A stretch of DNA of 63,829 bases, filler included, from Klebsormidium nitens (GCA_000708835.1; 7 parts of 7 records of this genome joined end to end with filler, not necessarily neighbours in it), one strand, 5' to 3'. Counted from the first letter of the whole stretch, positions 1 to 63,829 are shown. The notes: generated by a model not told the origin, from the sequence alone. Numbers and translations are program-made.

Positions 1-3000
1 TGCAATTCCTATCTCGCTCTTGCACTTCTTGAACTTCCCCGGTGTTAACGCCTTGGTCATGATGTCCGCCTTCATGTCCTCCGTCCCGCAGTACGCGAAT
101 GCAACCTCCTTGCGTGCCACACGCTCCCGTGCAAAGTGATGAATCACGTCAATGTGCTTCGGCCGCTGTGAAGCGATCGGGTGCTTGAGGAGCCGTATTG
201 CCCCTTGGTTGTTGCAGTAGATCAGGACCGTCCTAAAGTCCAACTCAAGGTCTCCCCCGAGTTTGCGGAACCACAGCGCCTCCTTCACCGCTTGCGCTGC
301 GCTCATATACTCCGCCTCTACCGTCGAGGCCGCCACCGTTGGCTGTAGCCTACCTCGACCAGCTCACCGCCCCCCCATACATCAGGAAGACGTACCCCGT
401 TGTGGACCGCTTTGTGTCCACGTCACCCGCGTAATCTGCGTCGCAATAAGCGATGAGAGTCTCTCCGCTTCCCCCAAACTTTACCCCGTCCTCTGCCGTA
501 CCCGCTAGGTAGCGCACAACTCCAAGCGCCGCCCGCCAGTGCTCCTCCGTCGGCCCCGCCATTAAGCGCACAAGCGCGCCCACTGCCTGTGCAATGTCCG
601 GCCGACTGCACACACTCAAGTACAACAGGCTCCCCACGCACTCACTGTAGGGAAACCGCTTTGTGTCGAGGGGTTCACTTTCTTTGGTTAAGTTGTCCCC
701 CGGTTCCGAGAGGGACCGAGCGCGCCCGAGCGCTCGCTAGTCCGTACCGTCCGACAACCTCTCCCGTCAGCTTCTTCTGTGTTAGCTTCCGGGTGCGCGC
801 CTCCCTATCGCGCGCCAGCTCCATGCCGAGGAAGTATTTCGCCTCCCCCAGGTCGCGCACGTCGAACTTCTCCCCCAAATGCGCCTTCACTTTGGCAATG
901 CGCTCCGCTCCCCGGGCCGCCACTAGGATGTCGTCCACCCACACCACTATGTAGACCCGCTCCCCGGCTACTATTCCCGTGAAGAGCGCCGCGTCCGCCA
1001 TTGACGCCACAAACTCAAAGTTCCCGAGCTCCTCCTTCAGGCGCATGTGCCATGCACGCGGCGCCTGGCGCAACCCGTACAAAGTGCGCTTGAGGTGGCA
1101 AACCACGTTGGGCCCGCCTTGCTCGTATCCCTTCGGTTGCTGCATGTAGATCTCCTCCTCCAGCTCCCCATTGAGGAACGCCGTTTTGACGTCCAGCTGG
1201 TGCAGCTCCTAGTCGCGCTCCGCGACCACCGCCAACAATGCACGCAATGTGGTGTGGTTGCTCATTGGGGCGTAGACTTCCTCAAAGTCAATTCCCTGCT
1301 TTTGCAGGTACCCTTTCGCCACCAGCCGGGACTTGTACCGCTCCACATTTCCGAGAGCGTCCCGCTTTATCTTGTAAACCCACTTCATGGGAACCGGCTT
1401 GACCCCTTCCGGTCTTTCGACGAGCTCCCAGGTCCCGTTCTCCAACAAAGACCGCATCTCCTCGTCCATCGACTTCCGCCATAGTTCACTCTCTTCTCCC
1501 CCTACGGCTTCCTGATAGGTTTGCGGTTCTGGGTGCTCCCCCGTCCCTTTGGGGTGCTCCCCGGCCTTCGGTTCCGCCGCTAAGTTAGCGCGGTACCACT
1601 TCCCCGGTGCGCGTCGTTTGCGCGCGGGGTACCTCTGGGCAGCCGGTGTTTGAACCGTCCGTGGGGTCGGAGCCAAGCTCGACAATTCCATCTCCCCCGA
1701 TTCCCTTGTCAAAGATAACGTCCCGGGAGATGATTAACTTCCCGTCACGGTCCCGGAGCAACCTGTAAGCCTTCGAGGCCGGCTCGTACCCCACGAACAC
1801 ACATCGCTCGCTCACCGGATCTAGCTTACGCCTCCGCTGCTTGGGTACGTGGCGGAACGCTCGGGCCCCAAAAACCCTCGTATGCCCGACATTCGGCTTT
1901 TCACCGAAGAAAAGTTCCCAGGGAGTCCTTCCATGGGCGCTCACGGGCGTCCGGTTCCGGGTGTAGTTGGCCGTCACCACGGCTTTCGCCCACAACTCTT
2001 TGGCCAACCCCGAGTCCTCAAGCATTGCCCGGGTCTTCTCCTCTAAATCCCCGTTAAGTCGTTCCGCCAACCCATTCTGCTCGGCGCTATAGGGGGCGGT
2101 TTTCTGGTGGACCGTCCCCTTGCCTTCGAAAACGTTTTTAAGGGCCTTGTTGACGTACTCCTTGCCCCGGTCTGTCCGCACCGACTTGAGCTGCTTCCCC
2201 GATTGCAACTCCAACCGGTTGATCACGTGCTCTGTGACCTTGGCCACCTCGCTTTTCTGCTTCAAGGGGACTACAACCGAGAGTTTGATGTAGTCGTCCA
2301 AAAACGCGGCAAAGTACCGGCTTCCCCCTACCGAGGCTACCGGCATTGTCCCGCAGACGTCCATATGGACTAGCTCAAGAGGCTCCGTGCTCACCGAGTC
2401 GGATTCCGGGAAAGGGGAGCCTAGTTTGCTTCCCCATAATGCAGGGCTCACACACCGAGGTTTTAAGCGCCCTGAACGCACTCGGTTTCACCCCGACCCC
2501 TTCCACAAGGTCGCGCTGCACCATCTTCGCCAAGTTTTCGTACCCGGCGTGTCCCAACCGTCGGTGCCACAGCTCCGCCGTTTCCGGCTTCTTCACAAGG
2601 AAGCACGTCTCCTTCTCCGCGCGGTTGACCACATAGACCCCCTTCACCTTCCGAGCCACAAGGACTACCTCCTCGTCAACCTCAAGCTCGCAGTTGCCGT
2701 TCTCCTTGAACAGCATTGACGCAACCTCGGTGGCCTTGCTCACCGAGATCAAATTCGCCGCCACCCTCGGGACATACATCACGTTCTGCAGAGTGACCAG
2801 ACTTTCTCCGGTCGGTGTCGCACACCGCAGCTCTACCGAGCCGCTCCCCTCTGCCCATAGGGTTCCCTTGTCCCCGAACGTGAACTCTCGGCCACTCCCC
2901 CCGAACATTTCGAGGGTCTCAAATAGGCTCTTGTCCCCGGTGAGGTGTTGGGAGCTACCCGAATCGACGAGCCACTCGTCGGTCGACACCCCCTCAATGA

Positions 3001-3768
3001 CCCTAAAGGCCACACCCCTGGGAGGTTTCCCCCCTTTTTTTGCTCCGGCTTGTGCTCCCGCCTATCCGGCTTACTGCACTTCCGGGCAATGTGACCAAAC
3101 TCCGCGCAATTATAGCACTTGGGCCCTTTGCCCCGGTTCTCATCCTTGCCGTGCACTTTCTCCTTCCCTTTCCGCCCGGCCACGTAGGCCACTGCGGAGT
3201 CCGACCCACCGCCGCCCTTTTCCTTAGGCGACTCCTCAAACCCTTGCTCATGCACCAAGAGCTTCGGCAGAATCGCATCCACCGAGCTAATAGCGCTCTC
3301 CGAAGCCTCGGATTGTTCTCAGGGTACTGAACGTCTTGGGCAATCCCGCAAGCACGCTCCATGCCAACTCATCCGGCTTCATCTCAAAACCGGTGGCAAC
3401 CAAGTCCTTATACAAATCCTTGCCCGACCCATATACATGGTCACGGGCTCACCCGACTTCATCTTGAGAGAATGCAACTCTTGCCTGAGCTGCATCTTCC
3501 TTGCATTGGTTTTGCTCTTGTAGGTCTTCTCAAGGAGATCCCACGCCTCCTTTGCGGTTTTGCAATCCTCAATCGACCCCAAATGGTGGTCCTCAACGTT
3601 TAGCCCGATGATGGACAACGCTTTCTTTGATTGAGCAGGGTGCGCTACGGGATCCTCAACCCCGTTCCATAGATCCTTGGAAGTCAGAAGAAACTTAATC
3701 TTCGAACTCCACGTTCTATAGTTCTCCACATCCAACTTATCGATGTGGACCTTGTATCCGTCGGCCAA
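1..3768 (-). pseudogene. Frameshifted gag-pol polyprotein of Copia element 1
   Basis: gag KLDVENYRTWSSKIKF (3379-3768; start is TTG where the sister copy at 9672 has ATG); knuckle CYNCAEFGHIARKC; protease WLVDSGSSQHLTG; WHRRLGH..CEPCIMGKQ; integrase LELVHMDVCG..RTDRGKEY..QNGLAERLN; RT RYKSRLVAKGY, LYGLRQAPRAW, VWVDDILV; RNase H YCDADYAGDVDTKRSTTGY. The motifs are split over at least 7 frames. Confidence 0.93.
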
Positions 3769-4048
3769 TTTAGGGATTGCGTTCCCTTTCTCTTTTTTGT
3801 CAGGACCAAAGGTGGAAATTTTCCTTTTAGGCTTTCCCTGCCACTTGATCCCCCTTACGGGCTTTCAAATGTCGTTGTGCTCAAAGAGCATCCACGATAA
3901 AGCAGACCGCCCCCACCGTGCCTTCATTGACAAGAGAGAACCATTGGCCGACCTCGGCGCACAGATTCAATTCCCACCCTTACGGAGGCCTACTATTGAA
4001 TGCTTGCGCCTTCACTCCTCAGACGCCGTGGTGCGCCGTCCGTGCGCC

Positions 4049-4062
4049 GTGGGCCCATAACC
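4049..4062 (-). promoter_or_regulatory. Primer-binding site GGTTATGGGCCCAC (half-tRNAiMet type)
   Basis: Directly abuts the LTR end (..TTTCAACA|GGTTATGGGCCCAC); complementary to the anticodon arm (GUGGGCCCAUAACC) of plant initiator tRNA-Met. Confidence 0.9.
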
Positions 4063-4454
4063 TGTTGAAACACGGCGTTGTTTGGAATGAATGATCGAAT
4101 GATCAAGTTCACACAATACATATCGAGTGTTCGGAGTCTAGCGGCGCTAAAGCTCTGCAGTCTGTGTGCTATGCTAAACTCACTCCAGTAGAGTCACACT
4201 CCTAGTCTAGGTCTGCACTGATAGCCTAGTAGGCTGAGTTTACCGCGGATAAGCAAGTCCGAAGATCTCGCGCAAATCTGAATATCTACGGCTATTATCG
4301 AACCTACTCATTACGGCGGTTACCTCAATAAGTCATTCGGGTGTAACGCTGTAACCCGCCAAATTTAACCGCCAACCGCTAACTACCGGTTATCGTCGAA
4401 CTCCCGTCGACGTTACCCAAGAGATCGTGCACACTAAATGCCCGAATCTCAACA
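4063..4454 (-). repeat. 5' LTR of Copia element 1 (about 392 bp)
   Basis: TGTTGA at 4063 and TCAACA ending at 4454 form terminal inverted ends next to the PBS. The outer boundary is unconfirmed because the partner LTR is outside the window. Confidence 0.65.
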
Positions 4455-4554
4455 CATGACCTTTAGATACGTGGATACTAAAATCGACGGCCTAGCTTCA
4501 CTCACTCAACCAAGTACCATCGAACGGTCCACACAAATCGGGTATTAATCGTCT

Positions 4555-4830
4555 GCAAGGTTCTTAATCTTTTGCAAGTTCTTCCAAATCTGTTTGGTCT
4601 TAATCTGCCAAGTACTTGGGCTACTTGGTCTTAATCAACCAAGCACACAATCCCTTTTATCTTAATCCATCAAGCACATAACTTCTTTTATCTTTATCTG
4701 CCAAGCACTCGGCTCCTCTTATCTTGATCATCAAGCACTCAATCCTTTTCATCTTAATCTGCCAGGCCTTTTACCTTTTCTCTCTTAATCTGCCGGTCTC
4801 AACTTCTTTCATCTTAATATGTCAAGCCCT
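4555..4830. repeat. Degenerate tandem repeat of about 30-35 bp with core TCTTAATC..CAAGCAC
   Basis: TCTTAATC(T/A/C)..CAAG(C/T)AC recurs about 9 times in a pyrimidine-rich tract. Confidence 0.7.
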
Positions 4831-6177
4831 CACTCTCTTTCATCGATATCAAACAAATAGTCATTCTCTTTGCTCTTACTGTCCACAATTTGGCTGTCAT
4901 CCAACCTTAAATTGCAGCAGGGATTTGCCTTCTTTGTGTTCAAGGAAGAGTGTATTTGAGATGGCGGGAGACGACTGAATCTCGATCCCGCAACTCTGTG
5001 GTGAAAACTGTTTAACGTGAAAAGCCAAGTTCCGTCAAGATCCGTGGGCTTTTTGCATACAAGGGATGGCTGTGTAAATTGGAGGAGCCGCAGTCGTGGA
5101 AGGTAGGAAACTGTCAAGCCAAGCGAAGGGGGTTGATGCTGATCCACACGGAAGATGCATATATGAAGTTGATTGAGGGTGAACATAGCGTTTTTGAAGA
5201 ACGCCATACCCATGCCCACCTGCGGCGACCAAGGCTATTCAAGTCCCACCTGTCAGAGAAAGATTTAATTGCAAGATAAGGTAGGATTCGCCGTCGATCG
5301 ATCTTATCGTCCATGTTGACCGTCGATTTCATGTTGGGGGTTGCGCAACCCCAGGCCTTGAAGCGTCGCACGGTACCTACTAGTGTCCTGTACGACAAGT
5401 TTCCAGTACGCGAGCAGAATTTTTGCAACGGGGATTCCAGTCAGCCTAGGGTAGTATTGAAAATGTGAACTCCGACGTTTACGGCGTAGAAATACTTGGT
5501 TAGACTTCTCAAGCTATGGGCGGCGGTATTTTAATCATAGCTTGGAAGGGTTAGACTGTTGCCCGGTCCAGTACACTTCGTCGAGCTCTAGGTCTTGCGA
5601 TGAAAACTTCTACATGTAGAGGCTTCCATGACTTGAAGGTACATTTTACCGTTTATATAGTACAATTGTTACTAAATTTTTCGTACGGTACTGACAACCT
5701 TTGTACCTCGCAAGTCGCGACTCTCACACATTTTGGCTTCGGCAGTACCACCGCGACCCGCGATACATAAAACTCCACCATCGACTGAGTACCGGCCCAC
5801 CCACCCGGGCACCGGCAAGCTCCATCGCACAGTGCGGAATTGGATTTTGAGGCATCGACGGTTACTCGTACCTCATCCTGCAACGCAATCTTTTCTGACA
5901 GGTGGGAGACATGGATTTCTCTAAAAAGGTTAGGGGCATGCTTGCACGCCTCTTCAAGAACGCTATGGAACCACGCTTTGCAAAAAGCGTGGACACAACG
6001 CAAACGGCAAATTTTCCGCTCGCGAAGTCGTAAAGCCGAATTCGCGCGGTAGGCAAATTTTACCACTCCAGACTCGAAAGTGGTCAAAAAAGGCCATTTT
6101 TAAGGTTGTAAAGGTAGCCTGCGTTTGTGTACCTGTGCCACGATTTTGGTTCTGAAGATTGGGATAGACCTTTATTA

Positions 6178-6692
6178 TGTTGAAATCATACGCTCGTGCT
6201 TGGAATCTAGGAGGGATTCAACCACCCTCACACACAAAGCGCCTTCACAAAAGGAGCGCCCTAGCTCTCAACAAGCATCTCTTAATATGAATGAGTTGGG
6301 TTCTCTACATGTAGTCAAGTCTTATAGCCTAGCTCAAGCCCAGCATTAACCTAGGTGTTTCAATCGACAAATCGACGGTCCGTATTCGTCGTTGCCTATA
6401 AAGAACCCATCGAACGGCTACACCTCACAAAGAACCCTTTCACAATGGACTCAATCCTACGGCTCACTTTTCGCGCATCCTACGGTGGATATTAAATCAT
6501 GCAAGCTCACAATGGTACGGCCACCCTTATGCATCAAAGCTACGCTTCCATGGACGACTCAAGCACAAGACATTAGAGCGTATTCAAGGCTAGTACCTCC
6601 CAACTCTAACATACGGCACAAGAGCGAAACTACCCTCTATTTCCGCCAAACTCCATCACAATTTGGCCGTCAAAGAACCCCGTATTTTAACA
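6178..6692 (-). repeat. 3' LTR of element 2 (515 bp)
   Basis: Co-linear with 8571-9099 apart from scattered substitutions and small indels; TG..CA ends. Confidence 0.93.
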
Positions 6693-6717
6693 GTCCCACA
6701 AATTGTCCCACTTGCAT

Positions 6718-8441
6718 CTAACCCTTCCGACCCGCTCGCTTCTTGGCCTTCGGTGTTACCCATCCCGTCTCGCCCTTCCGATCTTCTCCCGGTGGCACAC
6801 GTGTACGCTCCGGATATCGCTTGCCGTCCATCTCCGGCGACATCATCTTTTCGCTTTCAACCTTGTCCTTCCGGTTGATCCGTGCTCCCACGCGTTCTGC
6901 TGTGGTTGCTTCCACGCCTTCCGCTCCCGCTCCCACGGCTTCCGTTGCGCAGTGTTTCTCCGTCTTCTTCTCCGTTGGGGTCTCCATTTTCCCGACGCTT
7001 ACATCCACCGATTGGGTCTCCTTCACCCCGTTGTCCGACTCATCGCCCGACTCAAGGTCAACCTCAATGACCTTGACCGGCCTCACCTCCGCTTGCTTCT
7101 TCTCCACTCTCATTTCCGGCTTCGGTGCCACCTTCCCAAACCGACGCTCCGTCTTAACCGACGCCCCTTGACCGCCAAGAATGCTCTTGCCTTCTTACCT
7201 GTGCAATCTCCCACAATCCACCGTGTTGCACCGCCTCCATGCTCACCACACCTCCCATCTCAAAACGGGCAATCCCCCTTTCAAAAGAGATCCTTGCGCC
7301 CGCGTCCGTTGCTCGCCGCATTGCGAACAAGTTTATTCTCGCTTCCAGAACGTGCCAAACCTCACCTTGCCCGTTCCGTTTGGCGTCTCACACTCCAAGA
7401 CAACTTGCCCAATCCCCACCGCCGTCAAGGCTTCTCCTCCAAGCCCCTCAATCGTCTCCGTACGCGCAAGCCTCTCGTAGCTTGCAAATTGCCTCTTATC
7501 CCCGGTGATGTGTTGCGTGCTTCCCGAGTCAACAAGCCACACATCCGCCGGCAACCGCGCCTCTTTGCGCCACGCCATAAACGCCACACCGGCAAACTCC
7601 TTCCGGTCCGGGCGGTCCTCACCGCCGCCTTTTGCACCACCTCGGGGCCTACACACCGAGCTTATGTGGCCCCTCTTCCCACAATTGAAGCACTCCGCGT
7701 TCCTCTTCCAGCAATGGGCCCGGACGTGGCCCTTCTCTCTGCAACCATAGCACGTCCTCGCGTCGAGACCGCCTTCGCGCATCACCCCTCCGATAAACCT
7801 CCCCGCTCACTTGAACCCTTGGTAACGGTCTCATACCGTTCCCGGTTGGCAACAAATGCGTTCCCCATACTATTTTCCTTCTCCGGAGTTCCTAGCTTCT
7901 CTTCCAACTTCAACTTTTGCTCCTTTTGCATGAGCTGAATTGTGTCCAACGTCAACTCCTCCTCACTCAACTCTAGGACCTCAACTAGAGTTGCATACTC
8001 CTTAGGCAAACCATTCAAGGCATGGATTGCCAACTCTACCTCGGACACGGTTTGACCCGCTGTCTCCAAATCCACCTGTATCTCGCGAAACTCTCCCACA
8101 TACTCCGCAATGCTCTTCTCCCGGGTCAACGTCAAGCTTGTCAACTTCTTCCTAAGTTGGACAACCCTTGCGTTGCTTGTTTTCTCAAAGTTCTCCTCAA
8201 GCTTCTTCCAAGCTTTGGCAGCCGTGGACTCCCCAATGAACAACTTTACATAGGCATCTTGAGTGTGGAGGTTCATCAAAGCCTTTGCTTGCCCCGATGC
8301 TTTTCTTCCTTCCACCGGGTCCGGTTGCTCAATAACAACATACAACCCTTTGTACTCAAGAAGGGCTCGGAACTTGGCCCTCCATACCGACCAATTCTCA
8401 CCTCCAAGTTGCGGGATAACAATCTTGTCAATCCCCGCCAT
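6718..8441 (-). pseudogene. gag (UBN2-like) + two CCHC knuckles + aspartic protease + acidic linker; no integrase core, RT or RNase H
   Basis: LGGENWSVWRAKFRALL..KTSNARVVQLRKKL; CYGCREKGHVRAHC and CFNCGKRGHISSVC; WLVDSGSTQHITGDK; then an acidic/basic tail with RYPERTRVPPGE, resembling the IN-RT linker RYPARKRRAPG of element 1. Frameshifted. Confidence 0.88.
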
Positions 8442-8556
8442 CTCCTCTGCGGTAAGGCCTCTCTTAGCGCTAGACCCAACTTAAGCTTCACTCAAAGCTC
8501 TTCCTCTTCAACTTCACAACAACCTCATCATCCTCCTTTACCTAGAAAGCGTTGTT

Positions 8557-8570
8557 GTGGGCCCATAACC
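8557..8570 (-). promoter_or_regulatory. Primer-binding site GGTTATGGGCCCAC (half-tRNAiMet type) of element 2
   Basis: Same 14-mer as 4049-4062, abutting the LTR at 8571. Confidence 0.9.
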
Positions 8571-9099
8571 TGTTGAAATCATACGCTCATGCTTGGAATT
8601 TAAGAGGGATTCAACCACCCTCACACACAAAGCGCCTTCACAAAAGGAGCGCCCTAGCTCTCAACAAGCATCTCTTAAAATGAATGAGTTGGGTTCGAAC
8701 TTACATGTAGTCAAGTCTTATAGCCTAGCTCAAGCCTAGCATTGACCCTAGGTGTTTCAATCGACAAATCGACGGTCCGTATTCGTCGTTGCCTATAAAG
8801 AACCCATCGAACGGCTACACCAAAGTGCACATCACAAAAGAACCCTTTCACAATGGACTCAATCCTACGGCTCACATTTCGCGCATCCTACAGTGGATGT
8901 TCAATTATGCAAGCTCTCAATGGTACGGCCGACCTTATGCATCAAACCTACGCTTCCTGGACGACTCAAGCACAAGACATTGGAGCGTACTCAAGGCTAG
9001 TACCTCCCACCTCTAACATATAGCGCAAGAGGGAAACCACCGTCTATTTCCGCCTAATTCTATCACAATTTGGCCGTCAAAGAACCCCGTATCTTAACA
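8571..9099 (-). repeat. 5' LTR of element 2 (529 bp)
   Basis: Homologous to 6178-6692; flanked by the PBS on one side and the TATTA TSD on the other. Confidence 0.93.
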
Positions 9100-9339
9100 T
9101 ATTACGAGCAGTCCAAGGTAATTCCCAAGTTGCAATAGATTCTATTGTCAAAATCTCAAACTGCCACGGTGGGAGTTTTGGCTTATTCAAAATCCTTGAG
9201 TGAAATTACCGTGAATTTCGAGCTACGGCGGTCGAAAAGTGGGCCTTATTGACTTTTCAAAGCGAAATTTCGAGGCCCCGTTTTCGCGATCGATCGCGAG
9301 TCGTGGGCTATATTTTAGTGCATTGGCAGTGGCCGTCGC

Positions 9340-12300
9340 GAAAACGGCACAATGAGTGTGTTTGCGTTGTGGAAGAAGTTGGAGGACAACTTTGAAAAAA
9401 GGAGCAACGCGTGCATGATTCAACTCGGGAGAAAGCTGACGGGTCTAAGGTTGGACAAGTGGAAAGCCATTGCAGAGTACACCAAGGGGAAGACCAGGAG
9501 CTCAAGATAGATTTAGAGGCGGCAGGACAAAGCGTCTCAGAGGGTGAGCTGGCCGTGCACGCCTTGAAGGGTTTGCTGGAGGCGTATGCCACTGTTGTGG
9601 AGTTCTTGAAGCTCGGAAAAGAAGAGCTAACCCTAGCCTGAGAAACAGAGAAGAGGCAAGCAAACCCTAAGATGGCTGACGGGTTCAAAGTCCATGTAGA
9701 AGCTTGATGTAGATAACGACATCAATTGGAGTGGCAAAATCAACTTCTCGTTGACATCAAATAATCTATGAAACGGAGGGAAACATCCCGCAGCTCACGC
9801 ATCTCAATCGACGAAGGCGTTTCCATCGTACGTGATAATAATTGAGGCGTGCAAGTCAGCAAAGGAGGCTTGGGATCCCCTTGAGACGACCTACGGGAGC
9901 AAATTTGATGTACGGGAGATGCAACTCAGGCAAGAGTTGCATTCCCACAAGAGAATGTCGTGCACATGAGCCCGTGACCGTACGTGGCTCGGGCAAAGGA
10001 TTCAGTGTATGGAAATTTGACAGCACCGTTTTCGAGGTCAAGCCGGATGTGCTAGCGGGATTGCCGAGCTCGTTCAGTACCCTGAGAACAACTCTAATGG
10101 CTTCGGAAGGCGGCTTGAGCTTGGTAGATGCGAATTTGCCGAAGCTCTTGGGTGCATGAAAGGGTTTCAGCTGCCCAAGGATGCTCAGGGCGGTGGTGGG
10201 TCAGACTTCGCGGTAATTTGTGTAGCTCAGCGGAAAGGGAGCAAGAAGAAGAGCCACGGCAAGGATGAGAGCCGGGGCAAGGGCCCTAAGTGCTACAACT
10301 GCAGTGAGTTTTGTGACATTGTCCGGAAGTGCAGCAAGCCGGATATGCGGGAGCACAAGCCATAGCAAAAGAAGGGAGGTAAACATTCCAAGGGAGTGGC
10401 CTTTAGCGTGATTGAGGGGGTAGCTGCCGACGATCGGCTCGTCACTGTTGGGTAGCTCTTAGCACCTAATCGTGGACAAGAGCCTATTTGAGACCCTCGA
10501 GATGTTCGTAGGGAGTGGCCGAGAGTTCACGATTCGGGACGCCGGGAACCTTGTGGGCAGAGGGGAGCGGCTCGGTTGAGCTGTTGTGCGCGACTGCGAT
10601 GGAAGACTTTTTGGTCCTCAGATGCAGAACGTGATGTGTTCCATGAGTTGCGGCAAACCTGATTTCGGTAAGCAACCGAGGTCGCCGCCTTAATATTGTT
10701 CAAGGAGAACGGCAATTGTGGTTTGAGGTTCACGGGGAGGTAGTCCTTGGTTCGGAAAGTGATGGAATCTACGTGGTCGACCGGGTGGGGAACGCATTGA
10801 TCTCCAAAGGGGCCCGCTTTCGGAAATGCTGAGTTTAGGGCCCGCCGCGCTGCGAGAGAACGCGTGCTTCCTCGTGAGAAAGCCGGAAGCGGCCGAGCTG
10901 TGACATCAACGGATGGGGCAAGTCGGGTATGGGAACTTGGCGAAGATGATGCAAGACACCACGTGGAGGTCGGCGAGAAACCGGGGGCGTTCAGAGCGCT
11001 AGAACCTCGGTGTGTAAGCCGTGCATCATGGGGAAGCAAACGCGGCTCCCTTCCTAGAATCGTAGTCGATGAGCATGTAGCCTCTCAAGCTGGTCCACAT
11101 GGACGTTCTACGGGCCGATGCCGGTCCCCTTGGTCGGGGGGAGCCGGTACTTTGCCACGTAGAANNNNNNNNNNNNNNNNNNNNGGTCATGTAATAAACC
11201 GGTTGGAGTTGCAATCCGGGAAGAAGCTCGGGTCGGTGCGGACTGATCGGGGGAAGAGATACGTCAACAAGGCCCTCAAGAACGTGTTTGGGGGCAAGAG
11301 GACGGTGCAAGAGAAGACTGGCCCCCACATGGCCGAGCAGAACGGGTCGGCAGAGCGGCTCAATCGGCAATTGGAGAAGAAGGTCCGACGATGCTCGAGG
11401 ATTTCGAGGCTGAGGATTTCGAGGCTGCGCAAAGAGATGTGAGCAGAGGCCGTTGTGACGGCCAACTACACCCAAAACGGGACCCTGGTGAGCGCACACC
11501 GGAGGACCCCGTGGAAAATGTTTCTTGCAGAAAGCCCAACGTGGGGCACATGCGGGTGTTTGGGGCGCGCTCCTGCAGGCACGTTTTCAAGCAGAGGAGA
11601 CAGAGTTGGACGGCGTTAAGCGAGAGGTATGTGTTGAAGGGGTAAAAGCCGGACTCCAAAGCGTATTGGGTGCTCCGGAAGAGCCTACAGAAGATCATGG
11701 TCTCTCGGGACGTCATTTTTGGATTAATGCGAGGAGAACAACGGGGTTGTTGAGTTGAGCTCCGACCCCACGGAGGGTTCCACAGAGGAGGCCAACGAGC
11801 GTGACATCGCGCCTGCGACAAACCATGGCCGCGTGGCGGCACGCACGATTTCCAAAACCGACCAAAGTGGGCAACTTTTGGAAACGGTGCAAGAAAGCAG
11901 AGCAGAGCCGGAAAAGATTGTGGAGGACTTAGGGATGGATGCCAACACCGGCTGCTCAGAGTGTACTTCGCGCGTGAGAGACACACGCCAAGAAAGTGAT
12001 CTGCGCCAGCTTGGCGGCCGACACCAAAGCGGGGAAGCAACCCTTGAAAGAAACGGGGGAGCACCCAGAACCGCAGAGATATCAGGAAGCCTTTGGGAGA
12101 GAAGACAGTGACCTCTGGCGAAAGTCCATGAACGGAAAGATGCGTTCCCTATTGGAGAACGGGACTTGGGAGATCGTCGAAAAACCACAAAGGGGTCAAG
12201 ACGGTTCCCATGAAGTGTGTTTACAAGAATAAGCGGGACGCTCACGGGAACGTGGAGCGGTACAAGTCCCGGCTGGTGGCGAAGGGCTACTTGCAGATTC

Positions 12301-12430
12301 AGGCCCGGATTGATTTCGAGGAAGTCTACGCCAGGCGGTGAGCAAGCACACGAGGTTGCGTGCGCTGCTGGCGGTGGTCGCGGAGCGCTACTTGGAGTTG
12401 CCTCAGTTGAACGTCAAGACGGCGTTTCCA
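9340..12430 (+). mobile_element. Heavily degenerate Copia relic: family-2 gag fragment joined to a family-1 gag-pol, truncated in RT
   Basis: 9340-9645 matches the element-2 gag (WKKLEDNFEK.SNA..ELAVHAL). From ATG 9672 (MADGFKVHV) it matches element 1 through KCYNCSEF, HVINRLELQSGKKL..RTDRGK..QNGSAERLN and RYKSRLVAKGY. Many stops and frameshifts; no LTR found. Confidence 0.88.
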
Positions 12431-13349
12431 TGGGTGACCCGATACGTAATACGGGTATATTCTAGGAAAAGGACAATACGCGAATTTTGAAGCCTTCAAC
12501 GTTTGAACTTTTCAGATACGTGGGAAGTACGTTTTTACCAAAGCCGTTACCATCTTACCAGCTAGAACTTTTAGCGCTTCTGACAAAATTCCACTTTAAC
12601 CAAGTAATTCTAGAGGGATTGTGCATGAATCAAAATGCAAGAAAAGATTGCTATTTGGCGCACTCGCGACATATTTCGAATACTACATTCTTTGATTTCT
12701 TTTCTTTTTTCCGCCTATGTCGGCCGTATTCTGGCCGTATTAAATGTTTGAAAACAAAATGCTCTTCAATCCGCGTATTAACGTTGACGACGTTGAATGG
12801 GCATAGTTATGCTGAGATTGGCTCTTCGACAAAAATGGGTTCCGTTGCTTGACATACACGTTTTGGTTGTGACGTTTTTAACATGCAAGTCTCTCGCTGG
12901 TTGGTCAATAGATATTGAATACGATCCCCTACCCTTTTGTGACGGTTGGCCAGCTTAAGCGAAGTGCTGGCGGGTTACCTACATACACTAACGGCAGCCA
13001 TGTGCGGAAAGCATGGTTGCAGGCGAATGCGCAGCTCTGTAAAAATGTTGTCTTTCAGCTCAAGACAGTTCTGCTTGCTGGTTGGGACTTGACTTCAAGG
13101 ATCTCCGCAAGTTGAACCAAGTCTTGTTCCTCGTTAGTGGAGTCTTGAATCATGGAGGGGCAGTCTCGAGCGCAATCGAGGTCTGCATCCAATCATTTCC
13201 AAGTCCCCCGTCCAGCTGTTGAAGTAGCTCACTTACGACCGTACAGTAGAGCATAGTGCGCCATGTTAGAATCCGGTGATTATGGTCAGCCGGATTACTC
13301 CGTGATTAGGGTTCGGACCGAGTTAGGGTTTGAACTAGTGAGCGCCGGC

Positions 13350-13449
13350 NNNNNNNNNNNNNNNNNNNNNNNNNNNNNNNNNNNNNNNNNNNNTTAATTA
13401 ATTAANNNNNNNNNNNNNNNNNNNNNNNNNNNNNNNNNNNNNNNNNNNN
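13350..13449. other. Artificial scaffold spacer (44N-TTAATTAATTAA-44N)
   Basis: Exactly 100 bp, with a six-frame stop 12-mer at 13394-13405; identical construction six times in the window. Confidence 0.98.
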
Positions 13450-15277
13450 CCTAAGTTGGGCTGAAAAGCTGGGCATGGATTCCGCACATGTCTAGCAGAC
13501 GGGCAGCGTTGAAACCCGTCCAACCGTCACAGACAGAAGGTCGAAGCTTTGACAAGACGTCCTCCTTCAGAGAACTAGAATGGCGCGTCCTGCAGACGTT
13601 CCTGCCATTCAGACGACAGAACACTCGGTTAGCATAACTGTACGAGAACGACGTTAGCCTTAACCAGAGTAATCGTCACAAATTGGGGTCCGCGCAGCTA
13701 GATGAACTAGAGGCATTTGCATTGGCGCTGCAAGAATCAGTCACGGTGCATATTGATATGCACATATGCAGCACTGGGGCGTGCATGCCGGCCGTTAACC
13801 CGTAAGCATGGGACCCCGGGCCCCAGCTCGTGAGCGGCCGCAGCCCCAGCCATGCTTCATATAGTTTAGATCGAGGATTTCAAGATTCATAATGCTGATG
13901 TATGGCTGATCGGCCGGGGGCCCGGCCCCAACGAGGCACACACAGCTACATACCGGTGACCGTCTCAATCATACACATACACTAAACACACATGTCACAC
14001 ATGCATTTCAAATTCACATGTGCTCTAGTGGCCGCGCAGGCTCGGCTGACATGCGCGCACTGACACAAGAGTCAAAGATCATCAAAGTGAAACTAACATG
14101 CAGGGGATTCGCACTCCAATTGATTCTTAGACTCAAGACTCGAACTGTCTCGAATGTACGTCCCAAATCATTGCAAGACTCATGGACGGTATCATAGGTC
14201 CTACGTCCCAGCATGAAGAGTGTGATACTGTAGTGCAATAGTGCGTAGCCCGGCTGCATGGGCGGCTCGGCGGCGCCATGACTTACGGTTAAATACACCC
14301 GGGTCAACAAGTTTTGTAACCAAACCCAGATGACGTGTTATGGTTACGAGATTAAATGGTTATCCATGAGACCTAACCCAAGGCTGAGGCAACTCTATAT
14401 TAGTTGAAATAAACCCTCNNNNNNNNNNNNNNNNNNNNNNNNNNNNNNNNNNNNNNNNNNNNNNNNNNNNNNNNNNNNNNNNNNNNNNNNNNNNNNNNNN
14501 NNNNNNNNNNNNNNNNNNNNNNNNNNNNNNNNNNNNNNNNNNNNNNNNNNNNNNNNNNNNNNNNNNNNNNNNNNNNNNNNNNNNNNNNNNNNNNNNNNNN
14601 NNNNNNNNNNNNNNNNNNNNNNNNNNNNNNNNNNNNNNNNNNNNNNNNNNNNNNNNNNNNNNNNNNNNNNNNNNNNNNNNNNNNNNNNNNNNNNNNNNNN
14701 NNNNNNNNNNNNNNNNNNNNNNNNNNNNNNNNNNNNNNNNNNNNNNNNNNNNNNNNNNNNNNNNNNNNNNNNNNNNNNNNNNNNNNNNNNNNNNNNNNNN
14801 NNNNNNNNNNNNNNNNNNNNNNNNNNNNNNNNNNNNNNNNNNNNNNNNNNNNNNNNNNNNNNNNNNNNNNNNNNNNNNNNNNNNNNNNNNNNNNNNNNNN
14901 NNNNNNNNNNNNNNNNNNNNNNNNNNNNNNNNNNNNNNNNNNNNNNNNNNNNNNNNNNNNNNNNNNNNNNNNNNNNNNNNNNNNNNNNNNNNNNNNNNNN
15001 NNNNNNNNNNNNNNNNNNNNNNNNNNNNNNNNNNNNNNNNNNNNNNNNNNNNNNNNNNNNNNNNNNNNNNNNNNNNNNNNNNNNNNNNNNNNNNNNNNNN
15101 NNNNNNNNNNNNNNNNNNNNNNNNNNNNNNNNTGTATGGTTAAAATTACGAACAAATTACGCCACATTGAGCCATCGGGCATATGATGTGATTTACTTTG
15201 CATGATTCTTGGGCACTCATCCGATAATGGTGCCAAAGCACAAACCCTTACCATTCGCCGACCGTCCGAACCCCACA

Positions 15278-15286
15278 AAAACCCTA
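15278..15286 (+). promoter_or_regulatory. Telo-box-like motif AAACCCTAA upstream of PDH E1-alpha
   Basis: About 210 bp upstream of the inferred ATG, with related AAACCCTT motifs nearby; function inferred from plant telo-box precedent. Confidence 0.35.
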
Positions 15287-15493
15287 ATCTTAAACCCTTG
15301 CTCTTCAGGCTGCGAAGCCTGAAGCCAGCCTGAAGCTCCTGCATGAGGCTGAAGCCTGATCGATAGAGCGCGAAAGCACACTGGGCTGAAGTCAGCTTGC
15401 GGATCGAACGGGCGCTGAGCAGTGCAGCTAGAGCGGTTGGAGGTTTTACGGAAGACTTGTGGGTGCGGGCCGTGCTCCAGTCGACGGGCAGCC

Positions 15494-18400
15494 ATGGCCC
15501 TCCGCTTGGTGTCCGCCAGGATGGGGCCCTTCCTGCGGCAGCGAACGCTGGCCGCTGCAGCCGCGCTCGCCCAGCAGGTGAGAAGCAGAGCAGATGTGCT
15601 GCCGCTGCAGCTGCCTGCGGGTACAACAAGCGAGCCCCTGGGCGGCCAGGGCAAATGACTGGGTGCCTAAACAACAATAGGCCAATGCTACCAACTCTCC
15701 TTTGTTTGCTGCTCCAAACATAATGGCCAATGTGTGGGTTCAATTGTGGATTCATCATTGCTAACACATTTGGGTGGATCTGAAGGGCTTGAGCATGTCG
15801 AATTGATCAGTGCACTGCTCTCCAAGGGCAATTGCCTCCTGCAGCTGTCACTCAAGATCTAGTCCTCATTGGTGTATGATTGATCTGAATTACGTACTCT
15901 TCAGTATCAGTCAGACATATAAGAGCAATATTCATCATTCGCAATTAATCTGGAACTTAGTCATGCTGTGATCCGCGATCGCCATGCTTTCTTCATTTTT
16001 TAAAGACACAACGGGTAGCTTCAGAGATTCAATCAGAAAACGGTAGAAGAGCGCAACGCGGCGTCCATGTCACGGAAGCTTCGAGTCAGATGGGCTTGTG
16101 CAGGTCGTCAATTGGCCTCTCAGTCGGGTTTAAAATCACCCTGTGTTCAGTCGCGGTCTGAAAAACCCTCCTTTTCTCTCATTTGTTGCGTGTTGCGGCG
16201 CCCTGAGCAGAATGCTGCAGGCTCCAATGCTGCAGTGATTGATCGCTAGCAGCGCCTAGGTCTGCCATATATGCCAACGAACTTATAGTATGACGCAAGG
16301 ACGGTGTGGAGCTAGTGGGCCCCCGGACTGGCCTTGTCTCGCTCAAAACTTGAGCACAGCCCCCACACAACCATTGACATTTTCTCGATTTCGAAATGGA
16401 GTTGGTTTGCAGGCCGCGTCTGTGTATCGCTCACAGCTAGTCTGCTATAGAGACAGACTCTCGGCTGAGTGACGCTCCCCTGGGGATCCTCCTGTGCGCA
16501 GAAGTCCACGCGCTGATCTTCCAAAAGTAGAGATGGTTGTGAAAGAGAGCTTGTCCTTGATAATTGCCATAATCGTATGATAGCCCTTTTTGAAGAGTTC
16601 CTCTGTCGCAAGTGCCAATCCAGTTTATACTGCGCAACAATCCTTTACAGAGGGGCTTTGCAGCGGCGGCATCGGACGATGAGAAGCTGACTGTAACGGT
16701 GCCAGTGCCGTTCAAGACCCACAAGATTGACCCTCCCTCCCAAGAGGTGGAGACATCAAAAGGTGAGCAGCTCGCCGCCCTCTACTGCCTGCCCCTGCTT
16801 CAAAGATTCTGCTGGGATTGCATCTGTGAAATCCTTTAATATGGATCTAAGCAGAAAAGGTCTGACGAGTTTGAACATCTGTGCTACAAGATCTTCAGCA
16901 GCTGGGATGGCGTATTTAGACGAATCAAGTAGGCGAGAAGTTCTCCAAGCCCAGCATCTGCGCCCTGGAATACATCTCAAGCACAATCGTGCTCCCCGTG
17001 TTACTGTTTACTATGCATTTTTGACGGCACTTCTGATGGCGGGATTACCGACGGCTGGGATTGTTTGTGGTCAATTCGAGCTCGCAAACTGGTACTTTTA
17101 CCGCTCTTATGAATGTGGTTGCGTGCTTGCAGCGGAGTTGCTGGGCTTCTTCACGGACATGTACAAGATGCGGCGCATGGAGATTGCTGCGGACGGCCTG
17201 TACAAGAGCAAGTTCATTCGCGGCTTCTGCCACTTGTACGATGGCCAGGAAGCGGTACGGCCCTGCTCCCGCGGTCTAGCTGCCCCTCTGTGCAGGCTCT
17301 GCCAATATGATTCAAAGGCTTCTGTACTGGTGGCTTCATGCCAATGGTTGATCAGAGCAAGATACACTTTGTTTCGAAAGTTGCTCGCCGTTTTCTCAGT
17401 CAATTCAGGAGCGAGCTTAGGAGACAGCATTGATCGCTGCCCTCTACCCCAAACGGTCTACTTTTCTGCTTGTTGAGTTGGCAAGTCTTCTGGCCGTGCC
17501 CGTCCTCTGCAGTCGCACGGAGCTGCAAGCCAACAAGGATAATGAGACAGTAACTTCAGTCACCGAGTGCGGACAGCAGGGGTTCCGTCTGTATTACCAG
17601 CGGCCGGCCAGACTTTGAAACAGAAGTTGGTCGCTGACGTGTGGCCCGTTCGCTTGTGTGAAGGTCTGCGTGGGGATGGAGGCGGCGCTCAACTACGACG
17701 ATGCCATCATCACGGCGTACCGGGACCACTGCACGCACCTGGGGCGGGGGGGGACCGTCCTGGAGGTGAGCCTCCGCTCAGCACGGGCCCTCTGGCACAG
17801 CTTTGAAGGACAGCAGGCTTCATGCACGACGGCAGTGGAGACGAAGGACGTGTTACCCGTGGAACTTTCGAACGATTTTGCCAAGCTAGAGGAGTTAATG
17901 TTTTGTCTACTCAGAGGGGTTGCATGGCGGATCACGAACCAGCGTTTCCTTCGAGCTATCCTGTCAATCCTCACGTTTCGAGCTGACTGTCCATCTTGAA
18001 GAGGTCACCACTGGCCCGATCCAAGCTTCTTCTCAGCGGCGTGCGTGGCTGGCGCAGGTGATGGCGGAGCTGATGGGCCACCGCGACGGGTGCAGCCAGG
18101 GCAAGGGCGGCAGCATGCACATGTACAACAAGCAGCACAACTTCTACGGAGGGAACGGCATCGTCGGAGCGCAGGTGCCGCTTGGGGTCGGCGTTGCGTT
18201 TGGCCAAAAGTACAACAAGCTCCCGGTGAGGATACGAATCACACAAGATGGGGAGTGCAGAGAGAGAAGCGAGTAGGCAATCATAGTCGCAAGTTGCTTT
18301 GTAGGAGAAGTGTCATACTTGAGGTTGCTTCGTGTTAAATGAAGACTGCTAACTCATCTATGCGGACCATTCAATTAAGCGTTAAGACGTTCAGCGCCAG

Positions 18401-20737
18401 TTGCTGTGAAGACTACAGCTTTGGTGGTCTGCCGAGGCTTGTCACTGGCCTGGCCCTCATGTACAACCTGGTGCGTTCTCCGGCTGCAAAGGCGAAGTCG
18501 CGGAGCTTTAGCTGGAAACCAAAGCTAAGACTAGACGCAAACACCTCAGAGACTGGTATTCGACGTTTCGCACATCGCACCTGCCACTTTTCTCTTACAG
18601 GGTCGACAAGTGCCACGTGCCTCACTTGTCTTTTCTAAATTTGGCAATTGCCCCTTTCCGCAGAAGTCGCAGCCGCTGTCTTTCTGACGCCTATCTTTCG
18701 TGTCGTGCAGAACGTGACGGTGGCGATGTACGGTGACGGCGCCGCGAACCAGGGGCAGCTGTTCGAGGCGCTCAACATCGCGGCGCTGTGGAACCTGCCA
18801 TGCCTCTTCACGTGCGAGAACAACCACTACGGCATGGGCACCGCGGAGTGGCGCAGCGCCAAGAGCCCCGCGTACTACGCGCGCGGGGACTACGTGCCCG
18901 GGATCAAGGTGGACGGCATGGACGCGCTCGCGGTGAAGCAGGCGTTCAAGTTCGGCAAGGAGTACGCGCTGCAAAACGGGCCGCTGGTGAGCCCAAACGG
19001 CGGGGCAGCCCGGAGCCACAGAATCTTAGGACGCTTATCGTGCGCATCTCCGTGGCATGTTGGAGAAGCCGTCAAGTGTGATTAGGATGCGAGTGACAGG
19101 CGAGGGGTGAACGGATACCTTTGCTTTCGAGAAGGAGCGTTCGCCGCTCAGACCTTCGACTTGTCGACGACCTTCGGTTGACACCACGATGTACGACTCC
19201 GCTGACGTCTAGACACTGGGTCTCCATACAGTTTTTCTGGATACCCTTGGATCGTTCGGACTGGTTTGTCATCCGAACAGCAAGAAAGCCCCTCTATCGC
19301 TATGTAAGCCTTTCTGACCGCGCTTGGTGGTGTGCGCGTGCGGTGCAGATGCTGGAGATGGACACGTACCGCTACCACGGCCACTCCATGTCCGACCCCG
19401 GCAGCACCTACCGCACGCGCGACGAGATCTCGGGCATCCGCCAGGTAGGCGTCCATCTCATGCCGCTGCTTCGGGGGGTCAGGGGATCGTGTCAGCCGGA
19501 AAGCGGCAGGCGGTTTGCGCCTCTCCAGGCGTCCCTTCTGCGACCTTTGAGCTTTTGTTGCCAACTCGGAGCCAGCTGTCACCACAACAACAATTGCTTC
19601 AAACAAAGGGCACAGCAGGCAGAGTCTGGACGGATTAGAACGATCGGAGGATGTGAGCAGGTAGAGCCGGGAATAGTGGTGACGCTATTGGCGGCTGTGT
19701 GCAGGAGCGCGACCCCATTGAGCGCATCCGCAAGCTCATCCTCAGCCTGGAGCTGGCCACCGCTGCGGACCTCAAGGTGAGCGTGCGCAGGCGAGCAGGC
19801 AACACGGCTCGCGACACATGATCTCAGTCGGGTGCAAGGAGGGAGCGACGTGCATGGGACGGCCCTATGAGCTGTAGGAAACTCACATCAACGCTAATTT
19901 TCGTTGATGATTGAGACGCAGTGGAGGAGCTCAGCTTGCGTGTTCTCAAACTCGTCATCCAACGAGACGCGGGTGCGGATGGTGAGCTGGCACATGTGCC
20001 TCGACTGTGTTCACCAAAGCTGCCCATCCACCCTTTCCGTTTCCGCCCTTGACGGGGTCTGCGTGTGCCTGGCGCGGTGCAGGCGATCGAGAAGGAGAGC
20101 AAGCGCGAGGTGGACGAGGCGGTGGACGCCGCCAAGAGCAGCCCCCAGCCCGAGGAGAAGCTGCTGTACGATCACATCCACTCCGGCACGCCCGCCAACT
20201 TCCAGGTGACGCCCGCCTCTCGTGCAGACTCGCTGCTCCCGCAGGAGCGCTCGCTGGGCCTTGTGGCGGGCAATCTGCTGGACGCCGTTGCCAGACAGCG
20301 GCTGAGCGCATGGGCGGCAAACGACCGCCCTAAGCTTTCGAGACAGTCTGCTGTCTCAAAAGTTCGGATCGAAAGGGTTTCATCTTGCTATGGATGTCTT
20401 GATTTCATGGGATTGAATTGAAACGGGTCTGAGACCGAGTTGTGATCTTGAAGTCTGTGGCTCTTGCTCGCGGGCTTGTCTTTCAGTTGCAGTCGTCTAA
20501 TTGACGCGCAATTGCACAGGTCGTTGATCAGGTCCTTCAAATCCTCGAGGCGCAACAAGATTCAAGAACAGGCGCTTGTCTATCTCGAGCCCCGCGCTTT
20601 TGAACAGCACCATTGCCTTTTTCACGGCTCGTACCTTTATACTGCCTCACTGTCACACGAGGTCAGTGCTGACATCGGTTGCTGTCTCCGTGCAGATCTA
20701 CGGGGCTGATAGGCAGCACGTTACCGTGAAGCTCTAG
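15494..20737 (+). CDS. PDHA1: Mitochondrial pyruvate dehydrogenase E1 alpha subunit, 10 exons, about 398 aa
   Basis: Exons 15494-15577, 16651-16762, 17133-17254, 17664-17765, 18058-18225, 18711-18986, 19349-19444, 19705-19776, 20083-20205, 20696-20737 join in frame at GT-AG sites. Motifs [38 protein letters not shown], ThDP motif [27 protein letters not shown]; N-terminal transit peptide [11 protein letters not shown]. Confidence 0.96.
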
Positions 20738-22400
20738 TGGTGAACTCTGACGTGACTACTGCACGACATTTGTTTCTGCCCTTAGCAGTTGTTTAAGGTA
20801 CTTGTTCTAGAAAATTGCTTTATCGGGTTCGGTCCTGGGATATACTTATGTCAGGCGTTCGCGTAAGGTTGCTCAAACGTGGTGGGACACGAATTGCTTC
20901 TTGATTGGTAGTCGCAGGCTCGACAAGCGGGGTCCGAATTCGTCAAGTGCGGGCCAGCGGGGTCACCCAGCACTTGCCGCTCATTCACTATAGCGTCTGG
21001 ACGGACTCTGGTGAAGTTCGAGTAGAACATGTTGAAACGCGGCACTGACTTTCTTGACCTCTCCGTCCGGAATTTCACGGAGAGGCCACGTCACTTTCGA
21101 TTCGCAACCAATTTGGGGCGTCCTTGCATGCAGGAAATCAAGCGCAGAGTTCTGTGAGGCATGTTCTTTCAATGGCACCGCTTAAAGTTAAACAGGATGT
21201 CCTAGTAAGAGTAAGAGTACCGGCTTAGATCTTTGAGCCGGAAGTTCCGTGCCAGGAGGGTTCGCAGCTAGTACCAGCCCGGCCTGCACTGAAGTTTTGG
21301 CCCCTAGTTGGATACCTTGAAAGACATGCATATGCGCACTGGCTGAGCAGGCTTGTCAACCGTACCGGCTTATGCGCCGCCGCGGGCTGCGTTTATGTAC
21401 ATAGGACAGCGCAGTGCGTCAGAGTCATCCGATAATAATGATAATCGCGAATGAATTGACATATATGTACGTTGCAAATGCATGGCCGGCTAAGCATTCC
21501 GGTTTCACATTCTAATATATACTTAATCAAGAGTATACCGTATCAGGGTGATTCGAATTGCAAATTTATATATCCCGCATGCACCGGATGCACAAGCATG
21601 GTACGTAGCGCGGGCGGCCTGCTGCTGCAGGCCACTAGAGCTAGATGTATACGTTTGGGTATACAGCTCTCTGACGTACCGTCTGTTCACGGTGGAGGCT
21701 AGATTTTAGTCACTCAGTATATACCATCATGGACCGTCTGATCATCAGCGTATATATACGGTATAGTTATATGCATGTGCCGCCCAGCATGGCATGCAAT
21801 GTTTTACTTGCACTACGAATCACTACACTAAATAAACGGTTGCAGGCACTAGCTCGCCAGGGCAAACTTGAGACTGCCGCAGCTGCTCAGATCGACTGAC
21901 CGCCCGGCGGTCCGACAGACTCATTGGGCCAATTTTGCCATTTTGCAGTGCGGGTTAGGATATCGGGGTCAACTTAAATGGTTACATTTTGGTACAACGT
22001 CCTTCTTGGACGTCCCTTGGGACTCCCTTACGGTTCCCAGGGTCGCCTCAGCTGAACAAAAATTGCGACCTTACTCACTAGATAAACGTCATCAACCACA
22101 AACTTCATTATGCTATTGATCTCTTTCTATGTCATGGTCCGCGCCTATGTAAATGTAGTGATCAGACTACTCTGCCCTTTCTAACTCGATTGGGGGCTCT
22201 ACCGCCGCCTATATCGTAGCTACGTTCTAAGCTCTGTGACTGTGCGGCGGTGCATCGTGTGTAACAAGGTCTCGTGGAGGGAGTGGCACCAGTCTTTCTG
22301 TCTACAGACGGCTTATATCAGATTCTACAGCAGCAACTGTTTCTACTTCGGAACGAGTTCCGTAGGTTCGAGTTGCTCAATGCGCTCCCCTGTTTCTATT

Positions 22401-25400
22401 CTACCAATTCCGCTCATGCGGCTCCAGATACTCGAGGCCGAGGTGGGCGAAGACGTCCCTTTCGGTGGCACACGGAAGAGAGGTCTTATCCACAAACTGC
22501 CAGCGGCAGAACGGCAGGGTCAGGTCTGGAAAGGCCACCAGAAATGCCAGCGACAGAGGTGAAGCGGAGACACGACGCGCGTTCGCTCGACTCATACTTT
22601 TGTCCAGACTTCCAGCTAGTTGTACGCGGTCAAAACCTGGTAATTGGTCCGCTGGTAATCAGAATCTGCAAGGATGGATTCTGTACCCTCCAGCGGAGTA
22701 GCTCCGAGAAAGCATTTTGATGGCGGCAGGGCGCTCACCTTGCGCTTGCCAATCTTGGTGACGGGGAAGAGGCCGTACTCGCTGAGCTTGAAGCCGGTCT
22801 GCAGCGCGAAGAAGCGCACCTTGCGGTTGAACACCTCGTTGCCCGTGAAGTGCACCAGCGCGCATGCGTACACCGCCGCCGAGTACACCTGCCACACATC
22901 ACGCATCATGCCTGGCGCTGAGCCTCTTCACACATGTACTCTGACTTTGCGGCAAGCAACTGCAGGCGCCACCGCCTCGAACGGCACACTATCATTAGTG
23001 GGTCGCCACTCTAGTAAACCCACCACAGAGCTTTGTAACGGGCTGCCAGGAAAGGCGCACAAGCCATACAGGCGCTGGAGACTCTACGCCGAAGAAGCAG
23101 AGGGCTGCCCTACCTTGATGTCGATACGGCGGTGGTCGTCGGTTCCGGGGAGGCGGCACATGCCCAGGTACGTCTGGCACAGGGCGCCGCCGCCCTGCAG
23201 GCCGCAGGCACGGGCGTCAGGAAGAGCGGGGCAGGGCAACAGCAAAGAAGAGCTGCTACCAGGAGGAGGGATCGGGAAGCGTCCCTCGGAAAAGCATTGC
23301 TGCAAAAGGCTGCACCAGCCAAAGAAGCACAAGAGGTCCCGTCTTCAAGGTGCCACAGCTGGCTCCCTAGGTACGACAATGTCTGTACCGCAAACCACAA
23401 GTGTCTGGCGGGGACAGAAGAGCAATATTCACAGGCCTGTCCCTGTCAGGGCCGCGAAAGGCAATTGCACCTTTCCGGTCGGCTCGAAGACCACTTGTCG
23501 GCAACGTGCGCACGAGAATATACTTTGTGTAGCTCCCCGACAGAACAGGGTTGCAAGGAGTCATGGGGCACAAGAGCGAAGAGCGGTCACTCGGTTGGGG
23601 GCCGACCTGATCGTCGTCGTCGAAGGAGCGCAGGTCCGCCATAAGGAACCCGATGGCGGTCAAGCGCTGGTGCAGCCGCGCGAGCAGCCCGCGGTGGCTG
23701 CACAGGCAGGGGCGCGAGCCGGTCAGGCAGCGGACGAAGAGGGGAGCGGGGGCGGGCAGGCGGAGCAGCGGTGAGGAGCAGTGTAATGGACGTCGTTGAT
23801 CCTATAAGTTTCAAAAGTGGCGAAAGAAGTAGGACTATCAAACGCTGCCAATCTTGAATCAACATTTGGCCAGTCCAGATTCAAGATAAGGCTCTTCTAT
23901 CCCTAGACCCATCCTCAGTCTGAAAATGACAGGAAACAAGCTTGATAAGCCTTGGCATCTCGTATCACGACAGATTGGGGCGAGCGCACCTCTTGCCATC
24001 TGGGTGTGTGACCAGGAAATCAACGTCCCCGCANNNNNNNNNNNNNNNNNNNNNNNNNNNNNNNNNNNNNNNNNNNNNNNNNNNNNNNNNNNNNNNNNNN
24101 NNNNNNNNNNNNNNNNNNNNNNNNNNNNNNNNNNNNNNNNNNNNNNNNNNNNNNNNNNNNNNNNNNNNNNNNNNNNNNNNNNNNNNNNNNNNNNNNNNNN
24201 NNNNNNNNNNNNNNNNNNNNNNNNNNNNNNNNNNNNNNNNNNNNNNNNNNNNNNNNNNNNNNNNNNNNNNNNNNNNNNNNNNNNNNNNNNNNNNNNNNNN
24301 NNNNNNNNNNNNNNNNNNNNNNNNNNNNNNNNNNNNNNNNNNNNNNNNNNNNNNNNNNNNNNNNNNNNNNNNNNNNNNNNNNNNNNNNNNNNNNNNNNNN
24401 NNNNNNNNNNNNNNNNNNNNNNNNNNNNNNNNNNNNNNNNNNNNNNNNNNNNNNNNNNNNNNNNNNNNNNNNNNNNNNNNNNNNNNNNNNNNNNNNNNNN
24501 NNNNNNNNNNNNNNNNNNNNNNNNNNNNNNNNNNNNNNNNNNNNNNNNNNNNNNNNNNNNNNNNNNNNNNNNNNNNNNNNNNNNNNNNNNNNNNNNNNNN
24601 NNNNNNNNNNNNNNNNNNNNNNNNNNNNNNNNNNNNNNNNNNNNNNNNNNNNNNNNNNNNNNNNNNNNNNNNNNNNNNNNNNNNNNNNNNNNNNNNNNNN
24701 NNNNTGGGTGTGTGACCAGGAAATCAACGTCCCCGCACATGATGCGGCCCCGTCGGTACGACCCAGTCACTTCACACGACACCTGCACACACGACGGGTG
24801 ACATCAGCGGGCTGTCTAGCGCGTGGCCAGCACTAGGGAAACCGTTGGCCGAGTACAAGCAGCACATTTGTCAGGCAGAGGGACGCAGGATTGAACAAGA
24901 TCCTGCGCAAAGGTGGGTGGTATCTTTCCCCGGTGAGGGCTAGTGCGCCCCAGGCCCGCACAGCTGGCCGCGGCTCTGCCGGCTCACCCCGGGGCAGATG
25001 GACTCCGCTTGCGCCTGGACGAGGGCATGGATGCGGGCCACGTCATCGCGGCTCATCTTGGCCCCAATCTCCTCGTAGTAGCGCAGCCCCAGCTGGGCCT
25101 GCCGGCTCAGCGAGGGATCCCCGCGCAGGTCGGCCAGGCTGCGGTGGCCGCGGCTGTACAGCTCGAGGGCGGTCTTGGCACCAACGCCAAACACGGACGA
25201 GAAGAGGCGCAGAACACGCAGCTGCACACGCCAACAATGCAAACGGGTAAGGACAGAGAGTATACATGGCACAGTTATCTAGTATAGAAATCGGGGGCGA
25301 GCCTGTTGTAGGGGGGTAAGTCATCGGTCCGAAATTGAACATCTGAACAGCCACAAAAGATCGTACGGCTCCAAATGGGGGCTCTTTCAAGTGTCTTGTG

Positions 25401-26916
25401 CCCGGCCTGCGGCCATGCCAGCCCCCTTTTAAGCCCCCTCACCTTGGCGTCGCTCTGCAGGCTGTCCAGCTTGGCGAGGCGGCCAGTCCCCAGAATCTCC
25501 TTCACCTTGTCGCGCACCTGCTGCCCCACGCCCATCACGCCTGCCAGCTGCTCCGCACTGGCGATGCGGAACGAGAGGCGCTCCAGTACCCCCACCGCGC
25601 GCCGATAAGTCAGGGCGCGCCACTCATCGCCCAGGGCTGCCACACATACGCACACAGCACAGGCAATGATTGCAGCTGGACAGGTGCCAGAAACACACCT
25701 GCTGATTCTGACCGACTTCGCTCGCAGTAGAGCAACTTGTATCCACGGTTCACGTCAGCGAAGCCCTCTGCCTGCCTGAGCCATGCAAGGGGCCGATATT
25801 GTTATCCAAATCTTCGGCAGATTGCTCGCAAAGCAGCACCTTCAATTTGTTGCGACACAGAAAAGCCCACTCATCACTACTGGATGTGATAAGAGAGAAA
25901 CTCTTCATGTTGTGGGCCTGAACAATGCCCACCCACAGGAGCCCACCTTCATAGATGTCCTTAAGTTCCCGCAGGTGCCGCGTGATGTGCTCGTTCAGGT
26001 CCAGCGGAATGTCGCCCTCCGCACCCTCCAGGGTGCTCTCATCATCTACCTCGGGATACTGAGAGGCTTCGCATCCATCCTGTGTCTCGGCCCCCTCCTC
26101 GCGTGGCCTGCCCTGCCTCCGGAGGGCCACCTCCGTGCGCATCCACTCCTGCAGACGCTCCTCCCGGCTGCCGCCCCTCGCTCCCCGCGCCTGGAGAGCG
26201 TCTCGCACACATGGCCCCGCCTCATCGTCAGAGCCGTCAGACCCAGCTCTGACACCACAGGCTGTGCCCTCCCGTTGCACCCTGTCGTTGCTTGGAGATG
26301 GATGTGACAGCGCCGGGCAGTTGGTGCTGTCGTCCAGAGATAAGCTGTTGTTAAGAGGCAAAGACAATCCTGAAGTAGGTAAAGGCAGCGGCTCGTAGCC
26401 AGGGCTAGCGGCTTTGGCAGTGACATGTTCCATGAGTGGCGCTGGGCAAGCCCCACCAGCAGTGCCGGGTTGTTCGCTGCCCGTGGGCCCCTCTTTGTCA
26501 TGCTCGTACCAGCCCACTTCCCGCAGCAGAAAGTTGTCCACCGGCACCTGCGCTGCGCTGGCCAGGCACTCCTCCAGCCACTTGAAGCTGACCGCCACAG
26601 CCCGCGCAGCGCGCCCCACCAGCTCCACCTTCTCCATCCGCTGCTCTAGCCGCGCAGTGGTGGCCGCTGCAATGTGCGTGGCAACATCGATGACATCGGC
26701 AGTAGTGGGGCCGGACGAGAGCGTGCGGCAGCTCCCGCCCAGCGCAGTCACCTTGCGGCACCATATCTGCAGCTGCTTTTCCAGTATTCCCCCCCCTGGA
26801 ATCAGAACCATGTGGACATCGCGGAAGATGCCGTCCTTCTGGACAACCAAGGGATCTGAGGCCGTCCTCTTGCAGCTAGCGCGGGCCGGCCTCCCAGGCC
26901 CAGGGGACCTCTTCAT
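22401..26916 (-). CDS. POLL: X-family DNA polymerase lambda (BRCT + 8-kDa lyase + PolX core), multi-exon
   Basis: BRCT (GIFRDV..THI..VSFKWLEECL); 8-kDa domain (DLNEHIT..GDEWRALTYRRAV..GVGQQVRDKVKEILGTGRL); HhH VFGVGAKTA; catalytic GSYRRG..CGDVDFLVTHPDGK; RRIDIK; HFTGNEVFNRKVR; C-terminus TERDVFAHLGLEYLEPHERNW. The start codon at 26916 is inferred. Confidence 0.94.
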
Positions 26917-27261
26917 CCCGGCTGCCCACCCCAACAGTGACACTTGCACGAGCCCAGCCCCGCAAGGAACAACGTGTCGATGCACAGGACAACTTGCCAC
27001 CACAAGGTGGATAAGGAGGCGGTCAGACTCAAAAGGTATGGCCCCCTGAAGAGGCGGCCTCCCATGCATGCTCATGCCAATCGCAGGAACCTCCACCTGC
27101 TGGGCACTCCCTGGCGTTCCCTCCTGCATCATGTTTTTGTGGGTACGATAGCAGGATTTATCTCCTTGATTCCTTCATAACCCAAACAGATCGTAGACAA
27201 ACTGCGTTCTAGATCGAACCCATTGTGCACCTAGGATCCTGTTCCCAGCTCGACGCGCGAC

Positions 27262-27271
27262 TTTTAGGGTT
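27262..27271 (-). promoter_or_regulatory. Telo-box-like TTTTAGGGTT in the divergent POLL/ITPK intergenic region
   Basis: Single exact telomere-type unit in the roughly 870-bp region between the two ATGs. Confidence 0.3.
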
Positions 27272-27788
27272 AACCTGAACCTGACCCTGACGCGGAATTG
27301 ATATTCCCTGGGGGTGTCCGCTTTTGGAATATTGTTAACGTGGTATATTCCGGATATTCCAAGATTCACGCAACTCTGAAAATGAAGGAACTGAACAAGA
27401 CTCAAGAGTGAAGACCCGAGTTCTTGGATGAGGCTTGGATCCAGCAGATGAGGCTTTTGCTTGATTTTGAAGTTTCTCTGCAAGCAAACACTCGGGAAGT
27501 TGGAGCGAAAGGAGCAAAGGCAAGGGAGGGCTTTCGCTTTCAAAACCTTAGAACAGGGTCAATACGAAGACGCGAACAAGCGTTGAAAGTTTCAGGAAGC
27601 TCTTTGTATGTCAGCTGCCTAGTCAGCAGAAAAAGCTTGAAAACGTGAAGGGGAAGGGCAGTTTCCAGTGCCATTTCGCCTGAATGGTCTAGCTAGCGCT
27701 GATTGAGAGCATGTCAAGAATGAAAGGTTCTTGACGTAGACAACTTTCGTTTGTGGCCTACAGGAATGTTTGGAGAGACGTCTAAACA

Positions 27789-30700
27789 ATGGCCTATGGG
27801 TCTGAGGAACTCATTGTTGGGTATGCTCTTACGGAGAAGAAAAAGAAAAGCTTCATAAAGCCCTCACTGGTGGAACTTGCTAGGTGCGTCTCACGCTATG
27901 GGGTCCACCTCTTTGGCTCCTCATGAATGTCCAATGTGCTTGGCTATCAGTTACATGTTGTTCTGATGCTTGAGAATTGCCATAGACTTTTAGCTGTTCC
28001 CAAACTTGCTGGTATAGTTTGCTAGGTCTAGCGGGAGAGTCCTTGTTATCCTTTTTCCTAGCACGCACATGAATATCTCTAGTTACAAGTCATTACCAAG
28101 CTTCTTGGTAGGGAGCAGGGTCCACCGGCAGTTATGCATGAACTTCGCATCGGAAAGAAAGGTGCATGGAGATTCTGCAATTAGTGTGAATGTTGACTGT
28201 CACCTGGTTGCTGACATTGTTACGCTTGTGGTGATGTGCATCCCAGGGTGTCAATGACGCTGCTAACCCTAGAAGTTGTATATTGTGGAGAATTAGACTT
28301 GTGTTTCACATCACCAGAGAAATTGGAGTTCAGTTGGTGCCTTCAAAGAGGCAGCACTCGTTGAATTGCCGCTAAGGCAGACCTTATCACTCTTACCATG
28401 ACGCATCACCTTCACTCATGAATGCACCATTGTTCAGCTTGTGATGCAGCCGCAATTCGGACCTCAAATCTTCTCTGGATGATGGAGAGGCTGCAGCTTA
28501 TGTTTACCAGCACCACATAGACTTGCCCGGGACTGAAAGTCTGTCGAACACGGCAGATTTTGCTTGTTTTGAGTTAGGACCCAATTGAGCTGCTCAATGG
28601 GACCACTGATAGCCTGAATCGATGTGCAGGTCAAAAGGCATCCAGCTTGTGGCAGTTAATACCAGCATCCCTCTCGTCCAGCAAGGTCCTTTCCATGTCA
28701 TCCTTCACAAGGTGATTCTTTGACACAAGGCTTCTGCAGCCGGCACACGCTGCTAACCAATTTCAGTGCTAAGAGGATTGAGCAAAGGCAAGGAGGCAGC
28801 TTCAGAACACCACTCTGTGCATGATTCTTATTTGCGGGTGTTCGTTGCATGCTGCTGCTTGCAGAACTCTATGGCGTCAGTCTGCAACATTGCAGCTGTT
28901 GAGAGAGTCTTCACAACTTTTCCCTTTCCACTGCAGATATCCGGCCCGGAATGGGCTCAGCAGCTGGAGGTACGACACACGAGGCATGCAAGATGTTCTG
29001 GCATGATGATCGCAGCATTCTTTGTATGTTGCGAGGATTCGGCTGCTCGCAGGCCCTGGCATGCTGTTGCACCCATTTGCTGCTAGGGTTGGGTCGTGTT
29101 TCAAACATTGCCCTCCAGTTGAGCAATCAACACGGAATGGGTGCCCACCATTTATGCCATACCAAGGATGCTTAGCGCCATTGCTTTCATTCTTTTGCAG
29201 GCCTACCAGCAGGCCCACCCAGATGTCTTGATCATCGATCCGCCTGACGCGATCAAGCAGTTGCAGAATCGGCAGTCCATGCTCACAAATGTCGTCAAAC
29301 TGGACCTGCTGGATTGTGGTGGTAAGACGGTCTGATATGCTGTGTGCTGATCGGCTCAAATCTTGACGGCTCTTAATCTCCAAAAAATGCATCAGCTGTC
29401 TTGCACGAACATGGAATGCAGTGTCTATGCATACTTGAAGCCGCTGCCAGTTGCCCGAAGTTGAGCTGCTGATTGGTGGTATCCATCGCTAAATGGCAGC
29501 ACTACAAGCTCACGTTTGGGGCGCCTGAAGTCTCTCAACATACCAAATGGCAAACCGATATTTGAGATTTGAAATGGTAGCAGCCAGGCGCTTTGAATTT
29601 GGAAGCCAGTTCTCAATCTCAGTGGATGTTTGGGCGCCTGAGGGCCAGATTTGGTTCTGGCAAGTGACATAGACCTTGTGAAGGAGCGATCGTAGCATCT
29701 AACTTGCTGTGCGTGCTGCTGTGCTGCAGCCAGCGTGGGCATCCCCCGCCAGCTAGTTGTGACCAGCGACCCTGCGTCCGTACCGGAGCTGGTGGCGGGG
29801 GTGGGCCTCAGGCTGCCCTTAGGTGAGCGCCCACTCCTCGTGTTGCCAAGCACCGGGAGGGTCAGAGCTTGTTGCCGTGGGTACATGTTTTGAGGTTGTT
29901 GCCCATGCGGTTGAGATACGTTGTGTTGCTGTTGCAATGGTTGAGTTGGTTACGAGGTACATGTGGCGGAGCAGATTTTGAGCTGCTTCTGCTGTGCTGG
30001 TCGATTGCCTCTTAAACCATGACCCTTGCATTGTTCAAGAGTGCAAGAAAGGTTGAGCTCCTAGTGAAGGCTCGTTGGTAAACTTAACAATCTGGTTGTG
30101 TCATGCCTGGCTGGGCTGGCCGTACACACCCGTGGTGGTGCCATCTGACCTCCGCTTCTTTTGGTGCTCCAGTTGCCAAGCCTCTTGTGGCCGATGGCAC
30201 CGCCAAGTCCCACGCCATGGCGCTGGCGTACGACGAGAGGAGCCTGGCCACGTTGGAACCCCCCCTCGTCTTGCAGGAGTTTGTCAATCATGGTGAGACG
30301 CCCTCTCAAGCAATTGTCTCGGGGGTCGGCTTGTCTGCCCCAGGTCGACCAGGCCAGGAATCGAGGGAGCCTGGCATGCATGATGCTACAACAGGCGGAT
30401 GACTGGGCAGGCTTGATTTTTATGGTTTGAAATCATAGAGTAGCGAATGTGAAAAAGGTCTAAAGCTTGACTTGTTCCTTCGTCAGTGGAACTGAGACCC
30501 TCCAGTGCTGTTGGTTTTAAGGATACTTCTTCTGCATAAGTCTGGATAGAGATCAACCCGTAAAAAATAAGAGGAAAACGGAATGTGTTCAAGCTGAGGA
30601 GTTTGCATGCTGCTTCTGATCATTCAGGCTGCACGACATGTGCTTTGGCCTGCATAGTTCATGTTGACGCCGTTGTCGGCATCCTGGGCGCTTATTCCTG

Positions 30701-31991
30701 CCTCTGTTGAAATTTTGCTCCAGGCGGGATCTTGTTCAAGGTGTACGTCATTGGCGACGAGGTGAACGTGGTCAAACGCCTCTCGCTCCCGGACATGGAG
30801 GAAGGGAAGGAGGGGGATGACATTGGCGTGCGCTCCTTCTCACGTGTTTCCAGTGCAGCTGCTTCCCTGAATGAAGCAGGCTTTGAGGCAGTCTCTAAGA
30901 CAGCAGGCAAGTGCGCTCTGCATCTTTGCCGGTCAGCTTTCTGCCGCAGACATTTCAGCTGCTGTCTTCTAGGAAGCCACAAGTACTGCCCTTAATTATT
31001 GTCCCTTAGCCTTCTGTCCTTATTGGCCGGATGCTCTGTGAGCTCGGTCTGACGCCTGACTCCCTTCCTTTTGTTCCCTGCAGGAGAAGTTCCCCCGGAG
31101 CCCTTGTTGAGGAAGCTGGCCGAGCAGCTGCGTGAACGACTGGTGAGGGTCGTCCCCATCCTGGTTTGTATGCCAACTGGCGGCGTGTCATTGCAAACAC
31201 CCCGTCTGGTCTGCCTACAGCGGTGCTTACGTCAGTCTCGCCGGTCGTCATCGAGGGCAAAGCCAAGCCTAGACTTTTCAAGCTGTGCTCTCTTGTGCCA
31301 GTGGAAGTGGCAGGTGCCTGCCCTCAAGTCTAGGTTCTGATGTGGCCCAAGCTCGTGCAGGGCTTGCATCTGTTCAACCTGGACATGATCCGGGAGAACG
31401 GGGCAGGGAACAAGTACTACATTATCGACATAAATTACTTCCCAGGTGAGCCGCACTCGCGTCACCGGAAGCATGCGATTCTTCTTTCTGATCCTATTGG
31501 GCTTGGACGTTTATTGCTCAGCCTCAGGCATTGGGGCTCTTGGTTTCCGAATCCACCGCAATTTGGCCAGGGTTCGTAGTATGCGTTGCAAGTTACACCA
31601 AGCGAGAGCTGCCTTTTCTGCAGGCTATGGGAAAATGCCTGAGTACGAGTACGCGTTCGTCAATTTCCTCTTGTCATTAGCCGCCCGGCGATCTGCAGTA
31701 GCTGCCACACGGTCAGGGTCTGAAAGTGGGGAGAAAGGAGACCGGGTGGGGTTCAGGGAAGGTGGTGCATCGGCTGACCGAGTGTCGTCGGATAGTCCTC
31801 ATGACGTGCACTCTGAAGCTAGCTTGCGAGGTGAAGCAACGAGCGGGTACGGTTCCTTACGGGATCCGACACAAGAGTTGCCGCCACGGCATGAAGGTTT
31901 CGGCACGGCTCACTCCAGGGCCCGTACAATACCAGAGTCTGCTAGGCATTTACCGGATCCAGCACTGGTTGATGGCTTGAATGCACAGTAA
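27789..31991 (+). CDS. ITPK1: Inositol-tetrakisphosphate 1-kinase / inositol 1,3,4-trisphosphate 5/6-kinase (ATP-grasp), about 10 exons
   Basis: [105 protein letters not shown]; exons join in frame; the 5' end could extend upstream. Confidence 0.95.
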
Positions 31992-32853
31992 TCGTTCCTT
32001 AGGGTCGTAGATTAGGGCCCAGGTAAAGCAGGTAGAGTGCATTGTATTGGCTGCCAAGCTGAGATACTGTCGGCAATGGCTTGACACAAGGTTCAAATGT
32101 GTGATACCCTATATTATCCCAAAGCAAAGTGGTGATGCCAATTAAATTGCACGAAGATATTTGATCTTGCTCATATCATAGCTTCTGCAAATACGGTGGA
32201 AACGGTTGTCCCTTTATCCTGGCAGCCCCCTCATACTTCGAAATCCAAATTTTGAAAGCCTATCACATCGAGCCTTTCCAGTCGCTGACCACCGCGTCAG
32301 AGCAGCCACCAAATCAGAAACCACGAAAGGCTGGCGAGCACGCACGTATATCTATTTGCAACAATATGCGCGTAGAATCTTCAATCCACCTCAAGCTACG
32401 CTCATGCATTATATTACGGCAAGCATGTGCTTGCCGTAATCGATCGTCCGCGTATGCATGCATGACAATAATCTATAAGCAGAAACTTACAGCTAGCGGT
32501 GAATCGCATATATACGTACGGTGGAATATATAACCGCGCGCGGCTCTAGCTCATCATTGATCGACAACGTAAGATCATATGCATGCACTATATTACAACG
32601 CGTCTAAGCCATTTGATTGGATTTCAAAAGGCACTGCCAATAGGCTTAGTAGCTCAAATAATATTTCAAGTTTGCCGCGCGATCGTCGGGATTGATCGTG
32701 AAAATGGCCCGGGGGCCGCCCTCGAAAAGTTCGACGATCGATCGCAAAATAAAATCAAAAAGGTTCTGCTGTAGGGCTGCCGTAGCTCATGCAAAACTCA
32801 CGGTAAATTCACTTAAGGATTCCGGGAAAGCCCAAACTCATGCCCGGGCCTTT

Positions 32854-32893
32854 TTTTAGGGTTTCAGGGTTTTAGGGTTTCAGGGTTTTAGGG
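32854..32893 (+). repeat. Telomeric repeat tract at the scaffold end: TTTTAGGG alternating with TTTCAGGG
   Basis: Five 8-mers with the G-rich strand running 5'->3' toward the scaffold end, then the spacer. Confidence 0.8.
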
Positions 32894-32993
32894 NNNNNNN
32901 NNNNNNNNNNNNNNNNNNNNNNNNNNNNNNNNNNNNNTTAATTAATTAANNNNNNNNNNNNNNNNNNNNNNNNNNNNNNNNNNNNNNNNNNNN
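32894..32993. other. Artificial scaffold spacer
   Basis: 44N-TTAATTAATTAA(32938-32949)-44N. Confidence 0.98.
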
Positions 32994-33959
32994 AATGTGC
33001 GAGGCGCGTTTTCTTGCCCTCAAAATGTTCCACTCGGGAACAGACCCGGTCGGATCTCAAGGCCACCGGCAGAAACGAAGAGGGGGGCACGTGGCGGCTC
33101 GGCTTCGGCCCATTGTATGCCGGATTTCAGACAACTTGAAACGAACCAACAAAAAAGCGACACGTTTCCCCCCTTTGGGCAAGACCCGCTGCCGCCCCGC
33201 ATCACTAAAGCTTACAGGGTGACTGCCGAACCGGCCGCTGACCATCGCAGTTATGAGGTTTTGCCGTCCGAACGAGAATCGACGTCCGATCGCGAGCAGC
33301 GCGCGCCGGTTTCAGACTTGAGCCGTCACTAAGGGAGTGACTGGCGGGCCGCCCGGGCCGCGCGGCCGGTTTGCCAGTGTGGATGAGCCTTCCGATCGTG
33401 TCACTCCGACTCCGAGTACGATCGGACTCGAGAAAGGAAAGGATACCTCACCGTCCGATCGTGTCGCTGGAAGGAACTGGAAGGACACCCCACCGTCGAT
33501 AAAAGTCCAGGCGGTTGCACTTTTCAGAAGGTTCAGTCTGACCTGGCACCCGGCTTGGACCGACTTTGACTAGGTCAGACTGCTTAGTTTTATGCCAACT
33601 CAGCGGTTCTAGAAGGTCACATAAAGCCTGCCCCGGCCACGTGAGCAGGCTGCAAGCCACGTGAGCAGGCTGCAGCCTGCTTCGGACGGTCTGGGCCGGC
33701 CGGAAAATGAGGTATAAAAGCTCAAAAACTCTCTCATTTCATTCATTCTCAAGTAGAGCACTTCCAAATGGGCCTCTATTCCAAGCTTATTGCATCCTCA
33801 GAAACACACGGCAACTTTGGTTAGGCTGCCGCGCCTTCTTCTGTAGCACGTCCAGCTGACTCGTTCGGGTACATGCCATTATACTACAGACGAACTAGCG
33901 ATCCATTCCAAGAGTCAGCACAGCCACAGTGCGTGGCGTCCGCTTCGAAACCGTCAGGC

Positions 33960-34190
33960 TCGGAGCTGCTGAGAGATGCCAGTGGTGCCAGAACCGGTGG
34001 TGATGGCAGTGACGATCCGCGCCAATGATGCCACTGCGCCAGTGATGCCACTGGGTGCCAGTGATGCCAGTCGTGCATGCCACTGACGATCCGCGTCGGT
34101 GGTGCCAGTTTGCCAGTGGTTCAAATTGTACGAGCCAGTGGTGATTCCCGCCAATGGCGCCAGTCTTCAATGTGGTGCCAGTGTGCACGC
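33960..34190. repeat. Degenerate short tandem repeat built on GATGCCA(G/C)TG / GGTGCCAGT
   Basis: More than 10 imperfect copies of TGCCA(G/C)TG within 230 bp. Confidence 0.7.
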
Positions 34191-34432
34191 TGCAGTTTGA
34201 TCAGCCCTTGGAAGCTCAGACCGTGTGCAGCTCATGAGCACCTGGAGCTGACCGGGCGTGAGCGCTGCTGAGCTGCGGACCCAACGGCTTGCTGGTTGGC
34301 TGTGCGCGTCATTAGAGCTAGGGTGATGGCCTTTGACATGCGCCTTCCCTGGCAAAGGTGAGTGCTTTTCTGAACACAACCTCGGGGCTGAGAATTGTTC
34401 AAGGGTTAAGAGATAGGCACGTTGAAAAATGC

Positions 34433-36287
34433 GCACGAACGAAGCACTCGGTAACCTGATTCAACATTGCATTCCATGATACAAACGGACTGTTCTCTTT
34501 CACGTCAGGCGGAGTGAGTTGCGAGTCTCAAGCGGAGTCGCGGATTGCGGATTGCGGCAAAAGAATTTTGTCTTTTTACACCTGGTTATGGACGTTTTAC
34601 ATAGTTGTTGCAGCTGTGATTACAGTGACTCGTCAGAGTCGGAGGATTGCCAAGGAGAGGACATCGAAGGCGTTGAATACTCTGATCGATCCGTTGATGG
34701 TTCCCAGTTTGGAGAGTCACTACAAGGTTTCTTCGACGATCATGATTCCGCCAGCAGCATGCAAAGGCCAAGCTTCTACAGGGCACTCGACAACGAGGAC
34801 AGTTTAAGCCCGGTCAAGGTTGCCCTTGGGCCCATTGGCAAGAGGAACAGGCCTCCAGTGAGTCGCATATACCGTCCCGAATCGATGATTGGCTCGATGA
34901 ATACCGTTTCCAGCATTCAATCTCAGATCGGCTTTCTCTTTGAATTGCTCTTGGGTCGAAGTGGTGCCTGCTGCTGTGACGCCACTCATGGGCTTTCTAT
35001 GCTGTACTGAACGAGTCACTTACCTTTCTAGATGCTATTTGGTCTACTGGCAGCTGTTTCAAAAGCTGGTTCTTTGACATTCTCATACCACAGTTAGCAA
35101 GACAACACTTCATGACTGGATGGCAAAAAGTTGATGCTATCAACCTTTTCTCTGCGCCTTAGTTGATTTGATTTTACTGAGGTCATGGAGTCTCTTGCAT
35201 TGCTGAGGCGCAAACTCAAGGTGTCGGACAACCCCTTCAATCCCGTCACGAATGCGTGATTGAGAATGCGTGATTGATCGATGTGACGATTACAGCTGAC
35301 CGATCCCGGTCTAGTTCTTCGTCAGGTTCTCGTTAACGGTTAGGTTAACGAAACGACAGGGGTTACGTCTTAAACGACGCTCTGTGGGCTGTCTAATCAG
35401 TCGATTTAATGTCCCGGATNNNNNNNNNNNNNNNNNNNNTGCACGAACGAAGCACTCGGTAACCTGATTCAACATTGCATTCCATGACACAAACGGACTG
35501 TACTCTTTCACGTCAGGCGGAGTGAGTTGCGAGTCTCAAGCGGGGTCGCGGATTGCGGATTGCGGCAAAAGAATTTTGTCTTTTTACACCTGGTTATGGA
35601 CGTTTTACATAGTTGTTGCAGCTGTGATTACAGTGACTCGTCAGAGTCAGAGGATTGCCAAGGAGAGGACATCGAAGGCGTTGAATACTCTGATCGATCC
35701 GTTGATGGGTCCCAGTTTGGAGAGTCACTACAAGGTTTCTTCGACGATCATGATTCCGCCAGCAGCATGCAAAGGCCAAGCTTCTACAGGGCACTCGACA
35801 ACGAGGACAGATTAAGCCCGGTCAAGGTTGCCCTTGGGCCCATTGGCAAGAGGAACAGGCCTCTAGTGAGTCGCATATACCGTCCCGAATCGATGATTGG
35901 CTCGATGAATTCCGTTTCCAGCATTCAATCTCAGATCGGCTTTCTCTTTGAATTGCTCTTGGGTCGAAGTGGTGCCTGCTGCTGTGACGCCACTCATGGG
36001 CTTTCTCTGCTGTACAGAACGAGTCACTTACCTTTCTAGATGCTATTTGGTCTACTGGCAGCTGTTTCAGAAGCTGGGTCTTTGACATTCTCATACCACA
36101 GTCAGCAAGACAACACTTCATGACTGGATGGCAAAAAGTTGATGCTATCAACCTTTTCTCTGCGCCTTAGTTGATTTGATTTTACTGAGGTCATGGAGTC
36201 TCTTGCATTGCTGAGGCGCAAACTTAAGGTGTCGAACAACCCCTTCAATCCCGTCGCAAATGCGTGATTGAGAATGCGTGATTGATC
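34433..36287. repeat. Near-identical 847-bp duplication A (34433-35279) and A' (35441-36287)
   Basis: Constant 1008-bp offset at both ends, scattered SNPs, 20-N gap between the copies. Confidence 0.92.
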
Positions 36288-36288
36288 A

Positions 36289-38324
36289 ATCATTGGCGCT
36301 GATCACCGGTGAGCTTTTTCACGCGCTCTAAATCGGTTTGTTGCGTCCTTTTCTCTCAGTCACCCGAACGGGACGATCAGTGCGGCTCAGAGTCAAATGA
36401 TGATCCGCTTGCGGAGGACGTTGGTGGGGTCGTACCAACAGGCCAAGAGCTTGAGATAAAGCGTCGTCGCAAGAATCAGAGGAGGAGACTGCATCCACAC
36501 TGCAATCACTTAAGCAGGTAAGCCGCTCGTTGGTCTGAAACGGGTAAGCTTTTGCGCCTTGCAAAATCCTTAGAAAGATAGGCTCCTTTTTCCGACAATC
36601 ATATGCTGCTTATCACAAATCGTAGAATGAGGGTATTGATGCATAGCAGGCCTAGGTTGACCCGAATTTTGCCGTTTTGCGTCATCTTCTCGAAGAGTGA
36701 ACTTGTATCAACAGTGTATACCTGTTGCACTCGCCTGATCCATCCCATGTTGTGCAGGGGCAAGGCGCTCCGAAGCAGATTGCGGCACGTGCTCAGGTTG
36801 GATGTCCAGTGGAGATTTGTAGTCCGATTGAGCAAGCCCAGGTATTATCATTGACAAGCTGCAAAGCAATTGAAATGTAGAAAGTGAGGAGTGGTCTGCC
36901 GCAATAATCCGCTGAGAGATCCGCTAGAACGGATGCGGCTCCATTGTGTAAACGTATGGTACTGCCGCATTGCATGTTGAAGTCGCTTGCAATACTTGTA
37001 CATATTTGACCCATGTTGCAACCACTGCAGCTTAGCCACCTGTTTACTCCCTTTGTACTATCCTCGGCACTCGGCAAATCTATATGCATTTCTAGCCCGT
37101 TTCATCAGAATCTTGTGATGAATCAACGCTGTCTTTGAAACATGCGCTCGTAATCTTCTCAAGATGTTAGCCGCTTTCCGATCCTACAATCAAAGCAAAG
37201 GGTTGATTTCTCAGCCAAGATCTTGTCGAAATAAGAGATGCGAGTCGAAGCGGAAGCCGAAATTGAGCTTGTGGATGCCGANNNNNNNNNNNNNNNNNNN
37301 NTCGTTACAATCGATCATTGGCGCTGATCATCGGTGAGCTTTTTTCACGCGCTCTAAATCGGTTTGTTGCGTCCTTTTCTCTCAGTCACCCGAACGGGAA
37401 GATCAGTGCGGCTCAGAGTCAAAAGATGATCCGCTTGCGGAGGACGTTGGTGGGGTCGTACCAATAGGCCAAGAGCTTGAGATAAAGCATCGTCACGTAA
37501 TTCTTTCGCAAGAATCAGAGGAGGAGACTGCATCCACACTGCAATCACTTAAGCAGGTAAGCCGCTCGTTGGTCTGAAACGGGTAAGTCTTTGCGCCTTG
37601 CACAATCCTTAGAAAGATATGCTCCTTTTTCCGACAATCATGTGCTGCTTATCACAAATCGTAGAATGAGGGTATTGATGCATAGCAGGCCTAGGTTGAC
37701 CCGAATTCTGCCGTCTTGCGTCATTTTCTCGAAGAGTGAGCTTGTAATAAAAGTGTATACCTGTTGCGCTCGCCTGATCCATCCCATGTTGTGCAGGGGC
37801 AAGGCGCTCCGAAGCCGATTGCGGCACGTGCTCAGGTTGGATGTCCAGTGGAGATTTGTAGTCCGATTGAGCAAGCCCAGGTATAATTATTGACAAGCTG
37901 CAAAGCAATTGAAATGTAGAAAGTGAGGAGTGGTCTGCCGCAATAATCCGCTGAGAGATCCGCTAGAACGGATGCGGCTCCATTGTATAAACGTATGGTA
38001 CTGCCGCATTGCATATTGAAGTCGCTTGCAATACTTGTACATATTTGACCCATGTTGCAACCACTGCAGCTTAGCCATCTGTTTACTCCCTTTGTACTAT
38101 CCTCGGCACTCGGCAAATCTATATGCATTTCTAGCCCGTCTCGCTAGAATCTTGTGATGAATCAACACTGTCTTTGAAACATGCGCCCGTAATCTTCTCA
38201 AGATGTTAGCCGCTTTCCGATACTACTACAATCAAAACAAAAGGGTTGATATTTCAGCCAAGATCTTGTCGAAATAAGAGATGCGAGTCGAAGCGGAAGC
38301 CGAAATTGAGCTTGTGGATGCCGA
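36289..38324. repeat. Near-identical duplication of about 1 kb, B (36289-37281) and B' (37314-38324)
   Basis: Co-linear copies with SNPs and small indels, separated by a 20-N gap. Confidence 0.92.
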
Positions 38325-38689
38325 TCGGAGGGGTTCGAAGCCCGCTCTCCGAGTCTCCGTGGACCAACTCGAGACAATGCAAGCAATCAGGTGCCCGCCT
38401 CTAACACGCCAGACTTTGCAAGCAAGCTGCTCGAAGCGAGCGTGCATAAACTGCTATCCTTCTTTCGGATCTAACAAACTGAGGTACTACCGTTAAAAGT
38501 CGCCGCCATCTTTCTAAAATATGATAGGCGACTTTTGACTGACCCATTTACCAAAGGGATGTGTTGCAACGCTCCGACAACCCGAACAAGGTTGCGAGAG
38601 GGGAAAGACCTTGCTTGCAAGATCAAAGTCTTAGCAGAGCGCTGGCATGTAGCCCTTCTAGCAATCCTTTAGTGGAAGTATTGCCTTTC

Positions 38690-39430
38690 GAACATCCGGC
38701 CCACCGCAGTCAAAACGGCCCTCCCTCTCTCTAGAAAATGATGGGCGCCTTTTGACTGGACTCTCTCGAACATCCGGCCTGCCGCAGTCGAAGAACGGGC
38801 CGGAGTCTGAACGGCCATCCCTTCTTCTAAGAAATGATGGGCGCCTTTTGACTGGNNNNNNNNNNNNNNNNNNNNNNNNNNNNNNNNNNNNNNNNNNNNN
38901 NNNNNNNNNNNNNNNNNNNNNNNNNNNNNNNNNNNNNNNNNNNNNNNNNNNNNNNNNNNNNNNNNNNNNNNNNNNNNNNNNNNNNNNNNNNNNNNNNNNN
39001 NNNNNNNNNNNNNNNNNNNNNNNNNNNNNNNNNNNNNNNNNNNNNNNNNNNNNNNNNNNNNNNNNNNNNNNNNNNNNNNNNNNNNNNNNNNNNNNNNNNN
39101 NNNNNNNNNNNNNNNNNNNNNNNNNNNNNNNNNNNNNNNNNNNNNNNNNNNNNNNNNNNNNNNNNNNNNNNNNNNNNNNNNNNNNNNNNNNNNNNNNNNN
39201 NNNNNNNNNNNNNNNNNNNNNNNNCCTTTCTTCTTCTAAACAATGAGGGTCGCCTTTTGACTGGCCTCTCTCGAACATCCGGCCTGCCGCGATCAGAAAA
39301 AGGGCCGGAGTCAGAACGGCCCTCCTTTCTTCTAGGAAACGATGGGCGCCTTTTGACTGGCCCCTCTCGAGCATCCGGCCCGCCGCAGTCAAAACGGCCC
39401 TCCCTTTCTCTAGAACATGATGGGCGCCGA
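38690..39430. repeat. Tandem array of 96/78-bp units, each containing an inverted pair TTTTGACTG..CAGTCAAAA
   Basis: ATGGGCGCC-type anchor at 38741, 38837, about 39246 (degenerate), 39342 and 39420; the array spans the N gap 38856-39224. Confidence 0.88.
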
Positions 39431-39764
39431 TTGACCGATTGGCCCCCGTGGATCTATGACGCCCTCACTTGGAGTACGGCACTCGATTCATGAACGGCAC
39501 TCGAAGTAGAAGGCATTGTGCTTTCATTTGTGGGCAGCCTTTTACAAAGTCGAACCTGAATAAGCTTATCCGCCCACAATTGGAAGCAACATGAAGGTCC
39601 CGCTCAGAAACGAACTTGTTTGAGCTTACACGTGTTTCCGCAAGCTAAAGGCTCATTCTTAATCTACTCTGAGAACCGCTCGAAAACGGCGCAGAAGTAT
39701 GGAACAGTGAGGAATTTGTGGCTTTTGTCTTTATGAGGTGCCCTCCGAGGTGGACGAGTGAGGT

Positions 39765-42700
39765 CAGACATGGTACTTCCGGTTTGCACCTGCACAAGCC
39801 GCGTTCCAGGAGACCTCGATGCCACCGGGGGCTTTCATTGCGTCACAAGACGTCAACGCCGGCGGGTCCAAGATGTATAGTGCGTTCAAGAGCACACAAG
39901 CCTTCGAGGAATACACTGCAAGGATGGCCGCCGACTGCCGAACGCCGCACTTGTACGAGATCCTGCTCGCTTCAGAGGCTTCTTGGCTCTACTCGGACCT
40001 CGACTACACGTTGCGTGCCAACGATCCACAGGAGTTTCTCGAGAGGCGCCAGCATCTCCACCACCTCTTCGAGCACTTCTGCACCCATATCATGCAGCTT
40101 CCTCCTGGTCTACTCCAGCCCCCTGAAGTTGCTGCATCCCATGGAGCCCTTTCCCACGGTCTTTACAAGTGCAGCGTTCACGAGGTTTGGAAGGGAGTCT
40201 ACTTCTCGGATCTGGAGGCGCGTACTGAATTCAAAACGGCCTTCAGCCACTTCTTGGACCACCCTCCGGCGGAGCTGGCACGCAGCGCGGAGTTCATTGG
40301 ATACATGAAGCCCGACAGCGGGTTGAAGAGAGAAAAGATCTGGGATGATTCCGTTTCTCGAGGAACCGAAACTGGCGCACCCTCCGCTCAAGCAAACTCG
40401 GAAGCACGCGCATCCTCTGCCCGGACAAGAGTAGCTCAGAGCATGTCTCCGACCACCTCATCGGTGTTCGCGAATAGCAAGAACTGGCGCGCGCGCACAA
40501 GATCGACGTCCGACCGCTGCAAGAGTACAACGCAGCGGCAGGAGTGGGTGGCGCATCGAGTGGCGCGGCGCATGGCCGTGTCAGCGATCGACAGATCCCC
40601 GTACGATATTCCTTCAAGCAGCATGAACCACTGAAACGGGACATCGGCCCGGAGGAGAGAGCGCGCCTGCTCAGGTGCTGTCAGCAGGATCATCCCGGGG
40701 CTACGCTATGGCGGATCGAGCAACTATGCTCAGGGGTTTTTTGCGTCCACATCTGCAGCCCTCCGGAAAGTCGGACCTGTTGCATTGCAGGGCGAACGCA
40801 TACCAGCGAGGGCAACGGGCAGTATCTCGTCTACCGTCGGCGACGACCAGCCGAGGCGGCCTACAAATGCTTCTCACCTAACTGCCAGTGAGTTTATGAG
40901 CGGTTCTCGTTTCTACACCAGCCTGGTCTGGCTTTTCACAAGCTCCACAGATCATAGCAATCAAGCCAGAACCTCATACGCGACGTCTCCGTGTTCGAAC
41001 AACATGCCGCAAGAAGGGAAAGGAAAAACGAAAAGCAGGGCGCCCGAACGAAGGCCGACCTCTTCGTTGCTGTCTTGTCAACAAGCTGATTCAGTCAAAA
41101 AGCGACCCCTTCTCTCTTTAATAAAGACCAATCCCTTTTGACTGTGGGCTCGTTGATTGAATGTAGCCTCGCCCATTATAAAGTCGAGATTGCGTCCTCG
41201 TCTTTGTTGCCTCGCCACCAGATTGCCACGTCATGCGGTTAGTCAGAAACGACCTCGATTCATGATGGAACCGGACCACGTCGTGAAAACTGGCTATGTA
41301 GATTCAACGTCGTGCTTATTTGGATGCAGAGGCATCGAGCGTCTCTGCTCTCTTGAGAGGTCCCTCTGCTGGACCGAAGAGTACTCGCTGCCGAGTGAAA
41401 TGCGACCCTACCCCACGGTCAAGATCCACCCGGAAACTCTGCGGACGCTCCTGGTGAGAGCGAACAAGGGGGTCGGGAAGTCGAAGGCCGGTTCTACCTA
41501 TCTAGTGGAGATGCTCGGGAAGAACCCATCTGCCAGTTGTGTCGTCATCGCTAGCAACGTGGCGCTGGCTGACAAGCACCTGGAGGAGCTTCATCGAGCG
41601 GGGCTGACGGACTTCGTGCTCTACTCCGATGTCGAGCCTTGGGCTATTGAAGACGAGAGGGTCGTCATCTGCATCAGCTCCATGCCCCGACTGAGCTCCC
41701 TTGACAAAGACATCGTCTACATGGACGAGATGGACGTGACCCTGGGCAATCTGACTCCGACGTCATGAGGGACCGCAAATCGGTGTTTATGGCTCTGCAC
41801 GCAATGCTCCGGGTTGCACGCATCGTTGTGGGGCTAGATGCGAATGTGGACAGTCCGCGCGTAACCGAGTGGCTTCAAGCGGTCCGCCCAAACACTCTGA
41901 TACACGCCATTTGGAACACGGGAGCTCGCGAGTCGGAGCGGACAGCTACTATTTGGCCTATGCCCTCCTCGGGGAAGCTGGAGGCCCGGTTTGCTCCGAT
42001 CATTAACCAGATTCTCGACGAGGTGGAGGCTGGACAGAACATTTGGGTGAGTTTTGTTAGCCGTGATTCTGATGGCCGTTGATTCTACCAGCGGTCATTG
42101 CAGCCGTAGTTCGAAGCGTCCGCGATGTACCTCCAGCTTGTCGGCAACCATGAACGATTGTATGCAATGAAATATTGGTTGTGATAAAGAGAATTGGACT
42201 GGTGTCTGCTTGAAAGTTGGTGATGCTTGTGCTTGACTGGCTCCTTATGAGAGGCCTAGGATTGATGCCTTAGGTGACTCCCCTCTATCTCTTGATCTGA
42301 TGGTCGACATACCTTATGAAATTTGCAGGTCTCCTCGACGAGCAGAACCTTCATTGCGCAACTCGAGAGGGCATTTGGTGCAATGTTCACTGGCACGGAC
42401 AAGACTCTCACCTTTCACGGCGGAAAAACCTCAGCAGAGGACAAAGAGCAGCTCCGACATGCAGTGACTGACTCAGACCGCTACATGGTGGTCCACTGTC
42501 TGGGATACTCTTCGACCATAGGGCCGGGAGTCTCGCAAGAGGCTTAACACTACCACCGGGGCATGGGGATCGCGCTGAACCGCCCAAACGACGGTCCTGA
42601 TCTTTTCACCTTCAACCAGATGTTACAGCGGGTGCGAGATGGGGGAGATATCGACATCTACTACATGAAAAGCCCAGCGCCGAAGTCCGTACCCTCCACC

Positions 42701-43363
42701 AAAGAGGACGTGTTTAGAGCAATCGAACGACAAGACGCCGAGTTGCACGCTCTAGTGAAACCCTCTGCGGTGCTTGACTTCTTGGAGAGGCCGGGCAAGC
42801 TGCCCATCTGCGATTGAGAGTCTGCAACCTGCAATATCTATGCCAACAATATTCTGGCAAGGTACCAGAGCATCACAAACTACGTTGGCATCTTGACAAA
42901 GGATCTCGAACAGCAGGGCTTTGGAGTGGTGAACAGATTGGCGGAGCCGCTGGATAAAGCCAACGACCTTAGCGAGGCGAATGATATCCTTCCCACGAAG
43001 GACTGCCTGAAGGTTCGCGACCAAGCCAAGCACTGCGTCGTGTTTGCATACCGCCTGCTGGCTGAGATGCTCCAGATCGACCCCAAGGATTTCGACCGTC
43101 TGCAACTCGGAGCTTCTTACCACGTGTCTGAGAAGAACCTCCAAGCTGCTTACTCCAAACTGATCGAGTCAAACCTCTACACAGCAAAGCTTCGATACGA
43201 GATAAAGCAGAAGGTGAAAAAAGACGAGAACGGCCAGCTGAAGATGACGGAGGCATTGAACCGCAACGTGGTTAAGTCAATCCTCGAGAAGGGTTTAGGG
43301 CTGAAGTTCGTGAAGGTGGCGGGGAAAAAGAGCAACAACAAGTTCGTGAAGGGGCACGCTTAG
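39765..43363 (+). pseudogene. PrimPol-type archaeo-eukaryotic primase + UL52-type Zn finger fused to a herpes UL9 / origin-binding-protein-like SF2 helicase; spliced and decayed
   Basis: AEP motifs LYSDLD, KCSVH, and WDDSV(Y)SRNRNWR (restored by 1 nt at about 40356); Zn finger CCIAGRTH..YKCFSPNC; helicase LLVRANKGVGKS, VICISSMPRL, VYMDEMD, VGLDAN, YSSTIGPGVS, QMLQRVR. Intron 42047-42328 is in frame, with a probable donor at 40888. Lesions at about 40356, 40475, about 41754, 42545 and 42815. Confidence 0.8.
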
Positions 43364-43891
43364 CGCAGGTCCGGAGCTCTGGAAAGAGGTGCACGCTACA
43401 TACGGACCCGTAGTCTAGAAGCGTAAAGATTCATACCGTTATCAAGACTTGTAATCAAGTACGAGATAACATGCTGCTACATGTGGATATCTTTCAAGTA
43501 ATCTTGTACAGTACCATCCAATCAAACAACCGCACAGTAACATCGAAGACCTGATTAATTCCCCCCCAATAGCGCTTGTTATAAGCGCCGTTAGTGATAG
43601 CCTATGCTTGTGATCCGAGTCGATACATCTTGACAAATACACGTCGCCAAGTAAAGAGACACATGAATGGCGGATCCAGATTGTGATATGTCGGATGTTC
43701 GTAGTTGCATTTCCGCCGACTGTTGGGTGCGTTTGCGGAGACTCATCAATCGCGGCCTTGACCCGTGAGCTACGATTGAAAAAGCTTTATGCACCGCGGA
43801 CATGCTGCAGATGCCTTGTTTTCAAGTAGAAGAAGCATGCGTTGAGTCATGTTGTCTTTTCTGCAATAACGGATTGCAATTAAATCAGAAC

Positions 43892-44306
43892 CGCCCTACT
43901 CTTTGATATAAAGAAGGAGGCGACTTTTGATTGAACGCCCCCCGTTTCAGCTCATGTGTCTCCAAGACGGTGGAAGTGCAGTCTGATCATAAACCATCAT
44001 CCAAGACTCAAGAAGTTACTGCAAAGGTGCTGCAGACATTTTCGAACCTAACACAAAATGTGTTCCACCTCCGCATGCACCTCTGCGGCCTCTGTCGCTC
44101 CTTGATCTGCGTCCAAAGCAGGAGCTCTCTTTCTCACGGACAAACACGTGAGATGATCTCAGTCAAAATCGCCCTACTATTTGATATAAAGGAGGAGGCG
44201 ACTTTTGACCGAACGCCCCGCGTTTGAGCTCATGTGGCTCCAAGACTGTGGAGGTGCAATCTGCCAGTGATCATAAAGCATCATCCAGGACTCAAGAAGT
44301 TACTGC
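43892..44306. repeat. Direct repeat of about 135 bp (43892-44022 and 44170-44306) carrying GGCGACTTTTGA(T/C)
   Basis: CGCCCTACT.TTTGATATAAAG..GGAGGCGACTTTTGA..GAACGCCCC..AAGAAGTTACTGC is present twice. Confidence 0.85.
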
Positions 44307-44390
44307 GAAGAGCTTTTTGACCAAAACGCCACAGCAAACCCTCTCCAGCCAACAATAGGTCTTTCCGAGCATCTGCATCGAGGAGAGCCG

Positions 44391-45434
44391 CTTGATCGTG
44401 GGAGGGGACTTTTCGATGGAGCCATCATTCGCAAGGTCGACCGGCCCCTTCCTGGGATCAGCGCCGTCGACCTGATTGTCATCACGTGTGGCGATACGTA
44501 CAGACCGCTGTCCATCTTGTCTAACCTGCGCTTCGATCTTGGAGAGGGCGGTGACGATCTGGATCTCGAGGTTCACTGCTTTGACGGTCATAAGAAGAGC
44601 ACGCTCTTCCATGCTAGCAAGTTCGACCAGATAGTCACCCTCCTCGATGGCGCAAGGGCGGTAGACCTCCGCCCTGAGTGCGCGGGGCTCGTGGCCGATT
44701 TCTTCGGGATCGAGGGCCCTAAGGTCGTGGATGAATTCAAGCACCTGATAATCCATGGGGAAGGCCTGGGTGAGGGCATGTGGATTAGGAGGACGAGCGA
44801 AACCCCACCGAGAGTGAGCGTCGTGGACGTCATCCACGGCGTGACCGAAGTTCTCAATCGACACAAAGTATGGGACGATTATAGAATTGCAGCATCCTGA
44901 AGTCCGTCCAAATTGAACGGACCTCCGGCAGTTGTATTCCCGAGATACAACTACCAATTTGAGGGAACTGGCCAGCGCCCAACATCGGTCACCTGTGCAC
45001 GAGGCCTCGGGACCATCATCAATCTCCTGCCGGGCAAGAGGGCTGCTCAGTTCCGCCTCAAATGCGCCGACGTCGTCGTGCGTTATTTTGGTGGGGACGA
45101 GACCCTCGTGGGAGAGATCAGGCTCAACAGGGAGGCGCAGAGTCAGCTGCCAAAGGAGCATCCATCCCGCGTCTTCGGCGAGATCGTGGAGGCCGAGGGC
45201 AAGAAGGCGGATCCCGAGGAGCTCGACCTGATGAAGAAGATCAAGAGGCAGAAGCTCGAGACCGAGCGACAGAAGTTGGAGAACAAGCGAGAGAGGTTGG
45301 AGAATGAGCTGGCAGCCGAGAATGTGACGTTTGGGCTATGGTTAAGTGTAACCACTCAAACCCACAAATCTAAACGACGCTCACCCATTCAATGGGTACG
45401 CGACGCGTGTCAATCTAAGTCCACTATCAATTAG
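44391..45434 (+). pseudogene. Protein with two tandem Bro-N/KilA-N-like viral-type DNA-binding domains plus a coiled-coil tail; one in-frame stop
   Basis: Repeat 1: IIRKVDRPLPGISAVDLI..QIVTLLDGARAVDLRPECAGLVADFFG. Repeat 2: WIRRTSETPPRVSVVDVI..YQFEGTGQRPT..TIINLLPGKRAAQFRLKCADVVVRYFGGDETL. TGA at 44898-44900 with the same frame on both sides. Confidence 0.65.
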
Positions 45435-45447
45435 TGACACGTGGCAT

Positions 45448-45547
45448 NNNNNNNNNNNNNNNNNNNNNNNNNNNNNNNNNNNNNNNNNNNNTTAATTAAT
45501 TAANNNNNNNNNNNNNNNNNNNNNNNNNNNNNNNNNNNNNNNNNNNN
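45448..45547. other. Artificial scaffold spacer
   Basis: 44N-TTAATTAATTAA(45492-45503)-44N. Confidence 0.98.
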
Positions 45548-46056
45548 GTCTGAGTCTGCAGCGCGAAGTGTCAGCCTAGAAGCTTCGGTGCTCGCCTAGA
45601 AGCTTCGGTGCTCGGCCGGCCATAAGCTTAGTCTCGAAAGCTCATCGGACGGTTCCCTCGCACGCGGTGCACGTGGGTCTTATCGGACGGTCACGCGGTG
45701 AAGCAGTAACCCAGACACGTGTCGCGTAGTGATTCGATATATTAAATAAGTCGATAGCGTATAATAACGGACGATGCGCGGCCGCGAGTTTGGCGCGCAG
45801 CCAGAAGTCGATGCGCAGTCGTGCCGTTACATTGCCTGCTGAGGAACAAATTGGGTTCTCTGCACTGTCCACCCTTGTTTCTAGAGAAGAAAGCATACAC
45901 ACAACTTTGGAAAAAGCCTGAAAGAGGACGGTCAGCAAAAACATGTGTCTATGCAAATGAATGACAGCTGTCAGGCCTCTTTGAATGCGACACGCGATAC
46001 CATGTATTTTGTTGCGAAGTCCCAATGCCTGTATTCTTGCTACATATCCTACATAC

Positions 46057-47001
46057 CTTAGGGTAGTTTTGGAAGTTCGTTTTCAGGATGTACTCGACGG
46101 CGGCAGATCGGGTCCGCAACATATGTGAGCGAGTCCAATGGGATGGCCACCACAATAGTCCCCCCATACTTCTTGTAATTTTCACAGATCCAGTCCTGGA
46201 ATAGGAGACATTCCCTAAACTTCAGACAAGCTTTAAACAGGCAATTTTGCACACACTTCATGGTTGACAAACATCAGTGTATCAGAATCAGAATTCACTT
46301 CACCAAAAGGTGAGGAAGAAGAAAGGCCAGAGAATAGATAGCATTGAAGATTATCTGGATAATCCTGACAGGTGGACCGGAATAGTAGGACCCGCAATGC
46401 CGCTCTGGACAGACCATGTGAGAAAATACTTTTTGGTAAGGCTCGCAACAAGCAAGAGGAAGTTCTGCCTTGTCTTATGATGGATTCTAAAAAGCATCGT
46501 CAACTGTGGATTCCAGATTTCTCGAAAATTGATTGTTTGGAGCATCACCAGGAAGTGAGCTTAAAGGGCAGCTGGTATCTACACCGTTGACATCAATCCT
46601 TCATGCCAACTAGTTCACTCCTCCTGCTCTTCTTCCGTCACGAGCAGAGGGAAGCCGAGGAAGATGATCATAATTTATGGTGCAGGAGCTGTGGCACACT
46701 CGACTAAAATGAGAAACAAAGAATGGAGAGTGCTACAGTGGTCCAACCACCAGAAATGGAGAACGCCTTGAATAACAAAGCCCAGCAAGACAACAAAAGA
46801 GACATGAAATAAAAGAAGAGGGCTCACATGATAGCGGTAGTAGTTCCACATGATCTGGGGGAAGGCGCCAATCAGCGGCCATGGAAATGGGCCCTTATGA
46901 GGGGCTTTAAAAGCCCAGAGAACAGTGCACACCAGCCAGAAGATTGTGATCCCCACTAAGGCAACCACTCCCTCAGTAAACATGGTAAGATTTTTGTCCA
47001 T
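46057..47001 (-). pseudogene. 5' fragment (two exons) of a clan-86 cytochrome P450 (CYP86/94/704-like)
   Basis: Exon 47001-46828 has a TM anchor + GPFPWPLIGAFPQIMWNYYRYH; exon 46195-46057 has DWICE..YVADP/AAVEYILKTNFQNYPK with a 1-nt frameshift. No further P450 exon before the scaffold end. Confidence 0.8.
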
Positions 47002-49646
47002 ACCCGTAAGCTGGCTGTAAGTTTTTACAGTCCATGGCGGGGGTCAGACTTTCGTTAAGCTGTAAGGTGAAGCAGAAGCGATTGTCAAGAGATGTGGCTT
47101 CCATGCGAAGTTTCTGCCACCAAGAAGCTGTGATTTTGCTCGGACTGCAGGACGCTATGGACAGCTAGTATTTTGGATAGCTCCTTGTTATATCTTTGGA
47201 TACAGTCGTAACGATTTGCTCGCCCGCACCTTCATGGTTGCCGGAATCACCTTCCTACAGCGCTTGTTTCTCAACGCTTCCGTAGCTTCTCCGGATAATT
47301 GGAGATGTGTGTCGACATGCAAACCAGACCTGCTACTTGAACCAGCAGCTGCCAGTTGGCAAGGTGAAGAGTGGCCTAGGGCTATTCGAAGAACGTGATT
47401 GGTGGAAAAGTTTGATTGGTTTAATGTGTGCGTACATGACGTCGTGATGTGATTTGATCCGATGGATAATGTATTAGATGGTCGGACAGAAGGCCCTAGG
47501 GTCAGGGGTCTGAAGCACACCCGCGAGGTCCGAGTTCAGAACTCAGGGCAAGAGGTAGTACGGTTTGACTGAAATTTATTGGTTGAAGGCGTCGTTGGTC
47601 AGTTTTATGGCTGTTTGGCGTTCAACGACCTGAAACAAGAGGAGTCGTCATTTGGTCCTTAGACCGACAGCACGGGCCATTTGAATGTCTCATGCAAATC
47701 GGCCGCATCTCCTGAGTAAGACAGCACGTGGGGGTGATCAGCTACCCAAATATCTGACATCAGCAGGCCCCTGCAAATGACAGCTGAAGAGCTGGGATTT
47801 GCTGTAACTAGAGGGAGAAGAATCACAAAAGAGGACCAGGAATGCTCCACATTGCCCACGGTCAATGTGATCGACCTGCTGACGGAGTCGCTCAGGGACA
47901 CCAAGAATTCTTCTGGGGATGGAAGAGAAGGCTCCTGATCAGTGCCCGACAAAATAGCATGTGCCCGACAAAATATGGGCTCTTCGTCATTGACAAATAC
48001 CGTACGTCATGCAGGCTCCGTCAACGCTGGTTACAGGCTGAATTAGGTGCTGACGTAGCAACATCTGAAAATCTGACCCGAGTGTGATTAGAGGACACGT
48101 GGCTTCGAAAGCACCACAAAATCTATACGCCTGCTGGTGATTGCAGTGGAATCTAGAAATCGTATCAGATCAATCTTCGCCGTCGATTGTAATATACTTT
48201 TCAGCTACCCAACTCCAGATATGACACATGCCCCCTGGAATACCGCGTGGACTTCCGCCGTGAAATCGTCCCATGTCCTTGGATACTCCCTGCCCAATTC
48301 TCCACCTCACACCACTAATGGTTCCTACATTTGCAGAGCTGTGAAAGCCCTAGGGGTGGAGAAAAGTGAACGAGGTGGCCGGGGTTCCAAGCTCCGGACG
48401 GAACCGCTGTTCTGGCATTTCCGAATCTGCTGGCCCTCGGGCCCGGTTGAAAACGAATCGGACTGGAAAATGGTATCTTGCTGCCCTTAGATTTGAACTA
48501 CAACCAATCACCGGATCAAGAAAAGAATCAGCGAACCAACGAACGAATCGCGCAATGGAATTTGCGAATCCGACGGTTTTAAACTCTTGCGGTCGCAAAC
48601 GTGACAGATGGCGCAAAGTTTTTTCGACGATGAAAAAGCTTGAATGGAGCTTTTGCATTCAAGTAGCCCTCCAGCACATTATAAGCAACTGATTTTATGT
48701 TTGTTTCCTTGGCAGTTCCCTCCAGCCCATACACGCTCACCTACACCTTCAGAACCGATCCACGGCCTCAGACATTGAGGATGCTCTTGCCACCGCGCAG
48801 CCAGAGGCTGCCATATTCAAAAAGATGCAGAAGATAGCTCAAGAGACCCCTGAGCACTAGAGCGTGCTCTTCAACACTGTCACCAGGTTTGAGAGCGTGA
48901 AGCCAGCCAGCATGTTGACTGCACATTCGGAAGCGTTTCCTCGCCCCCTCCCGTATTCCAATGCTTCAGAACAAGATGGGACGGCAGTCACTTCGTGGCA
49001 GACAATCTTGATGGAGGACCCTTAGACGCTGATGGCTGAATAGGAAACCCTGGACCAGCCTCAGAGCAGCACCACCAAAAAGGAGCTTGGTGAGTGGCTA
49101 TAGACCAGGAAATGAAAGATCTTGCAGTGTATCCAATGGCAGGTGAAGTTGATCGCCTTGGATGCCACAAGATACTTCTAGGATAATCCATTCACCAGAT
49201 TGATCATATCCTGGAATTGCCATCTGCCCCTCTGCGAGCGCTGTGGTTGCTGAATTTCATGAATCCTGAAATCATCCTCTTTCCTTTGGTGTTTGCTTTT
49301 CTCGAGTTGCATCTCCGCTCTCTATGGCTCTGCAAACCCTAGCAAACAGTACCATTGCACGTTTTGCCACGCTTGGATTGCTTCATCTTGGACCTTCATC
49401 TCAGTCTACTCCTGTAGCACCACTGAAACTAATCCAGTGCCTTCCCTTGAGTATCATGCCTCCCTTTCAGCCCAAAAGCTACACCTCCCTTTCCCTGTCT
49501 CTTGATCTTAAGCACCCCTCCCCCACCTCCTCTGCCTTCAGTGTCTCCCCAATTTTGCTCAGCCTCCGCCATATTCCCCTGCCCTTTCCCCTGCATCTTC
49601 TATTCCCCACTTTCCTGCTGCAGCACATCCCCCTGCCTCATCGGAG

Positions 49647-51955
49647 ATGCCTTGGAACCAGTTCAGCATTTATGATGAGTCCGACACCGTCTTCTTTGAG
49701 GAAATGGATACCGGCCTCAGCGACCTCGTCTTCCCGACGCCCTTAGCTACCAGCCTGGGCCCCGCCAAATCTGAAGTCACGAGCGCCCCCCCTCACAGAA
49801 ACCCCTCCCCTGTTCTGGACGAGTGCAGACGACGTTTGGTTAGCTCCTGCACCGGCCCCTTCGCTACTTCTGGGGGGCTGATTTCCTATGCCTCAGAGGA
49901 TGTCCTGGGGTTCCGGCAAACAGCGGATTTTGGGCAGGGACCTATGGGCTGCACAAGGCAGATCATGACAACGCCGCACACCATGCTAACCAGGAAGATG
50001 AATTCAGTCAATACAATCGCCCACGTCTCCACCATGAATGAGATGCTCAAACCCCACACCAGCTTCCAAGGTTGCAGCAGCCACCTTGCAAATTACAAAA
50101 AGGACACGAAGCACCATGGAGAGATGGCATCTGCTTTGCAGCTGGTGGCGGGCAAGACCAGGCCACGTTCTCAGCACCGGGGGTTAAGCACGGTCCGTAA
50201 GACCCGGCAGCCGTCTGCAAGGCATGCACACATGCTCAGTAGCGGGTGCAGAAGAGCGAGAGCAGCGGCGCTTGCAGTGGCGGATGATGCGAGGGGTAAG
50301 AGGTTGGCACTTGAGGTAAGCTGGCACTTGCTTTCTGGATAATTGGAGGCCGTTTTCGTACGTTTAGGAGACCTCTTAAGGCTAGCAACTCCTCTTCTCT
50401 CTGGCTAAGGATGTCTTTTTGAAGCCCGGCGCCTGTGAAACCCGGTTGCGGGCCTCAACACCAGTAACATAGTTTTGCAGGCAGTCGCAGTTGGCGTTCT
50501 TTCTTACCCTCAATCGCAGCTTGTGTGGTAAGGCACCTGGCTAATTCTGCAATGTCGTCACCCACTTTCTTTGCATGTCTTCGTATTCTTCATCTTCATG
50601 TCTACTGTTTTCACTCCTTGTCAAAACAGTCTCTCAGCTCGAAGCAATGCAGGAAGCAGCGACGTACGAAAATTTCTTTCGTCTCATTGCCTGTTCCCGC
50701 GCATATTTCAGAGAGAGGCCCTGTCCCTCATCCCTTCCTCCGATATCACGACGCGCCGCTGCATGCACCCTGGCTGTGCACGGAGGTCATGTTCCGGCTT
50801 CATCCTGGGGGTCAAGGATGGTGACGCGGGCGGCACGTGCTATGAACGAGACAAAAGCCCCATGCGGCCCCTTAACCAGGCAGAGGACGGCACGAAGATG
50901 CCAAGGTGCGTTTCGAAGATCTCCTTATTTTTCCCAAATAAAGAAGGCGGCCTGAACGGCCGCCAGAAAATGCTTGCTCTGCCGTAGAATCGTTTGCTAT
51001 ATCCTTGTTCCTCTTCTTGAAACTGAAACCACTACAGAATGTATTCGTCATGACCATTTGGCCTTGCTCAATGTTACCTATCGATTCTTCAAGGTGCCGT
51101 CACTTGGGGTGCAAGCTGCAGCCCCAGTACGGAGATATTGGCCTGGACAGGAAGAAGACCTGCTGCCACAATCACTCTCTTCCCGGAATGAAGGACCTCC
51201 GGGGGGGCCCCAAGTGCCAGGGGGCCGACGGCTGCTGCGCTAAGCGCCCCTCGTATGGAATTCGAGGAGTTACCCGACCGACCCGCTGTGGCGCGCATAA
51301 GGAGCCTGGCATGGAGGACCTTATCAGCGCAAGGTAAGGGGCTGGAATGAGCTTTCCCGTAATGGAATCGTAAAGCATTTCTCGATGCAGGAGAACGAAA
51401 CCGCTACTGGATGCGACCTCGAGGTGCTTCGAGTCTTCAACGCTTGGAGATGACTCCGTCGAGCTGAGTCGTTCTACTCTCGTCCCCACACTTGTATAAG
51501 CCAGGCTTCTGGGAACATCGAGCTGCAAGGAGGATCGTCAGAGCATTTTCGTTCCTCGCAAGGACCCCAGATGCAGGCTGCTTAGAGTCTGCCATTCCTA
51601 ATTCACTTGCTCTACCCCTCCCATTAAAATCGTGTTTCTTTCTCCTCGTAGGTGCAACTTCCCGTGCTGTGGGATAGTCGCCTCATACGGAGTTCAGGCC
51701 CCCGGCAGCGACGTCATTCGCCGTACGTGCTGCAAAGCGCATCACACTCCCGAGATGACCTGTGGCACCAGAGGTCCAGTGTGCATGGCGCCGGCAGGGT
51801 GTGAGACGCGTCCCTCCTACGGCTGGCCTGATAAGATTGACGGGGAGCACCCCGCCCGTCCCGAGCGCTGCAAGAAGCACTCGCTGTTTCAAATGGTGTA
51901 CATGGGGTCTGCGGCAAGAGCCAAAAAGAAGAGAGTCCTTGAGACGGCGAAGTAG
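49647..51955 (+). CDS. Four-exon gene with C-terminal EsV-1-7-type cysteine-rich repeats
   Basis: Exons 49647-50315, 50712-50905, 51094-51333, 51652-51955 join in frame. Repeats CRHLGCKLQPQYG..CCHNHSLPGMKDL, CQGADGCCAKRPSYG..RCGAHKEPGMEDL, CMAPAGCETRPSYG..RCKKHSLFQMV. The start is uncertain. Confidence 0.75.
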
Positions 51956-52839
51956 GTGAGTGAGCAAGCCAGTCAGGGACGTCTCGTATTATGCCCAGGA
52001 TGAAGAAAGCGGTTTTGAGTGCTCTCAAACTGTTCGATAGTGGATCTTGAATCAAGCATTTACAGCGCCTCTGATGACTCCGCAAAGCCTCATTTGTGCA
52101 TCCAAATTGAAGTCAAATCACAAATTTCTTTACCAGTCATCCTCCTGTCTTCCAGGAGCGTGTCGCTTAAGCCCCGGCAATGCTTGTGTACCAGAAAGCA
52201 GGCACAAGAGATTGTGGCTGAACATTTTGAGGCGACGGGCCAGGTAGGAGTTGTATGGTGTTTTATGCCTGTGGGTGCCGTGTACTTGATTGAATTTGCG
52301 CCCGCATCAAAGTTATGTGTTGAGTAGCATACTCGTATAGAACTTTGTAAAGTATCATCAAAGAAGGTTGGATATGATGGATAAATTGTAAACTGCCTCC
52401 TAGAAAAGCCGGGTCTTGTCAGCGAAATCACGTCATAAGAGAAACTTTGGCGCTAGCAGGTGACAAGTGATTGATCCAAGCATATGGATGTATTTTGAGC
52501 CGCTCATCTCTCATCCATCGCCGTATCCTGTGCGTTTGACGGATCTAGCCCGGTCAACATGAGAGTTTCAAATCTAATAAAATGCTCGTGTTCACATATT
52601 ACTGATTCGTTATTCTACGACTCGTCATATTGTCCAACACAAATATATGTGAATCGTGGTGTATACACCGCATCAGTGAATAATGTACTTTTATAAGCAA
52701 AAGGGCACAGGTAGAATAAGCGTGCATCTCAGGTTATCGTGTACATGCAGACTCGTAAGCTACGTGTGACGATTCGAGTCTATGAATCTTCATATCGAAC
52801 TCGTCCCAGTATATTGTCCGCGCGCGTATGGCGTATCTG

Positions 52840-52939
52840 NNNNNNNNNNNNNNNNNNNNNNNNNNNNNNNNNNNNNNNNNNNNTTAATTAATTAANNNNN
52901 NNNNNNNNNNNNNNNNNNNNNNNNNNNNNNNNNNNNNNN
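52840..52939. other. Artificial scaffold spacer
   Basis: 44N-TTAATTAATTAA(52884-52895)-44N. Confidence 0.98.
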
Positions 52940-53900
52940 TGGTACAAGCTCGGAATGCTCGAAGAGTGGGCGCTGTTCATGAGCTTTGCCCACGCTGCTA
53001 CGGATCCTGTGGATTATTTGATGACTTACCAGCCCTGTTCCCATCCATGGCCGCTTTGGCACCCGCTCGCAAGCCCGGCAAGCGCGCGATGTGCACGGGG
53101 CGCTCTCCGTCACCAGGTCGACCAGAGCCTGCACGTTCTTTGGGAGGCCCGCCCGCATCGCCAGGAACTCGTCTGGAGTGAGGGGTGCATTGCTGCAGCC
53201 CTTGGGCGCCTTCCTGAAGTTGCACCACCGCATGGCGGCCGCACGCACCGCCGGCGTGAGCTCCGATAGGCCGTTGCGGTACTTCCACTCGCAGTCGATG
53301 AGCTCCCTCGGAGCATGGGTCGGCTACAACCCTCCCACGCTCAACGGGGTAAAGCCGCCACCCACCGTGGGAGCCCCCGGGCCTAGCTCCGTGATGCTGT
53401 GGAGGCCACTCTCCCTGGCGTCCCGCATGGCGCTTGCGTTGGGGAAGAAAGTTCCATCGAACGTGATCACCTTGTCCGGGCCGAAAGCGTAAGTCTCCAA
53501 CTGGTCCGCATCACCCTTGGTCCGCTCCCGTGCGAGAGGCATGCCTCCTTCTCGAGCAGCCGCCTCGGCTGCTAGCACCTCCGAAGTGTACAGGTGCGAG
53601 CAATCCGGCCGCTTGCACGCATGCTGAATGGGCCTGGCCGCCAGGTCGTTGAAGGCCCTCATGGCGGAGTCAAAGACCCTATCATCCAGGCGGGGCGCTC
53701 CGGGCCCGTCCAAGCTGGCCGCAGCCATATCGTTTGCGTCGAAGCCCAGGGTGTGAGAGGCACCCAGGGCGGCCGCAAAGTGGTTGCGCAGCAGAAGGCC
53801 GTGGGAGATGAGATTGGTGCCGGAGAAGTTAAAGATCCCATCCTCCTGCATGTGGCGCGTACTAGCGTCAGCAAAGTTTCCGCATTAGAATGCACACGAG

Positions 53901-54707
53901 ATGAGCAAAGCCCATGAGGAAGAAGGTGAGCGAAATGACCAATTCGCTCAAGTGTTAGCCATCGTTAGTTCAAAGCAACTGCTCAATATCCAAGACTCTG
54001 CCTCTGCTATTGCAACCTGCACCGATGCGCGAGCCCGTGTGCAGCCTCTGCTGCTAGAGTCACCGATCTCGCTGAACTCTGGGCCATTGGAGATGCTATG
54101 CGATGCTCCATTACAACTATGCTCCGTCTGCTCCAGGACAGAGACGCGACTGCGTTGTCCACTAGAGCCTTACGTGGGTAGAGTTGTATGTGAACGCTGC
54201 TGGGAGCATAATCACTTGAAAGAACTTGGATTTTTGTCATGGAGGGAGGCACGCAAAATCTACAAGGTATCAAACGACGGTCTGAAGACGCTCCAGTGGG
54301 CTCAGTCGCCCCATCGTTGGAATCAACGCTATTTCAGAGAGCTTGACGTCAGGTCGCTGGCAATCCAAGAGGCGGGCGGCGTGGCAGCATTTCAAGTCAG
54401 ACGAGACAAGGTTCGATCGAATGCCCGCGCGCGAAGGCTCGCAAATCTGGTGCGGCACTACGATGACCTGTCAGCCCTCGGAATGGATATCGAAAGACAA
54501 GTCTACCTCGCGGGCTTGCGCATCATGGACTGCATCAATCTACAGGTCCCGAATGGAAGCCGCCTGCTTGACGAAGTGATACATGCTGCAGCGAGCACTC
54601 AGAATCAATCGGACGACGGAAATCTTTCCAGTCATCTGGACTGGATAGCCCCCCTTTATTCCCTGAAGCGGTACACAGACTTCAAAAAGACTGGGTGGCA
54701 TGCTTGA
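53901..54707 (+). CDS. Intronless 268-aa ORF (F-box-like N-terminus, CxxC..CxxC finger, XPA-C-like domain) inside the transposase intron, antisense
   Basis: CSVC..CERC; LSWREARKIYKVSNDGLKTL..YFRELDVRSLAIQEAGG pattern; uninterrupted ATG-to-stop frame. Confidence 0.6.
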   Translation: MSKAHEEEGERNDQFAQVLAIVSSKQLLNIQDSASAIATCTDARARVQPLLLESPISLNSGPLEMLCDAPLQLCSVCSRTETRLRCPLEPYVGRVVCERCWEHNHLKELGFLSWREARKIYKVSNDGLKTLQWAQSPHRWNQRYFRELDVRSLAIQEAGGVAAFQVRRDKVRSNARARRLANLVRHYDDLSALGMDIERQVYLAGLRIMDCINLQVPNGSRLLDEVIHAAASTQNQSDDGNLSSHLDWIAPLYSLKRYTDFKKTGWHA

Positions 54708-55090
54708 ACCTGCTCCACATACTTCTGATTTGCCTTGTTCTGAGCAATCAAGTCATCTATCCCTTCATCCCCCATTTCAACACGTTCCCTATAAACATGT
54801 TCCTGTAATGCAACGAAGGCCATAAGCCTTCGCTCGAATCTAAGCCTTCGAGCAGCTCTGGCCATTGACAACTTTCCCTGCTTCACCTCGGAAACGGACT
54901 CCGTCATCGATATAGGTCCATAGTCATTGGCTTCAACGCAGTCTTGACCGCTCTTATCCATCAATGCACTCATGGCCTCCAATCTTTCCTCATTCTTAAT
55001 AATTCGAAGAGCTCTGGCCATTGACGACTTTGCCTGCCTTGCTTCTTTAATGGACTCCGTCATTGAGGTACGTTCACCAACGGAAAACAT
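54656..55090 (-). CDS. 144-aa helical ORF with an internal duplication, inside the same intron; unknown function
   Basis: Open frame; SMTESIKEARQAKSSMARA / SMTESVSEVKQGKLSMARA repeat; the 3' end overlaps the convergent 268-aa ORF by 52 bp. Confidence 0.4.
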   Translation of the reverse strand: MFSVGERTSMTESIKEARQAKSSMARALRIIKNEERLEAMSALMDKSGQDCVEANDYGPISMTESVSEVKQGKLSMARAARRLRFERRLMAFVALQEHVYRERVEMGDEGIDDLIAQNKANQKYVEQVQACHPVFLKSVYRFRE

Positions 55091-55856
55091 TCATGAGGTT
55101 TGAACGCGCCCTCACCTGTCCGTCGTAGGCCAGGCTGCAGCATGCAGCCACTCGACCCGGCAAGATCGCGCAGACCCGCCGATGCATGGTCACGCGGTAG
55201 CGTGCCCCCGCCATGGTCAGCATCCCCTCTCGACTCTCCATCACCCACGGCCTCCCGCATGGCGCTGCATCCTCCAACGGCCTTGGCCCGCAGAAGTGCT
55301 TTGCAGCATCGCGCTGTGCCACGCCGGTGTCTCCCCATCGCTCGCAGGAGTCGACCACCGCTCGCCCCCCGCGGCTCATTACGGTGTCAATGGCCTTGTG
55401 CGAGTGACCCGTGTCCAACGCCGCCGCCGGCAGACAGAGCCACTCCTCGCGGCCGTGCGCGCAAGGGCCCGCAAAATCCAAAAAGCGGCAAGTCGGGTCA
55501 TTGCACACCGTCAGCCGCTCTCTAGACTCCCGGAGCGCCTCCAACATCCGAATCTTCTCTGTGCGCTGAGAGGCTTCTCGAACCAGCGCAGGCACACCTC
55601 GCCTCACGGCGGCGCTCCCAGCCTCGACCACCAGCTGCGGATGTGAGCAGAGGCTCTGCTCATAGCTACCCGCCTTGCACTGGCTGCAGTGAGGCTGCCC
55701 ACCCAGTCCCAAGCTGCACACTGCGTCGCCATCCGACTCCGTCCCAACGACTGCAAAGACTCTGAGCCGAGCCCCCCGCCATGCCTGGGCATTAAGCCCC
55801 TCCAACCTCGGCCCGAGCATGCCATTCCGATCGATCGGAATGATGCCCGCGCCATA

Positions 55857-55956
55857 NNNNNNNNNNNNNNNNNNNNNNNNNNNNNNNNNNNNNNNNNNNN
55901 TTAATTAATTAANNNNNNNNNNNNNNNNNNNNNNNNNNNNNNNNNNNNNNNNNNNN
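55857..55956. other. Artificial scaffold spacer
   Basis: 44N-TTAATTAATTAA(55901-55912)-44N. Confidence 0.98.
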
Positions 55957-55957
55957 G

Positions 55958-56596
55958 GTGACCAGTAATACCTGTCTGGCGGATCATCCCTTGTTCGAAG
56001 GGTTTGTGGGCCTCCCCAACTGCTTCTACGGGCCCGCACGCGTGGTGTCCCTCCTCGGACAGGGTGAGAAGAGCTACGAGCTGAAGATTGACGACATCCC
56101 ACGCGTTGAGACGTGGAGGAAAGGGCGCGGGCTGATCGAGTTCCTTCGCGAGCCGGGCGACGTCTCCTTTTTCTTCCCAGAGGAAGGAGCTGGACCTGAT
56201 CACGCCTCGTACCTGAGCATCGCCGACGAGCTGTGGCTCGGCATCCTGCAAGCCAAGTGCCGCAAGAAGGTGCCAAACAAGGCACATGCCCTGGGCACGC
56301 TCAACATCCGGACCATGTACAAAGGCGAGAAGAATCCCGGAGAGAAGCGCAGCCAGCTGACGACTCTCCTCAAGCAGAGGGGCGTGAAGGGAATCCTGCG
56401 AATTCTCCTGGCGTACCCGGCGCAGGTTAATGCGGCCAGCTATGCCCAGTCCACGCTGAGGCGCTCTGAGCGGCTCCAGGCACTGGAGGGGAACGAGTTC
56501 GAGGTCGTGCAGCTGTGCATCTCAAGGTCGAATGCGGAGCACTACTTGACGGACGATGAGCGGCACCACCTAGACTGCCTCAAGGACATTTCTTAG
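55958..56596 (+). CDS. C-terminal part of a Crinkler-type protein with a restriction-endonuclease-like PD-(D/E/Q)xK domain; 5' end missing
   Basis: FFFPEEGAGPD..WLGILQAK..ALGTL motif; strong GC3 bias; the frame is open from the scaffold start. Confidence 0.55.
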   Translation: MTSNTCLADHPLFEGFVGLPNCFYGPARVVSLLGQGEKSYELKIDDIPRVETWRKGRGLIEFLREPGDVSFFFPEEGAGPDHASYLSIADELWLGILQAKCRKKVPNKAHALGTLNIRTMYKGEKNPGEKRSQLTTLLKQRGVKGILRILLAYPAQVNAASYAQSTLRRSERLQALEGNEFEVVQLCISRSNAEHYLTDDERHHLDCLKDIS

Positions 56597-58064
56597 CGCA
56601 GCGCAACGCGTAATCTCGCGAGGGGTTTGGCGGCATTCGTGTGTTATGCAAGCGATGAGCAAAGAAGGTACGGATGGATACAAAAGGACCGTTGGCTGGT
56701 TAGAAGAATCCAAATCTGGTGCTGAAGGCGAGGCATGTGCACTTAGACCCATGCGAGGCGCCTGCTTGAATATTCAAGAATCTGTCATGCTAGCGCTTCA
56801 TGTGCATACGGATAAGGGAGCCAATTACGAATTTCTCTGAACCTCGGGTCTGAAGACCATGGAAGTTTGCAGCGTTCGATATGCTGTAGTTGTACCATAT
56901 TTGGGTTCAAGTGTGAACCCAAAATTGACATGTGACACCTAAGCGGTATTGCATGATGAGCGAAGAATGAGTGGTTTCGGTGTTTTGACAAGTGTTTCAA
57001 AACGTGATTAGACGCTGCCCAATTACCCACTTTTCTTGCTTTGGACGAGAATCAATTGCCAAGCACTCCCTCCAATGCTCCGAGAATACATTGCACGCTG
57101 GGCCTTTAATATTAAAAGTGGTCATTTGCTACTCGACATTGTGCATTTGCACCAAGATAGCTTCGTAAGCATAAGAACATGGCCCCTCATTGATAGCATC
57201 TCATGTCCGGCTTCCGATCAGTAGTAAATGCACTTTTTGGAGGAAGATCATACAAAAGTCCTCACGTTGTAAACCACCCAATCGAGCTCTTGACTACACA
57301 ATCACATGTGATATGTGTTTCCCGGCATGGAATGAATATGTACTCTTCAGATGGTGTCGACAAAGGAAGCGCAGTGAATGAAAGTGCATGTTTCACGTTA
57401 TAAAGCTTAGCTGCTCGTTTGCAGGGTTTCCATGAGGAGGCACATGAAGGTCCGTCAAAAAGCTGGGAGAGTAACATGCTGCCGATTCAATCCATTAACC
57501 AATTCCACTTGTTCGAAGATGTTCTCCTCAAAACCATTGGTGGCGCACGAGTCAAGGATCTTCATTGAGTCAACTGTCTTCAACAAAGCTAGCATGACTC
57601 GATGATCCGCTGTTAAAAAAACTGGCATGATTTGTGTCATGTGTGTTGGTCTACGTACAAGTTGAAAGCTGGAGACATTCGAGTGCGCAAGGAGAACCCG
57701 TGAAACCCGTGGAACTAGGGAGTTGCCGTAAAGGCTCGGCACAGCGCTAAGGGCCTACAATTCAACAGCACCGCGCTGTGGTGGACCGTTCACACCCAAG
57801 TCCGAGCAGAGCACTCCGTGCAGCCATGGCTCTGGCAGCAAGCATCGGTGCCCCGAAATTATGAAGGTTCATAGGTCACTCTCGTTCAACGCTGTTGGAG
57901 ATAGCTTTGCATTGCAGCCAGCAGGCTCGGTTCTATAAAACTCCAAAGATGGCACGGAATCTCTGTCACGGGGTGACTTAGAATCCAGGTCACCAGGTAT
58001 AAGTGGCGCTGGCAAGGTCTAGCGTCTTTTGGCCCCAAAGTGAAGCTTGTATCTGCTTGTTTTG

Positions 58065-59725
58065 CTGCCAGCAGCCATTCGGCCCCGCACATTCGCTTGT
58101 GATTGATGGCGTCAACGTGTCCAAGTGTCCGACTTTTTGATGAACGTTTTCAGGTCGACCCCCTTGGATGACGTCAGCAGCCATTCCCCGCACTTCCGCT
58201 TGTGATTGATGGCGCGAAGGTGTCCGAGTGTCCAAGTTTTTGACGCACGTTCTTAGGTCGATCCCCTTTGATGACGTCAGCAGCCATTCCCCGCACTTTT
58301 GCTTGTGACTGATGGCGCGAAGGTGTTTGAGTGTCCGAAGTTTTGACGCACGTTTTTAACTTAGTAAGTCGACCCCCTTTGATGACGTCAGCGACCATTC
58401 TCTGCACTTTTTTATTTGTGACTGATGGTGCGAAGGTGTCCAAGCGTCCGAGTTTTTCAAGAGCGTTTTGAGGTCGACCCCCTTGGATGACGTCAGCAGC
58501 CATTCCCTGCACTTTCGTCTGCGATTGATGGCGCGATTGTGTCGGAGTGTTCGAGCTTTCGAGGATCCTTTTGAGGTGGACCCCCTTTGATGACGTCAGC
58601 AGCCGTTCCCTGCACTTTTCGTTTGTGATTGATGGCGCGAACGTGTCCAAGTGTCCGAATTCTTCATGATCCTTTTGAGGTGGACCCCCTTTGATGACGT
58701 CAGCAGCCATTTCCTGCAATTTTCGCTTGTAATTGATGGCGCGAANNNNNNNNNNNNNNNNNNNNNNNNNNNNNNNNNNNNNNNNNNNNNNNNNNNNNNN
58801 NNNNNNNNNNNNNNNNNNNNNNNNNNNNNNNNNNNNNNNNNNNNNNNNNNNNNNNNNNNNNNNNNNNNNNNNNNNNNNNNNNNNNNNNNNNNNNNNNNNN
58901 NNNNNNNNNNNNNNNNNNNNNNNNNNNNNNNNNNNNNNNNNNNNNNNNNNNNNNNNNNNNNNNNNNNNNNNNNNNNNNNNNNNNNNNNNNNNNNNNNNNN
59001 NNNNNNNNNNNNNNNNNNNNNNNNNNNNNNNNNNNNNNNNNNNNNNNNNNNNNNNNNNNNNNNNNNNNNNNNNNNNNNNNNNNNNNNNNNNNNNNNNNNN
59101 NNNNNNNNNNNNNNNNNNNNNNNNNNNNNNNNNNNNNNNNNNNNNNNNNNNNNNNNNNNNNNNNNNNNNNNACCTTCTGTGTATCCTTTCAGAATGTATG
59201 TCCTAGGCTGAGCCTAGGACATATAGATTCTGATCAAACCTCTTTGATGATCGTGTCAGCAGCCATTCTCTGCATTTTTGCCTTGATTGATGGCGCGAAC
59301 GTGTCCAAGTGTCCAAGTTTTTGATGAAGGTTCTTAGGTCCACCCCCTTGGATGACGTCAGCGGCTATTCCCTGCACTTTCGCGTGTGATTGATGGCGCG
59401 AACGTGTCCAAGTGTCCGAGTTTTTGATGAAGGTTCTCGGATCCACCCCCTTGGATGACGTCAGCAGCCATTCCCTGCATTTTCGCCTGTGATTGATGAC
59501 GCAAACGTGTTCAAATGTCCGAGTTCTTGGTGAGCGTTCTGAGATCGACCCCTTCGGATGACATCAGCAGCCATTTTCCGCACTTCCGCCTGTGATTGAT
59601 GGTGCGAAGGTGTCCGAGTGTCTGAGTTTTTGATGAACGTTTTTAAGTCGACCCTTCTGATGACGTCAGCAAAACTTCCACCAATATTCCACTGTGACTG
59701 ATGGTGCGAACGTGTCTGAGTGCCC
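58065..59725 (+). repeat. Satellite array with a unit of about 103 bp (left arm), spanning the N gap 58746-59171
   Basis: GATGAC(G/A)TC anchor at 58167, 58270, 58381, 58486, 58589, 58693 and 59351, 59454, 59557, 59659. Confidence 0.93.
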
Positions 59726-59933
59726 CAGTTTCCTGCTCGCCTTTCCCGTCGTTGCTTTGGAATGACGTTACCATCCCCGACCCGTTTATCTGCTGCAACA
59801 AATGATCATGCTCTTTATGCTCTGATTGATGGAAACTAAGTTATTCATCATGAATCCTTTAAAACAGAAGGCTACTCAAGTCTTGAATCCAATTGAGAAG
59901 ACTCACGTGCTTTTCGTCCCGTTCCCCATGCAG

Positions 59934-60790
59934 GGAATGGCAAGGGGGTCTGCAAGCAGATGCTGAAGACCACGCTGGGCAAATACTACGGCGTCATGTC
60001 CAAGGACGCCGTGGTCAAGGCCCCCGGACAACGCCCGCCGGTCAAGGGCGCTGCCACGCGCTACCTCTCCGAGCTCCAGGGGAAACGGGTGGCCGTGACG
60101 GACGAGACGAGCCCGGGCGAGCACGTCGACCTGGGGGACGTGCTCAAGATGACCGGCGGGGGCATGGTCGCCTCCCGGCTCCTCTTCCAGAACAACGTCT
60201 CCTTCCGATTCACCCACACGCCCTTCATCCAGACCAACTACGACCCCGAAATCCCCCCAAAACTGGCCAAGCAGCCAAACATCAACCGCCGCCTCATCGT
60301 GGTTTGCTCCTCAAACGAGTACGTGTCCGAGAACAAGTTTGACGAGACCAACCCGAACCACAGGCACGTGGACATCGGGTTGAAGGACCGGATGGAGAGT
60401 CTGGCGGTCCGCGAGGAGTTCCTCACGTTCCTCGTGCAGGGAAGTCGGGCCTGGTACGAGGACCCCACGGTCTTGCGCAGGCATCCGCCGGCCGTCCAGG
60501 CGGCCTCGATGGCATGGCTGCGGCGCGAAGACAAGCTGCAGATCTTCTTGCAGTCGGAGCACTGCGTGCACGACCCGCCGGAGACGCTCGACAATGCCAA
60601 GAAGGTCACATGCCGGGAGGACGAGTTCTGGACGCAGTTCCAGAGATTCACAGGGGTCAAAATTGCCAAGGAGGAGTTGGCTAGGCAGATGCGAGAGAAG
60701 GGTTTCGCAAGAACGAAGCGAGCCGGGCGTTATGACGGGTCATCCCAGCGGAGCTCGTGCTATGTAGGATTCAAGTGCGAGTACGATTGA
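59934..60790 (+). CDS. Terminal exon of a D5 / P4-family SF3 helicase (primase-helicase C-terminal half with winged-helix end)
   Basis: Begins at a pyrimidine-rich CAG acceptor in mid Walker A (GNGKG); Walker B VAVTDET; LKMTGG; motif C FIQTN; RRLIVV; C-terminal DKLQIFL..YVGFK. The frame is intact to the stop. Confidence 0.85.
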
Positions 60791-61089
60791 TGATTGACGC
60801 CCGCCTATGGAGTCCATTTTCTTTGTTGTAAAATCTTGCTTCAATGGTCAGAGCGCAGGACATGTACAAATAGCCCACGGAATAACGGAGTAAAGTAGAA
60901 GCAAAGGCAACCGTAGGCTAGGCCTACGGTTGCACAAACAAGGAAAAGATAAAATTAAACAAATGTCAAAACAAGTCCAAAGGTATTCGTGAATTCTTTT
61001 GAAGGCTGCTGAAGAAGCGAAGTAGCATACATGCATAACATAGCATGTGTCATCAACCATCTATCTACCCAACGTTCCACTGGACATTT

Positions 61090-61535
61090 GATATCTTTGC
61101 GCCATTGACGACAGTGCATAATTGGTAGTATGGTTGCTGACGTCATCAAGCATGCTCAATCTCAAAAGGTGCTCCAAGAACTCGGACACTCGAACACCTT
61201 TGCGCTGTCGATTACAATGGTTCATTGGTGGCATGGTTGCTGACGTCATCTAGCATGCTCAATCTCGAAAGGTGTTCCAAGAACTCGGACACTCGGACAC
61301 CTTCGCGCCATTGATTACAGCGGATCATTGGTGGCATGATTGCTGACGTCATCAAGCATACTCAATCTCAAAAGGTGTTCCAAGAACTCGGACACTCGGA
61401 CACCTTCGCGCCAGTGATTACAGTGGATTATTGGCGGCATGGTTGCTAACGTCATTAAGCATGCTCGATCTCAAAAGGTGCTCCAAGAACTCGGACACTC
61501 GGACACCTTCGCGCCATTGATTACAGTGGATTATA
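61090..61535 (-). repeat. Satellite array with a 103-bp unit (right arm), homologous to but inverted relative to 58065-59725; cut by the scaffold end
   Basis: T(G/A)ACGTCA at 61138, 61241, 61344 and 61447; ACTCGGACACTCGGACACCTTCGCGCCA is the reverse complement of the left-arm TGGCGCGAAGGTGTCCGAGTGTCCGAGT-type core. Confidence 0.9.
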
Positions 61536-61635
61536 NNNNNNNNNNNNNNNNNNNNNNNNNNNNNNNNNNNNNNNNNNNNTTAATTAATTAANNNNNNNNN
61601 NNNNNNNNNNNNNNNNNNNNNNNNNNNNNNNNNNN
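61536..61635. other. Artificial scaffold spacer
   Basis: 44N-TTAATTAATTAA(61580-61591)-44N. Confidence 0.98.
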
Positions 61636-62205
61636 GTATGGCGGTTGATCCTTCCTTCCTGCCAAGGTTGATGCGGCACTGTCAGAACCACTTTTACTTC
61701 TTTCCGCGACGAAAAGGCAGAGCAATCAGAGGTGGAGAAGGCTGCTGACGTGATATCACGAGAGGGAAGCAGAACTCATGATCAGAGCGTGGCGAACACT
61801 AGGCAAGAAAAAGTTCTGCTTTTCACCAGGCGGAATCAGCCTGAATCTTCGCAATCGTTGTTACTATATGCAAACGTGTTCCCTCAGGCACGTTTGCTGT
61901 TCTGTTCAGAAGCATCCAGGGTTATTTCTACATTACTTTCAAGTGTCCACAACTTGACCTTTGGGAATTCTCAAACGTTAGGGCGATCAATCAGAAAAGG
62001 TGTCATATAAAGTAGGCGCTGACTCCCTTCCCTAGAAGCAGTGCACACAAGCGGCGCACTGATAAGAGAGGGCTGTGTCAAGGCAATCACAATGAGTCTG
62101 TCGCAAGTGGAAAGTGTATTGTGAGTTCTTCAAGACCCACCAAGACAAGGGGCCCCTCCAGATGCAACCCATCATGACCTTCTTAACCTGTTTCACAAGC
62201 TTGCT

Positions 62206-63426
62206 TTAAGCACTTACCCTGCCAAGTTCCTGTCCAGTCTCTTCGAGAATCTTCACAAAGGCCGACAGTCCCGACCCCGGCATGTGCTCCTGCGTCTTGT
62301 CCCAGTGCTTCAGCATTGCAACACTATACAGCGTTACTACCTTCGTCACTGTCCCCACCCAGTATCCGAGCTGCAACGCCTCAGCCCCATCTTGAACCTG
62401 AATGCAGGGGCAGTTCTCCGTCTGACACTTAAAGGCAGCTTTTTGGAAGTCGAACCTCCCCTCAAGAGTGACGACCGCCCACTTCTCAGAGACTGCTTGT
62501 GCTGGACCCCAAGCTGTCTGCTTGCAGTGCGCACAGGGGCGCAGGGGCGGTTGAGCAAAACACTTGCCTACGTTGATCAGCTGGCCATTGACAACAGCTT
62601 GGGTGGGGCTGAGGGGAGACCAAAAGCCTTCTGCTTTTAGTATGGAGCGGTGGTGGAAATGAGCATAGGGGTGATAGCTCTCATCACACTCAGCGCAGAT
62701 TGCGCGGCCCCCTGTGCACTCCTGACATCGCAGTATGCCGACACCTTGGCACCCCTGAGAGGTGCACGCCGACTCTCCTTCCATAGGAATAGCCTCTTGC
62801 CGGAGCAACTCTGCCGCAATCGATGGGCGGCCCTCCACGTAAGCCCGGTACTCCCTTTCAGTCCGGACTGCCCAGTCGCGCTCCGCCTCACCCTCGTCAG
62901 CCTCCTCCTCAAACCACTGAGGCACCGAAGCTGCCCCTGGTCCCCCAGCAGTGCCAGCACAACGTGCGCCATCATCGTTTCTGTGGTTGCCCCCTCCCTG
63001 ATCATCTACCCTGCCGCCCACCTGATCACCCCCTCTTTCTTCGCCAGCCCCACCTCTTTGGGTTTGACTCCGATCCTGCGCCGGAGGCGCACTCTTGCTC
63101 TGCGCCTTCCTCCTCCTTGCTGACCTTGGGGCTGCGCTACGGACTGGCACGCCATCAGCGAACACCCGTTCTCGGCCATCATAGGATGCGCTGCGCTCGC
63201 TTGCGGAAGAGGCAGCCCCTGAGCCTGAGATGCTCCGGCTCGCTGTCCGCCCCGAGCTTTGTCTGCTCTGCAAGTCCTCACTCTCCTCTTCATTCTGAAG
63301 AGGCACATCATCATGCTTCCTTTTGCTGGGAAGGTGGGTTGGCGGGGACTGCTCAGCAGAGGAAGAGGATACAGCTGGGCTTTTAAGATCAGAAAGCTGC
63401 TCTTCTGAACTCTCTGATGAGTCCAT
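62206..63426 (-). mobile_element. Exon of a Zisupton-like KDZ transposase carrying the CxC3 cysteine cluster
   Basis: Disordered N-terminus, then C..C..LRCQEC..CAECDESYHPYAHFHHR..FWSPLSP, CAHC, VVTLEGRFDF..FKC..C, LGYWVGT..TLYS, PGSGLSAFVKILE..GR; GTAAGT donor after 62218. Confidence 0.7.
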
Positions 63427-63829
63427 GACTCAAAAGAGCCTCTCCTTTCTATGTGCGGTCAGATCTGACTCACAGTCACCCTGCAGGGCCTTGAGACTAG
63501 CTGCAAGCTAGAATTGATAGCAATGCCAGAGGAAAGGGCAGAGTTAAGAGCTCCAACACCTAGAAGAAGCTGCTAACAAGCCAATACTAGCTGGATGAAG
63601 GCCCTGCAGGCTAATCCGGTCAGATTGACTCCAACCAGGGCTCGAGGGATCTGCAATCGCGCCCTGACTCTTTGAGCTCCAGTTGCAAACGCCACCTTTT
63701 GACCTTTGACGGGTTGAGAGCTGGTGAGTGTGGAGAGGAACTTGGGTCTAGCAGCGGCCGGCAATGGCGGCATATGGACTCAGCTCCATAGACTTATGAC
63801 GGCCGTCACATACGGGTAAGACCGTCGAC

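Follow-up and report, generated by a model that had tools for sequence, protein, structure and literature searches.

A decayed primase–UL9-like helicase gene with introns and candidate origin palindromes in the alga Klebsormidium nitens

A locus of the alga Klebsormidium nitens joins a primase to a helicase of the herpesvirus origin-binding type, which raises the question of what kind of DNA carries such a gene in a eukaryotic nucleus: a mobile element with its own replication enzymes, the remains of viruses or a host gene. The window, the whole 63,829-nucleotide stretch analysed here, consists of contigs chained by 100-nt spacers (N44, a 12-nt word and N44). The fusion locus is carried on a 12.4-kb contig (32994–45447), and genes past the spacers are unlinked to it. 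This contig is truncated, as it is bounded by an assembly spacer on the left and by a high-copy repeat on the right. The preceding contig ends in five copies of the telomere-type octamer TTTTAGGG (32854–32893). Several decayed pieces of copia-type LTR retrotransposons were recognized by motif in translations of both strands at 678–12413.

The fusion of a primase, a zinc finger and a UL9-like helicase is real. The AEP catalytic motifs I–III, the C-H-C-C zinc finger and the SF2 motifs of the preliminary description were found again in the window copy, and all six of the primase-bearing relatives examined retain the primase motifs and the zinc ligands. The Pfam family Herpes_ori_bp matches window positions 41157–41765 with an E-value of 6.5e-11 and the K. 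nitens protein P0002 with an E-value of 3e-17. Herpes_UL52 matches positions 40478–40888 weakly, with an E-value of 0.0098 that is below the family cut-off. A profile of 39 family sequences matched six sequences of solved structures, four from UL9 (E ~1e-44) and two from PrimPol (E ~3e-11; human PrimPol, 2.7e-11), and single family members matched PrimPol weakly (E 0.01–0.07). The sequence similarity to UL9 detected by the family profile is limited to UL9 residues 84–417.

An AlphaFold model of the relative P0009, which contains the helicase and the C-terminus, has a pLDDT of 83, and its top-ranked structure is HSV-1 UL9. The model aligns to UL9 residues 36–814 with a Z score of 24.7 over 564 aligned residues and an rmsd of 14.2. 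The next structure after UL9 aligns only with the core (Z 19.4), and the matches of other helicases mostly end at the core. According to the accessible text of PMC12543377, the DNA-binding domain of UL9 comprises residues 536–851. In the model, aligned as a whole, the fold match of P0009 thus reaches into the DNA-binding domain of UL9, and the high rmsd shows that the domains are oriented differently in the two proteins. An earlier fold of the relative P0013 (pLDDT 54) was too poor beyond the helicase core. The UL9-like assignment of the helicase therefore holds both by sequence, with the family profile, and by fold, with the P0009 model. The viral models that best match P0009 are giant-virus proteins, and the first named comes from Pyramimonas orientalis virus, a green-algal virus. 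Among the 50 matches listed, Catovirus has at least four paralogues, Bodo saltans virus at least three and Pyramimonas orientalis virus at least two. The Atlas neighbours of P0002 residues 130–970 comprise mostly viral clusters (Nucleocytoviricota), mostly eukaryotic clusters (most commonly Mucoromycota) and Preplasmiviricota clusters, with scores of 0.95–0.98.

The gene model of the window copy is built on comparison with its K. nitens relatives (Table 1). In a tblastn search, KFL_003120135 (P0002, 1237 aa) aligns collinearly with the locus over 39741–43412, and the long segments are 54–67% identical. P0001 (383 aa), which is 83–89% identical to the window copy, contains the primase and the zinc finger in a single frame. 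A single reading path with one intron had been proposed for the whole gene, and this path fails at 40886–41330, where the three frames contain 2, 4 or 9 stops. Because stops occur in all three frames across this region, a further intron is required upstream of the one proposed (intron 1 in Table 1), and read-through of 40888–41329 without an intron was rejected for the same reason. The originally proposed intron was recovered with its length and splice ends (intron 2). The G+C contents of introns 1 and 2 are 49% and 47%, respectively, versus 59% and 58% for exons 1 and 2.

Table 1. Features of the fusion locus and its surroundings in the 12.4-kb contig (window coordinates)
Feature	Position	Strand	Basis or remark
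Multicopy upstream region with two tandem near-duplicates and splice-like signals	34330..38433	+	Likely spliced accessory gene, predicted; no informative Pfam match
Array of imperfect 48-bp palindromes upstream of the gene, interrupted by a gap of 369 N	38492..39438	.	Candidate origin
Exon 1, from the start of similarity: PrimPol-type AEP primase (motifs I, II and III) and C-H-C-C zinc finger	39741..40887	+	tblastn with P0002 (55%) and P0001 (83–89%); motifs
Intron 1, 442 nt, GTGAGT...TGCAG, with one palindrome copy inside	40888..41329	+	Splice ends, stops and ends of relatives at the site; predicted for this copy
Palindrome copy within intron 1	41094..41142	.	Strict pattern; upstream profile E 1.5–1.9 only
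Exon 2: N-terminal lobe of the UL9-like SF2 helicase, Walker A and B	41330..42046	+	Pfam PF02399, E 6.5e-11
Intron 2, 282 nt, phase 0, GTGAGT...TGCAG	42047..42328	+	Splice ends; ends of relatives at the site
Exon 3: helicase C-lobe and UL9-like C-terminal domain	42329..43418	+	Comparison with P0002; fold of the relative P0009 versus UL9
Two downstream palindromes (43885 and 44162) opening a 148-nt duplication (86% identical)	43885..44310	.	Upstream profile E 0.004–0.025
Broken gene cut off by the high-copy repeat; stop at 44898, two repeats that look similar by eye	44277..45322	+	Sibling contigs cover parts
First part of a high-copy repeat (opens with TG; probable LTR end) that interrupts the element	45323..45447	.	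Summed contig depth ~2000; loose ends at 45323

The window copy of the primase–helicase gene is dead, with at least eight lesions. Stops occur at 39759 and 40475 in exon 1 and at 42545 and 42815 in exon 3, and the reading frame is shifted near 40356 (exon 1), 41753 (exon 2) and 43360 (exon 3). In addition, residues 968–1084 of KFL_003120135 are unmatched in the window, which corresponds to a deletion of ~117 codons near 42950. Reading past the frameshift near 43360 reaches a stop at 43416–43418. Two frameshifts (near 40356 and 41753) and three stops (40475, 42545 and 42815) had been repaired in the preliminary description, and these repairs stand; the stop at 39759, the frameshift at ~43360 and the ~117-codon deletion had been missed.

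The window copy belongs to a divergent family. At least four annotated paralogues are present in K. nitens (KFL_003120135, KFL_005100080, KFL_011070010 and KFL_005960040), with pairwise identities of 33–61%. In a quick tree of the helicase lobe, for which 45 rows were kept and 16 short or non-helicase rows were left out, the window copy, the four named paralogues and 14 unnamed proteins form a group of 19 rows with an SH-aLRT value of 95. R8 and pF1055L sequences were absent from the tree. The group contains at least four subfamilies with identities of 30–40% between them. Three viral-contig proteins lie outside the group, for which no sister group was supported. In P0044, the gene model KFL_011070010, residues 30–46 form an N-terminal stretch that ends in NPGP and that we take to resemble a 2A-type ribosome-skipping peptide.

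The positions of the two introns were compared across 32 relatives aligned to P0002. The intron 2 site is reached from upstream by 21 relatives. Sixteen end there (15 by alignment end, plus P0007), nearly all after a V, as the donor site would encode, and five, comprising three K. nitens gene models and two unnamed proteins, run through. The intron 1 site is reached from upstream by seven relatives, of which four end at the site and three (two gene models and one unnamed protein) run through; three of the four that end there are just 34–38% identical to P0002. Five relatives begin at the intron 1 site and one (P0057) at the intron 2 site. Both sites recur in subfamilies that are ~35–45% identical. 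Since the sites are common to such distant subfamilies, introns 1 and 2 are likely, on this sequence comparison, to be older than the radiation of the family.

Additional copies of the locus are present in the DNA sample that matches the window. In this sample, sibling contigs of ~90% identity show 52 differences in 474 positions upstream, 63 in 652 in intron 1 and 53 in 448 at the 3' end, and contig joints indicate further copies in that sample. A 10% difference is too large for alleles in a haploid alga. We infer that the ~90% pieces, found on separate contigs, represent one co-linear sibling. With several copies in the same DNA sample and four named paralogues, the signs of multicopy status noted earlier are borne out, and the gene is not single-copy. 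Many family members are broken or partial, and the evidence for dispersal is confined to the four named paralogues, found on contigs that differ in length. Exact short-pattern scans, a weak form of search, found no Klebsormidium family loci in viral contigs, metagenome contigs or prokaryote genomes. Contamination by free virus was considered as a source of the sequence and rejected on account of the introns, the LTR-like insertion and the K. nitens paralogues. In run X5, 328 C>T and 194 G>A differences occur over 39226–45447, a bisulfite-like pattern, and the raw data could give the methylation of the element.

Primase and helicase are parts of one gene product. Both are contained in one polypeptide in P0002. 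In runs X6, X9 and X13 from three studies, whose RNA status is a guess of the tool, a 3.6–3.7-kb contig links window positions 40011 and 41460, which are 1013 nt apart in it, and the 1013-nt spacing is exactly the coding spacing of P0002. The possibility that the two halves are separate transcripts is contradicted by this RNA-type contig, which carries both in a paralogue, and separate primase and helicase genes were rejected on the same ground. A DNA contig in run X1 also has the 1013 spacing, so that this paralogue lacks intron 1 already at the DNA level. The RNA-type join therefore demonstrates the fusion and not splicing. Among the RNA-type contigs of X6, X9 and X13, none is at least 95% identical to the window copy, which is not a sign of silence. 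KFL_003120135, which occurs in RNA-type runs of all three studies, is intact and keeps all catalytic motifs, and domestication or reverse transcription may account for this copy. Window positions 39942–40011 are also matched by a second expressed relative, which is shorter. The introns had been thought to imply residence in a nuclear genome. Introns do show nuclear transcription, and this part of the claim stands, but they cannot tell a mobile element from a virus that replicates in the nucleus.

The hairpin repeats described at the flanks of the gene are present on both sides of it. They form a family of palindromes of 48–49 bp, each consisting of inverted boxes around a spacer of 60–75% AT. 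The upstream array contains five full palindromes (38492, 38709, 38805, 39310 and 39388) and a half copy (39230) at the 369-N gap. A profile built from the upstream copies alone detects the two downstream copies, gives a poor E-value for the intron copy (Table 1) and matches nothing else at E <0.05 elsewhere in the 64-kb window. A strict pattern, chosen after the copies had been seen, gives three matches in the window (upstream, intron and downstream) versus none in 100 shuffles. A looser pattern gives seven matches, five in the element and two elsewhere, versus a shuffle mean of 2.18, so that the information comes from the strict pattern and the profile alone. A 17-mer of the palindrome has no matches in viral contigs. 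In HSV-1 oriS, as presented in the accessible text of PMC12543377, two inverted boxes surround an AT-rich spacer, and the span from Box 1 to Box 2, counted from the sequence given there, is 49 bp. By analogy, the K. nitens palindromes resemble herpes oriS in layout and are candidate origins.

The 12.4-kb contig as a whole is gene-poor: it holds only two or three genes besides long non-coding stretches, which sets it apart from a giant-virus genome. The tandem near-duplicates of ~1 kb at 34433–36290 (98%) and 36285–38324 (95%) are each split by a 20-N gap and are likely near-identical copies set side by side by the assembler. The broken gene downstream of the fusion was presumed to be Bro-N-like, a label that its parts did not confirm: its two halves have no Bro-N or KilA-N match in Pfam or PHROGs, and its first repeat has no Atlas hit at 0.9 or above. 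The contig end falls inside the high-copy repeat that cuts off this gene. Around the fusion gene, 61 short ORFs have no informative Pfam match. No capsid, polymerase, A32 ATPase, VLTF3, integrase, recombinase, transposase or nuclease was found in the ORFs scanned of the truncated 12.4-kb contig, and a check for a giant-virus insertion likewise found no giant-virus core gene in it. For an HUH endonuclease, the contig, whose ends are unseen, gave no match beyond one 58-aa piece with an E-value of 0.045 to Gemini_AL1_M, which was taken as chance. An inverted-repeat scan found no element ends, and no target-site duplication was seen.

Other contigs of the window contain further pieces of replication and transposition genes. 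At 58069–61531, a piece of a D5/P4-type SF3 primase–helicase (59897–60787; PHROG DNA primase, E 2e-24) is flanked by two oppositely oriented 103-bp repeat arrays, forming a second replicon-like module. Cysteine clusters associated with KDZ transposases are found on unlinked contigs at 62209–63426 on the minus strand (CxC3, E 1.3e-18) and, weakly, at 53330–53884 on the minus strand (CxC4, E 0.32).

There is an even chance, in our judgement, that the locus is the replication module, or replicon, of a virus-derived family of mobile DNA in Klebsormidium nuclei. By analogy with HSV-1 UL9 on oriS, the UL9-like C-terminal domain would bind as dimers to the pair of inverted boxes, the SF2 motor would open the AT-richer spacer and the PrimPol domain would prime. 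Host polymerases would extend and complete the copy, so that the element would be copied either episomally or by over-replication in situ. Insertion would perhaps depend on host repair, or on a recombinase or transposase that is unlinked or absent from the assembly.

The main rival to a mobile replicon is a set of remnants of viruses that pass through the nucleus and have spliceosomal introns, either giant viruses or mriyavirus-like viruses, that integrated many times. The palindromes would then be viral origins, and the capsid genes would lie past the contig ends. The same protein architecture is found on a 548-kb contig together with giant-virus capsid and B-family polymerase genes, and the best structural matches are giant-virus proteins, led by one from a green-algal virus. 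The diversity of the family could on its own come from viruses, because giant viruses also hold several paralogues. K. flaccidum/nitens has viral regions with giant-virus core genes, including capsid and ATPase genes, according to the accessible text of PMC5294986, and mriyaviruses carry the fusion without a polymerase, according to that of 10.1101/2024.02.29.582850. The viral reading has a substantial, although minority, chance of being correct. Against it stand the low gene density and the lack of any viral core gene in the 12.4 kb, the placement of the three viral-contig proteins outside the 19-row group of the window copy, and the ~90% sibling and 95–98% upstream copies, which point to copying within the genome.

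Two further explanations were considered. It is unlikely that the family consists of host genes with a single viral origin that serve DNA repair or repriming, in which case the locus would be a pseudogene that segmental duplication has spread, next to a local repeat, the palindromes, unrelated to it. KFL_003120135, with its conserved catalytic motifs and its 3.6–3.7-kb contig in RNA-type runs of three studies, fits such an origin, and the co-linear similarity of the flanks fits segmental duplication too. However, many family members are broken or partial, the window copy has at least eight lesions, and palindromes flank the gene on either side and occur in its intron, with nothing at E <0.05 for their profile in the rest of the window. 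The host-gene explanation may hold for KFL_003120135 alone. It is very improbable that the gene travels as cargo in another transposon, such as one of KDZ or Helitron type, and has no role in its copying: KDZ-type genes do occur in neighbouring contigs, but these are unlinked, no transposase piece was found in the contig of the fusion, and the retention of catalytic motifs across subfamilies fits selection on the enzyme.

The mobile-replicon reading can be extended to a wider proposal, which we put forward tentatively and with the balance of probability against it. Capsidless, nucleus-resident replicons composed of a PrimPol–UL9 fusion and oriS-like palindromes would have existed for a long time in streptophyte algae, where they would have gained introns, split into at least four subfamilies and donated an expressed host gene, and they would have counterparts in fungi. 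A herpes-style origin system would thus run a eukaryotic mobile element. In the literature searched, no defined binding site was found for a fusion of the R8/pF1055L type, and these fusions are known from sequence. The locus provides a cognate protein family together with a candidate origin, which makes herpes-like initiation outside herpesviruses directly testable. If the element is capsidless, it would represent a new replication strategy for eukaryotic mobile DNA and a route from viral replication genes to spliced, expressed host genes in a sister lineage of land plants.

Polintons, Polinton-like viruses and Helitrons are eukaryotic mobile DNA with their own replication enzymes. Their hallmarks are a protein-primed PolB of Polinton type, an integrase and a capsid, or, in Helitrons, an HUH Rep and a PIF1 helicase. 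Unlike in these elements, such hallmark enzymes were not found in the 12.4-kb contig. The locus resembles the endogenous giant-virus elements of Klebsormidium and other protists, as described in the accessible texts of PMC5294986 and PMC11244446, in that a virus-type replication gene lies decayed in a nuclear genome near virus-like pieces. Those elements are described there as gene-rich, mostly intron-poor and equipped with core genes, whereas the present contig is gene-poor and contains introns, and the fusion is the only core gene that it shows.

On the fusion, the preliminary description was overstated. Fusions of an AEP with an SF2 helicase are already described for mimivirus R8, ASFV pF1055L, ostreid herpesvirus 1 and some mriyaviruses in the accessible text of 10.1101/2024.02.29.582850, so that the primase–UL9 architecture itself is known. 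Like R8, pF1055L, the ostreid herpesvirus 1 protein and the mriyavirus SF2_hel, the K. nitens protein combines a UL9-related SF2 helicase with an AEP at the N-terminus whose motifs are intact. Unlike these viral proteins, it is encoded by a gene with two spliceosomal-type introns that is present in many nuclear copies in one alga. Mriyaviruses also have an HUH endonuclease and a capsid in a genome of 35–45 kb (10.1101/2024.02.29.582850, accessible text), and neither gene is linked to the fusion in the contig seen. A search of largely open-access literature found no account of a nuclear family of this kind that is spliced, multicopy and accompanied by palindromes. The locus therefore apparently represents a known protein architecture in a nuclear setting that has not been described previously.

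With human PrimPol (5l2x and 7jk1), the K. nitens protein shares the AEP clade, as indicated by the profile match, and the UL52-type zinc finger, and it differs in its helicase, which PrimPol does not contain. With HSV-1 UL9 (9hgi and 9hgj), it shares the SF2 helicase and, in the P0009 model, a structurally matching C-terminal domain. The K. nitens protein adds a primase domain to this arrangement, and UL9 is without one. At the DNA level, the K. nitens sites, like oriS, have two inverted boxes ~49 bp apart around an AT-richer spacer. Unlike in oriS, the spacer is less AT-rich, the box sequences are different, and the sites are repeated and dispersed, a layout closer to that of baculovirus hr repeats.
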